Positions 1 through 64,000 of a stretch of DNA of 64,000 nucleotides are shown in pieces. This stretch comes from Macrostomum lignano (taxonomy: Eukaryota), in NCBI GenBank assembly GCA_002269645.1, contig NIVC01000211.1, forward strand, positions 124,001-188,000, in the 5' to 3' direction. A program made the position numbers and the translations under genes. Positions within the stretch are counted from its first letter, which is position 1; the number at the start of each line of letters is the position of its first letter. The notes under the pieces were generated by a model. That model searched no databases, was not told the DNA's origin, and was given only the letters and a program-made list of their open reading frames with translations.

Positions 1-1025
1 GAACAGTTGTTTACCCGACGCGAGCTAGTGATAGCTGCACCACTGAGGGGTATCTGAGCCAACAGGAGTCCAACATGAAGGAAGGACCAACATCTCCACT
101 TCTGCATCTCCCAGGAGTCTGTTTCGTCAAAAATTTTCCTATTGACTATCAATATCTGGTCTGTCTGGGAATTCTTCGCCGTATCTTCCACTATCTGTTC
201 TACTCCAATGAAGGCAGAAACTGCAAGCTTTGTGCTGCAGAGATCAAGGAGCTGTCGGACCAAATTCAAGAATGTGTGCCCTACACTCCGTCTAACTTTC
301 AGCGTCAACCACAACGTCTAGACACAGAATTAAAGCACTTCAAGGCCACTGAATTTCGCCTTTTTCTACTATACCTCAGACCCTACCTGTTTCGAAAATA
401 TCTTCCCACTAACATTTTCAAGCATTTCATGCTACTGCATTTTGCTATCTATGTATTTTGCACTGACAGGCTGTCTCACTTACATGCTCATGCAAAAAGG
501 TGCCTCGAAATTTTTGTTGAGCAGGCTAAATTAATTTATGGTGAAATGGCTACAACATATAACATGCATATTTTGCTGCATTTGCATGAATTTGTCGCAC
601 AGTATGGTAATCTTTCGAATTTTTCTACCTTCCTATTTGAGAACTATTTGTCAAACATTAAAAGAAGGATACGTGTAACACGTTTTGCATCAGCTCATAT
701 TTTAAATCAGATCTTGGTTGCAAGCGATACGCTAACCAGTGATCCAATTTGGCCTATGTACTACTCAAGCATGAGACCTAATAACTGTTGTACTATTGGA
801 AGTAATGTGGTCCGGATCCTTTCAATTGCTAATAATTCTGTTACTGGGGTGATTTTGAAGTTTCAACAGCCATTGTATACTTTTCCATACTCATTTGACA
901 TTTTATCAATTGGCTTCTATAATGATACACGTGTAGTGATTACCGGTGCACCCACAGGCAAATGTTTCCTAATCCCACAGAAGGGATCCTATGTTGTTAT
1001 TCCTCTATGTGGCAATGATATCTAA
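1..1025 (+). CDS. CACTA/EnSpm (CMC superfamily)-type transposase, C-terminal part; frame is open to the window edge, so 5'-truncated
   Basis: Motifs FPIDYQYLVCLG, LKHFKATEFRLFLLY and YNMHILLHL..V..YGNL..FSTF.FEN.L..IK match the FPxDYMHxxxLG / WKATEFRxFLLY / YNxHxLxHL...SAFxFEN pattern of animal EnSpm-like transposases. The frame is stop-free from base 3 to the TAA at 1023-1025. Confidence 0.8.
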   Translation, partial: TVVYPTRASDSCTTEGYLSQQESNMKEGPTSPLLHLPGVCFVKNFPIDYQYLVCLGILRRIFHYLFYSNEGRNCKLCAAEIKELSDQIQECVPYTPSNFQRQPQRLDTELKHFKATEFRLFLLYLRPYLFRKYLPTNIFKHFMLLHFAIYVFCTDRLSHLHAHAKRCLEIFVEQAKLIYGEMATTYNMHILLHLHEFVAQYGNLSNFSTFLFENYLSNIKRRIRVTRFASAHILNQILVASDTLTSDPIWPMYYSSMRPNNCCTIGSNVVRILSIANNSVTGVILKFQQPLYTFPYSFDILSIGFYNDTRVVITGAPTGKCFLIPQKGSYVVIPLCGNDI

Positions 1026-1415
1026 GCCCATATCTGCTCTTCGGTATGTGAACCCTTTTAAATGCTTGTTTTTGCTGTCGACTTGACTTAGCTACAGGGC
1101 GGTCCTTGCCTGTGGATAAGTTTGTCAAGAACTTTTGCCCTGACAGAGTCACTCGCCATCTGAATGGAGCATGAGGGAGGAGAAGCAGAGCGAACCAGAA
1201 GAGAGGAAAATTTCAGACGAAGCCTTAGGGCTTAGGTAGAAGGAGGCCTTACGCTATTGGCTTTTGGATTGTGGGGAATTTTGCACCACCCCACCAGCTA
1301 TTTAGATGCTGTTTTATAGGTCAGTTCATGCATTGCACCAAATTTGTCAGACTCTCACGTCATACTATATCTGCCTACTCACTCAGGTGTTTCCAATCTG
1401 CTTTTATTGCTAGCC

Positions 1416-4400
1416 ATGAAGTACATAGTGATTTTCCACGATGACCTCAAAATCATCGAGGCAAATGCAGAAGATGTTTTTCTAGGACAATACCAGAATT
1501 GGACAGAAGAAGACTGGAAAAAGATCACACTTAGAAGTCCTACACCTATAGTGGTGCAAGTTCTGTATGAAGAAAACCGATACGAGGCGACACTGCTGCA
1601 GGCAAGTTGCAACACATTGTTAATTGTATTCTTTACATGATTGTTGACATCAGTTCTACTTAGGGCAATTTGGCTGATTTTCTCATTGGTGTGTAGCTTG
1701 AGCTAACTGTTAATGACAGATGGTAAGACGTAAGTGAAATAAGAAAAGCAAGAGTGAGATAGAGGACTGGGAATGAGAGGGGAAGAATAGAATTAAAGAA
1801 CTAAGTGGAGTAAAGAAGCAGGGTAGCGTGAGCTGGTTCAGTACGATGGAGAACAGGACAAGTCAAAGTGATAGAATTAAGTTTAAAGATTTGAAGAGGG
1901 AAGGACTAAAGTTTATATTATGGATAGAGACGTTCTGCACTTAAATATCAATTATAAGGCTTTTAACACTTGAACACATTTAAGGTTGTGCCTGATGATT
2001 ATGACACCAGGGCCACCATCAAATTTCTGCGCGATGCCCGTCTCTGCAAAAAAGCGGATACCGACCTTTCTGCGCATGGTGGACAGAGTGTTAGGAGGCA
2101 TGAAGAGACAACCGTTTCCGCGCATGGATGTAAGTAATTTAGTAAATAATTTAGTATTGAAAAGAATGATACTTTCAGTAAAATTAACTAGAAATAAATT
2201 ACTTCAAAGCCTAAAGTTTTTTTTAAATCAATAAGGAATTATATCCACATTGCTAATGTCTGGCTCCAGTATAACATATTCACATCTGGAAAACTGAGTC
2301 TGCAAATGTGTAGAGCTATTCATCAGATTAGTGTTTGAGTTATCAAACTGCTTCCCCTACTCAGGCCCTGGCCCTGGGAAAAGGACCCCAACCCCTTTGC
2401 TCTATCAAGTGGGACCATGCAGTGACCACAGTTGCATTTAGTGTAAAAAAAGTCCATAGGCATAAGGGGATGAATAAGGCAGATTCCATATCCCCAAATT
2501 TGAAATTCAGGCTTGTCTAACATGCAGACACAATTGTAATTTACATGTACTACCGCTTCATTCCAGCTACTCAGCACCTCTGAAAGCGACGCTGAACCTC
2601 CACGAAGCCTTCACCAGAGACCCCATGGTGGGATTGATTCGGATTCTGCTGAGGGTGTAGAATCCAGTCTACAGCTGCTGCCGCCTCCTCAGCAGAAGGT
2701 GCTGCCGACTGCCACTTCAGGAGCCATGTCCGGAGCAACAGGCATGATGGCGCTGACCTGCTGGATATGGATCACGACAGGGTCCACATGGCCGATGCGG
2801 CCATTACACCAGCATCTGCCGCTATTCCCGCCGCCGTGGATGGTACAAGATCCCGATTGTCAGCTCGCCTTGGATCAGCAGACTCTACCGCAGGCTCCGC
2901 CTTGTCTGGTGCCACCCCACGGCTGTGCCGGGATCCACACGGTGTCAGCTTTCTCAATTTCGGCAACACCTGCATTCAGCAGACAAGGGAGGCAATGGAG
3001 GCAAAATCAGGCACCTCTATGGACACTCAAGAAGGCCAAACTTTTGCCCTCATCAGCATCTTCCGGCAGCTGCACATCACCCGAGTAGAGCTGAAGTCTC
3101 AGATGGAGCAACAAGTGCAGCAGATAAGGGCAGAAATGCAGCGCCTGCGTCGCGATCTCCTGGCTGCGATTGGAGGGCATGGTGGGCAAGCCGTTGCAGC
3201 TGAGACCGAGCCGGTGCCAGTAGGGTCATGGAGGGAGTACGCGAACTTCGTCACATCTTCTGAGGCGATGATGGCGCGGGTAAGGGACAATCTGGACTGA
3301 ACAATATTTTTGTAGCTCAGAAGTTCCCTCTCCTTATTCACAACTCAACAGTGTACAATTTGACAAGGCTACCAATTTGACAGAGTCGTATCTTAGTGCA
3401 GTGCTCACTCTGCAGTTGGCAGAGTGTAATCTCTATTTTGCAACTGAGTGCAACTGTTTGCTACTGTTAGTAAATCAAAAGCACTGTGGAAGGATTTTTC
3501 AAACATAATTATAAAATCTTTACTTTTTCGCACGTCTAGCCTGTTGTACAAGTCAGCCTTAACCTTCTAAGTTTAAGGAGACAAACTTGACTTTTGACAA
3601 TTCGATCAGTTTGTATTTTTGTGGGAATAGCCCAGTGGGTATAGCTGTTATGTATGATTTGACTGCTCTACTCAAAGCAAATAGAGAAAATAAAAAATCT
3701 TACAATAACATAGCATGCTAATTCAACATGACTGTACATGAAGGCACTTTTTTATATCTTTTTCTAAACAATTGCTATATCGCTCCTTTTCATTCAGGTG
3801 CCATATCTCTTAGCCTGCAAATTGGCCACCACATATAACACTGTCCCTCGAATGGTGGACAAATGCCTCACAGTCGAGATGCAGCAGCAGGTGAACTACA
3901 GCGGCCGAGATCTCCAGAAGAGGAGTCAGTTGGAGCTCTCCGACACCCTTCTGGCATTCCGCAATGCCCTGCCTGCTTTCCAAGGTGAGCATGTTTCTTT
4001 TGGATCATAGCCATCAGTCAGTTGGTACACCAAATTATGTACAAGTCTTTGTCTTGCTTTCATTATCACCGGCCACTCTCTTTATTAAACGTTCATGCTT
4101 CAGTGGGGAGTCCTATCTTAGTGCAGTGCTTAGTGCTGTCGGCAGAGTGTAATCTCTTTATCTTATGCTTAATCCGCTCCATTGTTTTTGGGCATGCATT
4201 GGAAGACAAAATTCGGATTTCTTTTAGGACTTATATGTTCAATTGTTTGCTACTGTTAGTAGACCAAAAGCACTGTGGAAGCATTTTTCCAACATAATTA
4301 TAGAATGTTTACTTTTTCGTACGCCTAGCCCATTGTACAAGTGATGCAATATTCCTACACTTATTTTGCTTCAGCTGCCATCTCAAAGATGCACGGAGGT

Positions 4401-4543
4401 CAGAGGCCTGCCGAGCGCGATGTGGAGATAGCAGTCATCTCTGTCCTGAAAACGCGCACGACAGAGTGGGAGGCCATCAAAAGCGTCACGATTCCTCAGC
4501 GGCGGCGGCTGTAGTGGCGCAGGCAAACAACGACCAGCAATGA
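1416..4543 (+). pseudogene. Second, spliced ORF of the CACTA element (TnpA/DUF4806-like accessory protein), frameshifted
   Basis: Phase-compatible exons 1416-1601 (GC donor CAG|GCAAGT), 2567-3279, 3798-3984 and 4375-4543. VNYSGR and C-terminal (N)AHDRVGG resemble DUF4806-type ORF2 proteins. Frameshifts near 2570-2660 and at 4449-4452. Confidence 0.5.
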
Positions 4544-5794
4544 GGAAGACGAACTGCAGATGCGGACTGTCCTCGGAAGCGAACGCGGGAAAGCAGTTCC
4601 GAGGACAAATTCACTCATATTTGAGTGATTCAGCCCTTTGTAGCCTTAACTGCTTGCATGAGTTCCACTGACTTATTTACCACTGAATGTCTTGTATTTC
4701 CACTGATTTATTTTAACACTGAATGTCTTATATTTCCAATACCTTTTTAGCCTAAAATGTATACAGCAAGAAGAATGTAAAAATAAAAATACAATGCGTA
4801 TATATTGTCTGCTTGACAATTCGTTCTCTGACAAACTTTAAATTGCCAAAAGTTACGTTTTGAATTTTGGCACGAAATGTAAATGTTTGAGCCAAGTACA
4901 TGTTTCCTGTACTTTTGTTGGTGCTATGCTGTGTGCACAGTGCACATTCACACTGTCTCTGATGATTTATAGGCACAGTAGGTGGAACTATAATAGAATA
5001 AAATTACCAGTAGAATGGGGCAAAAATTAAAGACGCGAAAAATAGGAGGCAAAGCGCTGGCACGCTGGTGGCGGGCCAGCGTTGGGTTGAGCCAGATTTA
5101 GCTGTGCATTGCCACCCTCGGCCCGAGCCAGACACCCCTCCGGTGGCACGAGCCCTTTTTTTCCACTGGGTTGTCATATATGTTGTATTTGCACAACATA
5201 TTAGTTATATTTATAACCACTTTAATTTGTCATATACCTTTGTCTACTCTCTACAACAATGATTATTATATAATGTGATTCTAAATGCTTAGCCAACACA
5301 TAGTTTATAATTTCCAAAAAGGCAGTATTAAAAATTTCTTATTATTGCATTTGGAAAATTTCTATTTTTACAATAATTATACAGTCTATACTAGGCCTAA
5401 TCATTTAAAATTTGTAGTCTGTTAAAAATATTTAGTTTTAGATAACTTTAGCATCAATGTTGTATTATTTGCAAAATTTAGGTGTTTTTCTAAAAAAGCA
5501 AAAGTAAAAATAGTATATAGGCCTAGGCCTAAGCACAATCTAAGTCAAGGAATACTTGAAGGCAAAATGGTTTAGGGGCCATAGTCAAGAATGTGGCCTT
5601 TATGCCAGAAAATTCCAGCATATTTTGCCCTAGTTGACAATCTTGGTATACACTGGGCATATAGAATTTTCAGGTTCAACATCAAGTATACACAGTTGAT
5701 ATATAAAAATAGCCAAGTTCAGGTCCTATGTATATTGTATAATAAAATATCAACAAACAATCTTGAAAGCTCTAGCTTAAAATAATTGGAAACA

Positions 5795-6230
5795 AAAAAA
5801 ATAAATGAGATGGGGCGGAGAAAGGTTTGGTAGTAGGTGGGATTGTCCGGTGGTCGCTTGATTTAATGTCGAGTATGAGCAGCTCAGGCCTTTGAATTGG
5901 CGCCGTTGTTAATTTGCACAGATTAAATCCAGAAAATTTGTGTGGACAAATCCCAGTTGAAATGTCTCGTAGATACTCTGACTGCCGGGGTCCTCAATCC
6001 CGGGGGAGGGTAGTTTTAGTTGTAGGCAAGCAGTCTTCGTTGGTGCGAGCATTCAGAGCATGTCCTCAGATACCGAATTTAATGTATCTCGTATGCTTGA
6101 CGTAACTTGTTACTAACAGTAGAGTAGCGCTGCCACCATCGTAATTTGTGTATTATGGAACGTTGAAGCCTCAGAGCTTGCTTTGAGATGAGACTGATGG
6201 GTTATTTTATGCCCTACAAGCAAATGACTC
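5795..6230 (-). mobile_element. Possible degraded LINE APE-endonuclease fragment
   Basis: Minus-strand translation across frames gives LDLICAN and ILDIKSSDHRTI, resembling the LDLxxxN and SDH motifs of APE domains; many stops. Confidence 0.3.
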
Positions 6231-7450
6231 AATATAAAACTAGGCTTCAGGTTATCAGAGAGAGATTAATGTCATATTAATTGTTTTATTAAGACTTCAG
6301 CGGCAATATACTAATTTACCTAGTAATTAAAAAATAAAAATTATTAACTAAGATTCACCAAATGTATTAAAATAATCAAACAGGACCGTGACCACTCTGG
6401 CAGATGATTGGCTGGTGCCGCAGTGCACAAGCTACTGAATAGATAGACTAGGTGCAACTAAACTGGCGGACTTAAAAATATTAGAAATTAAATTAAAAGG
6501 TAGAGGGAAACGGAAAGAAGAAAAGGGAATAAAAGGAAGGCAAGTAAGGAAAGGGGGATAAGAAAAATTAGGTGGCTCCAGAGGGCACCAATATATAGAC
6601 AAAATATATGCAACAAGTGGTTCAAAGGGGTCAAACGCTGGTGGCAAAGGGTGGTCACATAGATCAAGTAAGGAACAGACAGAAAATAACATGGAAAATA
6701 GGGTGATAAACAAGGTTTCCAACAGAGGGATGCAAAAGACAAAACAAACCAGCCACTGGGGCACAAGGTGGGCACACAGGACCAAAACTGGGGACAGCGG
6801 GGAATGGGTCAAGGGTGGTTTATTATTAAGTCACAAAAAATTAAATTTCAAAATTAAAGTATTAACGTTCATTAGATTGTCAGTGGCAGCCCCTAACTGC
6901 CACATAAAAATAATGAAATTTACAAGAAAAAATTAAATTAAAACAAAGAATAGGCCCTATTTGTTTTAGCAAAAAAGTTATTTTAAAGTTCAGTAAAACT
7001 CTTATATTTTTAAAAATATACATTCTCTAAAAAGTTGGCATAGGCCTTATAAATAGGCCTAGAATGTTTATATTCAACATACAAACTATTTGGCCTATGG
7101 CCCTATTGCCTATATTAAATAAGTTAAAATATTTTTTAAATGTTAAATAAACCAATTGCAGTTAGTTAGTAGGGCCTAGTCATTAGATTAAAAGTTAAGT
7201 AAGTCAATAAGAAAATAAGTCTGAAGCAATCACTAAATATAGAAAATACTAGACCAACCAATGCCTACACTTTTAATGTGGTTGCTACGATTTGCTACAT
7301 AATTCGCTGCTAAGGCTTATTAGGCCATACCAAATTAAATGTATGATATGGCACTATATTATATATTTATTTATATAATATAATTATAATATTTCTCTCT
7401 CATAGTCTAAACGAATTTGCTCTGATCAATAACGGCTGGTCTTCACAATG

Positions 7451-7710
7451 GGCCTTTTCATATTGCTTGTTCTGGTTCCAGAACCAGAACCAATTTGTGA
7501 AGTATAACTTTTTGTCTCCATAACTAGAGGGAGATACGTGCTATAAAGTTTTTATTATTGAATGACAATCGCCAAGAAGAAACCGAAAAATTGTGCAAAG
7601 TAAGGCTGTTAAGGCAGACAAACATTCAACAAAATTAAATAGTTATACTGCTGTTTTTCTTGGAAGATTCAAACCGATTCTGATTCTGGAATCGGTAATA
7701 TGAAAAGCCT
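7451..7710. mobile_element. MITE-like element with imperfect TIRs (possibly PIF/Harbinger)
   Basis: Left GGCCTTTTCATATTGC...GGTTCCAGAACCAGAACC versus reverse complement of right end AGGCTTTTCATATTACCGATTCCAGAATCAGAATC; no clear TSD. Confidence 0.45.
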
Positions 7711-8064
7711 CAATCAATCAATCCACATCCACAATTTCTAATAAAAACTTTAAAGCAAAGAAATACATGTATTGAATACATCCGTACATATATTTTTAGT
7801 CAATAAAGCCAGCAGTAATTGTGTAATTTTGACATTACCTAGTGTGACACGAGTGCGTGGGCATAAAATTGAAAAAAACAAGACTTTTCATTCCAGCTTA
7901 CACCTGCCATGATTTAGAGTAGGCCCTATATGGTTTGAATGCAAAGCAACAGTTATCATTTAGACTGTTTCAAATAAGTGCCAAAAATTCAACTCATTTT
8001 ACTGTTGCATCATTTGCCTATATTAGGAGATTTTATTATAGTTTAGAAAAATAAAGCACTAGAA

Positions 8065-10145
8065 GATGTGTTCTTGAAGTCGAAGGTTGTTGTTATAGTC
8101 AATACCGATGACTATAACAACAAACTCCACAGTATCATCCAAGACCAAACCAAATTCCAGTGCCTGGGCACTCATGACACTGTCACCATGTCGCATCCCA
8201 TCCTCAAAGCCGAACAATCTCTTCAAAATTTCCTCCGCAACCATATCAAACAACACATCGAACCAAACATCTATCAGCGTATCTTACCTAGTGGCAGTCA
8301 ACCCGGACAACTCTACGGGGTTTGTAAAGTCCACAAACCTGACAATCCTCTTAGACCAATTGTCTCCATGGTCAACACCGCCGAATACGAAGTTGCCAAG
8401 TACCTGGATTCTCTTATCAAGCCCTGCATTCCTTCCAATTTCATGTCCAAATCCAACAAAGACTTCCTCAATGACCTTCAAAAGTTCAACCCTACGCTCA
8501 ACAGACTCTCTATGTAGTTTTGATGTTGTTTCTCTCTTCACCAACATCCCCCTTGATCTGGCCATTGACTATGCCACTGAGTTGGTGTAACACGAACCCT
8601 CCCACCATGGCCAAGTCGTCCTTTAGAAAACTCCTGGGCTTTGCTACCTCTGGAATCTTTATGTTTGACAATAAATACTAAAGGCAAGTTGATGGCTGTG
8701 CCATGGGAAGCCCCTTGGCCCCCACTCTGGCGAATGTCTGCTTGGCCCATTGGGAAACCGAAAACTGGATGTCTCTCAACTGTGCCCCCAAATTCTACAG
8801 GCGCTACGTCGACGATACGTTTGCCATCTTTGATCAGGAGCAAAAAATTGATCAGTTCCTCCACGCTCTCAACTCCACTCATAAGAACATAAAATTCATG
8901 GTTGAACATGCTGTTGACCAAAGACTCCCCTTCCTGGACATTGACATTGACTACAGTAAGGAAACCCTCTCCACAAAAGTCTTCCGTAAGAAAAGCTTTA
9001 CCAATCTCATTCTCAACTTCTAAGCCACTTGCCCCAGACAATGGAAAACTGGGCTCGTGAGGTTTTGCTCCATAGAGCTTTCACTACCTGTAACACCTGG
9101 ATCAACTTTGACCGGGAGGTGCAGTTCCTCACCAGACTGTTCCATCAAAATGACTACCCCGTTTGTCTGTCCAAAAAATCGTCAACAAGTTCATCTTGGA
9201 CAAAATCACCAAACAAAAACCTGAGCAATCTGTCACCACTGAAGAATTTGAACCCATTCTGCGTCTCCCCTTCCTCGGACCTCCATCTCTAGCCTTTAAA
9301 AACAGAATGCGTAGGTTATTCTTTGCCTCTTTCAATCGTAACATCCGGGTCGTCTTCCACACGAACAAGATTGGGAACTTTGTTAGCAGATTAAAGTCGC
9401 GTGTTCCTTGTACTCTGCGTGCAGGTGTTGTCTACCAATTTAACTGCTCTGTGGACCAGAGCGTCTCCTACGTGGGGAAAACCAAAAGACACCTACACAC
9501 GAGGATCAGGGAACACTGGCTCAAACCATCTGCTATACAAACTCACCTCCTTGAATGCACTAACTGCAATGACTGCAAACCAGAAGAACACTTTAAAATC
9601 ATTGACCAAAGCCATACTGACGCCAAACTTAGAATTCTCGAGGCCCTGCACATAAAAGCTCAGACCCCGAATCTCAACACCCAATTACAACATAGTGGTG
9701 CAGGTCACGTTCTCCGCGTTTTCTGAACAGTGAGTGACACAGTCGTGCACGCTGTGTACACTTAGCTTGACGTTCAATTACCTAAGCTAGCTACCGCCCC
9801 TGATTCTGCCTTTTGACCACTGGACAAGAATTGTGTACATTAGGTTTAACTTTCATTCTCAATCTATAATTCTCTCTCCTACCTACTATACCTATGTATG
9901 TTGTTAAACTAAAGCCAAGTTGTAATCAATTGTTTTCAATCTTACCCTTCTTACCTGTGTACGTTGCAAAAACCAATATTTAATCAATCGCTTTCAATCT
10001 CAATTTCTCAAATCATTCTAATATAATCCTGACGATGCACCATGGCGTGCGAAACGCGTTGAAGTTGTTAGAAATTGAAATCATATTCAAATGTTGATAT
10101 TAAGCTTTCTATTTATTCTTCTCGCCAAGCGAGCAACTCTACCAG
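8065..10145 (+). mobile_element. Penelope-like retroelement (RT + GIY-YIG), 5'-truncated, with stops and frameshifts
   Basis: Pieces: VVIVNTDDYNNK, PLRPIVS, SFDVVSLFTNIP, DGCAMGSPLAPTLANV, RRYVDDTF, LPFLD, and GIY-YIG GVVYQFNC..YVGKTKRHLHTRIREH..LRILEALHI (9163-9726), followed by an AT-rich 3' region containing a hammerhead-like core. Confidence 0.93.
10024..10066 (+). ncRNA. Minimal hammerhead-ribozyme-like motif of the Penelope element
   Basis: CTGACGA (10029-10035), stem II GCAC/GTGC, GAAA (10051-10054), palindromic AACGCGTT (10053-10060); stem I pairs weakly. Confidence 0.6.
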
Positions 10146-10699
10146 CATAAAACATTGGAGACCTAGAAAAGTAATTTTTTTAAATTGAAAAATATAGGAA
10201 GGTTTGCACTCAATTCATACATAGATCCTATTAAGAGGTTTTTAAAAACACTTAGTTTATGAAATTGGTTCAAGAATAACAAAGTTATTACCATTTTACT
10301 GTGAAAATTTCTTTGACCCTTGTAGTAGGCCTAGGCCTATATTTTTCATCAAGGACTATGACTTATAAATATAGGCCTATAGCCTATATAGGCCTAATAA
10401 TAAAAAAAATATTTGAAAATGCAAGTCAAAAATTGTATGAATGTTTTAAATAAAAAATAACAAAGTCAAAAGTAAATAAAGAAATAGTAAATTTTGTAAA
10501 AGAAAATGTTTTTAATAAAAATATAAAAATCAAATTTCAGGATAAAAATTTTTATTTCAACTTTTTATACATCTAGGCTAGGCCTATAGTATTAAATGTC
10601 ATTTTAGCATATAATACCTTTTATTCATGTTTGTGATTTTTTTCTTTATTTTTAGGTAGACATTTTATGGTAGGCCTAGACATAGTGGCAAGTCTACAA

Positions 10700-11950
10700 A
10701 ATAGAGCACCATATAGGCTTCCAATGGTAGGATGCAGCCTATAATGGCTTGGGCGCATGCCAGCTGTTGATGCTCAATGGACAGGCATATAGCTAGTATC
10801 GTGCCAATGCCCCACCTAAGTCCTGTAGCAATAGTTGGCAACTGCCTAGATGGTAGTTAGTATGCTAGGTATAGGGTCACACCTCGCCTAGTCTATCCCT
10901 ATACTACAATTGCTTAAGGCCACAAGTGGATGGCATTGGGCTGCCATGCAGGAATGGACATTGGCTGCATAATGTTAAAAGGTCAATTGGCTATCTAGCC
11001 AGACCCCTAGGATGATAGGTACTTCTTCAAACAAGAGCAAGGTGCCTCTAATCTAGAGATCAACCTGCTTTTTCTTGCAAGTCTCCCAGGGGTTCCCAGA
11101 CCTTCCAGTTATGGCACAAGGCCTCCTCAGTGTCTAAGGCCAGCTGCAGCTAGGTGGCACAGATGTCAAGGCTCCGTACTGTTGTAAGCAACATTAGTCA
11201 TCTGTGTAGAGGCTAAGCATATTGTCTCTATGAGGTCATTGATGTAAACTAGCTAGAGTATAGGTGCTAGGACACTACCTTGGGGAAGGCCTTTGTGGAA
11301 CACATATTCCTGACTATTGCACTGGCCCTTTTAGATGTGGGTATGGTGGTTGGTGATAAATCCTTGGATCTAGCATAGCATGCACTTGGAGATGGTGAAG
11401 TTTGGCAAGCAGGCATTCTGCCACACCTTATCATAGGTGCAGCTAAAATCCTATCAAGGATTGCCTAGCAAATATGTGCTACCTGCTCCTCAGTGGAATG
11501 GCCGCATTGAAAGCCAGTCTGGGTACCACTGAGGAGCCAGTTGGACTCCAGGTGATGACAGAGCTATTAGAGTACCATCTGCTTAGCCAGCTTAGCAATG
11601 GTGCTGGTCAGTGCAACTGGCTAGTATGACTCCAGTTTGCTACCATTTTCTCCCATTTTGGGATAGGCACTATATGGCTATGCTTCCATTGAGCAAAGCA
11701 GATGCTAGTATGCCAAGTGGCATTAATGAGTCCCAATCCCAACAGTTATTGCCTACTAGTCATTGGCAGGTGTTTTAGCATGCTGTTGTAGACTGCATCT
11801 GGCCCAGGGACCTTGAGTGCATAGAGTGCAACCTGCAGTTCCATTAGCAAGAACAGTGCACAAAAGCCCTGTTCACTATAGTAGCATAGTGTCCACATGG
11901 TGGCATTCGCTTAATGTGTGACTGTGCAGTCCTTTGGACATTGCAGAACC
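10700..11950 (-). mobile_element. Heavily decayed non-LTR retrotransposon (LINE) reverse transcriptase
   Basis: Minus strand gives PGPDAVYNSMLKHL, WKHSHIVPIPK, ALTSTIAKL, QTGF..GHSTEEQV, AYDKVW, GLPQGSVLAPIL*LVYINDL and LYTDD in colinear order, with stops and frameshifts. Confidence 0.85.
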
Positions 11951-12207
11951 CTGGGGATAGAGCTGTATAGTTGGCAAAACAGCTCTGCCTTCTTTAGATT
12001 TATTTGCATAGGTTGCACAAAGGCCTACATGCCCATTTAGGGCCTGTGGATTGTGACACTATTCTTCTGCTTGCCATTCCTCTAATGGCAAGCAACAGGT
12101 AAAAGAGGTCACTTTTGATGTCTATTGATGGTGGCTATTGCTGTTGCTTTGCTTGTTGCTATAGCTATTGCTGCTGTTGCTTTGGCTGCGGCTGTTACTG
12201 CGGCTAT

Positions 12208-13300
12208 TATGAGGGGTGCTTATTAAGTTCCCGAAAAGTTCAGTTCTAATTATTGCATCTGTACGGAATTTTACCTGCAGCAACTGCAGTCTATTATAAC
12301 TTCTCAACATAATTTCCACGCAAATTGGAGCACTTTTGCAGGCACTGGAACCATGCATTGAAGCACCCCCTGAGATCAGCTTTGGTGAAGCTGTCCAGCT
12401 CAGCTTGTAGCGCAAAAACCAGCTCCTCCCTCGAGTCAAAGTGCTTCCCCTCCAGATTTTTCTTTATTCTGGGAAATAGGAAAAAAGTCAGCAGGCACCA
12501 GGTCCAGCAAATATGCCGGATGTGGCTGCTCAACAAGCTGGGTTGCCTGAAGGAATTCCTAGGTCACTTGTGCCCAGTGTGCAGGAGCATTGTCCTGATG
12601 GAGGAAGATGCCTTTGTCAAGCGTCTTTGGCCGCTGTTGTGCAAGCGCCTGCAGGATGCTATTGCGTCAGAAGAAAGTAGCCGCCATCACTCTCCCGAGG
12701 CTGCACTCGCGATGAAATTTGAGAGGAGCATCTTCCTCATTGGTAACGCACTGCCGACTCTACTCTTTGCTCTCTAGGTCATAAAAGTAGACCCAGGTTT
12801 CGTCGCCAATGAGGATGTTATCCACCAACTGTGAGTGGCCTCCATCAAACCTGGCTACCATGAGGTTGGCAAACTCAACTCAGGCTCGCATCTGGTCAGC
12901 GCTAAGCTGGCGGGGTACCTAGCAAGCAGACAGCTTCCTCATGCCAAGGTGCTAGTGCAGGATCTTAATGATAGTGGAATCTGACACCCCAACAAGCTGC
13001 TCCAACCAGTGAATCATCACTCGCTGATCTTCGTCTACATGGCATGAAACAGCAGCAACAACTCCGTCAGACACAGCCAAACTCGGCTGCCCCTCGCAAG
13101 GATCGTTGTCCAGAGTGGCCGAGCCACAGCGGAAGTACGCAAACTACTCATACACCAACTGGGATGATGCTTGATCCTGAAGAGCTTCATGCAGCATCTA
13201 GAGGCAGGTGGCTGCAGAGCTGCCCAGCCAAAACTGTACCAAGATTGCCACTCGCCTGTTGCAGTCAGTCAGCTATGGCAAGGGGGCACTTTTTCAGCCA
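12208..13300 (-). pseudogene. Mariner (Tc1/mariner) transposase pseudogene with one recognisable TIR
   Basis: Minus strand: VYE*F, KLSAC*VPR (WVPR), ILIGDETWVYFYD, LHQDNAPAH, FFLFPRIK, W....KC....GNYVEK. TA-TGAGGGGTGCTTATTAAGT at 12208 resembles a mariner TIR; the other TIR was not found. Confidence 0.88.
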
Positions 13301-15467
13301 AACTTTGGCCACTGCAGCGGATCATTGCGACCAATTAAGCTAAAATTTTACAAGCAAACATAGAACTGCTTCATTTTAAAGAAAACTTTATATGCATGCT
13401 AGTAATAAAACACAGCAGAAAAATACCTAAACTATTCACAGATATTCAATTACAAAAATCCTTATCATGGTTTCTATGGCAGGGAAGAGCTGACAGCTAC
13501 TTGACATCATGAGATACTTATAATTGAGTGACTGCTTGCTATTGAAGAAAGCCCAATTTCAGGGGGTGCTTGCTATTAGAAAGAAAGGCAGGGAATGCTT
13601 GCTATCAGGAGATGATTCCTATTATTGCATCTTTATTGTATGTTTGAATTAAAGTTAAGAATTCAGATAGGGTCTAATTTAGTGATAGTTCCAATTTTGT
13701 TTAGCTGACCTGCATTTTGGGCTTATAAATATGCACAGATACTGGTTTATAAAATATATATACCATTTTATACCAGTATAAAATAACACAAAGGCAATGA
13801 GATGTTGATTAATATCTTGGCTAATATTCTTATATCAATCACTTCATGACATATTTCACTTCATCACATAATAAGTTTTAAAAGTTCTGTATCTTTACTG
13901 TCATAAAATAATGCAAAAGTGAAGCAGAAATGGAATATAAAAAAGAACACAAGTACAATGGACCATGGACGAGCAATACAAAAGATGGGGGGAAATACTC
14001 AGACCTTATTCTAAGAACTAAGTTCCAAAGTTACTGGTAATTATAGTTTAGTACAACTTTAGTGATAGCAATTGAGATTTAAAGAGAAAAGTTTGGCCCA
14101 TGAATAGATTAGGACAGAAGGAAGAGGAAAGAAGGGAGGAAAAAAGAGAAAAGAAAGAAGAGAAGAAAAGAAGAGGAAAAAGAGTGAAAAAAGAGGAAAA
14201 GGAGAAAATGGAAGGAAAAAGAAAAGAAAGGAAAAAAGGAAAATAAAGAGAAAAGAGCTGAAAAGAGACACAAACCTTGAGCAAGCCATATTGTTATTGT
14301 AAAGTTTCAATTGACCCAAGGGCTAGATAAAGTGAGGCTTTATAGCCATTACAAGCTATGGGGGGTGCTCCAAAAGTCCTTTCCCTTTTGAACATAGCTC
14401 TTGCAATACTGTTCCAATTTGAATGCGGTTTTTAACTATAAAAAGATGCACTTTAGCTCAAAAGTTTTGTAATTTGATCATTTTTTCTATCTATTATGGA
14501 CTTATGGTACTTTTAGGTCTAGTTCTTACCAAAATCAAAGGGCATTGCACAATAATATTTGCACTGATTATTACATTAGACATAATTCAAACTTGAGTAT
14601 TTTTTAATTTTGAGGTTAGCATTGATGTGTAGATAGTTCTGTATTAGCAAGGCACTCTTTCAATCATTATATAGCTTTGCTCTGCTAGCATAAAGCCACT
14701 AAGGCATATAGAATACTAGGTAAATGCCATCTTCCAAGTTGCTGTCTGGTGCTTGCATGAAAGGATTGCATTAAGAGGTTTACAATATTAGTTTGTCTCA
14801 GCTTATGGTTTAAAATTGTCACAAAGTAATAATAATATGTCACAATTGCATAGCATAGCAGTGCTCTGTGCACAGAGTTGAAGAGCTAAAAAGCCTTTAG
14901 TAGTACTATCTGAATTCATAGCATTGCTTTCTTTGACCATTTTTGCCTTGCACTTGTGCTAAGGTCTCTATAAAATAGCACCATTTCATCCAGTATCATT
15001 ATTGTTCTCTTGTCATTGTTCATTGTTCATATGCTCTGGTTAATTTAAGTCTAGTTCATACAAGTGCAACACCTAGTCAATTCAATTAAGTGGCCAAGGC
15101 AGGTACACTGCAAAGCTAATCAATCAAACACCAAGAAAAAAGCATGACATATTCAATAATTTTATTATATAACTTGCTTAGGTTCATGCCTAGGTTCTGG
15201 TTTTTAATTCTTCAGTCAAATAAACTGGATCAGTTGTGAGAAGTATGGTCTGATTGTCTTTGTGTTAGATTGTAATGAAAGTCCATGTAACCAGACTGCA
15301 AAATGTCATAATAAGAGAACTAAGATGGAGAGGCTACCACGTCAACTGAAAACATGCAACAAATATACAAAAAGTTGATCACTTAAAAACACAAGGAGAC
15401 TCAAAGAGACAATAAGATGGGTTAGAAGAGTAACAATAATGGGTTACCACGCAAAAAATGATTTCAG

Positions 15468-18348
15468 TCTGCAGCTAATAATCTGTTCAGCCGCTCGCCT
15501 GAAGTTTGCGTACGCGACGCACTTCGAGGCTTAGTTATTGCCGATCCGAGTTTGGCATTGATTGCCAGAACTGGCAGCTCTAGTAGTGAAGGCGTCGGCG
15601 GGGTGGTTATTCGTAGAGAGCCTCGCGGCTTGCCTACAGGCAATCGGGTTCGCGTGATAAGCGGCGGCGGCGCCGGGCATGAGCCTGCCTACGTCGGATT
15701 TGTCGGAGAAGGACTTCTCGACGCTGCTGTGTCGGGTCACGTGTTTGCGTCGCCAGCTCCTAACGACATCTTGGAAGCAATTCGCCAACTGGCTTGTCCT
15801 TCTGGTCTGCTAGTATTGATTATGAACTACACAGGCGATAGATTGAACTTTGGTCTAGCCGCTGCCAGGGCTCGAACTAGCGACCTTCGCTGTCGAATGT
15901 TTGTCTGTGACGATGATGCGTCGATTAAGGATCCGGCACCAGCTGTTGGCCGACGTGGCATTGCTGGCAGCCTGCTGATGATGAAGCTGGCTTGCGGTCT
16001 GGCAGATTCTGGGCTGGATTTAGACTGCATAGTGAATCGGTTGGAAAGTTTAAGGACCCGACTGGCTACTGTGGGTGCCTGCAGGCTGCCGACAGGCGAC
16101 TGGGAGCTCGGGCTGGGGATTCACGGTGAAGCTGGTGTCGGTCTGTTGAAAAGTCATCAAAGCTCCATGGAAGCCGTGGTTGGAGCCGTTGTTAAGAAAC
16201 TACTGGCAGATGAACGCATTGAGAAATCTATGAATAAAGTTAAAAGACAAGAAAGCTCTTCGTCTGCCGCTAGTGCCATGCTAATCAATGGATTAGGCGG
16301 ATTATCGAATTTGGAATTATCTGGAATAGCGTCTGTAGCTTTTGAGACAGTGGCCGCCGTTTCTAACCTACCTGTGCGTCGTTTGTACATCGGCAATTTG
16401 ATGACGTCATTGTCTGCTCCGGGATTTTCCGTTAGTCTACTGTTGCTGCTAGGCCAAGATGATGAAGGCTGGATTCTGGAAACATTGGACTTGCCGGCGC
16501 GAAGGTAGGGGGTTGGAATCTAGTTTTGTTAGGTCAATATCACTATCTGTGGCATGAAAATCCTCCCTGTGAAAACGGTACCGTGAAAAGAGTCGCTACA
16601 GCATACATGCGCAACCTTTGGAATCACTCGGCCGTTTCTATTGGCAACACACATTTAAGTCGCTATTGGCTGAGAGCAGTCACGTGACTACTATTCCGTC
16701 CAATAGCGACTTACATGTGTGTGTTGCCAATAGAAACGGCCGGGTGAATCCCTAGGTTGCGCCCAAGCATGCGCTAGAGTCATTCTAAAGAACTCACTAA
16801 TGAGTGTAGCGTCTCTTGTGACTTTTTTAATGACTTGAACGACTGTATTGCGTAAAATAGTCGCGAAAAATTCGTCTAAGAGACGTTGCGTTAAGCGCTT
16901 AACTTTCTACTCATTCAAGTAGACTAAATAGAGTTGTTACTTTAAATGCGAAATGCGATTCTAATTCATAAAGTAACGCAGATGCGTTCTAATTACGACT
17001 CTTCGCCCCAGAGTCGCAGACAATAAAACGCCTCAAATGGACTCTTCGGCGGCTCTTTGAAGCCTTTTTGTCGACTTGTACTACTGGGACATCTTGTCGT
17101 TTAAGTGTTACCTGCAACGAATCTGAAACGACTCTGGGGCGACGAAAGTCACTCTGGGCCTTGGTACCGTTTTCATCGGGCGTTTTTTGTTGCTATGGAG
17201 ATCCTAATTAGCTGACTGGATTCGAAATCCCAATCTAGTTGCTATAGAAATCCTGATCAGCTGACTGGATTGAAAATTCCAATCTAGTTGCTATGGAAAT
17301 CCTGATCAGCTGACTAGATTGAAAATCCCAATCTAGTTGCTATGGAAATCCTGATCAGCTGACTGGATTGAAAAAATCCCAATCTAGTTGCTATGGGAAT
17401 CCTGATCAGCTGACTGGATTGAAAATCCCAATCTATCTATATCCATAATATCTATATAGATATAGATAAATCTATAAGAGTTCACAGTTTACTCAATGCA
17501 AACCCATTCGAATTTCACTCAGGTGGCCAGCCGCTTCCTCGCCAAGCGTTCTGCGGCCCGATCAACTCGAACTAGCCGCCCTTCCATCTGACCCGACCTC
17601 CGCATCGTCTGACAGCAGCATTCCCTGGCAATCAGCCGAGTCTCTGAGCTCAGCTCGAGCATCACTGAGCGCCGTGGCCGCAGCTCTCATCGATGCCAGA
17701 TCGATTCTGAATCAGCTGGATTCTGTTGGCGGACTTGGAGACGGAGACTGCGGCGATACCATGTACAGGGGAGCGCTTGCTATGCAGAAGTTTGTTGAGC
17801 AGCCTAGCAACGCCATAGTAACGGTTAGTAGCGGGCCTAGGCGGTTGCTAGCTGAGTTATCCAGCCTGGCCCAGAGCGACATGGGCGGCAGTTCCGGAGC
17901 TCTGTTCGGCATCGGCCTGGCAGCTGCAGCCGCTTCGGTCTGTCAGTCACCATTCGATGCACGCAGCGCCATTGCCGCCCTGTCCGCTGCGGCTGGCGCC
18001 ATCTCGGAGGCTGGTCGAGCTCGGCAAGGCGATCGGACAATGCTGGACACTGTGTACGCTTTCTTAGAAGCATTCGATGCCGGCCTATCAGCTGATGAGG
18101 TTTGGCAGAGGCTGCCAAGAGCGGTCAGGCTGGCTCGTGATGGGGCTGTTGCCACGGCTCAGATGAAGCCTCGAGCTGGTCGAGCTGCCTACGTTGGCGC
18201 TGAGCTGTCCTTAACCTCTGAATCCGAAGCTCGACCAGACCCTGGCGCATGGGCCGCTCTGATTATTTTGCGAACTGTTTGCCGAGCTGTTGGAGTCGCT
18301 GTTGAGGACACGGAAGCTGAAGATGCCGCGGTGCTTGGTTCCGGTTAA
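15468..18348 (+). CDS. TKFC: Dihydroxyacetone kinase / triokinase-FMN cyclase (Dak1+Dak2 fusion), 2 exons; start codon not encoded in frame
   Basis: Exon 15468-16504 (ISGGGAGHEPAYVGFVG, VFASP, NYTGDRLNFG, GRRGIAG, ELGLGIHGEAG) and exon 17523-18348 (LNQLDSVGGLGDGDCG, MGGSSGALFG, GDRTMLD, AGRAAYV, DPGA). GT-AG phase-2 join reads ARRWP; 1863 nt in total. Confidence 0.93.
16565..17180. mobile_element. Non-autonomous TIR element in the DAK intron, with an internal long hairpin
   Basis: Ends CCCTGTGAAAACGGTACC and (reverse complement) CCCGATGAAAACGGTACC; internal inverted arms 16609-16669 / 16700-16762; subterminal CGACTC(T)/GAGTCG repeats. Confidence 0.5.
17195..17435. repeat. Minisatellite, about 49-bp unit, about 5 copies
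   Basis: ATCTAGTTGCTATGGAAATCCTGATCAGCTGACTGGATTGAAAATCCCA repeated. Confidence 0.9.
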
Positions 18349-18554
18349 ACTTCCTTATCTAAAGTTTGTTAGAACTCTGATTAAATGTCATTGATTTTTA
18401 TTACCTTTACTTATCATTCAATAAATCACCACACTAATCGATATTTTAGCTTTTGCGGTGGCAGTTTAACACTCTTATAAGATTCTTCTCCTTTATTCAT
18501 TGAGAAATCGAGCATGGGTTTCTTCTCTTCAAGTGCCCTGGAGTCCTCCAGTGT

Positions 18555-19055
18555 ACACTGACAGCCCGTCCCTCTATCCCCCTATGTACACTGACAGCCC
18601 TGCCCCTCTATCCTCCAATGTACACTGACAGCCCTGCCCCTCTATCCCCCAATGTACACTGACAGCGCTGCCCCTCTATCCCCCAATGTACACTGACAGC
18701 CCTGCCCCTCTATCCCCCAATGTACACTGATAGCCCTGCCCCTCTTTCCTTTAATGTACACTGATAGCCCTGTCCCTCTATCCCTCAATGTACATTGACA
18801 GCCCTGCCCCTCTATCTCTCAATGCACACTGATAGCCCTGTCCCTCTACCCCCTAGTGTACACTGACAGCCCTGCCCCTCTATCCCCCAATGTACACTGA
18901 CAGCCCTGTCCCTCTATCCCTCAATGTACACTGATAGCCCTGTCCCTCTATCCCTCAATGTACATTGACAGCCCTGCCCCTCTATCTCTCAATGCACACT
19001 GATAGCCCTGTCCCTCTACCCCCTAGTGTACACTGAAAGCCCCGCCACTCTATAC
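18555..19055. repeat. Minisatellite, 34-bp unit, between DAK and kanadaptin
   Basis: TGTACACTGACAGCCCTGCCCCTCTATCCCCCAA, about 14 copies. Confidence 0.92.
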
Positions 19056-19133
19056 TAGTGTAATGCTTATTAATTTCTTTCAAAACATTTCAGCTTTCAC
19101 CTGCCATCAATTTATTAATAAAAATCGAAAAAA

Positions 19134-22100
19134 ATGTCATCAATTGATTCGGCTGACACAGAATCCAAGCAATCTGCAGCCGCATCAGCAGAGCCGGCAG
19201 ATGCAAAAGATTCAGAAACCGCTTCAGTTGAAGAACCGAGAAAACCTGTGGTGTTTAAAATGCCGCAGATTTCTGCAGCTCCGGTGTTGAATAAGAAATT
19301 ATTGAAACAGCCGCAGCAGAAGCAGCTGCCAGCAGTAGAAGCAGTCGAGACAGAAACTCAATCAGATAATTCTTCTGATGTCAATCAAACTGAACTCGAA
19401 CCGAAGCAAAATAAAGTCACGCAGCAGCAACAGGAGGGCTCGTCATATATTCAACCGCATTGGGGTGGCCGCTGTCAAGGACCCTACTCTCTGCAGGTGC
19501 TCAAATCTGGTGTAGAAGTTCAGAATTTGGATTTGCAAGGCCGGTCCTGTCTGACTATTGGTCGCCAGAGCGACTGCGACCTGCGCCTGGAGCACCCGTC
19601 ATTGTCCAGGTGGGTTGTCTGGTGGCTGGTGTATGAGAATCATCATTTAATAATCTGCTATGATAATCCATGATAATCCTTGATATGATAATGATAATCT
19701 CCATGATTATCATAATCTATGATAATCCTTTGATAATCCAATATGAGAATCATCATTTGACAATCCACTTTGAGAATCGCCCTTTGATAATCCACTTTGA
19801 GAATTGATAATCTACTATGAGAATTGATAATCCACTATTTAGAATCGATAATCCACTATTGAGAATTGATAATCCACTATTGAGAATTGATAATCCACTA
19901 TTTAGAATTGATAATCCACTATGAGAATTGATAATCCACTATTGAGAATTGATAGTCCACTATTGAGAAATGATAATCCACTATTGAGAATTGATAATCC
20001 ACTATGAGAATTGATAATCCACTATTGAGAATTGATAATCCACTATTGAGAATTGATAATCCACTATTGAGAATTGATAATCCACTATTGAGAATCGATA
20101 ATCCACTATTGAGAATCGATAATCTACTATGAGAAATGATAATCCACTATGAGAAATGATAATCTACTATGATAATTGATAATCCACTATGAGAAATGAT
20201 AATCCACTATGAGAATTGATAATTCACTATTGAGAATCGATAATCCACTATGAAAATTGATAATCCACCATTGAGAATTGATAATCCACTATTGAGAATT
20301 GATAATCCACTATGAGAAATGATAATCCACTATGAGAACTGATAATCCACTATCAGAAATGATAATCTACTATGAGAAATGATAATCCACTATTGAGAAT
20401 TGATAATCCACTATTGAGAATTGATAATCCACTATGAGAATTGATAATCCACTATGAGAATTGATAATCCACTATGAGAATTGATAATCCACTATGAGAA
20501 TTGATAATCCACTATGAGAAATGATAATCCACTATGAGAAATGATAATCTACTATGAGAAACGATAATCCACTATTGAGAATTGATAATCCACTATGAGA
20601 ATCGCCCTTCACAATGCCAAATGCAGGCACCACGCAGTGATGCAGTACAGCGGTGCGGCAGACTCAGCATCTGAGTCTGAGCAGGCGGACTCCACTCGCT
20701 ATCCATCAGGCTGGTACCTGATAGACCTGGGCAGCACACACGGCACTCTGGTTAACAAAGTTAAGCTGCCTCCGCAACAGTACAGACGATTAAGAGTTGG
20801 TCACGTGATCAGGCTGGCCGGCAGCACCCGGCTGCTGGTTCTGCAAGGTCCGGAGAGCGATCAGGAGGCTGAGTCTGAGCTCACCTATACCCAGCTGAAG
20901 GAGAGGAGGGATAGGTAATGCTTTGCCAGCATTTCATTTCTAAACTAGACGATTTTTTGTGTACGATATGCTTTTCCGTTTGTTGTTAATCTAATGGATA
21001 TTTTCGGGGTTTTTTGTTTATCTAATGAAATATTTTCCGAATTTTTTTGTTTATCTGATGGACTAATTTCCGGGTTTTTGTTTATCTGATGAAATATTTT
21101 CCGGGTTTTTTTGTTCATCTGATTGAATATAATGCGGGGTTTTTGTTTATCTACTAGAATATTTTCATGGGTTTTGGATGAAAAAATGTTCGGTTTTTAT
21201 GTTTGTTAATGTAAAGAAAGATTTCCGGGTTTATATCTAATGACTAGTTTCCGAGTTAATTGCAAGCGTAATCAAAAAAGCCTTACAACCAGCCAGTCGA
21301 TTTTATTCAACTCTAAATTCATGAATCAAATTTACGTTTGAGCCTACTGTGTAAGTAGTATAGATATGTCTTGTTTCAAATTCTAATATTATTTTTTTGT
21401 TTTCTTTCCACTTTTAGGCGGCGCATTGAACAGCAGATCAAGCAGAATGCCGAGCTGCAGTCACCCTCCGAAAGGGATGGCAACAGCGGCGGCGGTGGCG
21501 GCTGTACCTGGGGCTTCGCTGAGGATGCAGTTGATGAGGCTGAGGAGTCTGCTGAGCAGCAGCTGTCTGGCAAGGATGGGTAAGTTACTGTAGGCCTCTG
21601 TGATACTGCTCAGTGCCCTGCCAGATCCTCAGTTGCTGGACCAGCCTCCCAGATCCTCAGTTGCTGGGCCAGCCTCTTAGATTATCAGTTGCTGGGCCAG
21701 CCTCCTAGATTATCAGTTGCTGGGCTAGCCTCCCAGATCCTCAGTTGCTGGGCCAGCCTCCCAGATCCTCAGTTGCTGGGCCAGCCTCCCAGATCCTCAG
21801 TTGCTGGGCCAGCCTCCCAGATCCTCAGTTGCTGGGCCAGCCTCCCAGATCCTCAGTTGCTGGGCCAGCCTCCCAGATTCTCAGTTGCTGGGCCAGCCTC
21901 CCAGATTCTCAGTTGCTGGGCCAGCCTCCCAGATCCTCAGTTGCTGGGCCAGCCTCCCAGATCCTCAGTTGCTGGGCCAGCCTCCCAGATCCTCAGTTGC
22001 TGGGCCAGCCTCCCAGATCCTCAGTTGCTGGACCAGCCTCCCAGATCCTCAGTTGCTGGGCCAGCCTCCTAGATTATCAGTTGCTGGGCCAGCCTCCCAG

Positions 22101-23771
22101 ATCCTCAGTTGCTGGGCCAGCCTCCCAGATCCCCAGTTGCGCCTCGAGTGCATATACCTTGTGATGAAGCTGGCCAAAACAGGTCAATAAATATTTTTCT
22201 TCTTTGAGAAAATTATCATCTCAGGTGTGACTGTTTATTCAACTCCATCGTGCAAGCGGCACATTTTATTATTCTCTTTACGTGCCGAAAGCAGCAAAAC
22301 AGACGCCTTTGACTGGAGAAAAGATTTATCCATACAAAAACATATTGAAATCCGCAGCTGCTCCCGTCCTCTTTTGATGCTGAATAGATGCAGGTTGTTT
22401 GCAGAATTTCATAAAGATGACCGGGTGTTGACAGTGCAGTTTGATGAAAATATTGGGAAAGAGTGTGATGTTAAGCAGAGGCGGAACTGTTTAAATAGCG
22501 AAAATTTTCTTTCCTCCAGATGCTCCCATCTTATCGATTTGGAAATCTTTTATTCCCTAATCACTCCCAGATCCCCAGTTTCTGGCATAGATTCACTCCC
22601 AGATCCCCAGTTTCTGGCATAGAGTCACTCCCAGATCCCCAGTTTCTGGCATAGAGTCACTCCCGGATCCCCAATTTGGGAGAGAGTCACTCCCGGATCC
22701 CCAATTTGGGATAGAGTCAGTCCCGGATCCCCAATTTGGGATAGAGTCAATCCCGGATCCCCAATTTGGGAGAGAGTCACTCCCGGATCCCCAATTCGGG
22801 AGAGAGTCACTCCCGGATCCCCAATTTGGGATAGAGTCAGTCCCGGATCCCCAATTTGGGATAGAGTCAGTCCCTGATCCCCAATTTGGGATAGAGTCAC
22901 TCCCTGATCCCCAATTTGGGTTAGAGTCACTCCCTGATCCCAATTTGGGATAGAGTCACTCCCGGATCCCCAATTTGGGATAGAGTCACTCCCGGATCCC
23001 CAATTTAGGATAGAGTCACTCCCTGATCCCCAATTTGTGGAATAAAGTCGCTTCCAGATCCCCAATTTGGGATAGAGTCACTCAAGGATCCTCAAGTTGG
23101 GATAGAGTCACTCAAGGATCCCCAAGTTGGGATAGAGTCACTCCCGGATCCCCAATTTGGGAGTGAGTCACTCCCTGATGGCCTGATCCCCAATTTGGGA
23201 AAGAATCGCTCCCAGATCCCCTGTTTGGGATAAAGTCACTCCCAAATCCCAAATTTGTGGGATAAAGTCACTCCCAGATCCCCAGTTGGTGAGATAAATA
23301 TCCCTAATTTCCAGGGATATCCCAAATCCATTTCAAATCCCATATCCCACAGCTTAACCCTCAACCTCACCTCTCGGTTCCCCAGCTTCAACTCATTTGT
23401 ACTTTTGTACATTTGTACTCTATCTTTGTACTCGGACACGCGCAGCTTTCGGCCGTCCAATATGCAGGTGCGCTTCGGCCTGGGTCGGTAGCGATAATCC
23501 GGATGCTGCTCCATGTGCACCCGCGACAACCGCGACTGCTCCTCGTAGAATGGCTGCTTCTCCTCGGCTGTCATGGCCTTCCACTTGGCCCCGAGAATCT
23601 TCGAGATGCTGGAGTTGTGCATGTCCGGGCAGGCCTTGAGAATCTTGCGCCGCTCCTCCCGGGCCCACACCATGAAGGCGTTCATCGGGCGCTTGACGTG
23701 ATGGCTGCCGCGGCTCGACTGGGACTGCTGGTTGCCGGGCTTGCTTGATGCCAGCTTGCGGGGAGTCTGTG

Positions 23772-23813
<42 letters not shown>

Positions 23814-26785
23814 TCTGTTGCTTCTGCTGCTGCTGTGGCGGCTTGGGAGACGATTTCGAATGCGTCGATGGCGGCGAATGAGGCGACAGACTCTGCGAGG
23901 CGTCAGCTTCCGACAAGGAAATGTCCGGCATGTCGCCCAGAATGGCGGATGGATTCTGGTGATGATGACTGAGCAGTCCTCAGTTGCTGGACCAGCCTCC
24001 CAGATCCTCAGTTGCTGGGCCAGCCTCCTAGATTATCAGTTGCTGGGCCAGCCTCCCAGATCCTCAGTTGCTGGGCCAGCCTCCCAGATCCCCAGTTGCC
24101 CCTCGAGTGCATATACCTTGTGATGAAGCTGGCCAAAACAGGTCAATAAATATTTTTCTTCTTTGAGAAAATTATCATCTCAGGTGTGACTGTTTATTCA
24201 ACTCCATCGTGCAAGCGGCACATTTTATTATTCTCTTTACGTGCCGAAAGCAGCAAAACAGACGCCTTTGACTGGAGAAAAGATTTATCCATACAAAAAC
24301 ATATTGAAATCCGCAGCTGCTCCCGTCCTCTTTTGATGCTGAATAGATGCAGGTTGTTTGCAGAATTTCATAAAGATGACCGGGTGTTGACAGTGCAGTT
24401 TGATGAAAATATTGGGAAAGAGTGTGATGTTAAGCAGAGGCGGAACTGTTTAAATAGCGAAAATTTTCTTTCCTCCAGATGCTCCCATCTTATCGATTTG
24501 GAAATCTTTTATTCCCTAATCACTCCCAGATCCCCAGTTTCTGGCATAGATTCACTCCCAGATCCCCAGTTTCTGGCATAGAGTCACTCCCAGATCCCCA
24601 GTTTCTGGCATAGAGTCACTCCCGGATCCCCAATTTGGGAGAGAGTCACTCCCGGATCCCCAATTTGGGATAGAGTCAGTCCCGGATCCCCAATTTGGGA
24701 TAGAGTCAATCCCGGATCCCCAATTTGGGAGAGAGTCACTCCCGGATCCCCAATTCGGGAGAGAGTCACTCCCGGATCCCCAATTTGGGATAGAGTCAGT
24801 CCCGGATCCCCAATTTGGGATAGAGTCAGTCCCTGATCCCCAATTTGGGATAGAGTCACTCCCTGATCCCCAATTTGGGTTAGAGTCACTCCCTGATCCC
24901 AATTTGGGATAGAGTCACTCCCGGATCCCCAATTTGGGATAGAGTCACTCCCGGATCCCCAATTTAGGATAGAGTCACTCCCTGATCCCCAATTTGTGGA
25001 ATAAAGTCGCTTCCAGATCCCCAATTTGGGATAGAGTCACTCAAGGATCCTCAAGTTGGGATAGAGTCACTCAAGGATCCCCAAGTTGGGATAGAGTCAC
25101 TCCCGGATCCCCAATTTGGGAGTGAGTCACTCCCTGATGGCCTGATCCCCAATTTGGGAAAGAATCGCTCCCAGATCCCCTGTTTGGGATAAAGTCACTC
25201 CCAAATCCCAAATTTGTGGGATAAAGTCACTCCCAGATCCCCAGTTGGTGAGATAAATATCCCCAATTTCCAGGGATATCCCAAATCCATTTCAAATCCC
25301 ATATCCCACAGCTTAACCCTCAACCTCACCTCTCGGTTCCCCAGCTTCAACTCATTTGAGCTGTCAGCGGCAGCTCAGACTGCTCACTCGGAGGCCTACT
25401 CAGCGGACCCGCTGAAGTTCCTACGCGGCTGGTACGATCGGCAGGGACTCGAGGCGCCCAGCTTCAAAGTCGAAGCTCCAACCAGCAGCGGCGAAGTGGA
25501 CGAAATCGACGTACGCGCCGGTCGACTCCTCTGCTGCCGACTTGAACTGCCCGTCGACGGCCCCGACGGTCGGCCAGAAACCGCCGAGGCGCCGATGCCG
25601 CCGGGCACACGAAAACGCGACGCCATCGCAGCCTGCGCTCTGGCCGCCTGCCAACTGCTGGATCGAATGGGCGAACTGGACGCCGATGCTGGCAGCGGGT
25701 CGGCCGGCAGCAGTCGGGAGCGTCGGCTTCGCCAGCTGGCCGAGAACGACTTCTACGAGGAGGACGAGGACGCCTACCTGGACCGCACTGGCCAGTTGGA
25801 GGCGAAACGGCGAGCGCGGATGGCTGCCGCCGCTGCTGCCGCTGAAGGTGCTTCGAAGGCGCCGTCGGGTTCCACGGCGGTGACCTTCGACCAGCTGACG
25901 GCTCGTTGCCAGGCGCTGGACTCCGAGATCGCCGATCTGGAAACTCAGTTAGAAGCGGCCGCGGCTGAGTCTGCCAGCCGGAAGAAGTCGCAGCAGCAGC
26001 AACAACATCAAGCAAATTCAACTTCCAACCAGCTGGACGAGCTGGAAGAGTACATGCGCACTATTAAATCTGGCGGGCTGGATCAGCGAACTCGAACTCA
26101 GATGCGATTGAGACTCATGGCGGCTAAGAAGGAGGCGGCGCTGGCCCACCGGATGCTGGAGAAGGCTCGCCCAGCTGATCTGTCCAGTGTCGGTGCGGCG
26201 ACGAAAGCTCGAGAGCAGCGTCGGATTCCAATGACGGCGCCAACGAGTCAGGTGAAGCAGCCCGAGATGCAGGCATTCACCGGGGAGGAAGTTGAGTCGG
26301 ATGAGCAGCCGGTTGTGAAAGATGACGCTGAGCTTGCTGCTCAACACTCTGCTAATAGTAAAGTTGATGAAGACATGCCGCAGGCGGAACAGCCGCTAGA
26401 AGCGCCGACTGCAACAGCAGAGTCCGGCTCAGCCAAGGTTGAGAAGTTTGCTCCGATTCGTCTGCAGGCGTCTGCAAAGACCAGCTCGTTAGTAGCGGCA
26501 ACAAAGAAGCCTGGCAGTGCCGCTACAAAGATTGCCCGTCCAGCCTGGCTTGATGAGGCTGACGAGACTCCAGCGGCTGTCGCAGAGTCGTCTTTGGCGG
26601 CAAATTCTAAGAAACGAAAGAGGAAAAATCCGCCGCCACCGCCGCCGCCTCCGTCCCGGCCTCATCAGCTCGATGACGTTACTGGAGGCTATGACGCAAC
26701 AGATCCAGACTATGCCCTGTGGTTGCCGCCCTCTGATCAAACTGGTGACGGATCCACTGCGCTCAATGAAAAACTGGGATATTAA
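19134..26785 (+). CDS. SLC4A1AP: Kanadaptin (FHA domain + dsRBD-like region + coiled coil), 4 exons, about 788 aa
   Basis: Exons 19134-19609, 20627-20914, 21418-21579, 25345-26785, all phase-2 GT-AG joins. FHA motifs [22 protein letters not shown] and [11 protein letters not shown]; [14 protein letters not shown]; [13 protein letters not shown]; C-terminal [27 protein letters not shown] is characteristic. Confidence 0.93.
19665..20605. repeat. Minisatellite, 20/21-bp unit, filling kanadaptin intron 1
   Basis: GAGAATTGATAATCCACTAT(T) repeated. Confidence 0.93.
21622..22140 (+). repeat. 28-bp minisatellite (family also at 23977-24095, 53365-53812 and 55495-57308)
   Basis: CCTCAGTTGCTGGGCCAGCCTCCCAGAT, about 18 copies. 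Confidence 0.93.
22555..23290. repeat. 30-bp minisatellite (duplicated at about 24514-25250)
   Basis: TCACTCCCGGATCCCCAATTTGGGATAGAG repeated. Confidence 0.9.
23423..23977 (-). pseudogene. Copied fragment of the SoxD HMG exon (source 32880-33413)
   Basis: Near-identical to 32880-33413 except a CAG tract 7 codons longer and 2 SNPs; contains the complete HMG box; minus-strand ORF 23931-23236. Confidence 0.93.
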
Positions 26786-26809
26786 CGCTGGGATATAGCC
26801 ACAGATATC

Positions 26810-27345
26810 CCTGTCTTACAAATCCTCAAATTTTCAAATCTTACAAATCCTGAAAATATCCTAATCTTGTAGATCCTCAAACATCCCAATCAATTACAAA
26901 TCCTAAAAATATCCCAATCTTGTAGATCCTCAAATATCCCAATCTTGTAGATCCTCAAATATCCCAATCTTGTAGTTCCTCAAATATCCCAATCTTGTAG
27001 ATCCTCAAATATCCCAATCTTGTAGATCCTCAAATATCCCAATCTTGTAGATCCTCAAAATATCCCAATCTTTCAGATCCTTAAATATCCCAATCTTGTA
27101 GATCCTCAAAATATCCCAATCTTGTAGATCCTCAAAATATCCCAATCTTGTAGATCCTCAAATATCCCAATATTGTAGATCCTCAAAATATCCCAATCTT
27201 GCAGATCCTTAAATATCCCAATCTTGTAGATCCTCAAATATCCCAATCTTGTGGATCCTCAAATATCCCAATCTTTTAGATCCTCAAATATTATAATCTT
27301 ACAAATCCTCAAAATATCCCAATCCTAAAGATCCTCAAATATTCC
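26810..27345. repeat. 25/26-bp minisatellite downstream of the kanadaptin stop
   Basis: AAATATCCCAATCTTGTAGATCCTC repeated. Confidence 0.9.
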
Positions 27346-27857
27346 ATTGCCTAAGGTCCTCAGAGGGGAGTTAATATTTTGTATTTAGTAATTCTTAGTT
27401 TTACTTTAGGCAGTCGTTAACTTATATTGCCTTCCTCATTTGTACTTTTAGATTTCTATTCTCGCTGTTCAACTTCAAAGTTGCTTTTTGCAGTTAATAA
27501 ATATAATTATTCGTAAATCGTAATAAAAATGTTGAAATTCAGCATCTTAATTTTGTGCATTTCCTGCATAAAATGCGAATTATATCTGATCACTTGTATT
27601 TAAATTTGGAAATCAATGAGTTTAAACTTAAGTCTAACATTAAAAAATATTTTAATCGGGTTATTACGTCTAATTAAGAAAACAAAATATAGTATTCTGC
27701 TACATATCTAGTACTTGGTTAGTAGTTATTGCCAGTGATTTATTGTGATGAAAGGGTCTGAAATTGCATTAATTATAGATTATAAATGATTTAATAATCA
27801 TTTTATGATTTAAGAAGATCAGGCTGATGTTCAAGCAACACTGGCTTTTGTAAGGCG

Positions 27858-28590
27858 CACCCACTCAAATGAAATGGCGCCCCCACTCAAATGAAATGGC
27901 GCCCCTCACTCAAATGAAATGGCGCCCCACTCAAATAAAATGGCGTCCCTCCCTCTACTAAAAATGCCGCCCCATTCAAATGAAATGGCGCCCCATTCAA
28001 ATGAAATGGCGCCCCATTCAAATGAAATAACGCCCCATTCAAATGAAATGGCGCCCCACTCAAATGAAATGGCGCCCCATTCAAATAAAATGGCGCCCCA
28101 TTCAAAAAAAGTGGCGCCCCCACTCAAATGAAATGGCGCCCCCACTCAAATAAAATGGCGCCCCCACTCAAATGAAATGGCGCCCCATTCAAATGAAATA
28201 ACGCCCCATTCAAATGAAATGGCGCCCCACTCAAATGAAATGGCGCCCCATTCAAATAAAATGGCGCCCCATTCAAATAAAATGGCGCCCCCACTCAAAT
28301 GAAATGGCGCCCCATTCAAATGAAATAACGCCCCATTCAAATGAAATGGCGCCCCACTCAAATGAAATGGCGCCCCATTCAAATAAAATGGCGCCCCATT
28401 CAAATAAAATGGCGCCCCCACTCAAATAAAATGGCGCCCCCACTCAAATAAATGGCGCCCCCACTCAAATAAAATGGCGCCCCCACTCAAATGAAATGGC
28501 GCCCCCACTCAAATGAAATGGCGCCCCCACTAAAATAAAATGGTGTCCCCTTAAATGAAATGGCGCCCCCACGCTAAAAAGGCGCCACCT
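27858..28590. repeat. 21/22-bp GGCGCC-core minisatellite
   Basis: ACTCAAATGAAATGGCGCCCC(C) repeated. Confidence 0.9.
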
Positions 28591-28611
28591 CAAATAAAAT
28601 GGCGCATAAAA

Positions 28612-29693
28612 CTAGGAACAAAATTGGTAATAATTCCGCAGCTTTGTCACTGTCTGCAGTTTGTGCCGGCTAGCCAGATGCTGCACTATGCCACCCAGTG
28701 TGCCCCTGTAGCCATTGTGGCACAGCTGGCATTGCACCTCCCGCTCTGGGCAACTGTTCAGATGGTTGCTACGGTCTCGCCTGAGACACTCCAGGCCGCA
28801 GTGGGGGCACTGGAATGGCGATTGAGAGATTATCTGCTCCAGAGTGCGGCTGCGGTGGCACCAGAACACGCGGGATTGGCAGCTTCTCACTGGGCACCTG
28901 CATTTGGATTGCGTGGCTGAGTCTTGTTGTGATGGGGCTGTTCACCTCCTACAGATCCTCGAGGTCTTGAAAGCCAGGTCATAGACTTGTTTAGGAGGAT
29001 TCTAGATCCTATAGGGGAGATTCTACATGTAGATTTCTATAGGGGAGATTCTAGATTCTTATAGGGGATATTCTAGATTTCTATAGGGGAGATTCTAGAT
29101 TCCTATAGGGGAGATTCTAAATCCAGTAGGGGAGATTCTAGATCCTATGGGGGGATTCTAGATCCTATATGGGAGATTCTAAATCTTATAGGGGAGATTC
29201 TAGATTCCTATAGGGGAGATTCTAAATCCGGTAGGGGAGATTCTAGATCCTATAGGGGAGATTCCAGATCCTATAGGTGAGATTTTAAATCCTATATGGG
29301 AGATTCTAAATCCGGTAGGGGAGATTCTAGATTCCTATAGGAGCGATTCTAGATTCCTATAGGGGAGATTCTAAATCCGGTAGGGGAGATTCTAGATCCT
29401 TCATAGGGAAATTTTAGATTCTATAGGGGGATTCTAGATCCTCTAGGGGAGATTTCTAGCTTCTATAGGAGAGATTCTCGACTCTAATAGGATTCTAAAT
29501 TCTTAACAAAAGAAACAATTAAATCCCTCCCGTCTCAGCAGTACCTTCGCAACAGGCCGCGACCATTCGGGTTCCTCACACAGGTGCCGCACAAAACCCT
29601 GTGGCAGCAGTCGGTTTCGAATACCGCCTTGCTAGGCAGCTGGTCGCAACAGGCGCACTTTAACAATTTGTTGTCAATTGTCGTTAAGGCCAT
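28612..29693 (-). CDS. Small RING-like + TRAF-type zinc-finger protein, 2 exons, with an in-frame TGA in the simplest splice model
   Basis: Exon 29693-29545: MALTTIDNKLLKCACC..DCCHRVLCGTC. Exon 28948-28612: KCRCPVRSC..FQCPHCGLECLRRDRSNHLNSCPEREVQCQLC (TRAF finger). TGA at 28944-28942. Confidence 0.65.
28995..29490. repeat. 21/22-bp minisatellite in the RING/TRAF gene intron
   Basis: CTAGAT(T)CCTATAGGGGAGATT repeated. Confidence 0.88.
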
Positions 29694-30107
29694 TTTTCAA
29701 GATATGGCAGCTAAATGTTGGAGTTTAAGATTGCTAGCTGTTTGCCTGGGCTAAATTTGCGTTTGCATTTTTATGCTGGCTGCATTGGATGAGCCTGCTT
29801 GAAGACATTTTATTCTCTCTCTGTGTACCCTTTTCTGCAAACACAGACAGGCTGAGTGTGTGACCACAAGCCTACGAATAGCATAAATTTTCAGTGTTTA
29901 AGTGCACAGCCGCTAGCTTATTTGAATGGCTCTCTTTCTTAGAATTTAATTCTCCAGCTCTATCTTAGTTAATCACATGTTGCTGCATTAGCAGTCTCCG
30001 TTTACGGTGAACTGTGAACTGTGACACATCGCGGGCTCACAGGCTGAAAGATAAACACGGAGAGGTGGACAGATAGACATTGGGAGGGAGGGCCGGATGC
30101 GAAGGCA

Positions 30108-30222
30108 TAGACATCAAGACAGACAAATAGACAGACAGACACACAGACATGGACAGACAGACAGACAGACGGACAGACAGACAGACACTAAGACAGACAG
30201 ACAGACAGACACTAAGACACCA

Positions 30223-30267
<45 letters not shown>

Positions 30268-30294
30268 CTAAGACACTAAGACACTAAGACACTA

Positions 30295-30388
<94 letters not shown>
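30108..30388. repeat. (GACA)n microsatellite
   Basis: Long AGAC run with AGACACTA variants. Confidence 0.95.
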
Positions 30389-30389
<1 letters not shown>

Positions 30390-32025
30390 TGCATTAAGTT
30401 TCAAACTAAAATAGCAACGCACTGCAAACGCCCTTCGGAATGGATCTGCACAAGCCGGCAGGCCGCTTAACCAGAGAGGCCGAGTCTCAAAAGGGAATAA
30501 ATTTTATTTATTCAATCAAAGCTTTGTTGAAACGACAAAGACAGCAAAAAGCACATTCAATTTTTTAAAAACTCTACAATTTGTGTTTGAGTCGAATAAT
30601 AGGAAAAACAAGGACTAAAAAACTTCTGCAGTGCACTCTGTACTTTAGCCAGTGATAGCTCGTATTAACAATAAACAGTCTTGTATCTCTGAAACGGGTT
30701 ACAATTAAGGTACGTTAAGTACTTTTTATTCACTTTTATAACGTACAAAACTGAGCAGCAAGCTTTGACCTATATAACTAAAACAAAAGCAGTGAAAAAA
30801 ATTAACAAGAACAATATTAACATTTAAAGCAACACTAAAGGTTTATGTTCAAAAAATGTTTTGTTTGTTAAACTGAATAAGGAACAGGGTGGATATTTTT
30901 TAATTACAATCATTCGAACTTATTTTACAATTAATACAGATGAGCGTTATACTACTCGTAGCCAAGACCGCTACAAGTAGTAAAGGTGATATTTTCTGCA
31001 AAAGTTCATCCACAGTTATGAATGGTCTAATTGGTTTTATTGTGCAAACAACAAGCTAATTTTATTTAAACTGTACAACACAACTGACAAAAAAAATTAC
31101 CGAAGGAATGATATTCTAAGAAAACAATAAAAAACGAATTTTTTGGCTTAAAAACAGATGCTATTCAATAAGACAGCTAACAAAACAAAACAAATTAACA
31201 ATAACAACATATAAGAAATATTAATCAAATTTTATGTAAGCCTCATAAAGGTACAGAGAAATGCTCCTTTGTTGAAAGCAAACTGCCAAGTGGAAAATTT
31301 TTATGTTGGGTTCAGGTCTCAGCGTCTCACTCCATAGAAATTGATTGTACTTTTAAAGCCTCAGTTTATTGAGAATGAATGAATGCATGACAATTTGATC
31401 GTTAATCTTCGTTAAGTACTTTTGAAATTCACTTCTACGAATCGATTTGACTTTAACAGTAAATTTTTGCTTAAATTTTAAACTACTTTTATTTAACAAA
31501 CTTCATTTTTTTGCAAGTGATAATCAACTGTAACTTAACTTAATCTCTTTTTAGAATAGACTGTGTACTTTTATTCAATGGCCAACTTCTTACATTAATT
31601 AGACTTTTTTATTTGAATTGCTCTTCTAAAAATCAGCGTCCTCTTTTAAAGTGCAATCGGGTCACTTCGAGTCTCTCCCGAAAAAATGTGTTGTACTTTT
31701 ATGATGTCACTATTAATATTCAATTGTATTTTTAGATTATTATGATTTTAGTATATTGGATTATATGCTTTAAATTGATTGCAATTTCATAGGGTCTTTA
31801 GGGTCTAAAGAGTGAATTATATTGAAGTATTACTTCAAGCTATAATTGAAGTCTAAAGAGTGAAGCTATGAAATTGCAATGTACTTTTAGACTCTTAACC
31901 AACCTTTGAATTGGTTGTACTTTTTTGAGTCTAAAAATCTATCAACCAATTGGTACATTTCTGAGTCGGGAAAATATTTCCTACCGCGCTATGAAAATAT
32001 TTTTAGGTTGATAATATAATTTCTG

Positions 32026-35000
32026 TCAGTACTCCCCGCCGCTGCTGAAATCTCCCTCATCCTCTGCGTCGATCAGCATGGCGCCGCCGCCAGCATCAGA
32101 GTCGGCTTCGTCTTCGACGTCAATTTGGATTTGCCGTTCCTGATCGGCGGCTGTCGCGTCGCGTTGGACGTCACGAATTCCTGCAAACTGCCGCTGATGC
32201 TGCTCGAAGTGACTCAATGTGACGTTTGAGTCCTCTGGGATGGTAACAAATGGAGTGATAGATCAACGCTCAGATCACTGAGCCTCATCAGCTGTTTGTG
32301 ATCTCACTAAAATCAACTAACTGCGCATCGTTGTGATTGACACTCGCAAGGTCACTCTTTTCTATCAGCTAACTTCATTTGTTCATTAAATGGCTTTTAT
32401 ATGCTCATTGTCATTCTCTCTTCTTTCTTTCTGTCACTCTTCGGTCAGCACTCTGTCACTCTTCCACGCACTCTTTTTGTCCCTCTGCCTATCACTGTCT
32501 CTACCTATCACTCTATCTGTCACTCTGCCTGTCACTCTATCTGTCACTCTGCCTGTCACTTTATCTGTCACTCTGCCTATCACTCTATCTGTCACTCTGC
32601 CTGTCACTTTATCTGTCACTCTGCCTATCACTCTATTTGTCTCAATTTATTCATCTGTCACACTCCCCCCGTCACTCACCCGCTGTTCCACCCGAGCCGG
32701 TCACTCCGGTCATCGAACCCACAGTCGACGCCGCCATCCACAGCTGCTGCTGCTGCTGCTGCTGCTGTTTCTGCTGCAGCTTGAGTCCCAGGCCAGCCAC
32801 CGCCGAAGAAGGCGCGGCTGTCGCGGCCGGCGCCGCTGCTGCAGCACTGGGGGAGCTCTTGCCCCGACCTTTCACCAGGTCTTTGTACTCGGACACGCGC
32901 AGCTTTCGGCCGTCCAATATGCAGGTGCGCTTCGGCCTGGGTCGGTAGCGATAATCCGGATGCTGCTCCATGTGCACCCGCGACAACCGCGACTGCTCCT
33001 CGTAGAACGGCTGCTTCTCCTCGGCTGTCATGGCCTTCCACTTGGCCCCGAGAATCTTCGAGATGCTGGAGTTGTGCATGTCCGGGCAGGCCTTGAGAAT
33101 CTTGCGCCGCTCCTCCCGGGCCCACACCATGAAGGCGTTCATCGGGCGCTTGACGTGATGGCTGCCGCGGCTCGACTGGGACTGCTGGTTGCCGGGCTTG
33201 CTTGATGCCAGCTTGCGGGGAGTCTGTGGCTGCTGCTGCTGTTGCTGCTTCTGTTGCTTCTGCTGCTGCTGTGGCGGCTTGGGAGACGATTTCGAATGCG
33301 TCGATGGCGGCGAATGAGGCGACAGACTCTGCGAGGCGTCAGCTTCCGACAAGGAAATGTCCGGCATGTCGCCCAGAATGGCGGATGGATTCTGGTGATG
33401 CTGACTGAGCAGTGAGTGATGATGTTGCTGCTGCTGCTGCTGCTGCTGCTGGATGAGCTGCAAATTTGGTATCGATAGAGTTTAGGTTGCCATGCCAAAC
33501 TAGATTCGTAGAAGCTTTATTAAAGTAGCTATTTCTTAGAAAATTTTAATCCTCACCTGCACAGTGGGCTGTTGGTTGTAGAGGCCCAGACTTCCAGGAG
33601 GCAGCGACAGACCGTGAGCTGCCGCTGCGGCTAGCAGAAACTCCTGCTGCTGTTGCTGCTGCTGCTGCTGCCCGGCAGTGACTGCAGGCAGACTAAAATT
33701 TGTTTAAATTTGTTTTAAAATATTTTGTTGACTTCGTTGACTTTGTCCAAACTAGTTTCTTTTCCAAGCTTAAATAATTTATTTGAAATGAAATCTGTTT
33801 TTTAAATCACCGCCTTTCCGAAACTTACTCAAGTACAAATATCCCAATTCCAAATCTTCACTTTTCAAATATCCCTTTCCAAATCTCCTTATTCCAAATC
33901 TCCCATTCCAAATCTCCCATTCCAAATCTCCCATTCCAAATCTCCTTATTCCAAATCTCCCCATTCCAAATCTCCCATTCCAAATCTCCTTTTTCCAAAT
34001 CTCCCATTCCAAATCTCCTTATTCCAAATCTCCCCATTCCAAATCTCCCATTCCAAATCTCCCATTCAAAATCTCCCCATTCCAAATCTCCCATTCCAAA
34101 TCTCCCCTTTCAAAATCTCCCCTTTCCAAATCTCCCCTTTCCAAATATCCCATTCCAAATCTCCCCATTCCAAATCTCCCATTCCAAATCTCCCCTTTCC
34201 AAATCTCCCCTTTCCAAATATCCCATTCCAAATCTACCCAATACCGAATCTTCCCATTCCAAATCTCCTATTCCTAATCTCCCTTTTCCAAAACTCCTCA
34301 AATCTCTCCATTCCAAATCTCCCCTTTCCAAATCTCCTTAAATCTCCCCTTTTTAAATATAGTTAATAATTTTTCAAATTCTTAAACATCCGAAAAATCC
34401 CAAACTATATAACTTTATTATCAAACCTTAAAAATATGTAAAAATTCCGCAAAAAAGGTCTACATGCAAAGAAAGAGACAAGAACAGCCACTTTGTAATC
34501 GCTAAGCTGATGACTCACCTCAGCTGACTAAAGGCTGCCTGCTGCTGTTGCTGCTGCTGCTGCTGCAGAGGTGGCGCAGGCAGCGTTAGCCCAGCTGCAG
34601 CCAGCAGACTTGCCACCTGTTGCTCCTGCTGGCTGGCCAATGAAATCTTGCCGCCCGTAGTCAAGGCGACCGACTCGTCGCCCCCCTGACAGCAGCGGGT
34701 GGTGGCCGTCCGAAGACCCAGCCGGGGCTTCTTGGACAAATCCTGTTGGCAATTGGAGATGAGAGTTGGGCAGAATCTCCCGTTAGCAGCTTAGTCACAA
34801 AGGGGTCGAGCCAACCCCCCCCCATCCCCCAAGTAGTGATTGCGCAACTTTCCAAACCGAAAGGAAGAATCGAAAGAGGAAAGAAGGGAAACTCGAGAAG
34901 ACGCGTCGCGTCAGGGAGCTCTGCATTCGCTACAGCACAATGGTGTGCTACGTAGGAACTTCGTGGTGAATTTTAAAGAAATTTTTGGTTGGTTGTATGT

Positions 35001-38000
35001 ACTTGTTGTGGATGCCAAGAGGCTAGAGCCCTTCTGCGAATATATTGTTGATTAAACGTCATCATATCTAACTCAGGATTTTATTTTAACCGATTTTGGT
35101 CGCATGAATTCCTGGAGTTCCTGGTCCCGCTGTTAGTTAATGAACCCCACTGATTCAGCCACTGATGATGCTAACAGCCTAGCTAAGCAGCTGGGTTACT
35201 AAAAGCCCGTGGTTACCAAGCCAGCGCGCATGTTCCCTTGAATCCCGCGGGCCAGTCTGCCCTGTCATACACACTGGCTGACCAGAATTCTCCCCCAGGA
35301 CAGGACAGGCTCAAAAAGGTAAACAGATGATGTAATAGACAGCATGATTGCCTTCATGCTGGGGGGAGAGAAGGGAAAAGATGAAAATTGGAAAATTGGA
35401 CGGGCAGAAAAAGACAAAGAAAGAAAACATTGCGAATTTCAAAGACTGGAAATTTGTCCCATCCTCCCAGTCGGTTGCTATGCCGAGGCGGGGGACCCTA
35501 ATAGCCTAAAATGGCCCTTTATAGCTAATCCACTTTCCAGGAAACAATTATAAGTCTGTCTGTTAATCCAGTTTCTAGGAAACAATTATAAGTCTGTCTG
35601 TTAATCCAGTTTCCGCAAAACAATTATAAGTCTTCTGTTAATCCAGTTTCTAGGAAACAATTATAAGTCTGTCTGTTAATCCAGTTTCTAGGAAACAATT
35701 ATAAGTCTGTCTGTTAATCCAGTTTCCAAGAAACAATTATAAGTTTGTCTGTTAATCCAGTTTCTGGGAAACAATTATAAGTCTGTCTGTTAATCCAGTT
35801 TCCAAGAAACAATGTTAAGTCTGTCTGTTAATCCAGTTTCCAGGAAACAATTATAAGTCTGTCTGTTTATCCAGTTTCCAGGAAACAATTATAAGTCTGT
35901 CTGTTTATCCAGTTTCCAAGAAACAATTATAAGTCTGTCTGTTAATCCAGTTTCCAAGAAACAATTATAAGTCTGTCTGTTAATCCAGTTTCTTGGAAAC
36001 AATTATAAGTTTGTCTGTTAATCCAGTTTCTGGGAAACAATTATAAGTCTGTCTGTTAATCCAATTTCTAGGAAACAATTATAAGTCTGTCTGTTAATCC
36101 AGTTTCTAGGAAACAATTATAAGTCTGTCTGTTAATCCAGTTTCTAGGAAACAATTATAAGTCTGTCTGTTAATCCAGTTTCTTGGAAACAATTATAAGT
36201 CTGTCTGTTAATCCAGTTTCTAGGAAACAATTATAAGTCTGTCTGTTAATCCAGTTTCTAGGAAACAATTATAAGTCTGTCTGTTAATCCAGTTTCTTGG
36301 AAACAATTATAAGTCTGTCTGTTAATCCAGTTTCTAGGAAACAATTATAAGTCTGTCTGTTAATCCAGTTTCTAGGAAACAATTATAAGTCTGTCTGTTA
36401 ATCCAGTTTCTAGGAAACAATTATAAGTCTGTCTGCTAATCCAGTTTCTAGGAAACAATTATAAGTCTGTCTGTTAATCCAGTTTCTAGGAAACAATTAT
36501 AAGTCTGTCTGTTAATCCAGTTTCTAGGAAACAATTATAAGTCTGTCTGTTAATACAGTTTCTGGGAAACAATTATAAGTCTGTCTGTTAATCCAGTTTC
36601 CAAGAAACAATGTTAAGTCTGTCTGTTAATCCAGTTTCCAGGAAACAATTATAAGTCTGTCTGTTTATCCAGTTTCCAGGAAACAATTATAAGTCTGTCT
36701 GTTTATCCAGTTTCCAAGAAACAATTATAAGTCTGTCTGTTAATCCAGTTTCCAAGAAACAATTATAAGTCTGTCTGTTAATCCAGTTTCTAGGAAACAA
36801 TTATAAGTCTGACTGTTAATTCAGTTTCTGGGAAACAATTATAAGTCTGTCTGTTAATCCAGTTTCTAGGAAACAATTATAAGTCTGTCTGTTAATCCAG
36901 TTTCTAGGAAACAATTATAAGTCTGTCTGTTAATCCAGTTTCTAGGAAACAATTATAAGTCTGTCTGTTAATCCAGTTTCTAGGAAACAATTATAAATCT
37001 GTCTGTTAATCCAGTTTCTAGGAAACAATTATAAGTCTGTCTGTTAATCCAGTTTCCAAGAAACAATTATAAGTTTGTCTGTTAATCCAGTTTCTGGGAA
37101 ACAATTATAAGTCTGTCTGTTAATCCAGTTTCCAGGAAACAATTATAAGTCTGTCTGTTAATCCAGTTTCCAAGAAACAATTATAAGTTAGTCTGTTAAT
37201 CCAGTTTCTTGGAAACAATTATAAGTCTGTCTGTTAATCCAGTTTCTAGGAAACAATTATAAGTCTGTCTGTTAATCCAGTTTCTAGGAAACAATTATAA
37301 GTCTGACTGTTAATTCAGTTTCTGGGAAACAATTATAAGTCTGTCTGTTAATCCAGTTTCCAAGAAACAATTATAAGTCTGTCTGTTAATCCAGTTTCCA
37401 AGAAACAATTATAAGTCTGTCTGTTAATCCAGTTTCTAGGAAACAATTATAAGTCTGTCTGTTAATCCAGTTTCTAGGAAACAATTATAAGTCTGTCTGT
37501 TAATCCAGTTTCTAGGAAACAATTATAAGTCTGACTGTTAATTCAGTTTCTGGGAAACAATTATAAGTCTGTCTGTTAATCCAGTTTCCAGGAAACAATT
37601 ATAAGTCTGTCTGTTAATCCAGTTTCCGCGAAACAATTATAAGTCTGTCTGTTAATCCAGTTTCCAGGAAACAATTATAAGTCTGTCTGTTAATCCAGTT
37701 TCCAGGAAACAATTTAAGTCTATCTGTCTTCCTGACTAATCGGTCGGGACTCGAGCATGGGACTTAACCGGCTCAGGACTTAAAAGCAGCATCAAGATTT
37801 ATCGGGAAGAAAAATTCTAACAAAAAATTTCCAAATGCAAAAATTATGAATTTGTCTGCCTCAGAATTTGTCTTTTCTCTAGGAAAGAAGAATTCAAAGA
37901 TAAATAATTGCTACAAGCATCAGGTGTAGCGAGAGATTGTTTTTTTCTTTCTATAAGCCTCTGGTGCGCCAGGTGGATTTTTCGGTATTCAAAACGACAC

Positions 38001-41000
38001 AAAGGGCTAGCTGAAAGAATCGTTTTGTTTAAAAAAAGGCCGCCTTTGACGAATTGGAACAGGGTGAGACGCGTGATCAATTTGTCTCCGTGTTGAGGCA
38101 ATCGGTTATTTTGCATCGCGAAAGCAGAAATTGGAAAAATTAGGATAATTGGGACAGCATAGTCTGGAAATCTAGCGTTATTTCAGGGGATTTTCAACTC
38201 TTGGGAAATTTTGAACTCTAGAGGGAATTTTGAACTTTCTGGGAATTCTAAACTGAAGGATTTTGAACTTTTTGAGAAATTTTCAACTATGGGGAATTTA
38301 AAACGGGGGATTTTTTAAACTGTGGTGAGTTTTGAACCATGAAGAAATTTAAATTTTTTGCTAAATCATAAAGCCTGGGGGATTTTAAGCTGAATTTCGA
38401 AGAAAAGTACTTTCTCGCCATACCTGCAGTTCGCTTAACGGACTGTCTGGCGGCATCTCTTTGATCTTGATTGGTTTCGGCCGCGACAGATTCAGCGGCG
38501 TCGCAGGGTCCCGGTTGTCGTCGTCAAGTTTTATACTGTCGGTTGCTAGGCAACCGTTGCTAAGATCACAAATTTGCTGCTGAGGACTCTGCAAGAGGTA
38601 CGGGTTGAGTTGAGTAGAATTATTAATAACTATATTTTTATGTACACTCTCTGTGACTTGGTGGGCTGGCATGAACCGCAAGACAACCATTCAGCCAATT
38701 TTCGTGCACAACAAGCCCCAAAGGGGTCGCGCGTTTACCGCTGCCTCATCCGCGGTTCCCACGCAAATCAGAGCCGCTCTTCCAATAGACTCTGCCCAAT
38801 AGCGAAATGCTTTCAAAGTCCCGTTGCCGATACTCCTGGTATGTTGGGCCTCTCTAATGTGTGTCCCCCCCCCCAGTTCGCCTGGCGGCACCCGAGAGTC
38901 AACCATCTGCTCCGAGTCCCTGAGGCTTTTAGTAGGAGAAAGAAGAAAAACTCCCAGATGAAGCGAAGATTCTTTCCGTCCGTGCCTCTATTTCTAAAAA
39001 CTCCAAGCCACCCTCTTTCTTCTTATTTCACAATTGAGGAAAGAGCAGCACGGGAGTTGGGTTCGGTCCGAAGTAAAGCTACTTCTCGATAATCGACACA
39101 GCTGCTCTATAATCCGAGGCTCTAAGCGTCATCAGCGAAGCTGGAGGGGAGGGAGGGGGCGGCGAGCCGAAACGAAGAAGAACAAAGGGGCTGAGCTGGG
39201 AGAACGGGGCTGGGCTTTTAAATCTCGGCCGGGGGAAAATGAATTGGATGAAGAATTACGACGGCGGCTGCTGCTCGAGCGATGACGTCATAACATACGG
39301 CTCGATGGGGCAATCCAGCTATGGAGGGCCAGACAGGGCCTGGGGACATCTGCGCTAGCAGGCAGGACCGACACGCACATGTATTGAGAGAGAGAGAGAG
39401 AGAGAGTTCGGTATTGTAAAAATCGAATGAAAAACTTCGAGGCCACAATGGACGGGACTGTGGGAATAAAGCGAAACGTTGATGGGAAAAGAGGGGAGGC
39501 GCGCGCGCGCACATGCAGAGTCCGGAAAGGCTGGAGTATAATTAGGCTGGGAATTAGGCTGCAGCCTCTCTGCACGAATGGGCTTCTGCTTTGATTCTTC
39601 AAAGGTTCCGCCGTGTTGCGAGTTCAGTTTTATCAATTTCTATGCGAGAGAGATATCGCTGACATTCGCGAGTTCAATTCTTTGTAATATTCCCTTAACT
39701 ATGAAACAATTTTTTGTCTTATAGAAGAAACTCCTAATTCCGACTAATTAACTATTAATTACGAGCTAGAAGCATCGCTGTTGATTTTACCAACTGAGTC
39801 TGGCTGAGACAGAATGGATACCCAAGTTTGGTAAATTATTTTTTCTGCAATACGGACCCAACATGGGCTCCGTGAGTTTTTTATCCGGATTTCATGGTAT
39901 AGTTAAACAAAAAATCCACTCACCAACCGAGTAAAGAAAGACAAGGAAACAACGAGGACTCGAGGATAATGAGAATGACAAAAAAAAGTGAGCAAGCAGA
40001 CGGCGCACATCGACTCAAAGCGCGAATTTTGTGAGGCTGTGAATTTATCTAGAAAACAGCCGGGCTCAAGTGGGTGAAGCTCGCAGGTGGCTGAGGAGAC
40101 ACGCTGGTTGCCCCCCTGTGCTTCTGGTTCAGCCTAATTCTTTGCCTAGGAAATTTCCACGAGAAAACACTTTGGCTCAGACTGCAGGTTGTCGGTTTGA
40201 GTTGTCAGCTACTTCTTAAGTTTATGCTAATACTTTAACCGAATCATGAATTGCGCTCAAGTAGAAAGACGCTTGTACATTTCATTTTCTTAGAAAGGTC
40301 TTCTTTTGGAGGCCGTTTTGTTTGTCGTATCGCTGGTGCATTTATCATCCTCTATAGATAACGCATTGCGTTGAATGGAGTTTTTTTTGAAAAAATCGAA
40401 AAATACCAAAAAGTAATAACGTAAACTAGGGGTCTATTTTTGTAAGGCCCTATAGTTTGAAGTTTTGCACGGTTTGGATTGTGTAGGCGAAGCATGAGGG
40501 GAACAAAGATCCAGACAGTTGACAGTATAAATGGTGAATTGGAAGATCGAGGATTAATCAATCTCCATCCCTGGGGGATGTAAATAAAAGCATTAGAAAC
40601 AAGGAGACAAAGGGAAGGGGCCGGGGCTGTAACAGGCCCTGGGGCGAATTCGATTCTGCTGATGGACCAGGCGGGCAGCCATAAGACTATTAATATAGAT
40701 GGACAAGCTGGGCCGGCCCTGGGTCACAGCGCAAGGACGCCTAAAGCTAACGAACTTTGGACTGGAAATGAAATTTGCCTTCACAGATGAGTTTTATTTA
40801 AAATTGCCTTCAATTTTACTGTATGGTGTGTTTTAGTCAGGACATCATATATTTTGTTCAAATGTAGAAAAAGTTTGAAGGAGGCCTTCATACAAAGGAC
40901 AGTGCCCCTCCAAGGACAGTGCCCCCTCTAAGGACAGTGCCCCTTCCAAGGATACTGTCCACTCCATTGACAGTGCCCCCTCCAAGGATATTGTCCACTC

Positions 41001-44000
41001 CAAGGACAGTGCCCCATCCAAGGATAGTGCCCCCTCCAAGGATATTGTCCACTCCAAGGATAGTGCCCCCTCCAAGGATATTGTCCACTCCAAGGATATT
41101 GTTCACTCCAAGGACAGTGCCCCATCCAAGGATATTGTCCACTCCAAGGACAGTGCCCCCTCCAAGGACAGTGCCCCATCCAAGGACAGTGCCCCCTCCA
41201 AGGATATTGTCCACTCCAAGGACAGTGCCCCATCCAAGGACAGTGCCCCCTCCAAGGATATTTTCCACTCCAAGGACAGTGCCCCATCCAAGGACAGTGC
41301 CCCCTCCAAGGATATTGTCCACTCCAAGGACAGTAGCCCCTCCAAGAACATTGTCCACTCCAAGGACAGTGCCCCATCCAAGGACAGTGCCCCCTCCAAG
41401 GATATTGTCCACTCCAAGGACAGTGCCCCATCCAAGGACAGTATCCCCTCCAAGGATAGTGCCCCCTTCGAGGAAAGAGCCCCCTCCGAGGACAGTGTAA
41501 ACTCCAAGGACATCCAAAGAAGGCATGGACTCCAGAAACTTGCATTTAGATTGGAAATTTTCAATTTTTTCTACCGCTAAATATCCTTCCCCAGTCCAAG
41601 TGATTGCTTCAAGGCGTCCCTGGTGCGAGGCTCGCGTGGGAGGTTTCCAGCCACATGTGTGGGGAATCAAACCTCTGCCTCCTGGCTCTCTAGGGCTACA
41701 CTTTTATGTATTTTGCTCTCTCCCTACAGCTCGAGCAGCCCAGCGCAGAGTGATTGACTGCATAAACAGAACGCCTTGAGCGGGGGCAGCCAGTCTACAA
41801 GGCAGAGATCAGACCCCATGCAGCCCTCTCTAACCCTCCAGTTAGCTGATCCCTATTTGCTCGGCCCCTGGGGATCTGCAGGCAACAGTTTGGGAATTAA
41901 TTATGCATCAGGTAGACACTGGGCGAGCTACACACGGAAACTGGAGAATAAAAATTGAAATTGGAAGAGAAGAATGACTCGCTCGGAGCAGTCTGCTGCA
42001 TGGGCTGTCGTTAACCGCAAGCAACAGACGGATGCGCATCAGGCTTTGTCTTGGCAGGCATCGCAATTGACAGATTCGAATCCCCAAAGGGTTTTGAAGC
42101 GATCTTCCCAGCAATGGACTGTCTGCCCAGGGTCCTATTCAGTCTCCCCGTATAGACAAAGGCGACCACCGCCACAGCTGGAGGGGAAAAGTCAAGACGG
42201 ATATTCAAACTAAAAGCAAGATCATTTTTAAGAGAGAGCTTTGTTCCGGCTCCTCCACCGCCGCCCGATCGCAATCGCTTCTGTTGTTCGACTTTGGCGA
42301 GAACGACAAGAGCCTCGCCCAAGCCACATCGCATCTCAGGAACAAGAATTGAAATTCGATCTCCCGTTTGGGAGCGAAGGCAAAGCGAAATTGAGATTGC
42401 ACAACCCGATTCCCTCTCCCTCCTCCGCGATGCAGTTCGGCCTTCAATTCCATCCTCGAGAGCCGGGGCTCTTTGTGTCCGGAACCGGCCGCTAAACTCG
42501 TCGAGAGGGAAAGGGGAACCGCGCGCCCAACTACGGGTTCTTGGAGAAGTTTGCAGAGCCGACTGGCGCGAGCTAAAATTATAGTCCGGGGCCTCCTGCA
42601 GTTTCGGAATTTCGGCTGAAGCTTTCCTGCCACCACAGATCAGGAAGGAAATGAAACGGCATTAAATTACCACGCAGTTCGGGGTAATAATACTAATAAT
42701 AATATCATTATTATAAATTCTAAAGTCTATAATTACGGCCACGCGAAGTTGCATTGTGGTAAACAAGGAACAAAGAGTTATATAGACAAAGACACGCTGC
42801 CAGCAAAAGAAGAATAATGGCCGGTGTTTTCTTATAGCAGAAGAAGAAAGAGAGCAGGAGAAAGTGTCAGAGACTGGAGAATCGTAAACAAGATCTGAGC
42901 AGTTTGGGATGCAGAAATGGCAATATGAAATATTATATTACGCGAAATGGCCTGGGCCATATGCCGTCTTATTATATAATGGGGTGAGGCTTGAGGCTTA
43001 TCCAGAGTTTGAGCTCGAAAATTGAGCAACCAACCCCACCAGAGAGGCATCCACGAGCCTGCCTTTAGTATAAGCAGCATCACACATACAGGGACTCAAA
43101 GATTCCCGAGAGATGGGAACTACAACCCCTCACCCCACCCTAAACCCCCGAGCAGTCAATTGAAAAGCACTCAGTTATAGGGAGGGTCCATTATTACTAC
43201 TCCAAAAACGATTTTATATTTATTATATATACTAGTATTTGTGAGCCTGACCGCCGTAAAAATGAGTTACGAATCTCGAGTTTGATTTTTGTTAAAGCAT
43301 ATGGTCGGTCACAGATCTATTGCTCATTCTTATCTTTAGCAGAATACGCTCGTATATATCGTCTGAAAAGGTTGAGTCACAGAGTATCTCGATGTATAGA
43401 CACTATGGATAAGTTGTTCATTGTATGTATCTGTCTATCGCTAAGTCCTCATTGTCTGTCTATGGCTCAGTGTCTCACTGTTTATGGCTCAGTGTGTCTC
43501 ACTGTCTATGGCTCAGTGTCTCACTGTCTATGGCTCAGTGTGTCTCACTGTCTATGGCTCAGTGTCTCACTGTCTATGGCTCAGTGTCTCACTGTCTATG
43601 GCTCAGTGTCTCACTGTCTATGGCTCAGTGTCTCACTGTCTATGGCTCAGTGTGTCTCACTGTCTATGGCTCAGTGTGTCTCACTGTCTATGGCTCATTG
43701 TCTCACTGTCTATGGCTCAGTGTCTCACTGTCTATGGCTCAGTGTCCCACTGTCTATGGCTCAGTGTCTCACTGTCTATGGCTCAGTGTGTCTCACTGTC
43801 TATGGCTCAGTGTGTCTCACTGTCTATGGCTCAGTGTCTCACTGTCTATGGCTCAGTGTGTCTCACTGTCTATGGCTCAGTGTCTCACTGTCTATGGCTC
43901 AGTGTCTCACTGTCTATGGCTCAGTGTGTCTCACTGTCTATGGCTCAGTGTGTCTCACTGTCTATGGCTCAGTGTCTCACTGTCTATGGCTCAGTGTGTC

Positions 44001-45764
44001 TCACTGTCTATGGCTCAGTGTGTCTCACTGTCTATGGCTCAGTGTGTCTCACTGTCTATGGCTCAGTGTCTCACTGTCTATGGCTCAGTGTGTCTCACTG
44101 TCTATGGCTCAGTGTCTCACTGTCTATGGCTCAGTGTCTCACTGTCTATGGCTCAGTGTGTCTCACTGTCTATGGCTCAGTGTGTCTCACTGTCTATGGC
44201 TCAGTGTCTCACTGTCTATGGCTCAGTGTGTCTCACTGTCTATGGCTCAGTGTCTGACTGTGTCTTTAGCTTAAGCGTCTCATTGTCTTCAAATACAATA
44301 TAAGCGCAAAAAAACTTTCCAACGCAATTTGCTGCACCAACCTGCACGGAAACTTCTATATTAGTCACTCGATATGTCAGAGTCAAGTTATTATAAACGC
44401 GCAAGTTTAAAACTTCATGTACAAGACTGACAATATATACTATATGAAACAAGTATGCAAACTGCTTAATATATAATCATGCTTAACTTAAAAGCTTTCT
44501 GAAGCAAACAGTAGCTGCGGATAGATTCAAATTTGATACAGCAGTGTATCCGGACCGCGCCTTCCTTCTGCCTTTACATGGCCATTGCACAATTCGAACA
44601 GAGCCTCTTGTGCGGTTAACAAAAACAAGCCAAGATCCACCTACAGACCTGCCTTCACCCTAGCCAGTATAACTAAATTCGAAAGTTCCTCGATTGCCCT
44701 GCCGCACAAGCTATTGCAGGCTATCGTTTATGCAAAATCTTGTCAGCACAGCCCCCCTCACCTGTTGTTTCCTACCTCGATCACATTCGCTAAGCTTGCA
44801 CAACACACTCTACACTGCACAGCGTAGGTACAGCACAGGTAAGACAGGTAACCTGAGAATTCAAATTCAAATTCTGGAAATCGGATGCTAAGATCTTGCA
44901 GTTCCTTGGGATCAACTTTTGTATACTGTTTGATCCTTCTTTACAAAGAATTTAAGAATCCTTACATCGGCGAGACTTGAACACTTTGGCTGAGACAAAT
45001 CAAATCATAATTATCGAGCCAGGCCAAACTAAACCAAGAGAGTTCATTTAGAAAGTTTCAGGGACCAGCGAGCGCTTATCTAATTGTTAATTGATATTTA
45101 TAGCATCCACCGGGGGTTTCACACCTGTGCTTAACCTATCCTCCCTCCCCCACGGCCTAACCTCCGCCTCACCTGAGCAATTTGGCAATTTCAGCTTCTA
45201 ATTACTCTTAGCATCGTAAATTAGCCTTCCTTGCACATTCGCACGGAGTCATAAAGTCCCACTAATATCTGGATAGATAAGCCCAAGGCAGTAAAAATGA
45301 TCAAGCGATGCTGATAATGTTACAAAAATAGATTAGCTCACCGCCGCTCGGCAGGTCACGTGACTTCGCAAGTTGCCCAACTGAACCAGCAGCTCGTCCA
45401 GGTAAGCCAGCTGATCGGTGGGCGCCAATTCAGCGAAGCAGGAGTCGCGCAGCCACTGCACCACCTGGCTCGGCGTGGCTGAACTTGGCAGCAGCTCACC
45501 TGAGCAGCTCGAACCGTGAGCTGTAGGCGGAGACATCGACACTCGCAGCTCGGTGACGGCAGTTTCGGCGTCAGAGGAACTATCCGAAGATGAGGGCACC
45601 TGAGGCGGCTGATGCGGAGGCAGCAGAGCCACCTGCTGGTAGGTAGCAGAATGAGCTGCTACAGGAGTTTTTGCTGTCCCGTTCGGCTTGGCAACGGTTC
45701 GGTAGAACTTGCTGGGAGCGGACGCTTTCCGTTTAGAAGTCATCACAGGGCAGCAGGCCTGCAT
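32026..45764 (-). CDS. SoxD: SoxD-group (Sox5/6/13-like) HMG transcription factor, 6 coding exons, about 644 aa
   Basis: Exons 45764-45342 (MTSKRKAS, leucine-heptad segment), 38588-38424 (PLNLSRPK), 34742-34519, 33692-33557, 33457-32680 ([51 protein letters not shown]) and 32234-32026. All joins are GT-AG and phase-consistent (1935 nt). The link of the first exon is less certain; extra exons are possible. Confidence 0.88.
32455..32640. repeat. 12/24-bp repeat in the last SoxD intron
   Basis: TCACTCTATCTG / TCACTCTGCCTA alternation. Confidence 0.85.
33840..34350. repeat. 14/15-bp minisatellite in a SoxD intron
   Basis: CCAAATCTCCCATT repeated. Confidence 0.9.
35525..37720. repeat. 38-bp minisatellite, about 57 copies, in a SoxD intron
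   Basis: GAAACAATTATAAGTCTGTCTGTTAATCCAGTTTCTAG; period measured at 35541 to 35579. Confidence 0.95.
40905..41505. repeat. 18-bp minisatellite with two interleaved variants
   Basis: CCAAGGACAGTGCCCC(C/A)T and CCAAGGATATTGTCCACT. Confidence 0.9.
41620..41695 (-). mobile_element. Possible tRNA-derived SINE head
   Basis: Minus strand AGGAGGCAGAGGTTTGATTCCC resembles a B box (GGTTCGATTCC with CpG decay). Confidence 0.25.
43440..44262. repeat. 22/24-bp minisatellite
   Basis: CTCACTGTCTATGGCTCAGTGT(GT) repeated. Confidence 0.93.
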
Positions 45765-46274
45765 GGCAGATTGTGGGCCAGGTAATCAGTTTACTGTTCG
45801 AATCTGCAGCGCTGGAAATTGTCTTATCAAGCTAAGAAAGCCTTCTATTCTCGGATACTTGTAAGACTAAAAAGAGCCTGACAAAGAGGGGCCAGGGCTG
45901 GTGGGGGTGGGGGTGTCACGCGGATGGACGGAGCCAGACGACCGAACTCTTTTTATAGTAGAAGCAGATGATTCGAAACAGTTCGAGAATTTTGCAGCCA
46001 ATGAGAGGCCGGCGTCGAAAAAATGGTGCGAGGAGAGACGGGGGAGGAGGGGGGAGAGAGGAGATGAGGAAAACTGCAACCCCACCCACCCGAACCACCC
46101 GGCAGGCGCTTGTGAATAAGGAACTAAATGTAATTAGCAAGATTTTCGCTTTGTGCGCTTTTTATTACTCCATTTCAATTTGTTTTCTTTTCTGACAAAT
46201 TCAAAATAAGGCATAAATAAATAAGTAAATAACTCTGCTGCAGTGCAGACAAAATGCCTAAAATTTAGCATTGA

Positions 46275-46905
46275 GGAGCCAAAATGACCTAAAGCGCCAA
46301 AATGAGCACCTGAGGCGCTAAAACGAGGATCTAAGGCGTCAAAATGAGCACCTGAGGCGCCCAAATGAGCACCTAAGGCGCCAAAATGAGCACCTGAGGC
46401 GCCAAAATGAGCATCTAAGGCGCCAAAATGAGCATCGAAGCGCCAAAATGAGCACCTGAGGCGCCAAAATGAGCACCTGAGGCGCCAAAATGAGCACCTA
46501 AGGCGCCAAAATGAGCACCTAAGGCGCCAAAATGAGCACCTGAGGCGCCAAAATGAGCACCTGAGGCGCCAAAATGAGCACCTGAGGCGCCAAAATGAGC
46601 ATCTAAGGCGCCAAAATGAGCATCGAAGCGCCGAAATGAGAATGAGCACCTGAGGCGCCAAAATGAGGATCTAAGGCGTCAAAATGAGCACCTAAGGCGC
46701 CAAAATGAGCACCTGAGGCGCCAAAATGAGCACCTCAGGCGCCAAAATGAGCACCTAAGGCGCCAAAATGAGCATCTAAGGCGCCAAAATGAGCACCTGA
46801 GGTGCCCAAATGAGCACCTAAGGCGCCAAACTGAGCACCGAAGGCGCCAAAATGAGCACCTGAAGCGCTAAAGTTAGATTTTACGAAGTGCCAAGGCGCC
46901 AAAAT
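46275..46905. repeat. 21-bp GGCGCC-core minisatellite
   Basis: AAAATGAGCACCTGAGGCGCC repeated. Confidence 0.92.
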
Positions 46906-47539
46906 TGAGGCACAAAAACAGCGCGTGGCGCCACAATGAGCATCGTGGCTCGCAATCTAAAAAAGCCTTACAACAAAGATAACAACAGAGACAAATCCCA
47001 CAATTTCAATAACACCCCCGTATCTATCGAGTTCCTCTTCTTGTCAAACACGGCATTTCTTATCAAGTCACGAGGATCTCATCGGGCTTATTCTTATCCG
47101 CATCTCTCCGGGCTTGAGCACACCCAGTCCTCAGAGAAGCCAAGAGGTCTGTCTGTCTATAACCGTCTGATCCTTCCCATTTTTCTAGCGCGTGCCTCAT
47201 CAGCGCCACAAAAAATAAGAATCCAAACTAGCTACGCTAAACGCGAGGCTTTAAACACACACACCACACACACAAGGTACGGAAAAGGAAAAAGATAAGG
47301 AGTGAGCATATCGCAGGTAGGTAAATAAGTAAAGGCGGGGGGCAGCTGGAGCCCCAGCAGATTGAGTGGCCCAGCTCGCAAAAACACCAACTGCAGCTCA
47401 TGAGGCTTCTCTTTGTTGTTACATTTCCTTGACCCAGTATTCGTACTGAACTACTAGCTTTCATTGTGCCGCTTTAGATGAAAAATCGTTTCTACGGGCG
47501 AATAGTTTGGTGCTTTGAACACAGCCTGGCATTCAAAAC

Positions 47540-47790
47540 TTGGCGCTTATGAAACCCAACCCAAACTGGTGCCTATTAAACACAAAATGGCGCTTTTGAA
47601 ACCCAAAATAGCGCCTATTAAACCGAAAATGGCGTCTATTAAACCCAAAATCAAACCCGCTTATGAAACCCATTTTGGCGCTTATTAAATACATTGTGGC
47701 GCTTATGGAACCCATTTTGGCGCTTATGAAACCCGGCCATTTTGGCGCTTATAAAACCCGTTGTGGTGCATACAGTATGACACCCAAAAT
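47540..47790. repeat. Degenerate about 21-bp repeat
   Basis: AAACCCATTTTGGCGCTTATG-like units. Confidence 0.7.
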
Positions 47791-48269
47791 GGGTTTCAAA
47801 ACCCAAAAAAATATTCTCTCCCAGAGTTGCGTTAACCATGGGTTCAATCAATTAAACAAATATGAACGGTAAAAACACCTTAAACTCAAGTGGAAACGTG
47901 ACATTTATAAGTTACGAACTCCTTTACAGTAATAAGTCGTATGCCCATCGTTTTTTATTCCAACAGACGCTCGTACAGGGCCTGTCGTTTCGTTTCTGGG
48001 GTATCTTCTTGCCGTCATCGCTAAATCGGTACCAGAACGCACTGCTGATTTGAAAACGTGTTTCTAACTTTGGCACAGCTGTGATATGCATTGTCCCCCC
48101 GTGTATAGCCTGCCCACCCACAGCTCGGGTGCATGCGACCCCCCCCCCATTGCTTCAGCTTATCTATAAAAACATCTCTTATCAGTTTTTGCCCATTTCG
48201 CTTTGTTATAACGAAGTTGGTTCTATTTGATAAAAAGCCTGCTAGGTTAGTTAGTAAGAATTTTTCAAA

Positions 48270-48325
48270 AAAAGGACTCGAACCTGGAACTTCTTGTATT
48301 TAACATTAGCCAACTGAAACTGAAG
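48270..48325 (-). other. tRNA-derived fragment or SINE head (not an intact tRNA)
   Basis: Minus strand TTCAGTTGGCTAATG...CCAGGTTCGAGTCC-TTTTTT: B box plus T run; no full cloverleaf. Confidence 0.3.
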
Positions 48326-48354
48326 TGATGCCGCTAACATTGACTGGGTCTTCA

Positions 48355-49235
48355 GAGAGGGCACCAATTACCCTCCTAACTGGATTCTTCAATGAGGGCA
48401 CCATTTACCCTCCTTACTGATTCTTCAATGAGGGCACCATTTACCCTCCTTACTGATCTTCAATGAGGGCACCATTTACCCTCCTTACTGATTCTTCAAT
48501 GAGGGCACCATTTACCCTCCTTACTGATTCTTCAATGAGGGCACCATTTACCCTCCTTACTGATTCTTCAATGAGGGCACCATTTACCCTCCTTACTGAT
48601 TCTTCAATGAGGGCACCATTTACCCTCCTTACTGATCTTCAATGAGGGCACCATTTACCCTCCTTACTGATTCTTCAATGAGGGCACCATTTACCCTCCT
48701 TACTGATTCTTCAATGAGGGCACCATTTACCCTCCTTACTGATTCTTCAATGAGGGCACCATTTACCCTCCTAACTGATTCTTCAATGAGGGCACCATTT
48801 ACCCTCCTAACTGATTCTTCAATGAGGGCACCATTTACCCTCCTTACTGATTCTTCAATGAGGGCACCATTTACCCTCCTTACTGATTCTTCAATGAGGG
48901 CACCACTTACCCTCCTAACTGGATTCTTCAGAGAGGGCAACATTTACCCTCCTTACTGATTCTTCAGAGAGTGCACCATTTACCCTCCTTACTGATTCTT
49001 CAGAAAAGGCACCACTTACCCTCCTAACTGGATTCTTCAGAGAGGGCAACATTTACCCTCCTTACTGATTCTTCAGAGAGTGCACCATTTACCTTCCTTA
49101 CTGATTCTTCAGAAAAGGCACCACTTACCCTCCTAACTGGATTCTTCAGAGAGGGCAACATTTACCCTCCTAACTGGATTCTTCAGAGGGGGCAACATTT
49201 ACCCTCCTTACTGATTCTTCAATGAGGGCACCGGT
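48355..49235. repeat. 36-bp minisatellite
   Basis: GAGGGCACCATTTACCCTCCTTACTGATTCTTCAAT repeated; each unit contains the inverted pair GAGGG..CCCTC. Confidence 0.93.
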
Positions 49236-49930
49236 AACCACCCAAGCAGCCGAAGTTTGCCAGATTACACAGATCACAGATCACAAATCAGTAAACAGCT
49301 TACCAAAGATTTTCTGACAAAAAACAAAAACTACGTTAGGAACTTCTCCGCCCCGAAGACGATGTCACAGGTGACGAGAGTGTAAAAAATACTAGAACTG
49401 TAGCAAATTTTAGCCAGGTAAAACCTACTAAACAAAACGCTCACAGGAAAATGCACTGCACGCAAACTTACAGTATAAATTCAAGCGTACACACGCGTGT
49501 ATATATAAGTCAATTCTATACCTCTATAAACACCCAAGCGAAGGCCTATACAATCGGATACAGCTTGAAGCAACAATAGACAACAATTTTTTCGACTTTG
49601 TGCCTCCGCGGCTGCTACAGCCTGTGCGTGTGTACGTACTGTACATTGCACAGGCCCAGCCCTGACTGCGTAGCGTCTCTGCATGTCGTGGAACTTTCTT
49701 ATCTGCGCACGCTGCTTTGAACGAAGCTCAGCAGGCTACTAAGCTGCACGTGGTGCGTTGTAGGGGGACGGGGCGAAATTAAGAGTTTCAATTTCGAACA
49801 ACAATGCTTGAAATTGGTAGATAATTTAGCGTCTTACTTTGGTTTATAAAGGTATCAAGAGTGGTGTCAGGTGAAGGGAGTTGTGTCAGGTGACAGGAGT
49901 TGTGCGATGTGTCAGGAGTTGTGCCATGTG

Positions 49931-50833
49931 TCAGGGATCGGGATCAGGGATCGGGATCAGGGATCGGGATCAGGGATCGGGATCAGGGATCGGGATCAGG
50001 GATCGGGATCAGGGATCGGGATCAGGGATCGGGATCAGGGATCGGGATCAGGGATCGGGATCAGGGATCGGGATCAGGGATCGGGATCAGGGATCGGGAT
50101 CAGGGATCGGGATCAGGGATCGGGATCAGGGATCGGGATCAGGGATCGGGATCAGGGATCGGGATCAGGGATCGGGATCAGGGATCGGGATCAGGGATCG
50201 GGATCAGGGATCGGGATCAGGGATCGGGATCAGGGATCGGGATCAGGGATCGGGATCAGGGATCGGGATCAGGGATCGGGATCAGGGATCGGGATCAGGG
50301 ATCGGGATCAGGGATCGGGATCAGGGATCGGGATCAGGGATCGGGATCAGGGATCGGGATCAGGGATCGGGATCAGGGATCGGGATCAGGGATCGGGATC
50401 AGGGATCGGGATCAGGGATCGGGATCAGGGATCGGGATCAGGGATCGGGATCAGGGATCGGGATCAGGGATCGGGATCAGGGATCGGGATCAGGGATCGG
50501 GATCAGGGATCGGGATCAGGGATCGGGATCAGGGATCGGGATCAGGGATCGGGATCAGGGATCGGGATCAGGGATCGGGATCAGGGATCGGGATCAGGGA
50601 TCGGGATCAGGGATCGGGATCAGGGATCGGGATCAGGGATCGGGATCAGGGATCGGGATCAGGGATCGGGATCAGGGATCGGGATCAGGGATCGGGATCA
50701 GGGATCGGGATCAGGGATCGGGATCAGGGATCGGGATCAGGGATCGGGATCAGGGATCGGGATCAGGGATCGGGATCAGGGATCGGGATCAGGGATCGGG
50801 ATCAGGGATCGGGATCAGGGATCGGGATCAGGG
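49931..50833 (+). repeat. Perfect 13-bp G-rich tandem array, about 69 copies
   Basis: (GGGATCGGGATCA)n with no variants seen. Confidence 0.97.
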
Positions 50834-51354
50834 GAAATCTGTGCCCCAGTTCAGGCCTGGGAACCCAGAAAAGAGCCAAGCAACAAAACATTCTATCGCC
50901 AGATGGCGGTAAGGAAGTGGCGCTCAAAGTCAGTAACAATATCGACTCAGAGAAGCAGGCTGCAGGATGGGGAGACGTGAGCTGGCTTAGGATTTCGGGG
51001 GGAGGGGGCAGAACGTGCTGAGGTGCCATTTTCCCCAACTGTGCGTACAGAAGTGAGAAAGGAAAGAGGGGAGATGAAACTGGCTTGGGATAAAATCGGG
51101 TCTTCTGTGCCCCGCCAAATTTTGATGAGGCTCCCGATAAATAAAAAGGCGGTAGTTTTAGTGGCTGCAGTCAGGAGATCCGGGGACATTGCTGTGCGAG
51201 ATTTCACTCAGCTGATCTTTCTCTTGATAATTTTCAAAGCAGAAGATTTTTCAACAAAAAAAATTGAAAAAATTTCAAAATGCTAAAGAAAAAATTATTT
51301 TGTGATGGATGGATGAAATCACAGAAGGGATTTTATAAAGGATCATTTTTGGGT

Positions 51355-51620
51355 CGTTTTGGGGATCATATTGAGGATTATTGGGACAATAGCAAGTATC
51401 ATTTCAAGGATTTTGGGGATCATTTTGGGGATCACTTTGGGGGTCATTTTGGGGTCATTTGGGGGATCATTTCGAGAATCATTTTGAGAATCATTTTGGG
51501 GATCATTTTGGGATCATTTTGGGATAATTTTGGAACAATATCAGGGATCGTTTTATAGATCGTTTCGTGCATCATTCTGGAGGATCATTTTGGGGATTTT
51601 TTGGGGATCATATTTGAGAT
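51355..51620. repeat. Degenerate 12-bp repeat
   Basis: GGGGATCATTTT-like units. Confidence 0.7.
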
Positions 51621-52494
51621 CAGAAATGATCCAGTTCAGTTTTTAACCACGCAAAAAGACACAAGAAGCTGCAGCTGACCAACAGTCGATCTCAACTTCG
51701 AATTTGTTCAGAGAGCGGCACAAAAATCGGGGACTTTGAGGAGAGGGAGGGATGGAGAACAAATTGTCTTCTGCCAAAAGTCTTCCTTTTTGTACCGCTA
51801 ATTTTCTCCGAATCAAGGCATTGCGCTTGATGAAGGAGCAACTCGCAATGAAAGGAAGGAAGCTGGGCCACTGATGACGCGGCGGTTTGCCGCAGCCAAA
51901 AGACGCGCCCGGCCTAAGGAGAACTTGAACAAGAATACGGAGTGAGCACCTCTTCCCAGATAAATCCCAGTTTTAAATACGATGATTAGGCCGGCGATTC
52001 AGAAAGTTTTCATCTTGTAACCAACAACAATGCCAAAGCAAATATTTATGAATCGTTTTGAAAAGAAACGGACTGTCAAATCGTTCAGAAAAACTTGGCC
52101 AAAGCGAAATTAGGACGATTCTAGAAAAATGCTTTTAGGCAGCAAAGTCGTCCAGTATGTAATCAGTCAGCCTCATCATGTATGAAGCTGAGGGTTTGAG
52201 AGATCTCCTTGGCTTTCGGCCATCCCCCATCCCCTCTGCGGAACCACTGATTGACTGCGACCCTTTCATCTAAGATTTCTTTTGTTGTTTTTCGGGACAA
52301 GACAAACCTTACCATTTCGCTACAGCCGATCATGCTGTAGGGCGAGACTGCACCTCCTGCACGTGGTCCCAGCCAAAAATAGCTACTTGTAAGCATAATT
52401 AATATCTACTCTGTGCTGGAACAAGCGAACACAAAGACTGTTTATTCAATGCGACGCTTTAGTTTGCGGGTACAATGATACATGTACGCTAAGG

Positions 52495-52675
52495 AAACCA
52501 AACAGTCACTGAAACTGTACCAAACAGTCACTGAAACTGTACCGAACAGTCACAGAAACTGTACCAAACAGTCACTGAAACTGTACCAGTCACAGAAACT
52601 GTACCAAACAGTCACTGAAACTGTACCAAACAGTCACTGAAACTGTACCAAACAGTCACTGAAACTGTACTGAAA
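52495..52675. repeat. 22-bp minisatellite
   Basis: AAACAGTCACTGAAACTGTACC, about 8 copies. Confidence 0.9.
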
Positions 52676-53364
52676 CACGAAATCCTGATGCATGGATTTT
52701 TAAGTTTAAATCAACGTACATGTATTGGACAAATGACGATGAAATATTTCACTCAGAAACACTTCAAAGCAATTATTTTCATTGAAATAAAGGAGCTTAG
52801 TGGAACTTGACGCTGAGAGAGGTGGTGATGCAGCGAGTTCAAGTGGCTCATGGTGATAAAGATAAAGAAACGGCTAATGCCAACCACAAGAAAAGCTTTC
52901 AAAGTCGAATTTTTGCCAACTCTCAAAAATCTGTCACCTCTCGCCTACATGTATATCGCACCTCGGTACTGCAGAGATTTTCGCCGAACTATCTTAAGAA
53001 AATAAACTCTGCGCAAGAAAAAAACCTGCGCAAAAGACTGCGCACTTACGGAATTCCTGTCGAAAATTCCACTCGATCATTTAAAACGACATGGGCCGAG
53101 CCCACAGAAAGTCTTCACTCGTTTAAACAAATTTGGTTGCTCCTGGCAAGATTGAGAGCTTTTTAACTGTTTTTTTTTGTCATCGCCCAATTCACTTAAC
53201 CCTGAATAGTCGACGACAAGATGTTCCGAAAAAATGTTTTTGACATTTCCGGAATAAAATTTACTATACCGACGCAAACTGGCTTGACTCTAGGTTGTTT
53301 ATTTTACCTAAAACCAATCATCAGAATAGGCCACTATAACCGTGTGAGATGATCGACCCGAGGC

Positions 53365-53812
53365 TGAGGATCTGGCATGGTGGTGGCCTAGCAACTGAGG
53401 ATCTGGGAGGCTGGCCTAGCAACTGAGGATCTGGGAGGCTGGCCCAGCAACTGAGGATCTGGGAGGCTGGTCCAGCAACTGAGGATCTGGGAGGCTGGTC
53501 CAGCAACTGAGGATCTGGGAGGCTGGTCCAGCAACTGAGAATCTGGGAGGCTGGTCCAGCAACTGAGAATCTGGGAGGCTGGTCCAGCAACTGACACTCT
53601 GGGAGGCTGGCCCAGCAACTGAGGATCTGAGAGGCTGGTCCAGCAACTGAGAATCTGGGAGGCTGGTCCAGCAACTGAGGATCTAGGAGGCTGGCCCAAA
53701 AACTGAGGATCTGGGAGGCTGGTCCAGAAACTGAGGATCTGGGAGGCTGGCCCAGCAACTGAGGATCTGGGAGACTCGCCCAGCAACTGAGGATCTGGGA
53801 GACTGGCTGCAC
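53365..53812 (-). repeat. 28-bp minisatellite family, inverted relative to 21622-22140
   Basis: ATCTGGGAGGCTGG(C/T)CCAGCAACTGAGG repeated. Confidence 0.92.
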
Positions 53813-54288
53813 AGTCTTGATTTTAATCTATTAACCATACAATCATTGAGCTGATCGGGTCATGTTCGTTAAGTGGGAAACTAGACAAGCTTCTCAGGAA
53901 CAAAAACTAGGAGTAAAATACCTTGAAATAAAAATTGTAAATATAAAGCAAGCGATGGTAGCACATGCAGTTATACACGCAATTACCCATGATTGTAGCT
54001 GATGTAGGCGCACCACTGCCGCGAAATGATGGATATAAAAAAATTGCTGTTTTGAAGCTGGGGCCGAGACACCGCGAAGACGAAGCCGGGCAAAGAGAAT
54101 GGTTTAAGGGGTTTATTGTTTGAGAAGAGCTGGAAAATACAGCCTTTATTATACGGTAAGTTCAGGTTTTGAATTCAGCTCCACGGGCAGCCCCCCAACC
54201 CCGCAGAGAAGGGCTCGGAAGGAATGCTGAGTAACCAAACTGCGCACTGCATGGGCGCGCGCTTGCGGCAAACCCCAGTTCAAATATC

Positions 54289-54342
54289 AACAATGCTTAG
54301 CAGTCCAACAATGCCCCATTGTTGCTGGCTATTCCCATTGTC
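54289..54342. promoter_or_regulatory. Cluster of four Sox consensus sites including an inverted pair
   Basis: AACAATG 54289-54295; AACAATG-CCC-CATTGTT 54307-54323; CATTGTC 54336-54342; upstream of the SoxD coding exons. Confidence 0.35.
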
Positions 54343-55494
54343 TCTCTATAGCTCCACCCCACTCACTCTCCGCTGTACCATTGAGCTGTCTTAATATTCT
54401 CCTCCCCTGGCTCACTGCGCGCCCAGAACTGAGTATGCAGCATTGCTGAGGTACCTATAAGACAAGTCTACAACGCCCCCTCCCACTCCAGCTCTATTTC
54501 TTCTCTCACCTCTTTACAGCTCAATTCATTTCTCCTCATGCATTGTAATAAGTTCGATTGAAGACAATTAAAAAAGAAGTAATTTCCAGTGCTACTGAGA
54601 GTTATAGGCTGAGTGTGAGCGATCCTATACTCTCTCAGACTGTCTTGCTAAAAATTGCCCGGGCACAATAGGCAGTCTCTACAGTAGGAAACTTCTATTT
54701 TTGAAATGGACAAAAACATTTCACGCTTATTTTGAAGGCCGAGGACAGGGAGTCCGAGCGCGAGGCAGATAATTCTGTGTGGTGCACAGTTGCGCTTGAG
54801 ATTGCAAGTGAGAAAGATTGAGAGCCTGACAATAGAGCTCTCAAATGTAAGGTCTGAATATAAGGCGACCCGATTAAAATAAGATTAACCTATTAACAAT
54901 GTGCAAATAAGTATTCAATGAATTGGGGAAATGTCACCACTTGCCATTCAATTCCGACCTAATAAAGTCTTCAACAACAAAGTCAAAGGTTGTGTAAATT
55001 TCTGTAAACCAACTCAAAGTTCGGCTTTCCCCAACTCAAAATTTAAAATCGGCTATAATTAGTGACTAGTAGGAGCGCATCATCTTTCGACAGCGTGACA
55101 TTTCGAACTTAAGAAACTCCCGTCCCAAATCCAACCCAGATATCTAGGGCCATGAAGTGCAGGGCACAGTGAAGATGAATCAAGGGGGGGGGGGTCAGAG
55201 GGAGCCCCCGAGACGGGGTACACGAAAGACAATAAATGAGCATTCACAACTCAAATCTCTAGAGCTGTGCTCACACATAATAGTGGACACTGCGAGTCCA
55301 AGTAGCCGAACACAATGCCGCTGCAATCAAAAGCAGGTAGCTCGAATAATCCATTTTCAAACTTGCAAAGAAAATAAAATTACTGCAGCAAAGTTGAAAG
55401 AATGGGTGAGGAAAGCACAGGCCACAGCAGCAGCCGCAATTCTCAGGTTAAAATATAATAATGGCCTGGAATTATGAGAAATGGCAGTATATTT

Positions 55495-57308
55495 TAACTC
55501 TCTGGGAGGCTGGCCCAGAAACTGAGGATCTAGGAGGCTGGCCCAGCAACTGAGACTCTGAGAAGCTGGTCCAGCAACTGAGACTCTGAGAAGCTGGTCC
55601 AGCAATTGAGAATTATCCTCAGAAACTGAGGATCTGGGAGGCTGGCCCAGAAACTGAGGATCTGGGAGGCTGGCCCAGAAACTGGGGATCTGGGAGGCTG
55701 GCCCAGAAACTGAGGATCTGGGAGGCTGGCTCAGACACTGAGGATCTGGGAGGCTGGCCCAGACACTGAGGATCTGGGAGGCTAGCCAAGAAACTGAGGA
55801 TCTGGGAGGCTGGCCCAGAAACTGAGGATCTGGGAGGCTGGTCCAGCAACTGAGGATCTGGGAGGCTGGTCCAGCAACTGAGCATCTGGGAGGCTGGCCC
55901 AGCAATTGAGGATCTGGGAGGCTGGCCCAGCAACTGAGGATCTGGGAGGCTGGCCCAGAAACTGAGAATCTGGGAGGCTGGTCCATCAACTGAGCATCTG
56001 GGAGGCTGGTGGCCCAGAAAATGAGGATCTAGGGGGCTGGCCCAGCAACTGACACTCTGGGAGGCTGGCCCAGCAACTGACACTCTGGGAGGCTGGCCCA
56101 GCAACTGAGGATCTGGGAGGCTGGTCCAGCAACTGAGAATCTGGGAGGCTGGTCCAGCAACTGAGGATCTGGGAGGCTGGCCCAGCAACTGACACTCTGG
56201 GAGGCTGGCAGCCCAGCAAATGAGGATCTGGGAGGCTGGTCCAGCAACTGAGAATCTGGGAGGCTGGTGGCCCAGAAAATGAGGATCTAGGGGGCTGGCC
56301 CAGCAACTGACACTCTGGGAGGCTGGCCCAGCAACTGAGGATCTAGGAGGCTGGTCCAGCAACTGAGAATCTGGGAGGCTGGTCCAGCAACTGAGGATCT
56401 GGGAGGCTGGCCCAGCAACTGACACTCTGGGAGGCTGGCAGCCCAGAAACTGAGAATCTGGGAGGCTGGTCCAGCAACTGAGGATCTGGGAGGCTGGTGG
56501 CCCAGAAAATGAGGATCTAGGGGGCTGGCCCAGCAACTGACACTCTGGGAGGCTGGCCCAGCAACTGAGGATCTGGGAGGCTGGTCCAGCAACTGAGAAA
56601 CTGGGAGGCTGGTCCAGCAACTGAGGATCTGGGAGGCTGGCCCAGCAACTGACACTCTGGGAGGCTGGCAGCCCAGCAACTGAGGATCTGGGAGGCTGGT
56701 CCAGCAACTGAGGATCTGGGAGGCTGGTGGCCCAGAAAATGAGGATCTAGGGGGCTGGCCCAGCAACTGACACTCTGGGAGGCTGGCAGCCCAGCAACTG
56801 AGGATCTGGGAGGCTGGTCCAGCAACTGAGGATCTGGGAGGCTGGTGGCCCAGAAAATGAGGATCGAGGGGGCTGGCCCAGCAACTGACACTCTGGGAGG
56901 CTGGCCCAGCAACTGAGGATCTAGGAGGCTGGTCCAGCAACTGAGAATCTTGGAGGCTGGTCCAGCAACTGAGGATCTGGGAGGCTGGCCCAGCAACTGA
57001 CACTCTGGGAGGCTGGCAGCCCAGCAACTGAGGATCTGGGAGGCTGGTCCAGCAACTGAGGATCTGGGAGGCTGGTGGCCCAGAAAATGAGGATCTAGGG
57101 GGCTGGCCCAGCAACTGAGGATCTGGGAGGCTGGCCCAGCAACTGACACTCTGGGAGGCTGGCAGCCCAGCAACTGACACTCTGGGAGGCTGGCAGCCCA
57201 GCAACTGACACTCTGGGAGGCTGGCAGCCCAGCAACTGAGGATCTGGGAGGCTGGCAGCCCAGCAACTGAGGATCTGGGAGGCTGGCAGCCTAGTAACTG
57301 AGGATCTG
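55495..57308 (-). repeat. 28-bp minisatellite family with about 230-bp higher-order repeat
   Basis: Marker variant GGCCCAGAAAATGAGGATC at 56011, 56269, 56499, 56729, 56847 and 57077. Confidence 0.92.
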
Positions 57309-57884
57309 AAAAAGTCTCCCATCTAACGCATGGCATGACATGGCATGTGCAAAGCTCTCGGTATTTTGACATGCCAGATTTATGTAATAATCCGAGGTAA
57401 AATTAAGAAAAAATAATAATAAACACAGGAATAATCACATCAAAAGATGCAAAGGGTTCCAAAGAATCTTTTGTTCATATTAAACCAAAGAAAGACGGCA
57501 ATTTTGAGGGCGTATAAAAAACGCAGCAGAATGAAGCAATAAAAAGCATCAGAGGCTTGGGAGCAGTTTTGCAAAGCAAGCCGAGGTATTGAATATCCTA
57601 CTTGCGCAGGTGGTCGAGATGCATCAAGCATTCGAGGGTGCCAGATTTCAGCAGCAACAATATTCTATGGCTATTGAATATGAAAATTAACTACATGTAC
57701 CTCAACACATTTCAACGCCTTCGAGCCAGAAAGTCAGGCCACCTGAGGTCTTGGAAGCATCAATCTTCGTTTCTTGTGCAACAAAATTCTGCCAAATTTA
57801 GAAACAAGATAAATATCCACATATCTATAATAGGCTAGTGGCCGCAAAGGGTAAAGCATACCTAAAGACAGGAATGGTATACCC

Positions 57885-58255
57885 AATCCAATACACAAAG
57901 ACAGGAGGTATACCCAGAGACAGCAGGGTATACCTAGAGACAGCAAGGTATACCCAGAGACACGAGAGTATACCCAGACACAGGAGGGTATACCCAGAGA
58001 CATCAGGGTATACCCAGAGACACGAGAGTATACCCAGAGACAGGAGGGTATACCCAGAGACAGGAGGGTATACCCAGAGACAAGAGAGTATACACAGAGA
58101 CAGGAGGGTATACCTAGAGACAGGAGGGTATACCCAGAGACAGCAGGGTATACCTAGAGACAGGAGGGTATACCCAGAGACAGGAGGGTATACCCAGAGA
58201 CAGGAGGGTATACCCAGAGACAGGGGGTATACCCAGAGACGGAATGGTATACCAA
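57885..58255. repeat. 20-bp minisatellite
   Basis: TACCCAGAGACAGGAGGGTA repeated. Confidence 0.9.
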
Positions 58256-58629
58256 ATACTTAAAATGTATCCCAGAGAGTTCTGATCAGAAAAAAATTGG
58301 AGGTCAAAAAAAGAATTGTCAACAAAAACATTTTGGAAATTTAGAATCGCTTAAATAACTTTTGCAACTTTGTTTAAAGCAATATTGCAACAATGAAATA
58401 TTAAGATTTATATTTAGATAAATATGCACTCATAAATGTGCAAATTTTATTGCAGAACACCAAGCGCACACACAAGCCATGAATCTGTGTGTCTAGTCAG
58501 TTGTTGTTGCTGTCCATAAGATACTACTGAATAGCAATTGCCACGAAAATCTGTCTTTCTCAAAAATTACGGAAGGAAGACAGACGGAAACAAACTAACT
58601 ATTAGGGTCACTTCAATGCAGTTTTCCGC

Positions 58630-59906
58630 TCATTTAAGCAGGGCCCACTTGAATTGCTGAGTGGCCTGTTGCAGTACCTGAAAATAAATTTGTTGTCAAT
58701 AAAAAGTTTTTTAAATGACAGCTTTTTTGCTATACTGTCTATAGCATAGCTTTTTGAATATTTTTTGCACAAGGTTTTAATTCATTGTTGAGAGGAGTCA
58801 AGAGAGGTCACGTGAGGGCTGTAAGGGAGAGAGAGGGGTCACGTGAGTGCAAAGAGGGGTCCCGTGAGCACATAGAGTCAAGTGAGTGCAGAGAGGGTCC
58901 CGTGAGCACATAGGGTCAAGTGAGTGCAGAGAGGGTCCCGTGAGCACATAGGGTCAAGTGAGTGCAGAGAGGGGTCACGTCAGTGCAGAGAGGGGTCAAG
59001 TGAGTGCAGAGAGGGGTCACGTCAGTGCAGAGAGGGGTCAAGTGATTGCAGACAGAGAGGATCCCGTGAGCACATAGGGGTCAAGTGAGTGCAGAGAAGG
59101 TCATGTGAGTGCAGAGAGAGGTCACATGAGTGCAGAGAGGGTCCCGAGAGCACATAGGGTCAAGTGAGTGCTGAGTGCAGAGAGAGGTCACAGTCACATG
59201 AGTCCAGATGTGTCACGTGAGTGCAGAGAGGGTCACGTGAGTACACACGGGTCATTTGAGTGCAGGAGTTACGTGAGTGCAGAGAGGGTCACGTGAGTCC
59301 AGAGAGGATTTAGTAGCATAAAGAGTTTAATAAGCTATAAAGACAAAATAAATCATAAGTAAAGTTTTGCAATATAAATAATTATAACAAATCGCTAAGA
59401 CCTACCTGAGTAACGGAGCCCTCCATCGGAGATGACTCATCAATAACCCTAGTGCCAACCCTGGCAACAAGGTGGTGAGCGTCAGTCTCCAAGACAATGC
59501 CATTGTCGCACAATTCGTCAACAACAAGAAACATCACATCCAAGTAGTCCAACAGGGCCCGTTTTTCAACGTTCTTTCTTAGAATAATCGACACAGCGTC
59601 AAACAGAGTGCAGAGAACGGTATTAAGAATCAGCTCGTTTTCGTTCGAATCTCCAAGAACGCAAAACAGCAAATCAACATTGGATCGAAATAGGCAGGTT
59701 AAGCCTTCAAACATGAGCACATCGGTTGATGGGTTCTTAGCAGTCTTGGCTAATAATCGGCGCTCGAAAAGCCGCTGGTCTTTGGCTGAAGCCAGGCCTA
59801 CAGTGACAGTGCTTGAGCCGGCACCTGTGTAGTACTTAGCCACAATACGACGGCCATCATTGTCAAGAATGAGGATTGCCCTCACTGTGTGCAATGAGAT
59901 ATCCAT
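58630..59906 (-). CDS. COPZ1: Coatomer subunit zeta, 2 exons, 182 aa
   Basis: Exon 59906-59406 (TVRAILILDNDGRRIVAKYY, ENELIL..VL..LFDA, KNVEKRALL, VDELCDNGIVLETD) and exon 58677-58630 (VLQQATQQFKWALLK*); phase-0 GT-AG join. Confidence 0.95.
58805..59305. repeat. About 20-22-bp minisatellite in the COPZ1 intron
   Basis: GTGAGTGCAGAGAGGGGTCAC variants. Confidence 0.85.
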
Positions 59907-60368
59907 GCATTTCAGTTATTTGTTACATTTTTAGAGTTAAACGTTTTTCTCAAATCAAAACATTTTTAGTATATAGGACTAGCTGTCTGCGCCCCCCATC
60001 GGGGAAGCAACAAAGCAATAAAGCATTGAAGCTTTGAAAGTCAGTAATCTAGCCTCTAGCCTAAGATATAAGCATCCCCTTGTGAGCTTTGGCGATGGCA
60101 TAACCCTAACTCTCTCTTTGATCTACCTGTGGCTTGGCAAATTTCCAACTGACCCTTGGCAACTCAGGGCTACATGAGCCACCGCATTTCAGCAATCCCC
60201 TCATGAGTCTTGACATCTTGGCTATTCCCTTATTAGCTTTAGCATCCCAGAAATTACCCTAAGAGCTGCAGCATTTTAACAACCCCCATATGCTTTAACA
60301 TCTCAGCAATTCACCCTATAAAACTTAATATCTCAGCAATTCTCCTAAGAGTCATAGCATTATAGCAA

Positions 60369-60529
60369 TAGGGGCAGATCAAGAAAGTTTTTTTAGGGGG
60401 GGGGAGGGGTGAGGGCTATACCAAGCAACTGTAACGGAACATTAGAAAATAGACTTTATAAAGTTACAGCCCAAAAAGTATGGCCAATTTTTGGGCAATG
60501 GCTTCCTTGCCCTCTTGAATCTACCACTA
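60369..60529. mobile_element. hAT-type MITE, 161 bp, with an 8-bp TSD
   Basis: TATAGCAA at 60361-60368 and 60530-60537 flank imperfect TIRs TAGGGGCAGATCAAGA / (reverse complement) TAGTGGTAGATTCAAGA. Confidence 0.7.
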
Positions 60530-61647
60530 TATAGCAATACCCCAAAGATTTGACTTATCAAAAATGGCTAAATAGAAAATATGGTAAAAATGATACTCAA
60601 TTAAGCTACCAACAGTAGACTAATTATGTGCATAAGAAACAAATATTAAAATTTCTACTTTAAATGCTAAAATAACAGTTTGAAAATTGTTTTGAAACTT
60701 TGTACCTTGTCAAGTCTTTTCCTAAGTAACTTAGCATATCTAAAACAATTTAAGGCACTATTTTTTTCAAACTTTTTTCTGTTTTTCCTATATTCTCTGC
60801 ATAGATTTAGCAAACCTAGTTATTAGTCTATTTAATATCTACTATCTAGAGCACTTAATTCCTTACTTGCTTTTATATTTACTCATTATTTTTATCTTGG
60901 CATAACTAGGACATATTTGTAGCAATTTTTGCTTATGTTTTCCTGTGGTTAATAAAAATCAATAACATATAAAACAATTTCATAACTATAATTATGTAAT
61001 TCCTATTTGAACTTTGAGACCCTTAATATCAAAGAGCATAGTATCTCAATGTAGATAATAAAATAGATATAAAAAAGTTTATAATTAATCAAAATTCAAA
61101 AAGAGGTGATTAGCAAGGGTAATGACTACATTGAAATAGTAAAGTGCCTTATAGTCTTTCCATTATTATAATCTAAGATTTCTAGCTAGTCAGCCATGAT
61201 TTTATTTTTTACTTGCTTATACATTTTTAAATATGATTCCCCTATATATAAATTGGTACCCTTGACTGCAATTTGGTTATCTATTATTGCAATTTTTTTC
61301 ACACTTTAGCTTAGTTTGTTTTCCTTATTTGCTTTTTCCTAGTCTCCCTTTTCTTTGCTTTCATTTTTTAATCTAATTATTTGTTAAACAGCTATTAATA
61401 TTGTGACTTTGACTTACCTTGCTTAGCCTCTTATCTCCTAGCTTACTTAAATAGATTAGCTAGATATTACCTAATTATGATCAAGAAATATTTCTGATAA
61501 ACAAAATTATATTGATTATTTGGCAAGAATAGGTATCAAGCTAACTTATATAAGTATATATCATAAGATTTAATTGTGGTTTAACCTTGTTACATTTTTA
61601 GTATATAATAACACTAGATATTACATGCATGATATAAAACAGGGTTT

Positions 61648-62043
61648 CCAGGGGGTGCTTCATAAGACCTAAATTTCATAACACCTAAAACCAAATTAAA
61701 ACTGCAGCCTCCTTCACTTCACATTGCCTACTACATTTCATATTGCGGCATTGCCTAAATTTCCTAATGCCAAAAACCAATAATGCAGCCCCCTTCAGGT
61801 CGCCTAAATTTCACAACACCGAAAATCTCCGCATGCTCCTTCCCATTCAGTTTTAGTTGTAGTGAACTTTAGGCTAGGGGATATGAAATTTAATTTAGTC
61901 AATATGAAGGAGGCTGCATGCCTGCATTTTCTGTTTTAGAGGAGTTATGAAATTTAGGCGATGTGAAAGAGCATGCAGATATTTTAGGCTAGGCGTTGTG
62001 AAATTTAGTCGATATGAAATTTAGGCGTTGTGAAGTATGGTGG
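61648..62043. mobile_element. MITE with long imperfect inverted repeats
   Basis: CTTCATAAGACCTAAATTTCATA (left) versus reverse complement of right end CTTCACAACGCCTAAATTTCATA; internal GCCTAAATTTCA repeats in both orientations. Confidence 0.6.
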
Positions 62044-62424
62044 TTCTAAGTGTTGATTGCACAAGTAAATACGTTGCACAAATATAGTAAAGAGTTAAAC
62101 AGTGTCAGTACACATATGACAGTATCAATAAAACTGAACTGTTTCGCGGAAAAGACTGTCTTTAGATAATCCACGCTGTAAGCAATACAACAAAGTAAAA
62201 ATTTAGTACTTTAAATTTTTTTCTAATGTCCATAGTAATGCGCACTTATTATGAATTAAAAAACAATTTTAGTCAGTTCGATTATTTTCTTTTGGTACTT
62301 TTCATCTTCTGTTTTTGATTACAATTCTTTTTAGTTCACCGCAATCATCTTATTTTACTAAGACATAAATTCGATTAGTGCGTGCAGGCCATACAAGAAT
62401 AGTTTTATTCATGTTTATTTGATA

Positions 62425-63816
62425 ATGACGGAAGTAATATCAGAAAAGTATGTTTTATCCGACTCCATGGCCAAAACTAGGCCTGGAACCGAAGTTTTTT
62501 ATCGTACAGATGCCAACGCCGGGCTGAATGATATTCGTAGATTTCAACAAGAGAGATTTCGTCGCATTCATAGATTTCCTCCTAATCGAGGCTCAGCGGA
62601 TGCAAAAAGCTTCGGAAAAGAATCGTCGCCGGAGTTTAAAAAGTTTGAAGACAGCGGGCTGCAGCGCTGCGCAGCACCGTATCGCGATTACGAAAGCATC
62701 GTTGATCCCATCTCCGGTAGCATCGGCGCTGGAGCTGCTTTTGTACGAGGACTGCCTGGCCGTCCTATTGGAGTTTACGCGCACAATGACGGGCCTCAGT
62801 ACAACCGACCGCAGGTAATTAATAAGGACAGGGGCGGGCGTACACCCCCAGTACATGTAAAAGATATATGGCGGGGCGACATATGCCAATTTAATGCTTT
62901 GTCTCCCCCACCCCACCTTGTGACCCGTTATGGAAATCAATAATTTTGCTGCAGGGTGCCAAAATGAGTGCCTGTGGCGCTAAAATGAGTACCTGCGGCT
63001 GCGGCGCCAAAATGAGTGCCTGCGGCGCTAGAATGAGTGCCTCCGGTGCTAAAATGAGTGCCCACAGCGATAAAATGAGTTCGTGCGGCGCCAAATGACT
63101 GCCTGCGGAGCCAAAATAAATGCTGACAACACTGATTAGCCATGTATACATGCATATGTATAATTGCTGGCTTGGTCCCCCAACCATAAAATCCATGGCG
63201 ACGCCCTTAATAAGGAATAAAGAATAAATAGATGTCAACTTAGCCCGAAAGTAGAAATCGCTAATTTACTGTGGAGATGGTCAAACTAATTTATAACAGT
63301 ATTGGACCGTACTGACTCAGAATTTGAGCAGTTTATAGTTCCGCTAAATAATTAGTTTAGGTAAGTAAGATCTAGGTTTTTTCCCGTTAAAATCCTGCAT
63401 TAATTGGTATTCAGACTAGCGTTAGGTGAACGAGATTCGACACTCGTAGCCGATCGAATCATATGAAGGCCCTCCGCGCCTCCGTATTTCTATCTTCAAC
63501 GCGCGTTTTCCTAACAATCTGACCCAAATCTAAATCCTATCCCCCAGACGATCCACTCCATTCGCAAAGGCATGCCAGGTGCCTACCCGGAAATCGATCG
63601 GGCCAGCGAGACCGAACCGCCCGGCCTACCGGCCCACGAGAAACTGGTCGGTCCCGGCTACACCCGCGCCGTGCAGGGCGGCTGGACAAGCGGCACGGAT
63701 CAAACTCCGGAATCGGCCAAGTTGACTCTGCTCTGCCATCTGCCCAAGGCGCGGCCGGACATGTCCGAGAGGGACCGGCTGGCCTATAAGTACATCTACA
63801 CGTCCACTACTCAGTC
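62425..63816 (+). CDS. Uncharacterised protein; first two exons, continues beyond the window
   Basis: Exon 62425-62814 (CAG|GTAATT) joins in phase 0 to exon 63548-63816 (CCCCCAG| ... TC|GTGAGT); CpG-rich coding-like composition; no family recognised with confidence. Confidence 0.7.
62952..63120. repeat. 21-bp GGCGCC-core repeat
   Basis: AAAATGAGTGCCTGCGGCGC(C/T) units. Confidence 0.75.
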
Positions 63817-63839
63817 GTGAGTGAATTTTAAATCTCTAA

Positions 63840-63954
63840 AGGGTCGTACTATAGGGCTGTCGTAGCGTAAGTTCGATCGTACGTCGGAACTTTTACTGCG
63901 GAGAGAGGAGCTAAGACCGATCTTATTTTACGATGGCTTTATAGAACCGGCCCT
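63840..63954. mobile_element. Short Harbinger-like MITE; a second copy starts at about 63978
   Basis: Right TIR CGATGGCTTTATAGAACCGGCCC followed by TAA; degenerate left TIR after TAA at about 63840; GGGCCCGTTCTATAAAGCCATCG at 63978-64000 is the same TIR inverted. Confidence 0.5.
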
Positions 63955-64000
63955 AAGTCTTTTTTCTACTGAACCTTGGGCCCGTTCTATAAAGCCATCG

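What the first reader, a model, noticed from the sequence alone, without database searches (positions are those of the whole stretch)
15455..15540. DAK/TKFC lacks an in-frame ATG and starts at a TTTCAG acceptor: start codon probably supplied by the spliced leader
Seen: the DAK frame opens after TGA (15459-15461), and ATTTCAG|TCT GCA GCT AAT (15467/15468) is a canonical acceptor in phase 0. The first in-frame ATG lies far inside the Dak1 domain; the nearby ATG at 15458 is out of frame (M-I-S-V-C-S-*). Adding AUG gives MSAANNLFSRSPEVCVRDALRGL, which lines up by eye with the TKFC N-terminus (MTSKKLVNS..CADDALAGL). Established: flatworm spliced leaders end in AUG, which can act as the initiator. 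Inference: this enzyme can only be translated after SL trans-splicing.
Basis: partly seen in the sequence, partly recalled or inferred. Interest (0 to 1): 0.75.

Follow-up and report, generated by a model that had tools for sequence, protein, structure and literature searches.

The report
Flatworm enzyme gene borrowing its start codon
A triokinase (DAK/TKFC) gene of the flatworm Macrostomum lignano has no start codon of its own and almost certainly gets its AUG from the spliced leader added by trans-splicing, a mechanism known in flatworms since 2006, so this is a clean example, not a discovery.

Summary
The window is Macrostomum lignano. The DAK/TKFC reading frame opens after TGA 15459-61. 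It begins at TCT 15468, directly behind TTTCAG 15462-67. ATG 15458 is out of frame. The first in-frame ATG is codon 119, inside the Dak1 domain.

TTTCAG fits the published M. lignano trans-splice acceptor motif [T/C]TNCAG. The species' single 35-nt spliced leader ends in ATG and holds no other ATG. Joined at 15468 it gives MSAANNLF..., which starts within 1-2 residues of other eukaryotic DAK proteins.

Two further genomic copies in GenBank assembly GCA_002269645.1 have the identical AAAAAATGATTTCAG|TCTGC junction. Their RNA-seq-based CDS models, both flagged "partial", start at exactly that T. Three more UniProt models also start at SAAN. This argues against a 1-nt assembly error. The catalytic motifs are intact and dN/dS is about 0.3, so it is not a pseudogene. 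No upstream ATG exon stands out above chance.

I could not see junction reads, so trans-splicing at this site is inferred. "Can only be translated" is slightly too strong.

The mechanism is established (Cheng et al. 2006), so novelty and interest are low.

The parts
15458..15478 (+). Out-of-frame ATG and its 6-codon ORF (M-I-S-V-C-S-stop). It lies partly in the outron and would be cut apart by trans-splicing at 15467/15468.
   Evidence: sequence read directly
15459..15461 (+). In-frame TGA that closes the DAK frame two codons upstream of the acceptor.
15462..15467 (+). TTTCAG, the putative SL trans-splice acceptor (3' splice site between 15467 and 15468). It matches the M. lignano trans-acceptor motif [T/C]TNCAG.
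   Evidence: motif from PMC8629364; identical in L001 and L002
15468..16504 (+). DAK/TKFC exon 1 (Dak1 domain). It starts at codon TCT (Ser) with no ATG. The donor is GTAGGG at 16505.
   Evidence: the same model on L001 and L002 reproduces GenBank PAA53362.1 and PAA62824.1 exactly
15469..15474 (+). Second acceptor-like CTGCAG, 7 nt downstream. It is present only in this copy (CTGCTG in L001 and L002). An SL joined here would give a 20-residue out-of-frame ORF.
15822..15824 (+). First in-frame ATG (codon 119). Starting here would delete the GGGAGHEP motif of Dak1.
16505..17522 (+). The single intron (GT...CAG). It contains a 49-bp x5 tandem array at 17189-17435.
17523..18348 (+). DAK/TKFC exon 2 (linker plus Dak2 domain), with stop TAA at 18346-18348.
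18420..18425 (+). AATAAA, the likely polyadenylation signal of the DAK mRNA.
   Evidence: sequence read directly; function inferred

Best explanation
This is one genomic copy of the Macrostomum lignano triokinase/FMN cyclase (dihydroxyacetone kinase, DAK/TKFC) gene. It has two exons (15468-16504 and 17523-18348) and encodes 620 codons with no initiator.

The primary transcript starts somewhere upstream. Its 5' part (the outron) is removed when the 35-nt spliced leader (SL) is trans-spliced onto the TTTCAG acceptor at 15467/15468. The SL ends in AUG and has no other AUG. So the mature mRNA reads ...UUGCAUG|UCUGCAGCU..., and the first AUG met by a scanning ribosome is in frame and directly abuts Ser-1. 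The product is MSAANNLFSRSPEV..., a full-length Dak1+Dak2 enzyme.

Without trans-splicing, the in-frame TGA at 15459 and the absence of any in-frame AUG before codon 119 leave no normal way to make a functional protein.

Shown here:
- the sequence anatomy;
- the identity of the junction in three copies;
- database gene models that start at the acceptor;
- intact catalytic motifs;
- an N-terminus homologous to that of other DAK proteins.

Inferred: that the SL is really joined at 15468, and that the SL AUG is the codon used.
For: 1. Species and SL. The protein is 98% identical to M. lignano A0A1I8J9Z0. The M. lignano SL ends in ATG (PMC8629364). Wiberg et al. 2023 call that final ATG a translation start codon in Macrostomum (PMC10468722). 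The SL has one ATG and no in-frame stop.

2. Acceptor. TTTCAG matches [T/C]TNCAG, the top motif at 21,754 M. lignano SL sites. It is the only AG in 15300-15700 that fits the motif and gives an SL-AUG ORF through Dak1.

3. Independent gene models. GenBank PAA53362.1 and PAA62824.1 (assembly GCA_002269645.1) are both labelled partial. Their CDS begins at locus position 8001, which is the T right after ATGATTTCAG. That annotation sets the 5' ends of trans-spliced genes from peaks of SL-containing reads, and calls ORFs with TransDecoder (PMC5730564). A 5'-partial ORF beginning at Ser, rather than at the F or Q codons before it, implies a transcript model starting at 15466-15468. Three further UniProt models also start at SAAN.

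4. No assembly error. The window, L001 and L002 share AAAAAATGATTTCAGTCTGC exactly. Nearby they differ by substitutions and a 10-bp indel.

5. A functional gene. The Dak1 and Dak2 Pfam hits are strong. GGGAGHEP, YTGDRLNF, GIHGE, GDGDCG, GGSSG, GDRTMLD and PDPGA are all conserved. dN/dS is about 0.3 against L001 and L002.

6. Complete N-terminus. With Met added, the protein starts within two alignment columns of other animal, plant and Capsaspora DAK proteins. Query residue 13 aligns with residue 10 of Citrobacter DAK 1UN9.

7. Precedent. Cheng et al. [quoted passage not shown] This is as summarised in PMC9851317 and cited in PMC12582326 and PMC5832876.
Against: - No RNA read, cDNA or RNA-derived contig showing the SL-exon junction could be retrieved. 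A protein search with the SL-translated prefix returned nothing, but it also missed known relatives, so it is uninformative.
- That the GenBank 5' boundary comes from SL reads is deduced from the published pipeline. It was not read from a per-gene record.
- The acceptor has no obvious polypyrimidine tract (aaaaaatgatttcag).
- The Kozak context of the SL AUG is weak (U at -3, U at +4).
- In this copy only, a second CTGCAG 7 nt downstream could compete and give a non-productive mRNA.
Confidence: 0.85

Rival explanations
1. A conventional 5' exon carrying an ATG lies further upstream and is cis-spliced to the 15467/15468 acceptor. The gene models are simply truncated.
For: The acceptor could serve cis- as well as trans-splicing. 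In parasitic flatworms acceptors are often shared between the two (PMC12582326). One phase-0 candidate exists, ATG 11163-11183|GTAAGC, 4.3 kb upstream.
Against: One consensus-donor candidate in 6 kb is no more than the control phases give (2 and 2). Neither GenBank copy has an upstream exon, and no gene is called within 8 kb upstream in L002. The protein needs no extra N-terminal residues. With a single Met it already starts where homologues start.
Confidence: 0.06
2. The mRNA is not trans-spliced here, or not always, and translation starts at a near-cognate codon such as CTG (codon 6, 15483-85) or at internal ATG codon 119.
For: In-frame CTG, TTG and ATT codons lie in the first 30 codons. Non-AUG initiation is documented in many eukaryotes (PMC9851317).
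Against: It is unnecessary once the SL supplies an AUG. Starting at codon 119 would remove the conserved GGGAGHEP motif. The out-of-frame ATG at 15458 would capture scanning ribosomes on an unspliced leader. The gene models end precisely at the AG rather than running upstream.
Confidence: 0.05
3. It is an artefact or a dead gene: a 1-nt assembly error (an extra T in TTT 15462-64 would put ATG 15458 in frame as M-I-Q-S-A-A), or a pseudogene that lost its start.
For: Deleting one T would indeed restore a frame from ATG 15458 (sequence logic). M. lignano carries several redundant copies, and dN/dS between L001 and L002 is about 0.8, on few changes.
Against: Three separately assembled copies have the identical ATGATTTCAG. 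The 620-codon frame is open in all of them, with every catalytic motif kept. dN/dS of the window copy against the others is about 0.3.
Confidence: 0.03

Closest known systems
SL-AUG-initiated mRNAs of flatworms (Cheng, Cohen, Ndegwa & Davis 2006, J Biol Chem 281:733; called 'slORFs' in PMC9851317)
   Same: The spliced leader ends in AUG. The recipient exon lacks its own initiator. The SL AUG is in frame and directly precedes the conserved coding sequence. The gene is monocistronic or first in its unit, with an outron.
   Different: The documented cases are in Schistosoma mansoni. Here the host is the free-living, early-branching Macrostomum lignano, and the junction and its translation are inferred, not demonstrated.
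M. lignano SL trans-spliced genes (Wudarski et al. 2017, PMC5730564; Ustyantsev & Berezikov 2021, PMC8629364)
   Same: The acceptor motif is [T/C]TNCAG. It is a conserved gene with a human homologue, and that class is enriched among trans-spliced genes (69.9% conserved). The 5' boundary of the gene model lies at the acceptor.
   Different: Those papers do not discuss which genes depend on the SL AUG. Most trans-spliced genes have their own ATG downstream of the acceptor, as the neighbouring FHA gene does.
Eukaryotic two-domain ATP-dependent dihydroxyacetone kinase / triokinase-FMN cyclase (human TKFC; Citrobacter freundii DAK, PDB 1UN8/1UN9)
   Same: The Dak1 and Dak2 domains sit on one chain. 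The conserved motifs are kept, and identity to animal and plant enzymes is 35-39% over more than 90% of the length.
   Different: The genome encodes no initiator codon. There are a Ser/Gly-rich insert after residue 35 and a longer acidic C-terminal tail.

Membership tests
SL-AUG-initiated (slORF) genes of flatworms | The organism has an SL RNA whose leader ends in AUG. | tested here: met
   The species is identified as M. lignano. The published 35-nt SL ends in ATG (PMC8629364; PMC10468722). The SL gene itself is not in this window.
SL-AUG-initiated (slORF) genes of flatworms | The 5' end of the mature mRNA is an SL trans-splice junction at this acceptor. | tested here: inconclusive
   The support is indirect. 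The site matches the motif. Five database gene models start exactly at the acceptor, and the two GenBank models are flagged partial. No junction read or cDNA could be retrieved.
SL-AUG-initiated (slORF) genes of flatworms | There is no genomic in-frame AUG between the acceptor and the conserved domain, and the frame is closed upstream. | tested here: met
   TGA lies at 15459-61, and the first in-frame ATG is codon 119.
SL-AUG-initiated (slORF) genes of flatworms | The SL AUG is in frame with the ORF and is the first AUG of the mRNA. | tested here: met
   SL plus exon gives a 347-residue ORF to the end of exon 1, which continues in exon 2. The SL has a single ATG.
SL-AUG-initiated (slORF) genes of flatworms | The protein is actually initiated at the SL AUG. 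| not testable with these tools
   This needs ribosome profiling, N-terminal proteomics or a reporter assay.
Dihydroxyacetone kinase / TKFC family | Dak1 (PF02733) and Dak2 (PF02734) domains are present on one polypeptide. | tested here: met
   Dak1 scores 248.5 bits (E 9.9e-74). Dak2 scores 122.5 bits (E 2.2e-35).
Dihydroxyacetone kinase / TKFC family | The conserved substrate- and nucleotide-site motifs are kept (GGGSGHEP, YTGDRLNF, GIHGE, GDGDCG, GGSSG, DRT, PDPGA). | tested here: met
   All are invariant or nearly invariant columns in the 13-sequence alignment. The protein also aligns along PDB 1UN9.
Dihydroxyacetone kinase / TKFC family | The protein has triose kinase or FMN cyclase activity. 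| not testable with these tools
   An enzyme assay of recombinant protein is required.

The most novel reading that the evidence does not exclude
Dependence on the SL AUG may be a regulated switch rather than a passive quirk. DAK protein output in M. lignano would then be set by the efficiency and site choice of trans-splicing. In this copy, the window-specific second acceptor (CTGCAG 15469-74) would divert part of the transcripts into a non-productive 20-codon ORF, which would give copy-specific attenuation. More broadly, housekeeping genes without their own AUG in an early-branching flatworm would help explain why the terminal AUG is kept in flatworm SLs.
Probability: 0.12. Interest if true: 0.4.

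Novelty: new member of a known kind. Interest (0 to 1): 0.22.

Why it matters
The practical value is for annotation. M. lignano CDSs such as PAA53362.1 and PAA62824.1 are deposited as "partial" and lack Met. In fact they are complete once the SL AUG is counted. Pipelines that trim the SL including its ATG will systematically mislabel such genes. Pipelines that demand an ATG will truncate them to an internal Met, here losing 118 residues and a catalytic motif.

Biologically, the case extends the Schistosoma precedent to a free-living macrostomid. This fits the idea that reliance on the SL AUG is old and helps to maintain that AUG. It does not open a new question.

Tried and rejected
- Protein search for an RNA-derived junction contig. 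I searched the 5.8-billion-protein collection with the SL-translated prefix VSYCEDSIYCM joined to the N-terminus. It gave 5 candidates and none scored. Known relatives were also missed, so this negative result carries no weight.
- Exact look-up of UniRef-only P0001: not on record. The NCBI members P0121 and P0122 did give loci.
- Per-gene trans-splicing status in the literature. No paper mentions Mlig021613 or Mlig026051. The held supplements of Wudarski 2017 contain no DAK or TKFC entry.
- Wasik 2015 (PNAS) and Cheng 2006 (JBC) are not held. Cheng 2006 is therefore cited through PMC9851317, PMC12582326 and PMC5832876.
- SL RNA gene in the window: none within 3 mismatches. There are no Rfam hits at gathering score.
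- Upstream ATG exon scan of 9500-15467: 98 phase-0 ATG...|GT combinations, but only one has a GT[AG]AG donor, which equals the background. Rejected as unsupported.
- 1-nt indel hypothesis: rejected on three identical copies.
- Pseudogene hypothesis: rejected on the open frame, conserved motifs and dN/dS.
- I ran no further search on a repeat, because the chance of a result was low.
Full report
**What is in the sequence.** Reading 14800-16600 and translating from 15459 confirms each coordinate in the finding.
- TGA lies at 15459-15461.
- It is followed by TTT CAG (15462-15467), then TCT GCA GCT AAT AAT CTG... from 15468.
- ATG 15458-15460 overlaps the TGA. It is in another frame and reads M-I-S-V-C-S-stop.
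- The open frame runs to a GT donor at 16505 and resumes after a CAG acceptor at 17523. It ends at TAA 18346-18348.
- That makes 620 codons with no initiator. The first in-frame ATG is codon 119, at 15822.
- Pfam finds Dak1 (248.5 bits) in exon 1, covering residues 46-327, and Dak2 (122.5 bits) in exon 2.

**Whose genome it is.** The two-exon protein is 98% identical over its full length to Macrostomum lignano triokinase/FMN cyclase A0A1I8J9Z0. It is 93% identical to a second M. lignano entry. Everything else is 39% identical or less (animals, plants, Capsaspora). The window is therefore M. lignano, a free-living flatworm.

**The spliced leader (SL).** M. lignano uses one 35-nt SL, CGGTCTCTTACTGCGAAGACTCAATTTATTGCATG, on roughly 30-39% of its genes (PMC8629364; PMC5730564). 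Its only ATG is the terminal one, and no stop lies in that frame. The strongest motif at 21,754 M. lignano SL acceptor sites is [T/C]TNCAG, positioned at the junction. TTTCAG at 15462-67 fits it. Such hexamers occur at about 0.24% of positions in this window. I appended ATG behind every AG between 15300 and 15700. Only 15467/15468 both matches the motif and gives an ORF running through Dak1.

**Independent copies and annotation.**
- The cluster of the best hit holds two GenBank proteins. They are PAA53362.1 (BOX15_Mlig021613g2) and PAA62824.1 (BOX15_Mlig026051g5), both named "partial".
- Their loci in assembly GCA_002269645.1 were retrieved as L001 and L002. They are collinear with the window at about 96-98% identity.
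- The annotated CDS starts at locus base 8001. In the alignment this is the T right after ...AAAAAATGATTTCAG.
- Transferring my exon coordinates to L001 and L002 reproduces both GenBank proteins exactly.
- All five database models (P0001, P0121, P0122, P0123, P0002) begin S-A-A-N.
- The Mlig_3_7 annotation cuts transcripts at peaks of SL-containing reads after trimming the SL. It then calls ORFs with TransDecoder (PMC5730564).
- A 5'-partial ORF that begins at Ser, and not at the preceding Phe or Gln codons, requires a transcript model whose first base is 15466-15468. That is the acceptor. This step is my deduction. I could not view a per-gene SL track.

**Rivals.**
- *Assembly error.* Deleting one T from TTT would put ATG 15458 in frame. 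But the window, L001 and L002 share the 20-nt junction exactly, while they differ nearby by substitutions and a 10-bp indel.
- *Pseudogene.* The frame is open in all copies and every hallmark motif is conserved (GGGAGHEP, YTGDRLNF, GIHGE, GDGDCG, GGSSG, GDRTMLD, PDPGA). Against L001 the window copy has 17 synonymous and 15 non-synonymous codon changes. Against L002 it has 15 and 12. With 491 synonymous and 1369 non-synonymous sites, dN/dS is about 0.3.
- *Upstream ATG exon.* In 6 kb upstream only one ATG-ORF ends in phase 0 at a GT[AG]AG donor (11163-11183). The two control phases give two each. GenBank annotates no upstream exon, and no gene is called within 8 kb upstream in L002.
- *Internal or non-AUG start.* Codon 119 would remove a conserved Dak1 motif. 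Near-cognate codons exist (CTG at codon 6) but are not needed.

**Is the N-terminus complete?** In a 13-sequence alignment the flatworm Ser sits at column 2. The initiator Met of Latimeria and Capsella DAK is at column 1. That of oyster and bat TKFC is at column 3, and that of Daphnia is at column 4. Against Citrobacter DAK (PDB 1UN9), query residue 13 pairs with chain residue 10. One added Met therefore gives a normal-length N-terminus.

**Mechanism.** Shown: the anatomy, the conservation of the junction, and gene models that start at the acceptor. Inferred: the outron is replaced by the SL at 15468. The SL AUG, 33 nt from the cap and the first AUG on the mRNA, then initiates MSAANNLF.... Removal of the Met before Ser is expected from general knowledge and was not tested. 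Without trans-splicing, the out-of-frame ATG 15458 and the in-frame TGA prevent normal synthesis.

**Comparison with what is known.** Cheng et al. 2006 (J Biol Chem 281:733) showed that the 3'-terminal AUG of the flatworm SL serves as initiator. [quoted passage not shown] I take this from the summary in PMC9851317 and the citations in PMC12582326 and PMC5832876. For Macrostomum, Wiberg et al. 2023 label the SL's final ATG a translation start codon (PMC10468722). This locus is thus another member of a known class in a species where the class is expected. The gene's dependence on the SL AUG has not been spelled out in the papers I could search.

**Verdict.** Novelty is low: this is a new member of a known kind. 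The main use is to correct "partial" annotations.

Noticed in passing
window 18420-19136: The DAK gene and the downstream FHA-domain gene may form an operon. The layout is AATAAA at 18420, a 34-bp x15 tandem array at 18544-19053, TTTCAG at 19088-93, and the FHA gene's own ATG at 19134. The repeat-adjusted spacing is about 140 nt, near the ~100-bp operon mode reported in PMC8629364. An SL joined at 19094 would open a 19-codon out-of-frame uORF overlapping that ATG. The TTTCAG and ATG are conserved in L001, which has a 1-nt indel between them.
   Followed up: partly
window 15469-15474: A second acceptor-like CTGCAG sits 7 nt inside exon 1. It exists only in this copy. L001 and L002 have CTGCTG, a synonymous GCA/GCT change. 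If used, the SL AUG would read a 20-residue out-of-frame peptide.
   Followed up: partly
window 8087-10148: A block of about 2 kb holds ORFs of 149 to 187 residues (ORFs 8068-9726) that look reverse-transcriptase-like by eye. It is present here and in L002 but replaced by about 110 bp in L001. It is probably a polymorphic retroelement insertion upstream of DAK.
   Followed up: no
L001 8001-10766 (BOX15_Mlig021613g2): This copy carries R60W and G77R, the latter in the conserved YVGFVGEG stretch. dN/dS between L001 and L002 is about 0.8 (11 non-synonymous and 5 synonymous changes). This hints at relaxed constraint among redundant copies of this hidden polyploid.
   Followed up: partly
window 22227-22622 and 24186-24581; 23236-23931(-) and 32672-33463(-): A segmental duplication is present. 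Two 131-residue ORFs are identical. Two minus-strand ORFs share an HMG-box (SOX-like by eye...[17 protein letters not shown]...) preceded by poly-Q. They are embedded among 28-30-bp tandem arrays.
   Followed up: no
window 16505-17522: The DAK intron holds a 49-bp x5 tandem array (17189-17435). Its donor is GTAGGG (GTAGAG in L002), which departs from the common GT[G/A]AG.
   Followed up: no
window 59382-59906 (-): A 174-residue ORF starts with its own ATG (MDISLHTVRAILILDNDG...). By eye it resembles coatomer subunit zeta. It is an example of a neighbouring conserved gene that does not need the SL AUG.
   Followed up: no
tool behaviour: An 89-residue query that is about 90% identical to P0001 over 78 residues returned only 5 word-sharing candidates and no hit. 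Negative results of the word-indexed protein search with short queries should not be trusted.
   Followed up: no

Follow-up and report, generated by a model that had tools for sequence, protein, structure and literature searches.

A templated filler and a local SoxD exon fragment at the joint of a tandem duplication in a Macrostomum lignano kanadaptin gene

Human FoSTeS/MMBIR duplications (PLP1, MECP2, and others) show a DUP-NML-DUP arrangement in direct orientation. They are characterized by several join-points per junction with 1-8 nt of microhomology, an insert templated from nearby in cis, and short abortive tracts that precede a long one (PMC6902434). Also documented are insertions at the junctions, tens to hundreds of bp in length and templated nearby, and join-points of 1 bp (PMC6902434). 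Pol-theta end joining generates tandem duplications in the kb range in Caenorhabditis elegans (brc-1, helq-1, and tnsl-1) and in BRCA1-type tumors, with fillers composed of repeated short copies from beside the joint and the use of microhomology, and the Pol-theta-dependent tandem duplications of C. elegans span 1 kb to 1 Mb, some of them with insertions (PMC7368036). A third group of processes, including exon shuffling, Pack-MULE and Helitron capture, and retrocopies, places pieces of coding exons in other genes with the frame open.

The locus described here is in the flatworm Macrostomum lignano, on contig NIVC01000211.1 of assembly Mlig_3_7, and lies within a stretch of 64,000 nucleotides that was analyzed as a whole (the window; features in Table 1). 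The features listed above for the FoSTeS/MMBIR duplications were all present, including multiple joins, microhomology, a nearby template, and a derived state, and both segments had gained one copy, with the DNA between them still single, as read from the assembly. It differed in scale, with 1.4 kb and 0.55 kb compared to tens to hundreds of kb at the human loci, in being a fixed/assembled subgenome difference of a neopolyploid rather than a de novo pathogenic variant, and in that the ancestral state was read from paralogous copies and not from parents. The kb-range size, the microhomology, and the repeated short copies were shared with Pol-theta products, and the opening bases of the SoxD source, which now flanks the joint, recurred in tracts of 7-9 nt. 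The filler measured 23 nt, but the main patch of 555 nt was outside the usual few to few tens of nt of that class, and it is longer, and its template at 7.5 kb more distant, than in typical templated insertions. The tracts usually described for Pol theta are shorter. Compared to gene-fragment capture, the piece was intronic, antisense, and without transposon hallmarks, such that no chimeric protein is expected. The event is a very clean natural case of known error-prone DNA repair that involves no new element, system, or gene, and it is most probably a single event of iterated microhomology-primed template switching of the MMBIR/FoSTeS type with Pol-theta-like stutter.

Table 1. Coordinates of the features of the rearranged kanadaptin locus in the window.
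Feature	Position	Strand	Remarks
Kanadaptin exons 1-3	about 19134-19640, 20610-20915, 21416-21579	+	tblastn of P0126; FHA domain start
28-bp minisatellite array	21617-22140		18.7 copies, kanadaptin intron 3; TRF, repeat family D2
Copy A	22018-23399	+	1,382 bp; 2 mismatches to copy B
Decoy 3' splice site, copy A	23384-23399	+	AG at 23384-23385, then 14 nt of duplicated exon 4 (CTTCAACTCATTTG)
Filler TACTTTTGTACATTTGTACTCTA	23400-23422	+	23 nt; apparently built from abortive short copies made at two template sites downstream
Captured SoxD fragment	23423-23977	- (coding sense)	555 bp; complete HMG box; antisense to kanadaptin
TAG stop after FNSF + 30 novel residues	23489-23491	+	in-silico splice, exon 3 to 23386
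Copy B	23977-25358	+	runs straight into remaining exon 4
Kanadaptin-like exon 4 (FHA protein PAA87921.1), last exon	25345-26785	+	P0126 match 25346-26782, 100%
Probable intermediate template CTCATTTGTACTTTT	27435-27449	+	8 nt of unit-end homology + first 7 filler nt
Fragment source	32880-33413	-	inside SoxD HMG-box exon

The original prediction gave the order as copy A, filler, SoxD fragment, and copy B, and all of its coordinates and features held. The two unit copies aligned over their full length without gaps, differing at 22141 (G) vs. 24100 (C) and 23305 (T) vs. 25264 (C), i.e., by 0.14%, and their identity ended exactly at the unit limits with zero bases of extension on either side. The left breakpoint of the unit (22017/22018) was inside the 28-bp minisatellite array, and in copy A the tail of this array was followed by ~420 bp of unique intron sequence, then by 23.6 copies of a 30-bp minisatellite, and finally by the 3' splice region with the first 14 nt of exon 4. 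A remnant of 4.4 copies of the 28-bp minisatellite opened copy B at 23977 (TRF). The kanadaptin breakpoint had been considered intronic, which was overturned by exon mapping of P0126 that placed the right breakpoint (25358/25359) 14 nt inside the last exon. The net gain from the event was 1,959 bp (unit, filler, and SoxD patch), and the only dispersed near-identical pairs in a self-comparison were the two unit copies and the fragment with its source. A search of the unit for functional RNA gave Rfam matches that were all below the gathering score and no tRNAs.

The Dak-kanadaptin-SoxD locus was present in three copies in Mlig_3_7 (the window, L001, and L002), each on its own contig, with L001 and L002 given overall as about 2% divergent and the range between copies being about 2-5%. 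L001 and L002, which are paralogous or homeologous copies and not parents, carried the empty site as a single unit with an unbroken unit-to-exon boundary and no insert, and their SoxD sequence was confined to SoxD with none in the kanadaptin gene. A look at duplicated chromosome copies had been proposed as a check, and the derived duplication and its insert were missing from both. The position of the patch exactly at the novel joint, along with the single-unit state of L001 and L002 without SoxD insert, agreed with the claim of a single complex event, as did the low A/B divergence relative to that of the locus copies with the claim that it was recent. Two separate events, a tandem duplication and an insertion, would require chance placement of the second exactly at the unit end/start joint, and neither L001 nor L002 contained an intermediate in the form of a duplication without patch or a patch without duplication. 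Two events, or a transposon capture (Helitron, Pack-type, or retrocopy), were considered highly improbable. Transposon capture of gene fragments is common in other genomes, which counts for this explanation together with a possible mobile-element remnant at 8.1-10.1 kb. No inverted repeats of ≥40 nt were found in the region 20-36 kb, the joins were without poly(A) or element ends, and there was no target-site duplication beside the 1,382-bp unit. Transposon or retro capture was rejected on the fragment borders, which were filler and minisatellite and not element termini.

The single junction comprised the unit end, a filler with at least three internal joins, the SoxD segment, and the unit start, and its two template sites lay downstream at 2.1 kb and 7.5 kb with strand and orientation unchanged. 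Four copies of TTTGTAC were found at the left junction as claimed (23396, 23404, 23412, and 23425), this motif occurring 12 times in the window with four of the 12 within 36 bp and a fifth being the source site at 32882. The filler pieces TTTGTACT, TTTGTAC, and TTTGTACTC matched 32882-32890 while TACTTTT and CATTTGTACT matched 27435-27449, two downstream sites that account for the filler except for its final TA. A possible template for this TA is ACTCTATCT, a 9-mer in a 12-bp array (32510-32590) that is too short for significance. The CTCATTTGTACTTTT site occurred once in the window, and the length of its 15-nt match spanning the unit boundary, which was found post hoc, was reached in 1/300 simulations. 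It was present in L001 with one mismatch and is, judged from the sequence, older than the event; it is likely to be a newly recognized intermediate template stop for the first filler bases. The suggested TTTG microhomology at the entry held in that it reproduces most of the filler, but the first hop was probably to 27435-27449 via 8 nt rather than to SoxD, and the homology at the entry join was accordingly 8 nt (CTCATTTG) or 4 nt (TTTG). The hop order within the filler is not unique, as most of it is also obtained by a reading with TTTG only. The right junction had one shared base, the T at 23977, inside the 28-bp minisatellite as described in the original prediction. NAHR was rejected with homology of ≤8 nt at any join, and joins of this kind do not fit repeat-driven misassembly either.

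The captured fragment had the same orientation as its source, with two mismatches and an additional 21 bp of CTG repeat in the fragment. The source had been placed "10 kb downstream", which was right for the direction and was refined to a start-to-start offset of 9,457 bp, the distance from the end of copy B to the start of the source being 7.5 kb. The limits of the SoxD HMG-box exon (~32680-33457) were inferred from splice consensus, and the fragment was within this one exon at 44 nt and 200 nt short of its inferred ends. The source ORF contained a Pfam HMG_box (E 4.9e-25), and the box remained open in the fragment in an ORF of 231 aa (23236-23931, - strand). A four-way SoxD alignment displayed two window-lineage variants common to the fragment and the downstream exon, consistent with the predicted local donor, and on this alignment the donor is the local SoxD lineage. 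The same alignment identified three sites at which the source exon differed and the fragment kept the outgroup state, so that the changes (a 7-glutamine contraction, one His-to-Gln, and one silent) all occurred later in the source and are dated by the fragment, which represents an older state of the exon. The fragment was identical to no SoxD exon in the assembly and combined window-lineage with ancestral states. As it was confined to one exon and a SoxD transcript would be complementary to a nascent + strand, the geometry would also fit a patch templated by SoxD RNA (mRNA or nascent transcript) during repair. This was considered very unlikely, with both a spliced exon-exon joint and poly(A) absent. 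The 27435 stop falls in non-coding-looking sequence upstream of the SoxD exon and in none of the mapped kanadaptin exons, which favors a cis DNA template, and a donor 7.5 kb away in cis is a prediction of DNA-templated switching.

L003 was tried as an independent confirmation and rejected, being identical to the window base for base; L003 is the window itself and the duplication structure therefore rests on one assembly, Mlig_3_7. Many S/L chimeric scaffolds have been reported in this assembly, amounting to about 36% of its length, and 93% of read pairs were reported to map to multiple loci (PMC10733133). These reports, the richness of the region in minisatellites, and the fact that the two A/B differences could in principle be haplotype differences are compatible with an artefact of the PacBio-based assembly by a chimeric read or false haplotype/subgenome duplication. 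Such an origin was judged quite unlikely, since joins sharing ≤8 nt offer an overlapper no misleading repeat, and two chimeric joints 555 bp apart that both derive from <10 kb and are accompanied by a two-site stutter are unlike ligation or assembler chimeras. The mixture of window-lineage and ancestral SoxD states is as expected of an old real copy, and each unit copy had one derived substitution of its own, which fits copies diverging after a real duplication. Exact probes of the junction-spanning ORFs against public assemblies had no match on record. A protein search with the chimeric ORF returned SoxD-group relatives only, at ≤93% over the HMG box, and as even the annotated M. lignano SoxD was not returned, the search is uninformative on other assemblies. 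Among the kanadaptin matches in the Logan assemblies there were no M. lignano proteins, and the UniRef proteins P0122, P0127, and P0128, which come from the older ML2 assembly, had no recorded contig.

Under template switching, the 3' end of a + strand growing rightwards would have come off its template after 14 nt of kanadaptin exon 4 (...CTCATTTG), primed at 27435 via the 8 nt of homology, and copied 7 nt there. Priming on the shared motif TTTGTACT, at the 27435 site and the SoxD exon, would then have been abandoned several times after 1-9 nt, until 555 nt of that exon (32880-33413) were copied productively. The strand would have returned, via one shared T, to a point in the 28-bp minisatellite that lies 1.38 kb upstream of its exit. 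The unit would then have been copied a second time with synthesis continuing. What we infer from the anatomy is this hop order, the rightward course of synthesis, and the enzymes involved. The copied tracts measured ~7, 4, 9, 1, and 555 nt and then became unlimited, matching the described pattern of several switches before a processive replisome takes over (PMC6902434), and this rise in tract length is at most suggestive of replication at a fork that had stalled or collapsed. The claimed templated stutter was in line with that of Pol-theta end joining and iterative template switching (PMC7368036; PMC6902434). A possible though less favored form of the same mechanism is break-based and would start from a double-strand break in the 28-bp minisatellite (22017/22018), for which minisatellites would be plausible sites. 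The left end would invade the sister chromatid, over-copy the unit, and be displaced; Pol theta would join the displaced end to a deeply resected right end by templating on the exposed - strand at +2.1 kb and +7.5 kb, with final annealing at the break terminus via one T. Consistent with this, every template site was found rightward of the presumed break, within 11.4 kb and with the same strand and orientation; stuttered insertions copied beside the joint are the described mark of Pol theta, and tandem duplications that depend on it are documented (PMC7368036). The route requires resection of >11 kb and a Pol theta tract of 555 nt, both at the described upper end. A fork-based and a break-based event would leave an identical product, so the sequence does not separate them.

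The template-switching record is unusually legible, with donors, acceptor, empty site, and mutation polarity all obtained from one assembly. Indels are the predominant form of divergence among the three subgenomes of M. lignano (PMC10733133), and the record provides a concrete mechanism for one of them. The original prediction had missed that the duplicated unit takes in the 3' splice site along with 14 nt of exon 4, and with the breakpoint inside the last exon copy A bears a decoy 3' splice site. The exon 3 donor was GG/GTAAGT at 21579/21580 and the authentic exon 4 acceptor AG was at 25343-25344; the decoy had one mismatch to the latter across the last 86 intron bases and shared ~1.3 kb of upstream context with it. 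Use of the decoy is predicted to truncate kanadaptin, giving a testable prediction for the splicing of one kanadaptin homeolog. The suggested exon capture held for the DNA and failed for a fusion gene, as kanadaptin is on the + strand, the SoxD sense is -, and the + strand from the decoy stops at the TAG after 30 codons. With the fragment antisense to kanadaptin in an enlarged intron 3, no kanadaptin-SoxD fusion protein would result. It is unlikely that the rearrangement is more than a neutral scar and marks the beginning of silencing or divergence for one of the three kanadaptin homeologs. If so, the decoy, being reached first by the polymerase, could divert some transcripts to a truncated, stop-containing isoform, and template-switch scars could make up much of the S/L1/L2 subgenome indel divergence. 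Identity between the 555-nt fragment and each of the three SoxD copies exceeded 99%, and under the same assumption base pairing with SoxD mRNA could occur through the HMG-box antisense stretch that the kanadaptin pre-mRNA would carry.

Self-comparison of the window revealed only two pairs of dispersed near-identical segments outside tandem arrays, namely copies A and B of a unit duplicated within the kanadaptin-like gene and a SoxD fragment with its source in a downstream SoxD exon. The original prediction of copy A, filler, SoxD fragment, and copy B in succession was recovered with all its described features in the sequence. The copies aligned without gaps and differed at two positions, and the match could be extended by 0 bases at either end, while the fragment differed from its source by two substitutions and 21 additional CTG-repeat bases. 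The unit was composed of the tail of a 28-bp array, ~420 bp of unique intronic sequence, 23.6 copies of a 30-bp minisatellite, and the 3' splice region. It also includes the initial 14 nt of exon 4, which places the right breakpoint (25358/25359) within the last exon rather than in the intron.

Coordinates of the duplicated unit, the inserted sequence, and the kanadaptin-like exons
Feature	Position	Strand	Length	Details
Kanadaptin-like exon 1	~19134-19640	+		mapped with PAA87921.1
Kanadaptin-like exon 2	~20610-20915	+		mapped with PAA87921.1
Kanadaptin-like exon 3	21416-21579	+		donor GG/GTAAGT
Unit, copy A	22018-23399		1,382 bp	
Filler between copy A and fragment	23400-23422		23 nt	TACTTTTGTACATTTGTACTCTA
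SoxD fragment	23423-23977		555 bp	matches 32880-33413, same orientation
Unit, copy B	23977-25358		1,382 bp	
Kanadaptin-like exon 4	25345-26785	+		acceptor ccccAG, AG at 25343-25344

The Dak-kanadaptin-SoxD synteny was also identified on two further Mlig_3_7 contigs, L001 (NIVC01003099.1) and L002 (NIVC01001896.1), with kanadaptin gene spans of 5,609 and 5,136 bp, respectively, compared to 7,652 bp in the window. Examination of duplicated copies, proposed earlier as a check of the rearrangement, showed an empty site with a single unit and no patch in both: the unique part of the unit occurred once in each, its end was directly continuous with exon 4, and SoxD sequence was present at SoxD only. 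Only one of the three locus copies therefore carries the patched duplication. The window diverged from L001 and L002 by ~2% in exonic and by 2-5% in unique non-coding sequence. This matches the published description of Mlig_3_7, in which the genome consists of three paralogous subgenomes (S, L1, and L2), ~70% of the assembly falls into three-copy blocks, SNP divergence is ~2.2%, and large-scale differences are chiefly indels (PMC10733133).

A four-way alignment of the fragment, its source in the window, and the SoxD exons of L001 (22568-23122) and L002 (22010-22564) contained five variable sites. At two of these the fragment carried A and G as in the local source versus G and T in L001 and L002, and these shared window-lineage states identify the donor as belonging to this lineage, in agreement with the local SoxD donor first put forward. 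At the other three the fragment matched both outgroups and the local source was the exception, carrying a synonymous T-to-C substitution, a CTG contraction of 21 bp that deletes seven glutamines, and an A-to-C change converting His to Gln. Since all post-event changes are in the functional exon and 0 in the fragment, the latter keeps the older exon state and these three SoxD changes postdate the event. The two differences between copies A and B represented one derived change per copy. Pooled substitutions amounted to four in ~1.9 kb of paired sequence (~0.2%) compared to ~2% or more between locus copies, from which we infer an event about one-tenth as old as the locus-copy split or younger, consistent with its earlier description as recent.

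The kanadaptin-like cluster comprised three GenBank proteins from Mlig_3_7 (GCA_002269645.1), one encoded by the window's own contig (NIVC01000211.1). Across the 2,201 bases compared, junctions included, this contig did not differ from the window; it thus provides no independent evidence, and the structure is read from one assembly. Mlig_3_7 has known chimerism, but an assembly artefact is very unlikely as it would have to combine a pair of chimeric joints with a stutter copied from two sites close by, the joins are without shared repeats, each unit copy has a derived change of its own, and the fragment mixes lineage-specific with ancestral states and is identical to no SoxD exon in the assembly.

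The motif TTTGTAC occurred 12 times on both strands of the 64-kb window; four of these cluster at the left junction in a 36-bp stretch, and one more is the source site. The previously suggested stuttering on a TTTG shared by kanadaptin (CATTTG) and SoxD (CTTTG) reproduced most of the filler, in which TTTGTACT, TTTGTAC, and TTTGTACTC correspond to the beginning of the source over 8, 7, and 9 nt, respectively, and does not account for the four-T run or the second CATTTGTACT. When longer matches were sought, CTCATTTGTACTTTT (23392-23406), which joins the terminal 8 nt of the unit to the initial 7 nt of the filler, occurred once more, at 27435-27449 (site 1), on the same strand, 2.1 kb past the breakpoint and before SoxD. 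A boundary-spanning match of this length arose in one of 300 first-order Markov simulations. CATTTGTACT (23410-23419) also matched site 1, while TTTGTACT was common to site 1 and SoxD and forms a natural bridge between them. L001 carries the site with one mismatch and it is therefore older than the event; site 1 was likely an intermediate template stop. The right junction had one shared base (T at 23977) inside the 28-bp minisatellite (21617-22140; 18.7 copies), bearing out the anticipated ~1 nt overlap.

The most economical path, with its proposed hop order and synthesis direction, would start with a switch from the unit end to site 1 through 8 nt of homology, copying TACTTTT, followed by a short GTAC tract and a return to site 1 copying ATTTGTACT. 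The shared 8-mer would then lead to SoxD for 1 nt; TA may be untemplated or derived from a nearby 12-bp array (9-mer match not significant); and a second visit to SoxD would copy 555 nt before a one-base match into the minisatellite and passage through the unit a second time. Tracts along this path start at a few bases, reach 555, and end up unlimited. Homology at any join was ≤8 nt, ruling out unequal crossing-over and leaving repeat-driven misassembly without its usual cause. Because the patch coincides precisely with the new joint from the end of the unit to its start, a single event is far more economical than two; a two-step origin or transposon capture had no support at the junctions, in repeats, or in L001 and L002.

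The event is a small DUP-NML-DUP complex duplication (two duplicated segments flanking a normal-copy stretch) with a templated junction insertion, a known class. Its features are those reported for iterative template switching (FoSTeS/MMBIR): there are multiple join-points with microhomology or one-base matches, the templates lie close by in cis and share one orientation, and the processive tract is preceded by abortive ones. Work on this mechanism describes junction insertions (11 to 861 bp) copied from sequence close by and includes the idea of "multiple switches before a processive replisome" (PMC6902434). A stutter of short flank copies, the signature ascribed to polymerase theta, was also present in the filler, and in C. 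elegans brc-1 and brd-1 mutants, tandem duplications at the kb-to-Mb scale, some of them carrying insertions, depend on this polymerase (PMC7368036). Fork-based and break-based routes lead to the same product, the latter possibly via a minisatellite break, over-copying from the sister, and joining to the deeply resected opposite end as template. On sequence grounds, the 555-nt tract and rising processivity lead us to lean toward MMBIR-type template switching. A literature search found no papers linking M. lignano with template-switch duplications. The record is unusually complete, as it preserves both donors, two instances of the empty site, the polarity of subsequent changes, and a likely intermediate template stop.

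The Dak1/Dak2 dihydroxyacetone kinase and kanadaptin-like genes follow one another on the + strand, with SoxD tail to tail with kanadaptin on the - strand. In protein searches, the last-exon ORF had 98% full-length identity to a Macrostomum lignano FHA-domain protein, and weaker matches are named kanadaptin in insects. SoxD was identified by a Pfam HMG box (E 4.9e-25) and best matches named SOX-5/6, egl-13, and "SOX group D." A search with the chimeric ORF missed near-identical annotated M. lignano SoxD proteins, so its missing hits are not evidence of absence; these proteins (636-637 aa) are called genes in all three locus contigs. The copied piece lies wholly within one exon (~32680-33457, limits inferred from splice consensus) and includes the whole HMG box. 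Its purely exonic content would suit templating by RNA, but nothing requires RNA and the intermediate stop is in non-coding-looking sequence, and this origin is very unlikely.

The annotated kanadaptin-like protein uses the authentic 3' splice site in copy B. As the unit spans the 3' splice region, copy A holds a second site (AG at 23384-23385) with one difference in the last 86 intron bases. Its use is predicted to add FNSF and 30 new residues before a TAG at 23489-23491, with loss of the C-terminal ~475 residues. The coding sense of the fragment (- strand) is antisense to kanadaptin and a fusion protein is therefore not expected. A 231-codon ORF (23236-23931, -) is still open across the fragment region, which fits a young age and is no evidence of function. 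The unit contained no tRNAs and no Rfam families at gathering score. That the decoy splice site and intronic antisense HMG box already alter expression of one homeolog, and that such scars make up much of subgenome indel divergence, is a speculative and rather unlikely extension.

Introns and intergenic DNA at 20000-37700 were dense with minisatellites (periods 8, 12, 14-15, 20-21, 21-22, 25, 28, 30, and 38 bp), and array lengths varied among the three locus copies. The 28-bp family, within which the unit's left breakpoint falls, recurred inverted at 53364-53808 and 55501-57308 (-), 31-35 kb away with ~86-92% identity, and is thus a dispersed family rather than a local oddity. CTG runs (33421-33452 and 32743-32770) bracket the copied SoxD stretch; copying ended 7 nt short of a ~10-unit CTG run after traversing an internal run of ~21 units, and a hairpin-induced stop is only a weak possibility. 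Two 292-bp segments (49931-50222 and 50542-50833), 100% identical and 611 bp apart, lie among long overlapping ORFs without Pfam match. A short ORF between kanadaptin and SoxD (28612-28890, -) had a weak TRAF-type zinc-finger match below cutoff (E 0.004) and possibly represents an exon from a gene that is not annotated. Divergence among the locus copies was mosaic, as L001 and L002 were 100% identical in the SoxD exon and 94-97% in the kanadaptin intron and exon 4, while the unique intron part of the window was 98.0% identical to L001 and 94.8% to L002, suggesting gene conversion between subgenomes or chimeric assembly consensus. Finally, ~2 kb at ~8087-10148 corresponded to ~110 bp in L001 and contained an ORF (9163-9726, +) whose match to GIY-YIG endonuclease was borderline (22.3 bits versus cutoff 22.6); this segment may be a mobile-element remnant specific to the window's locus copy.
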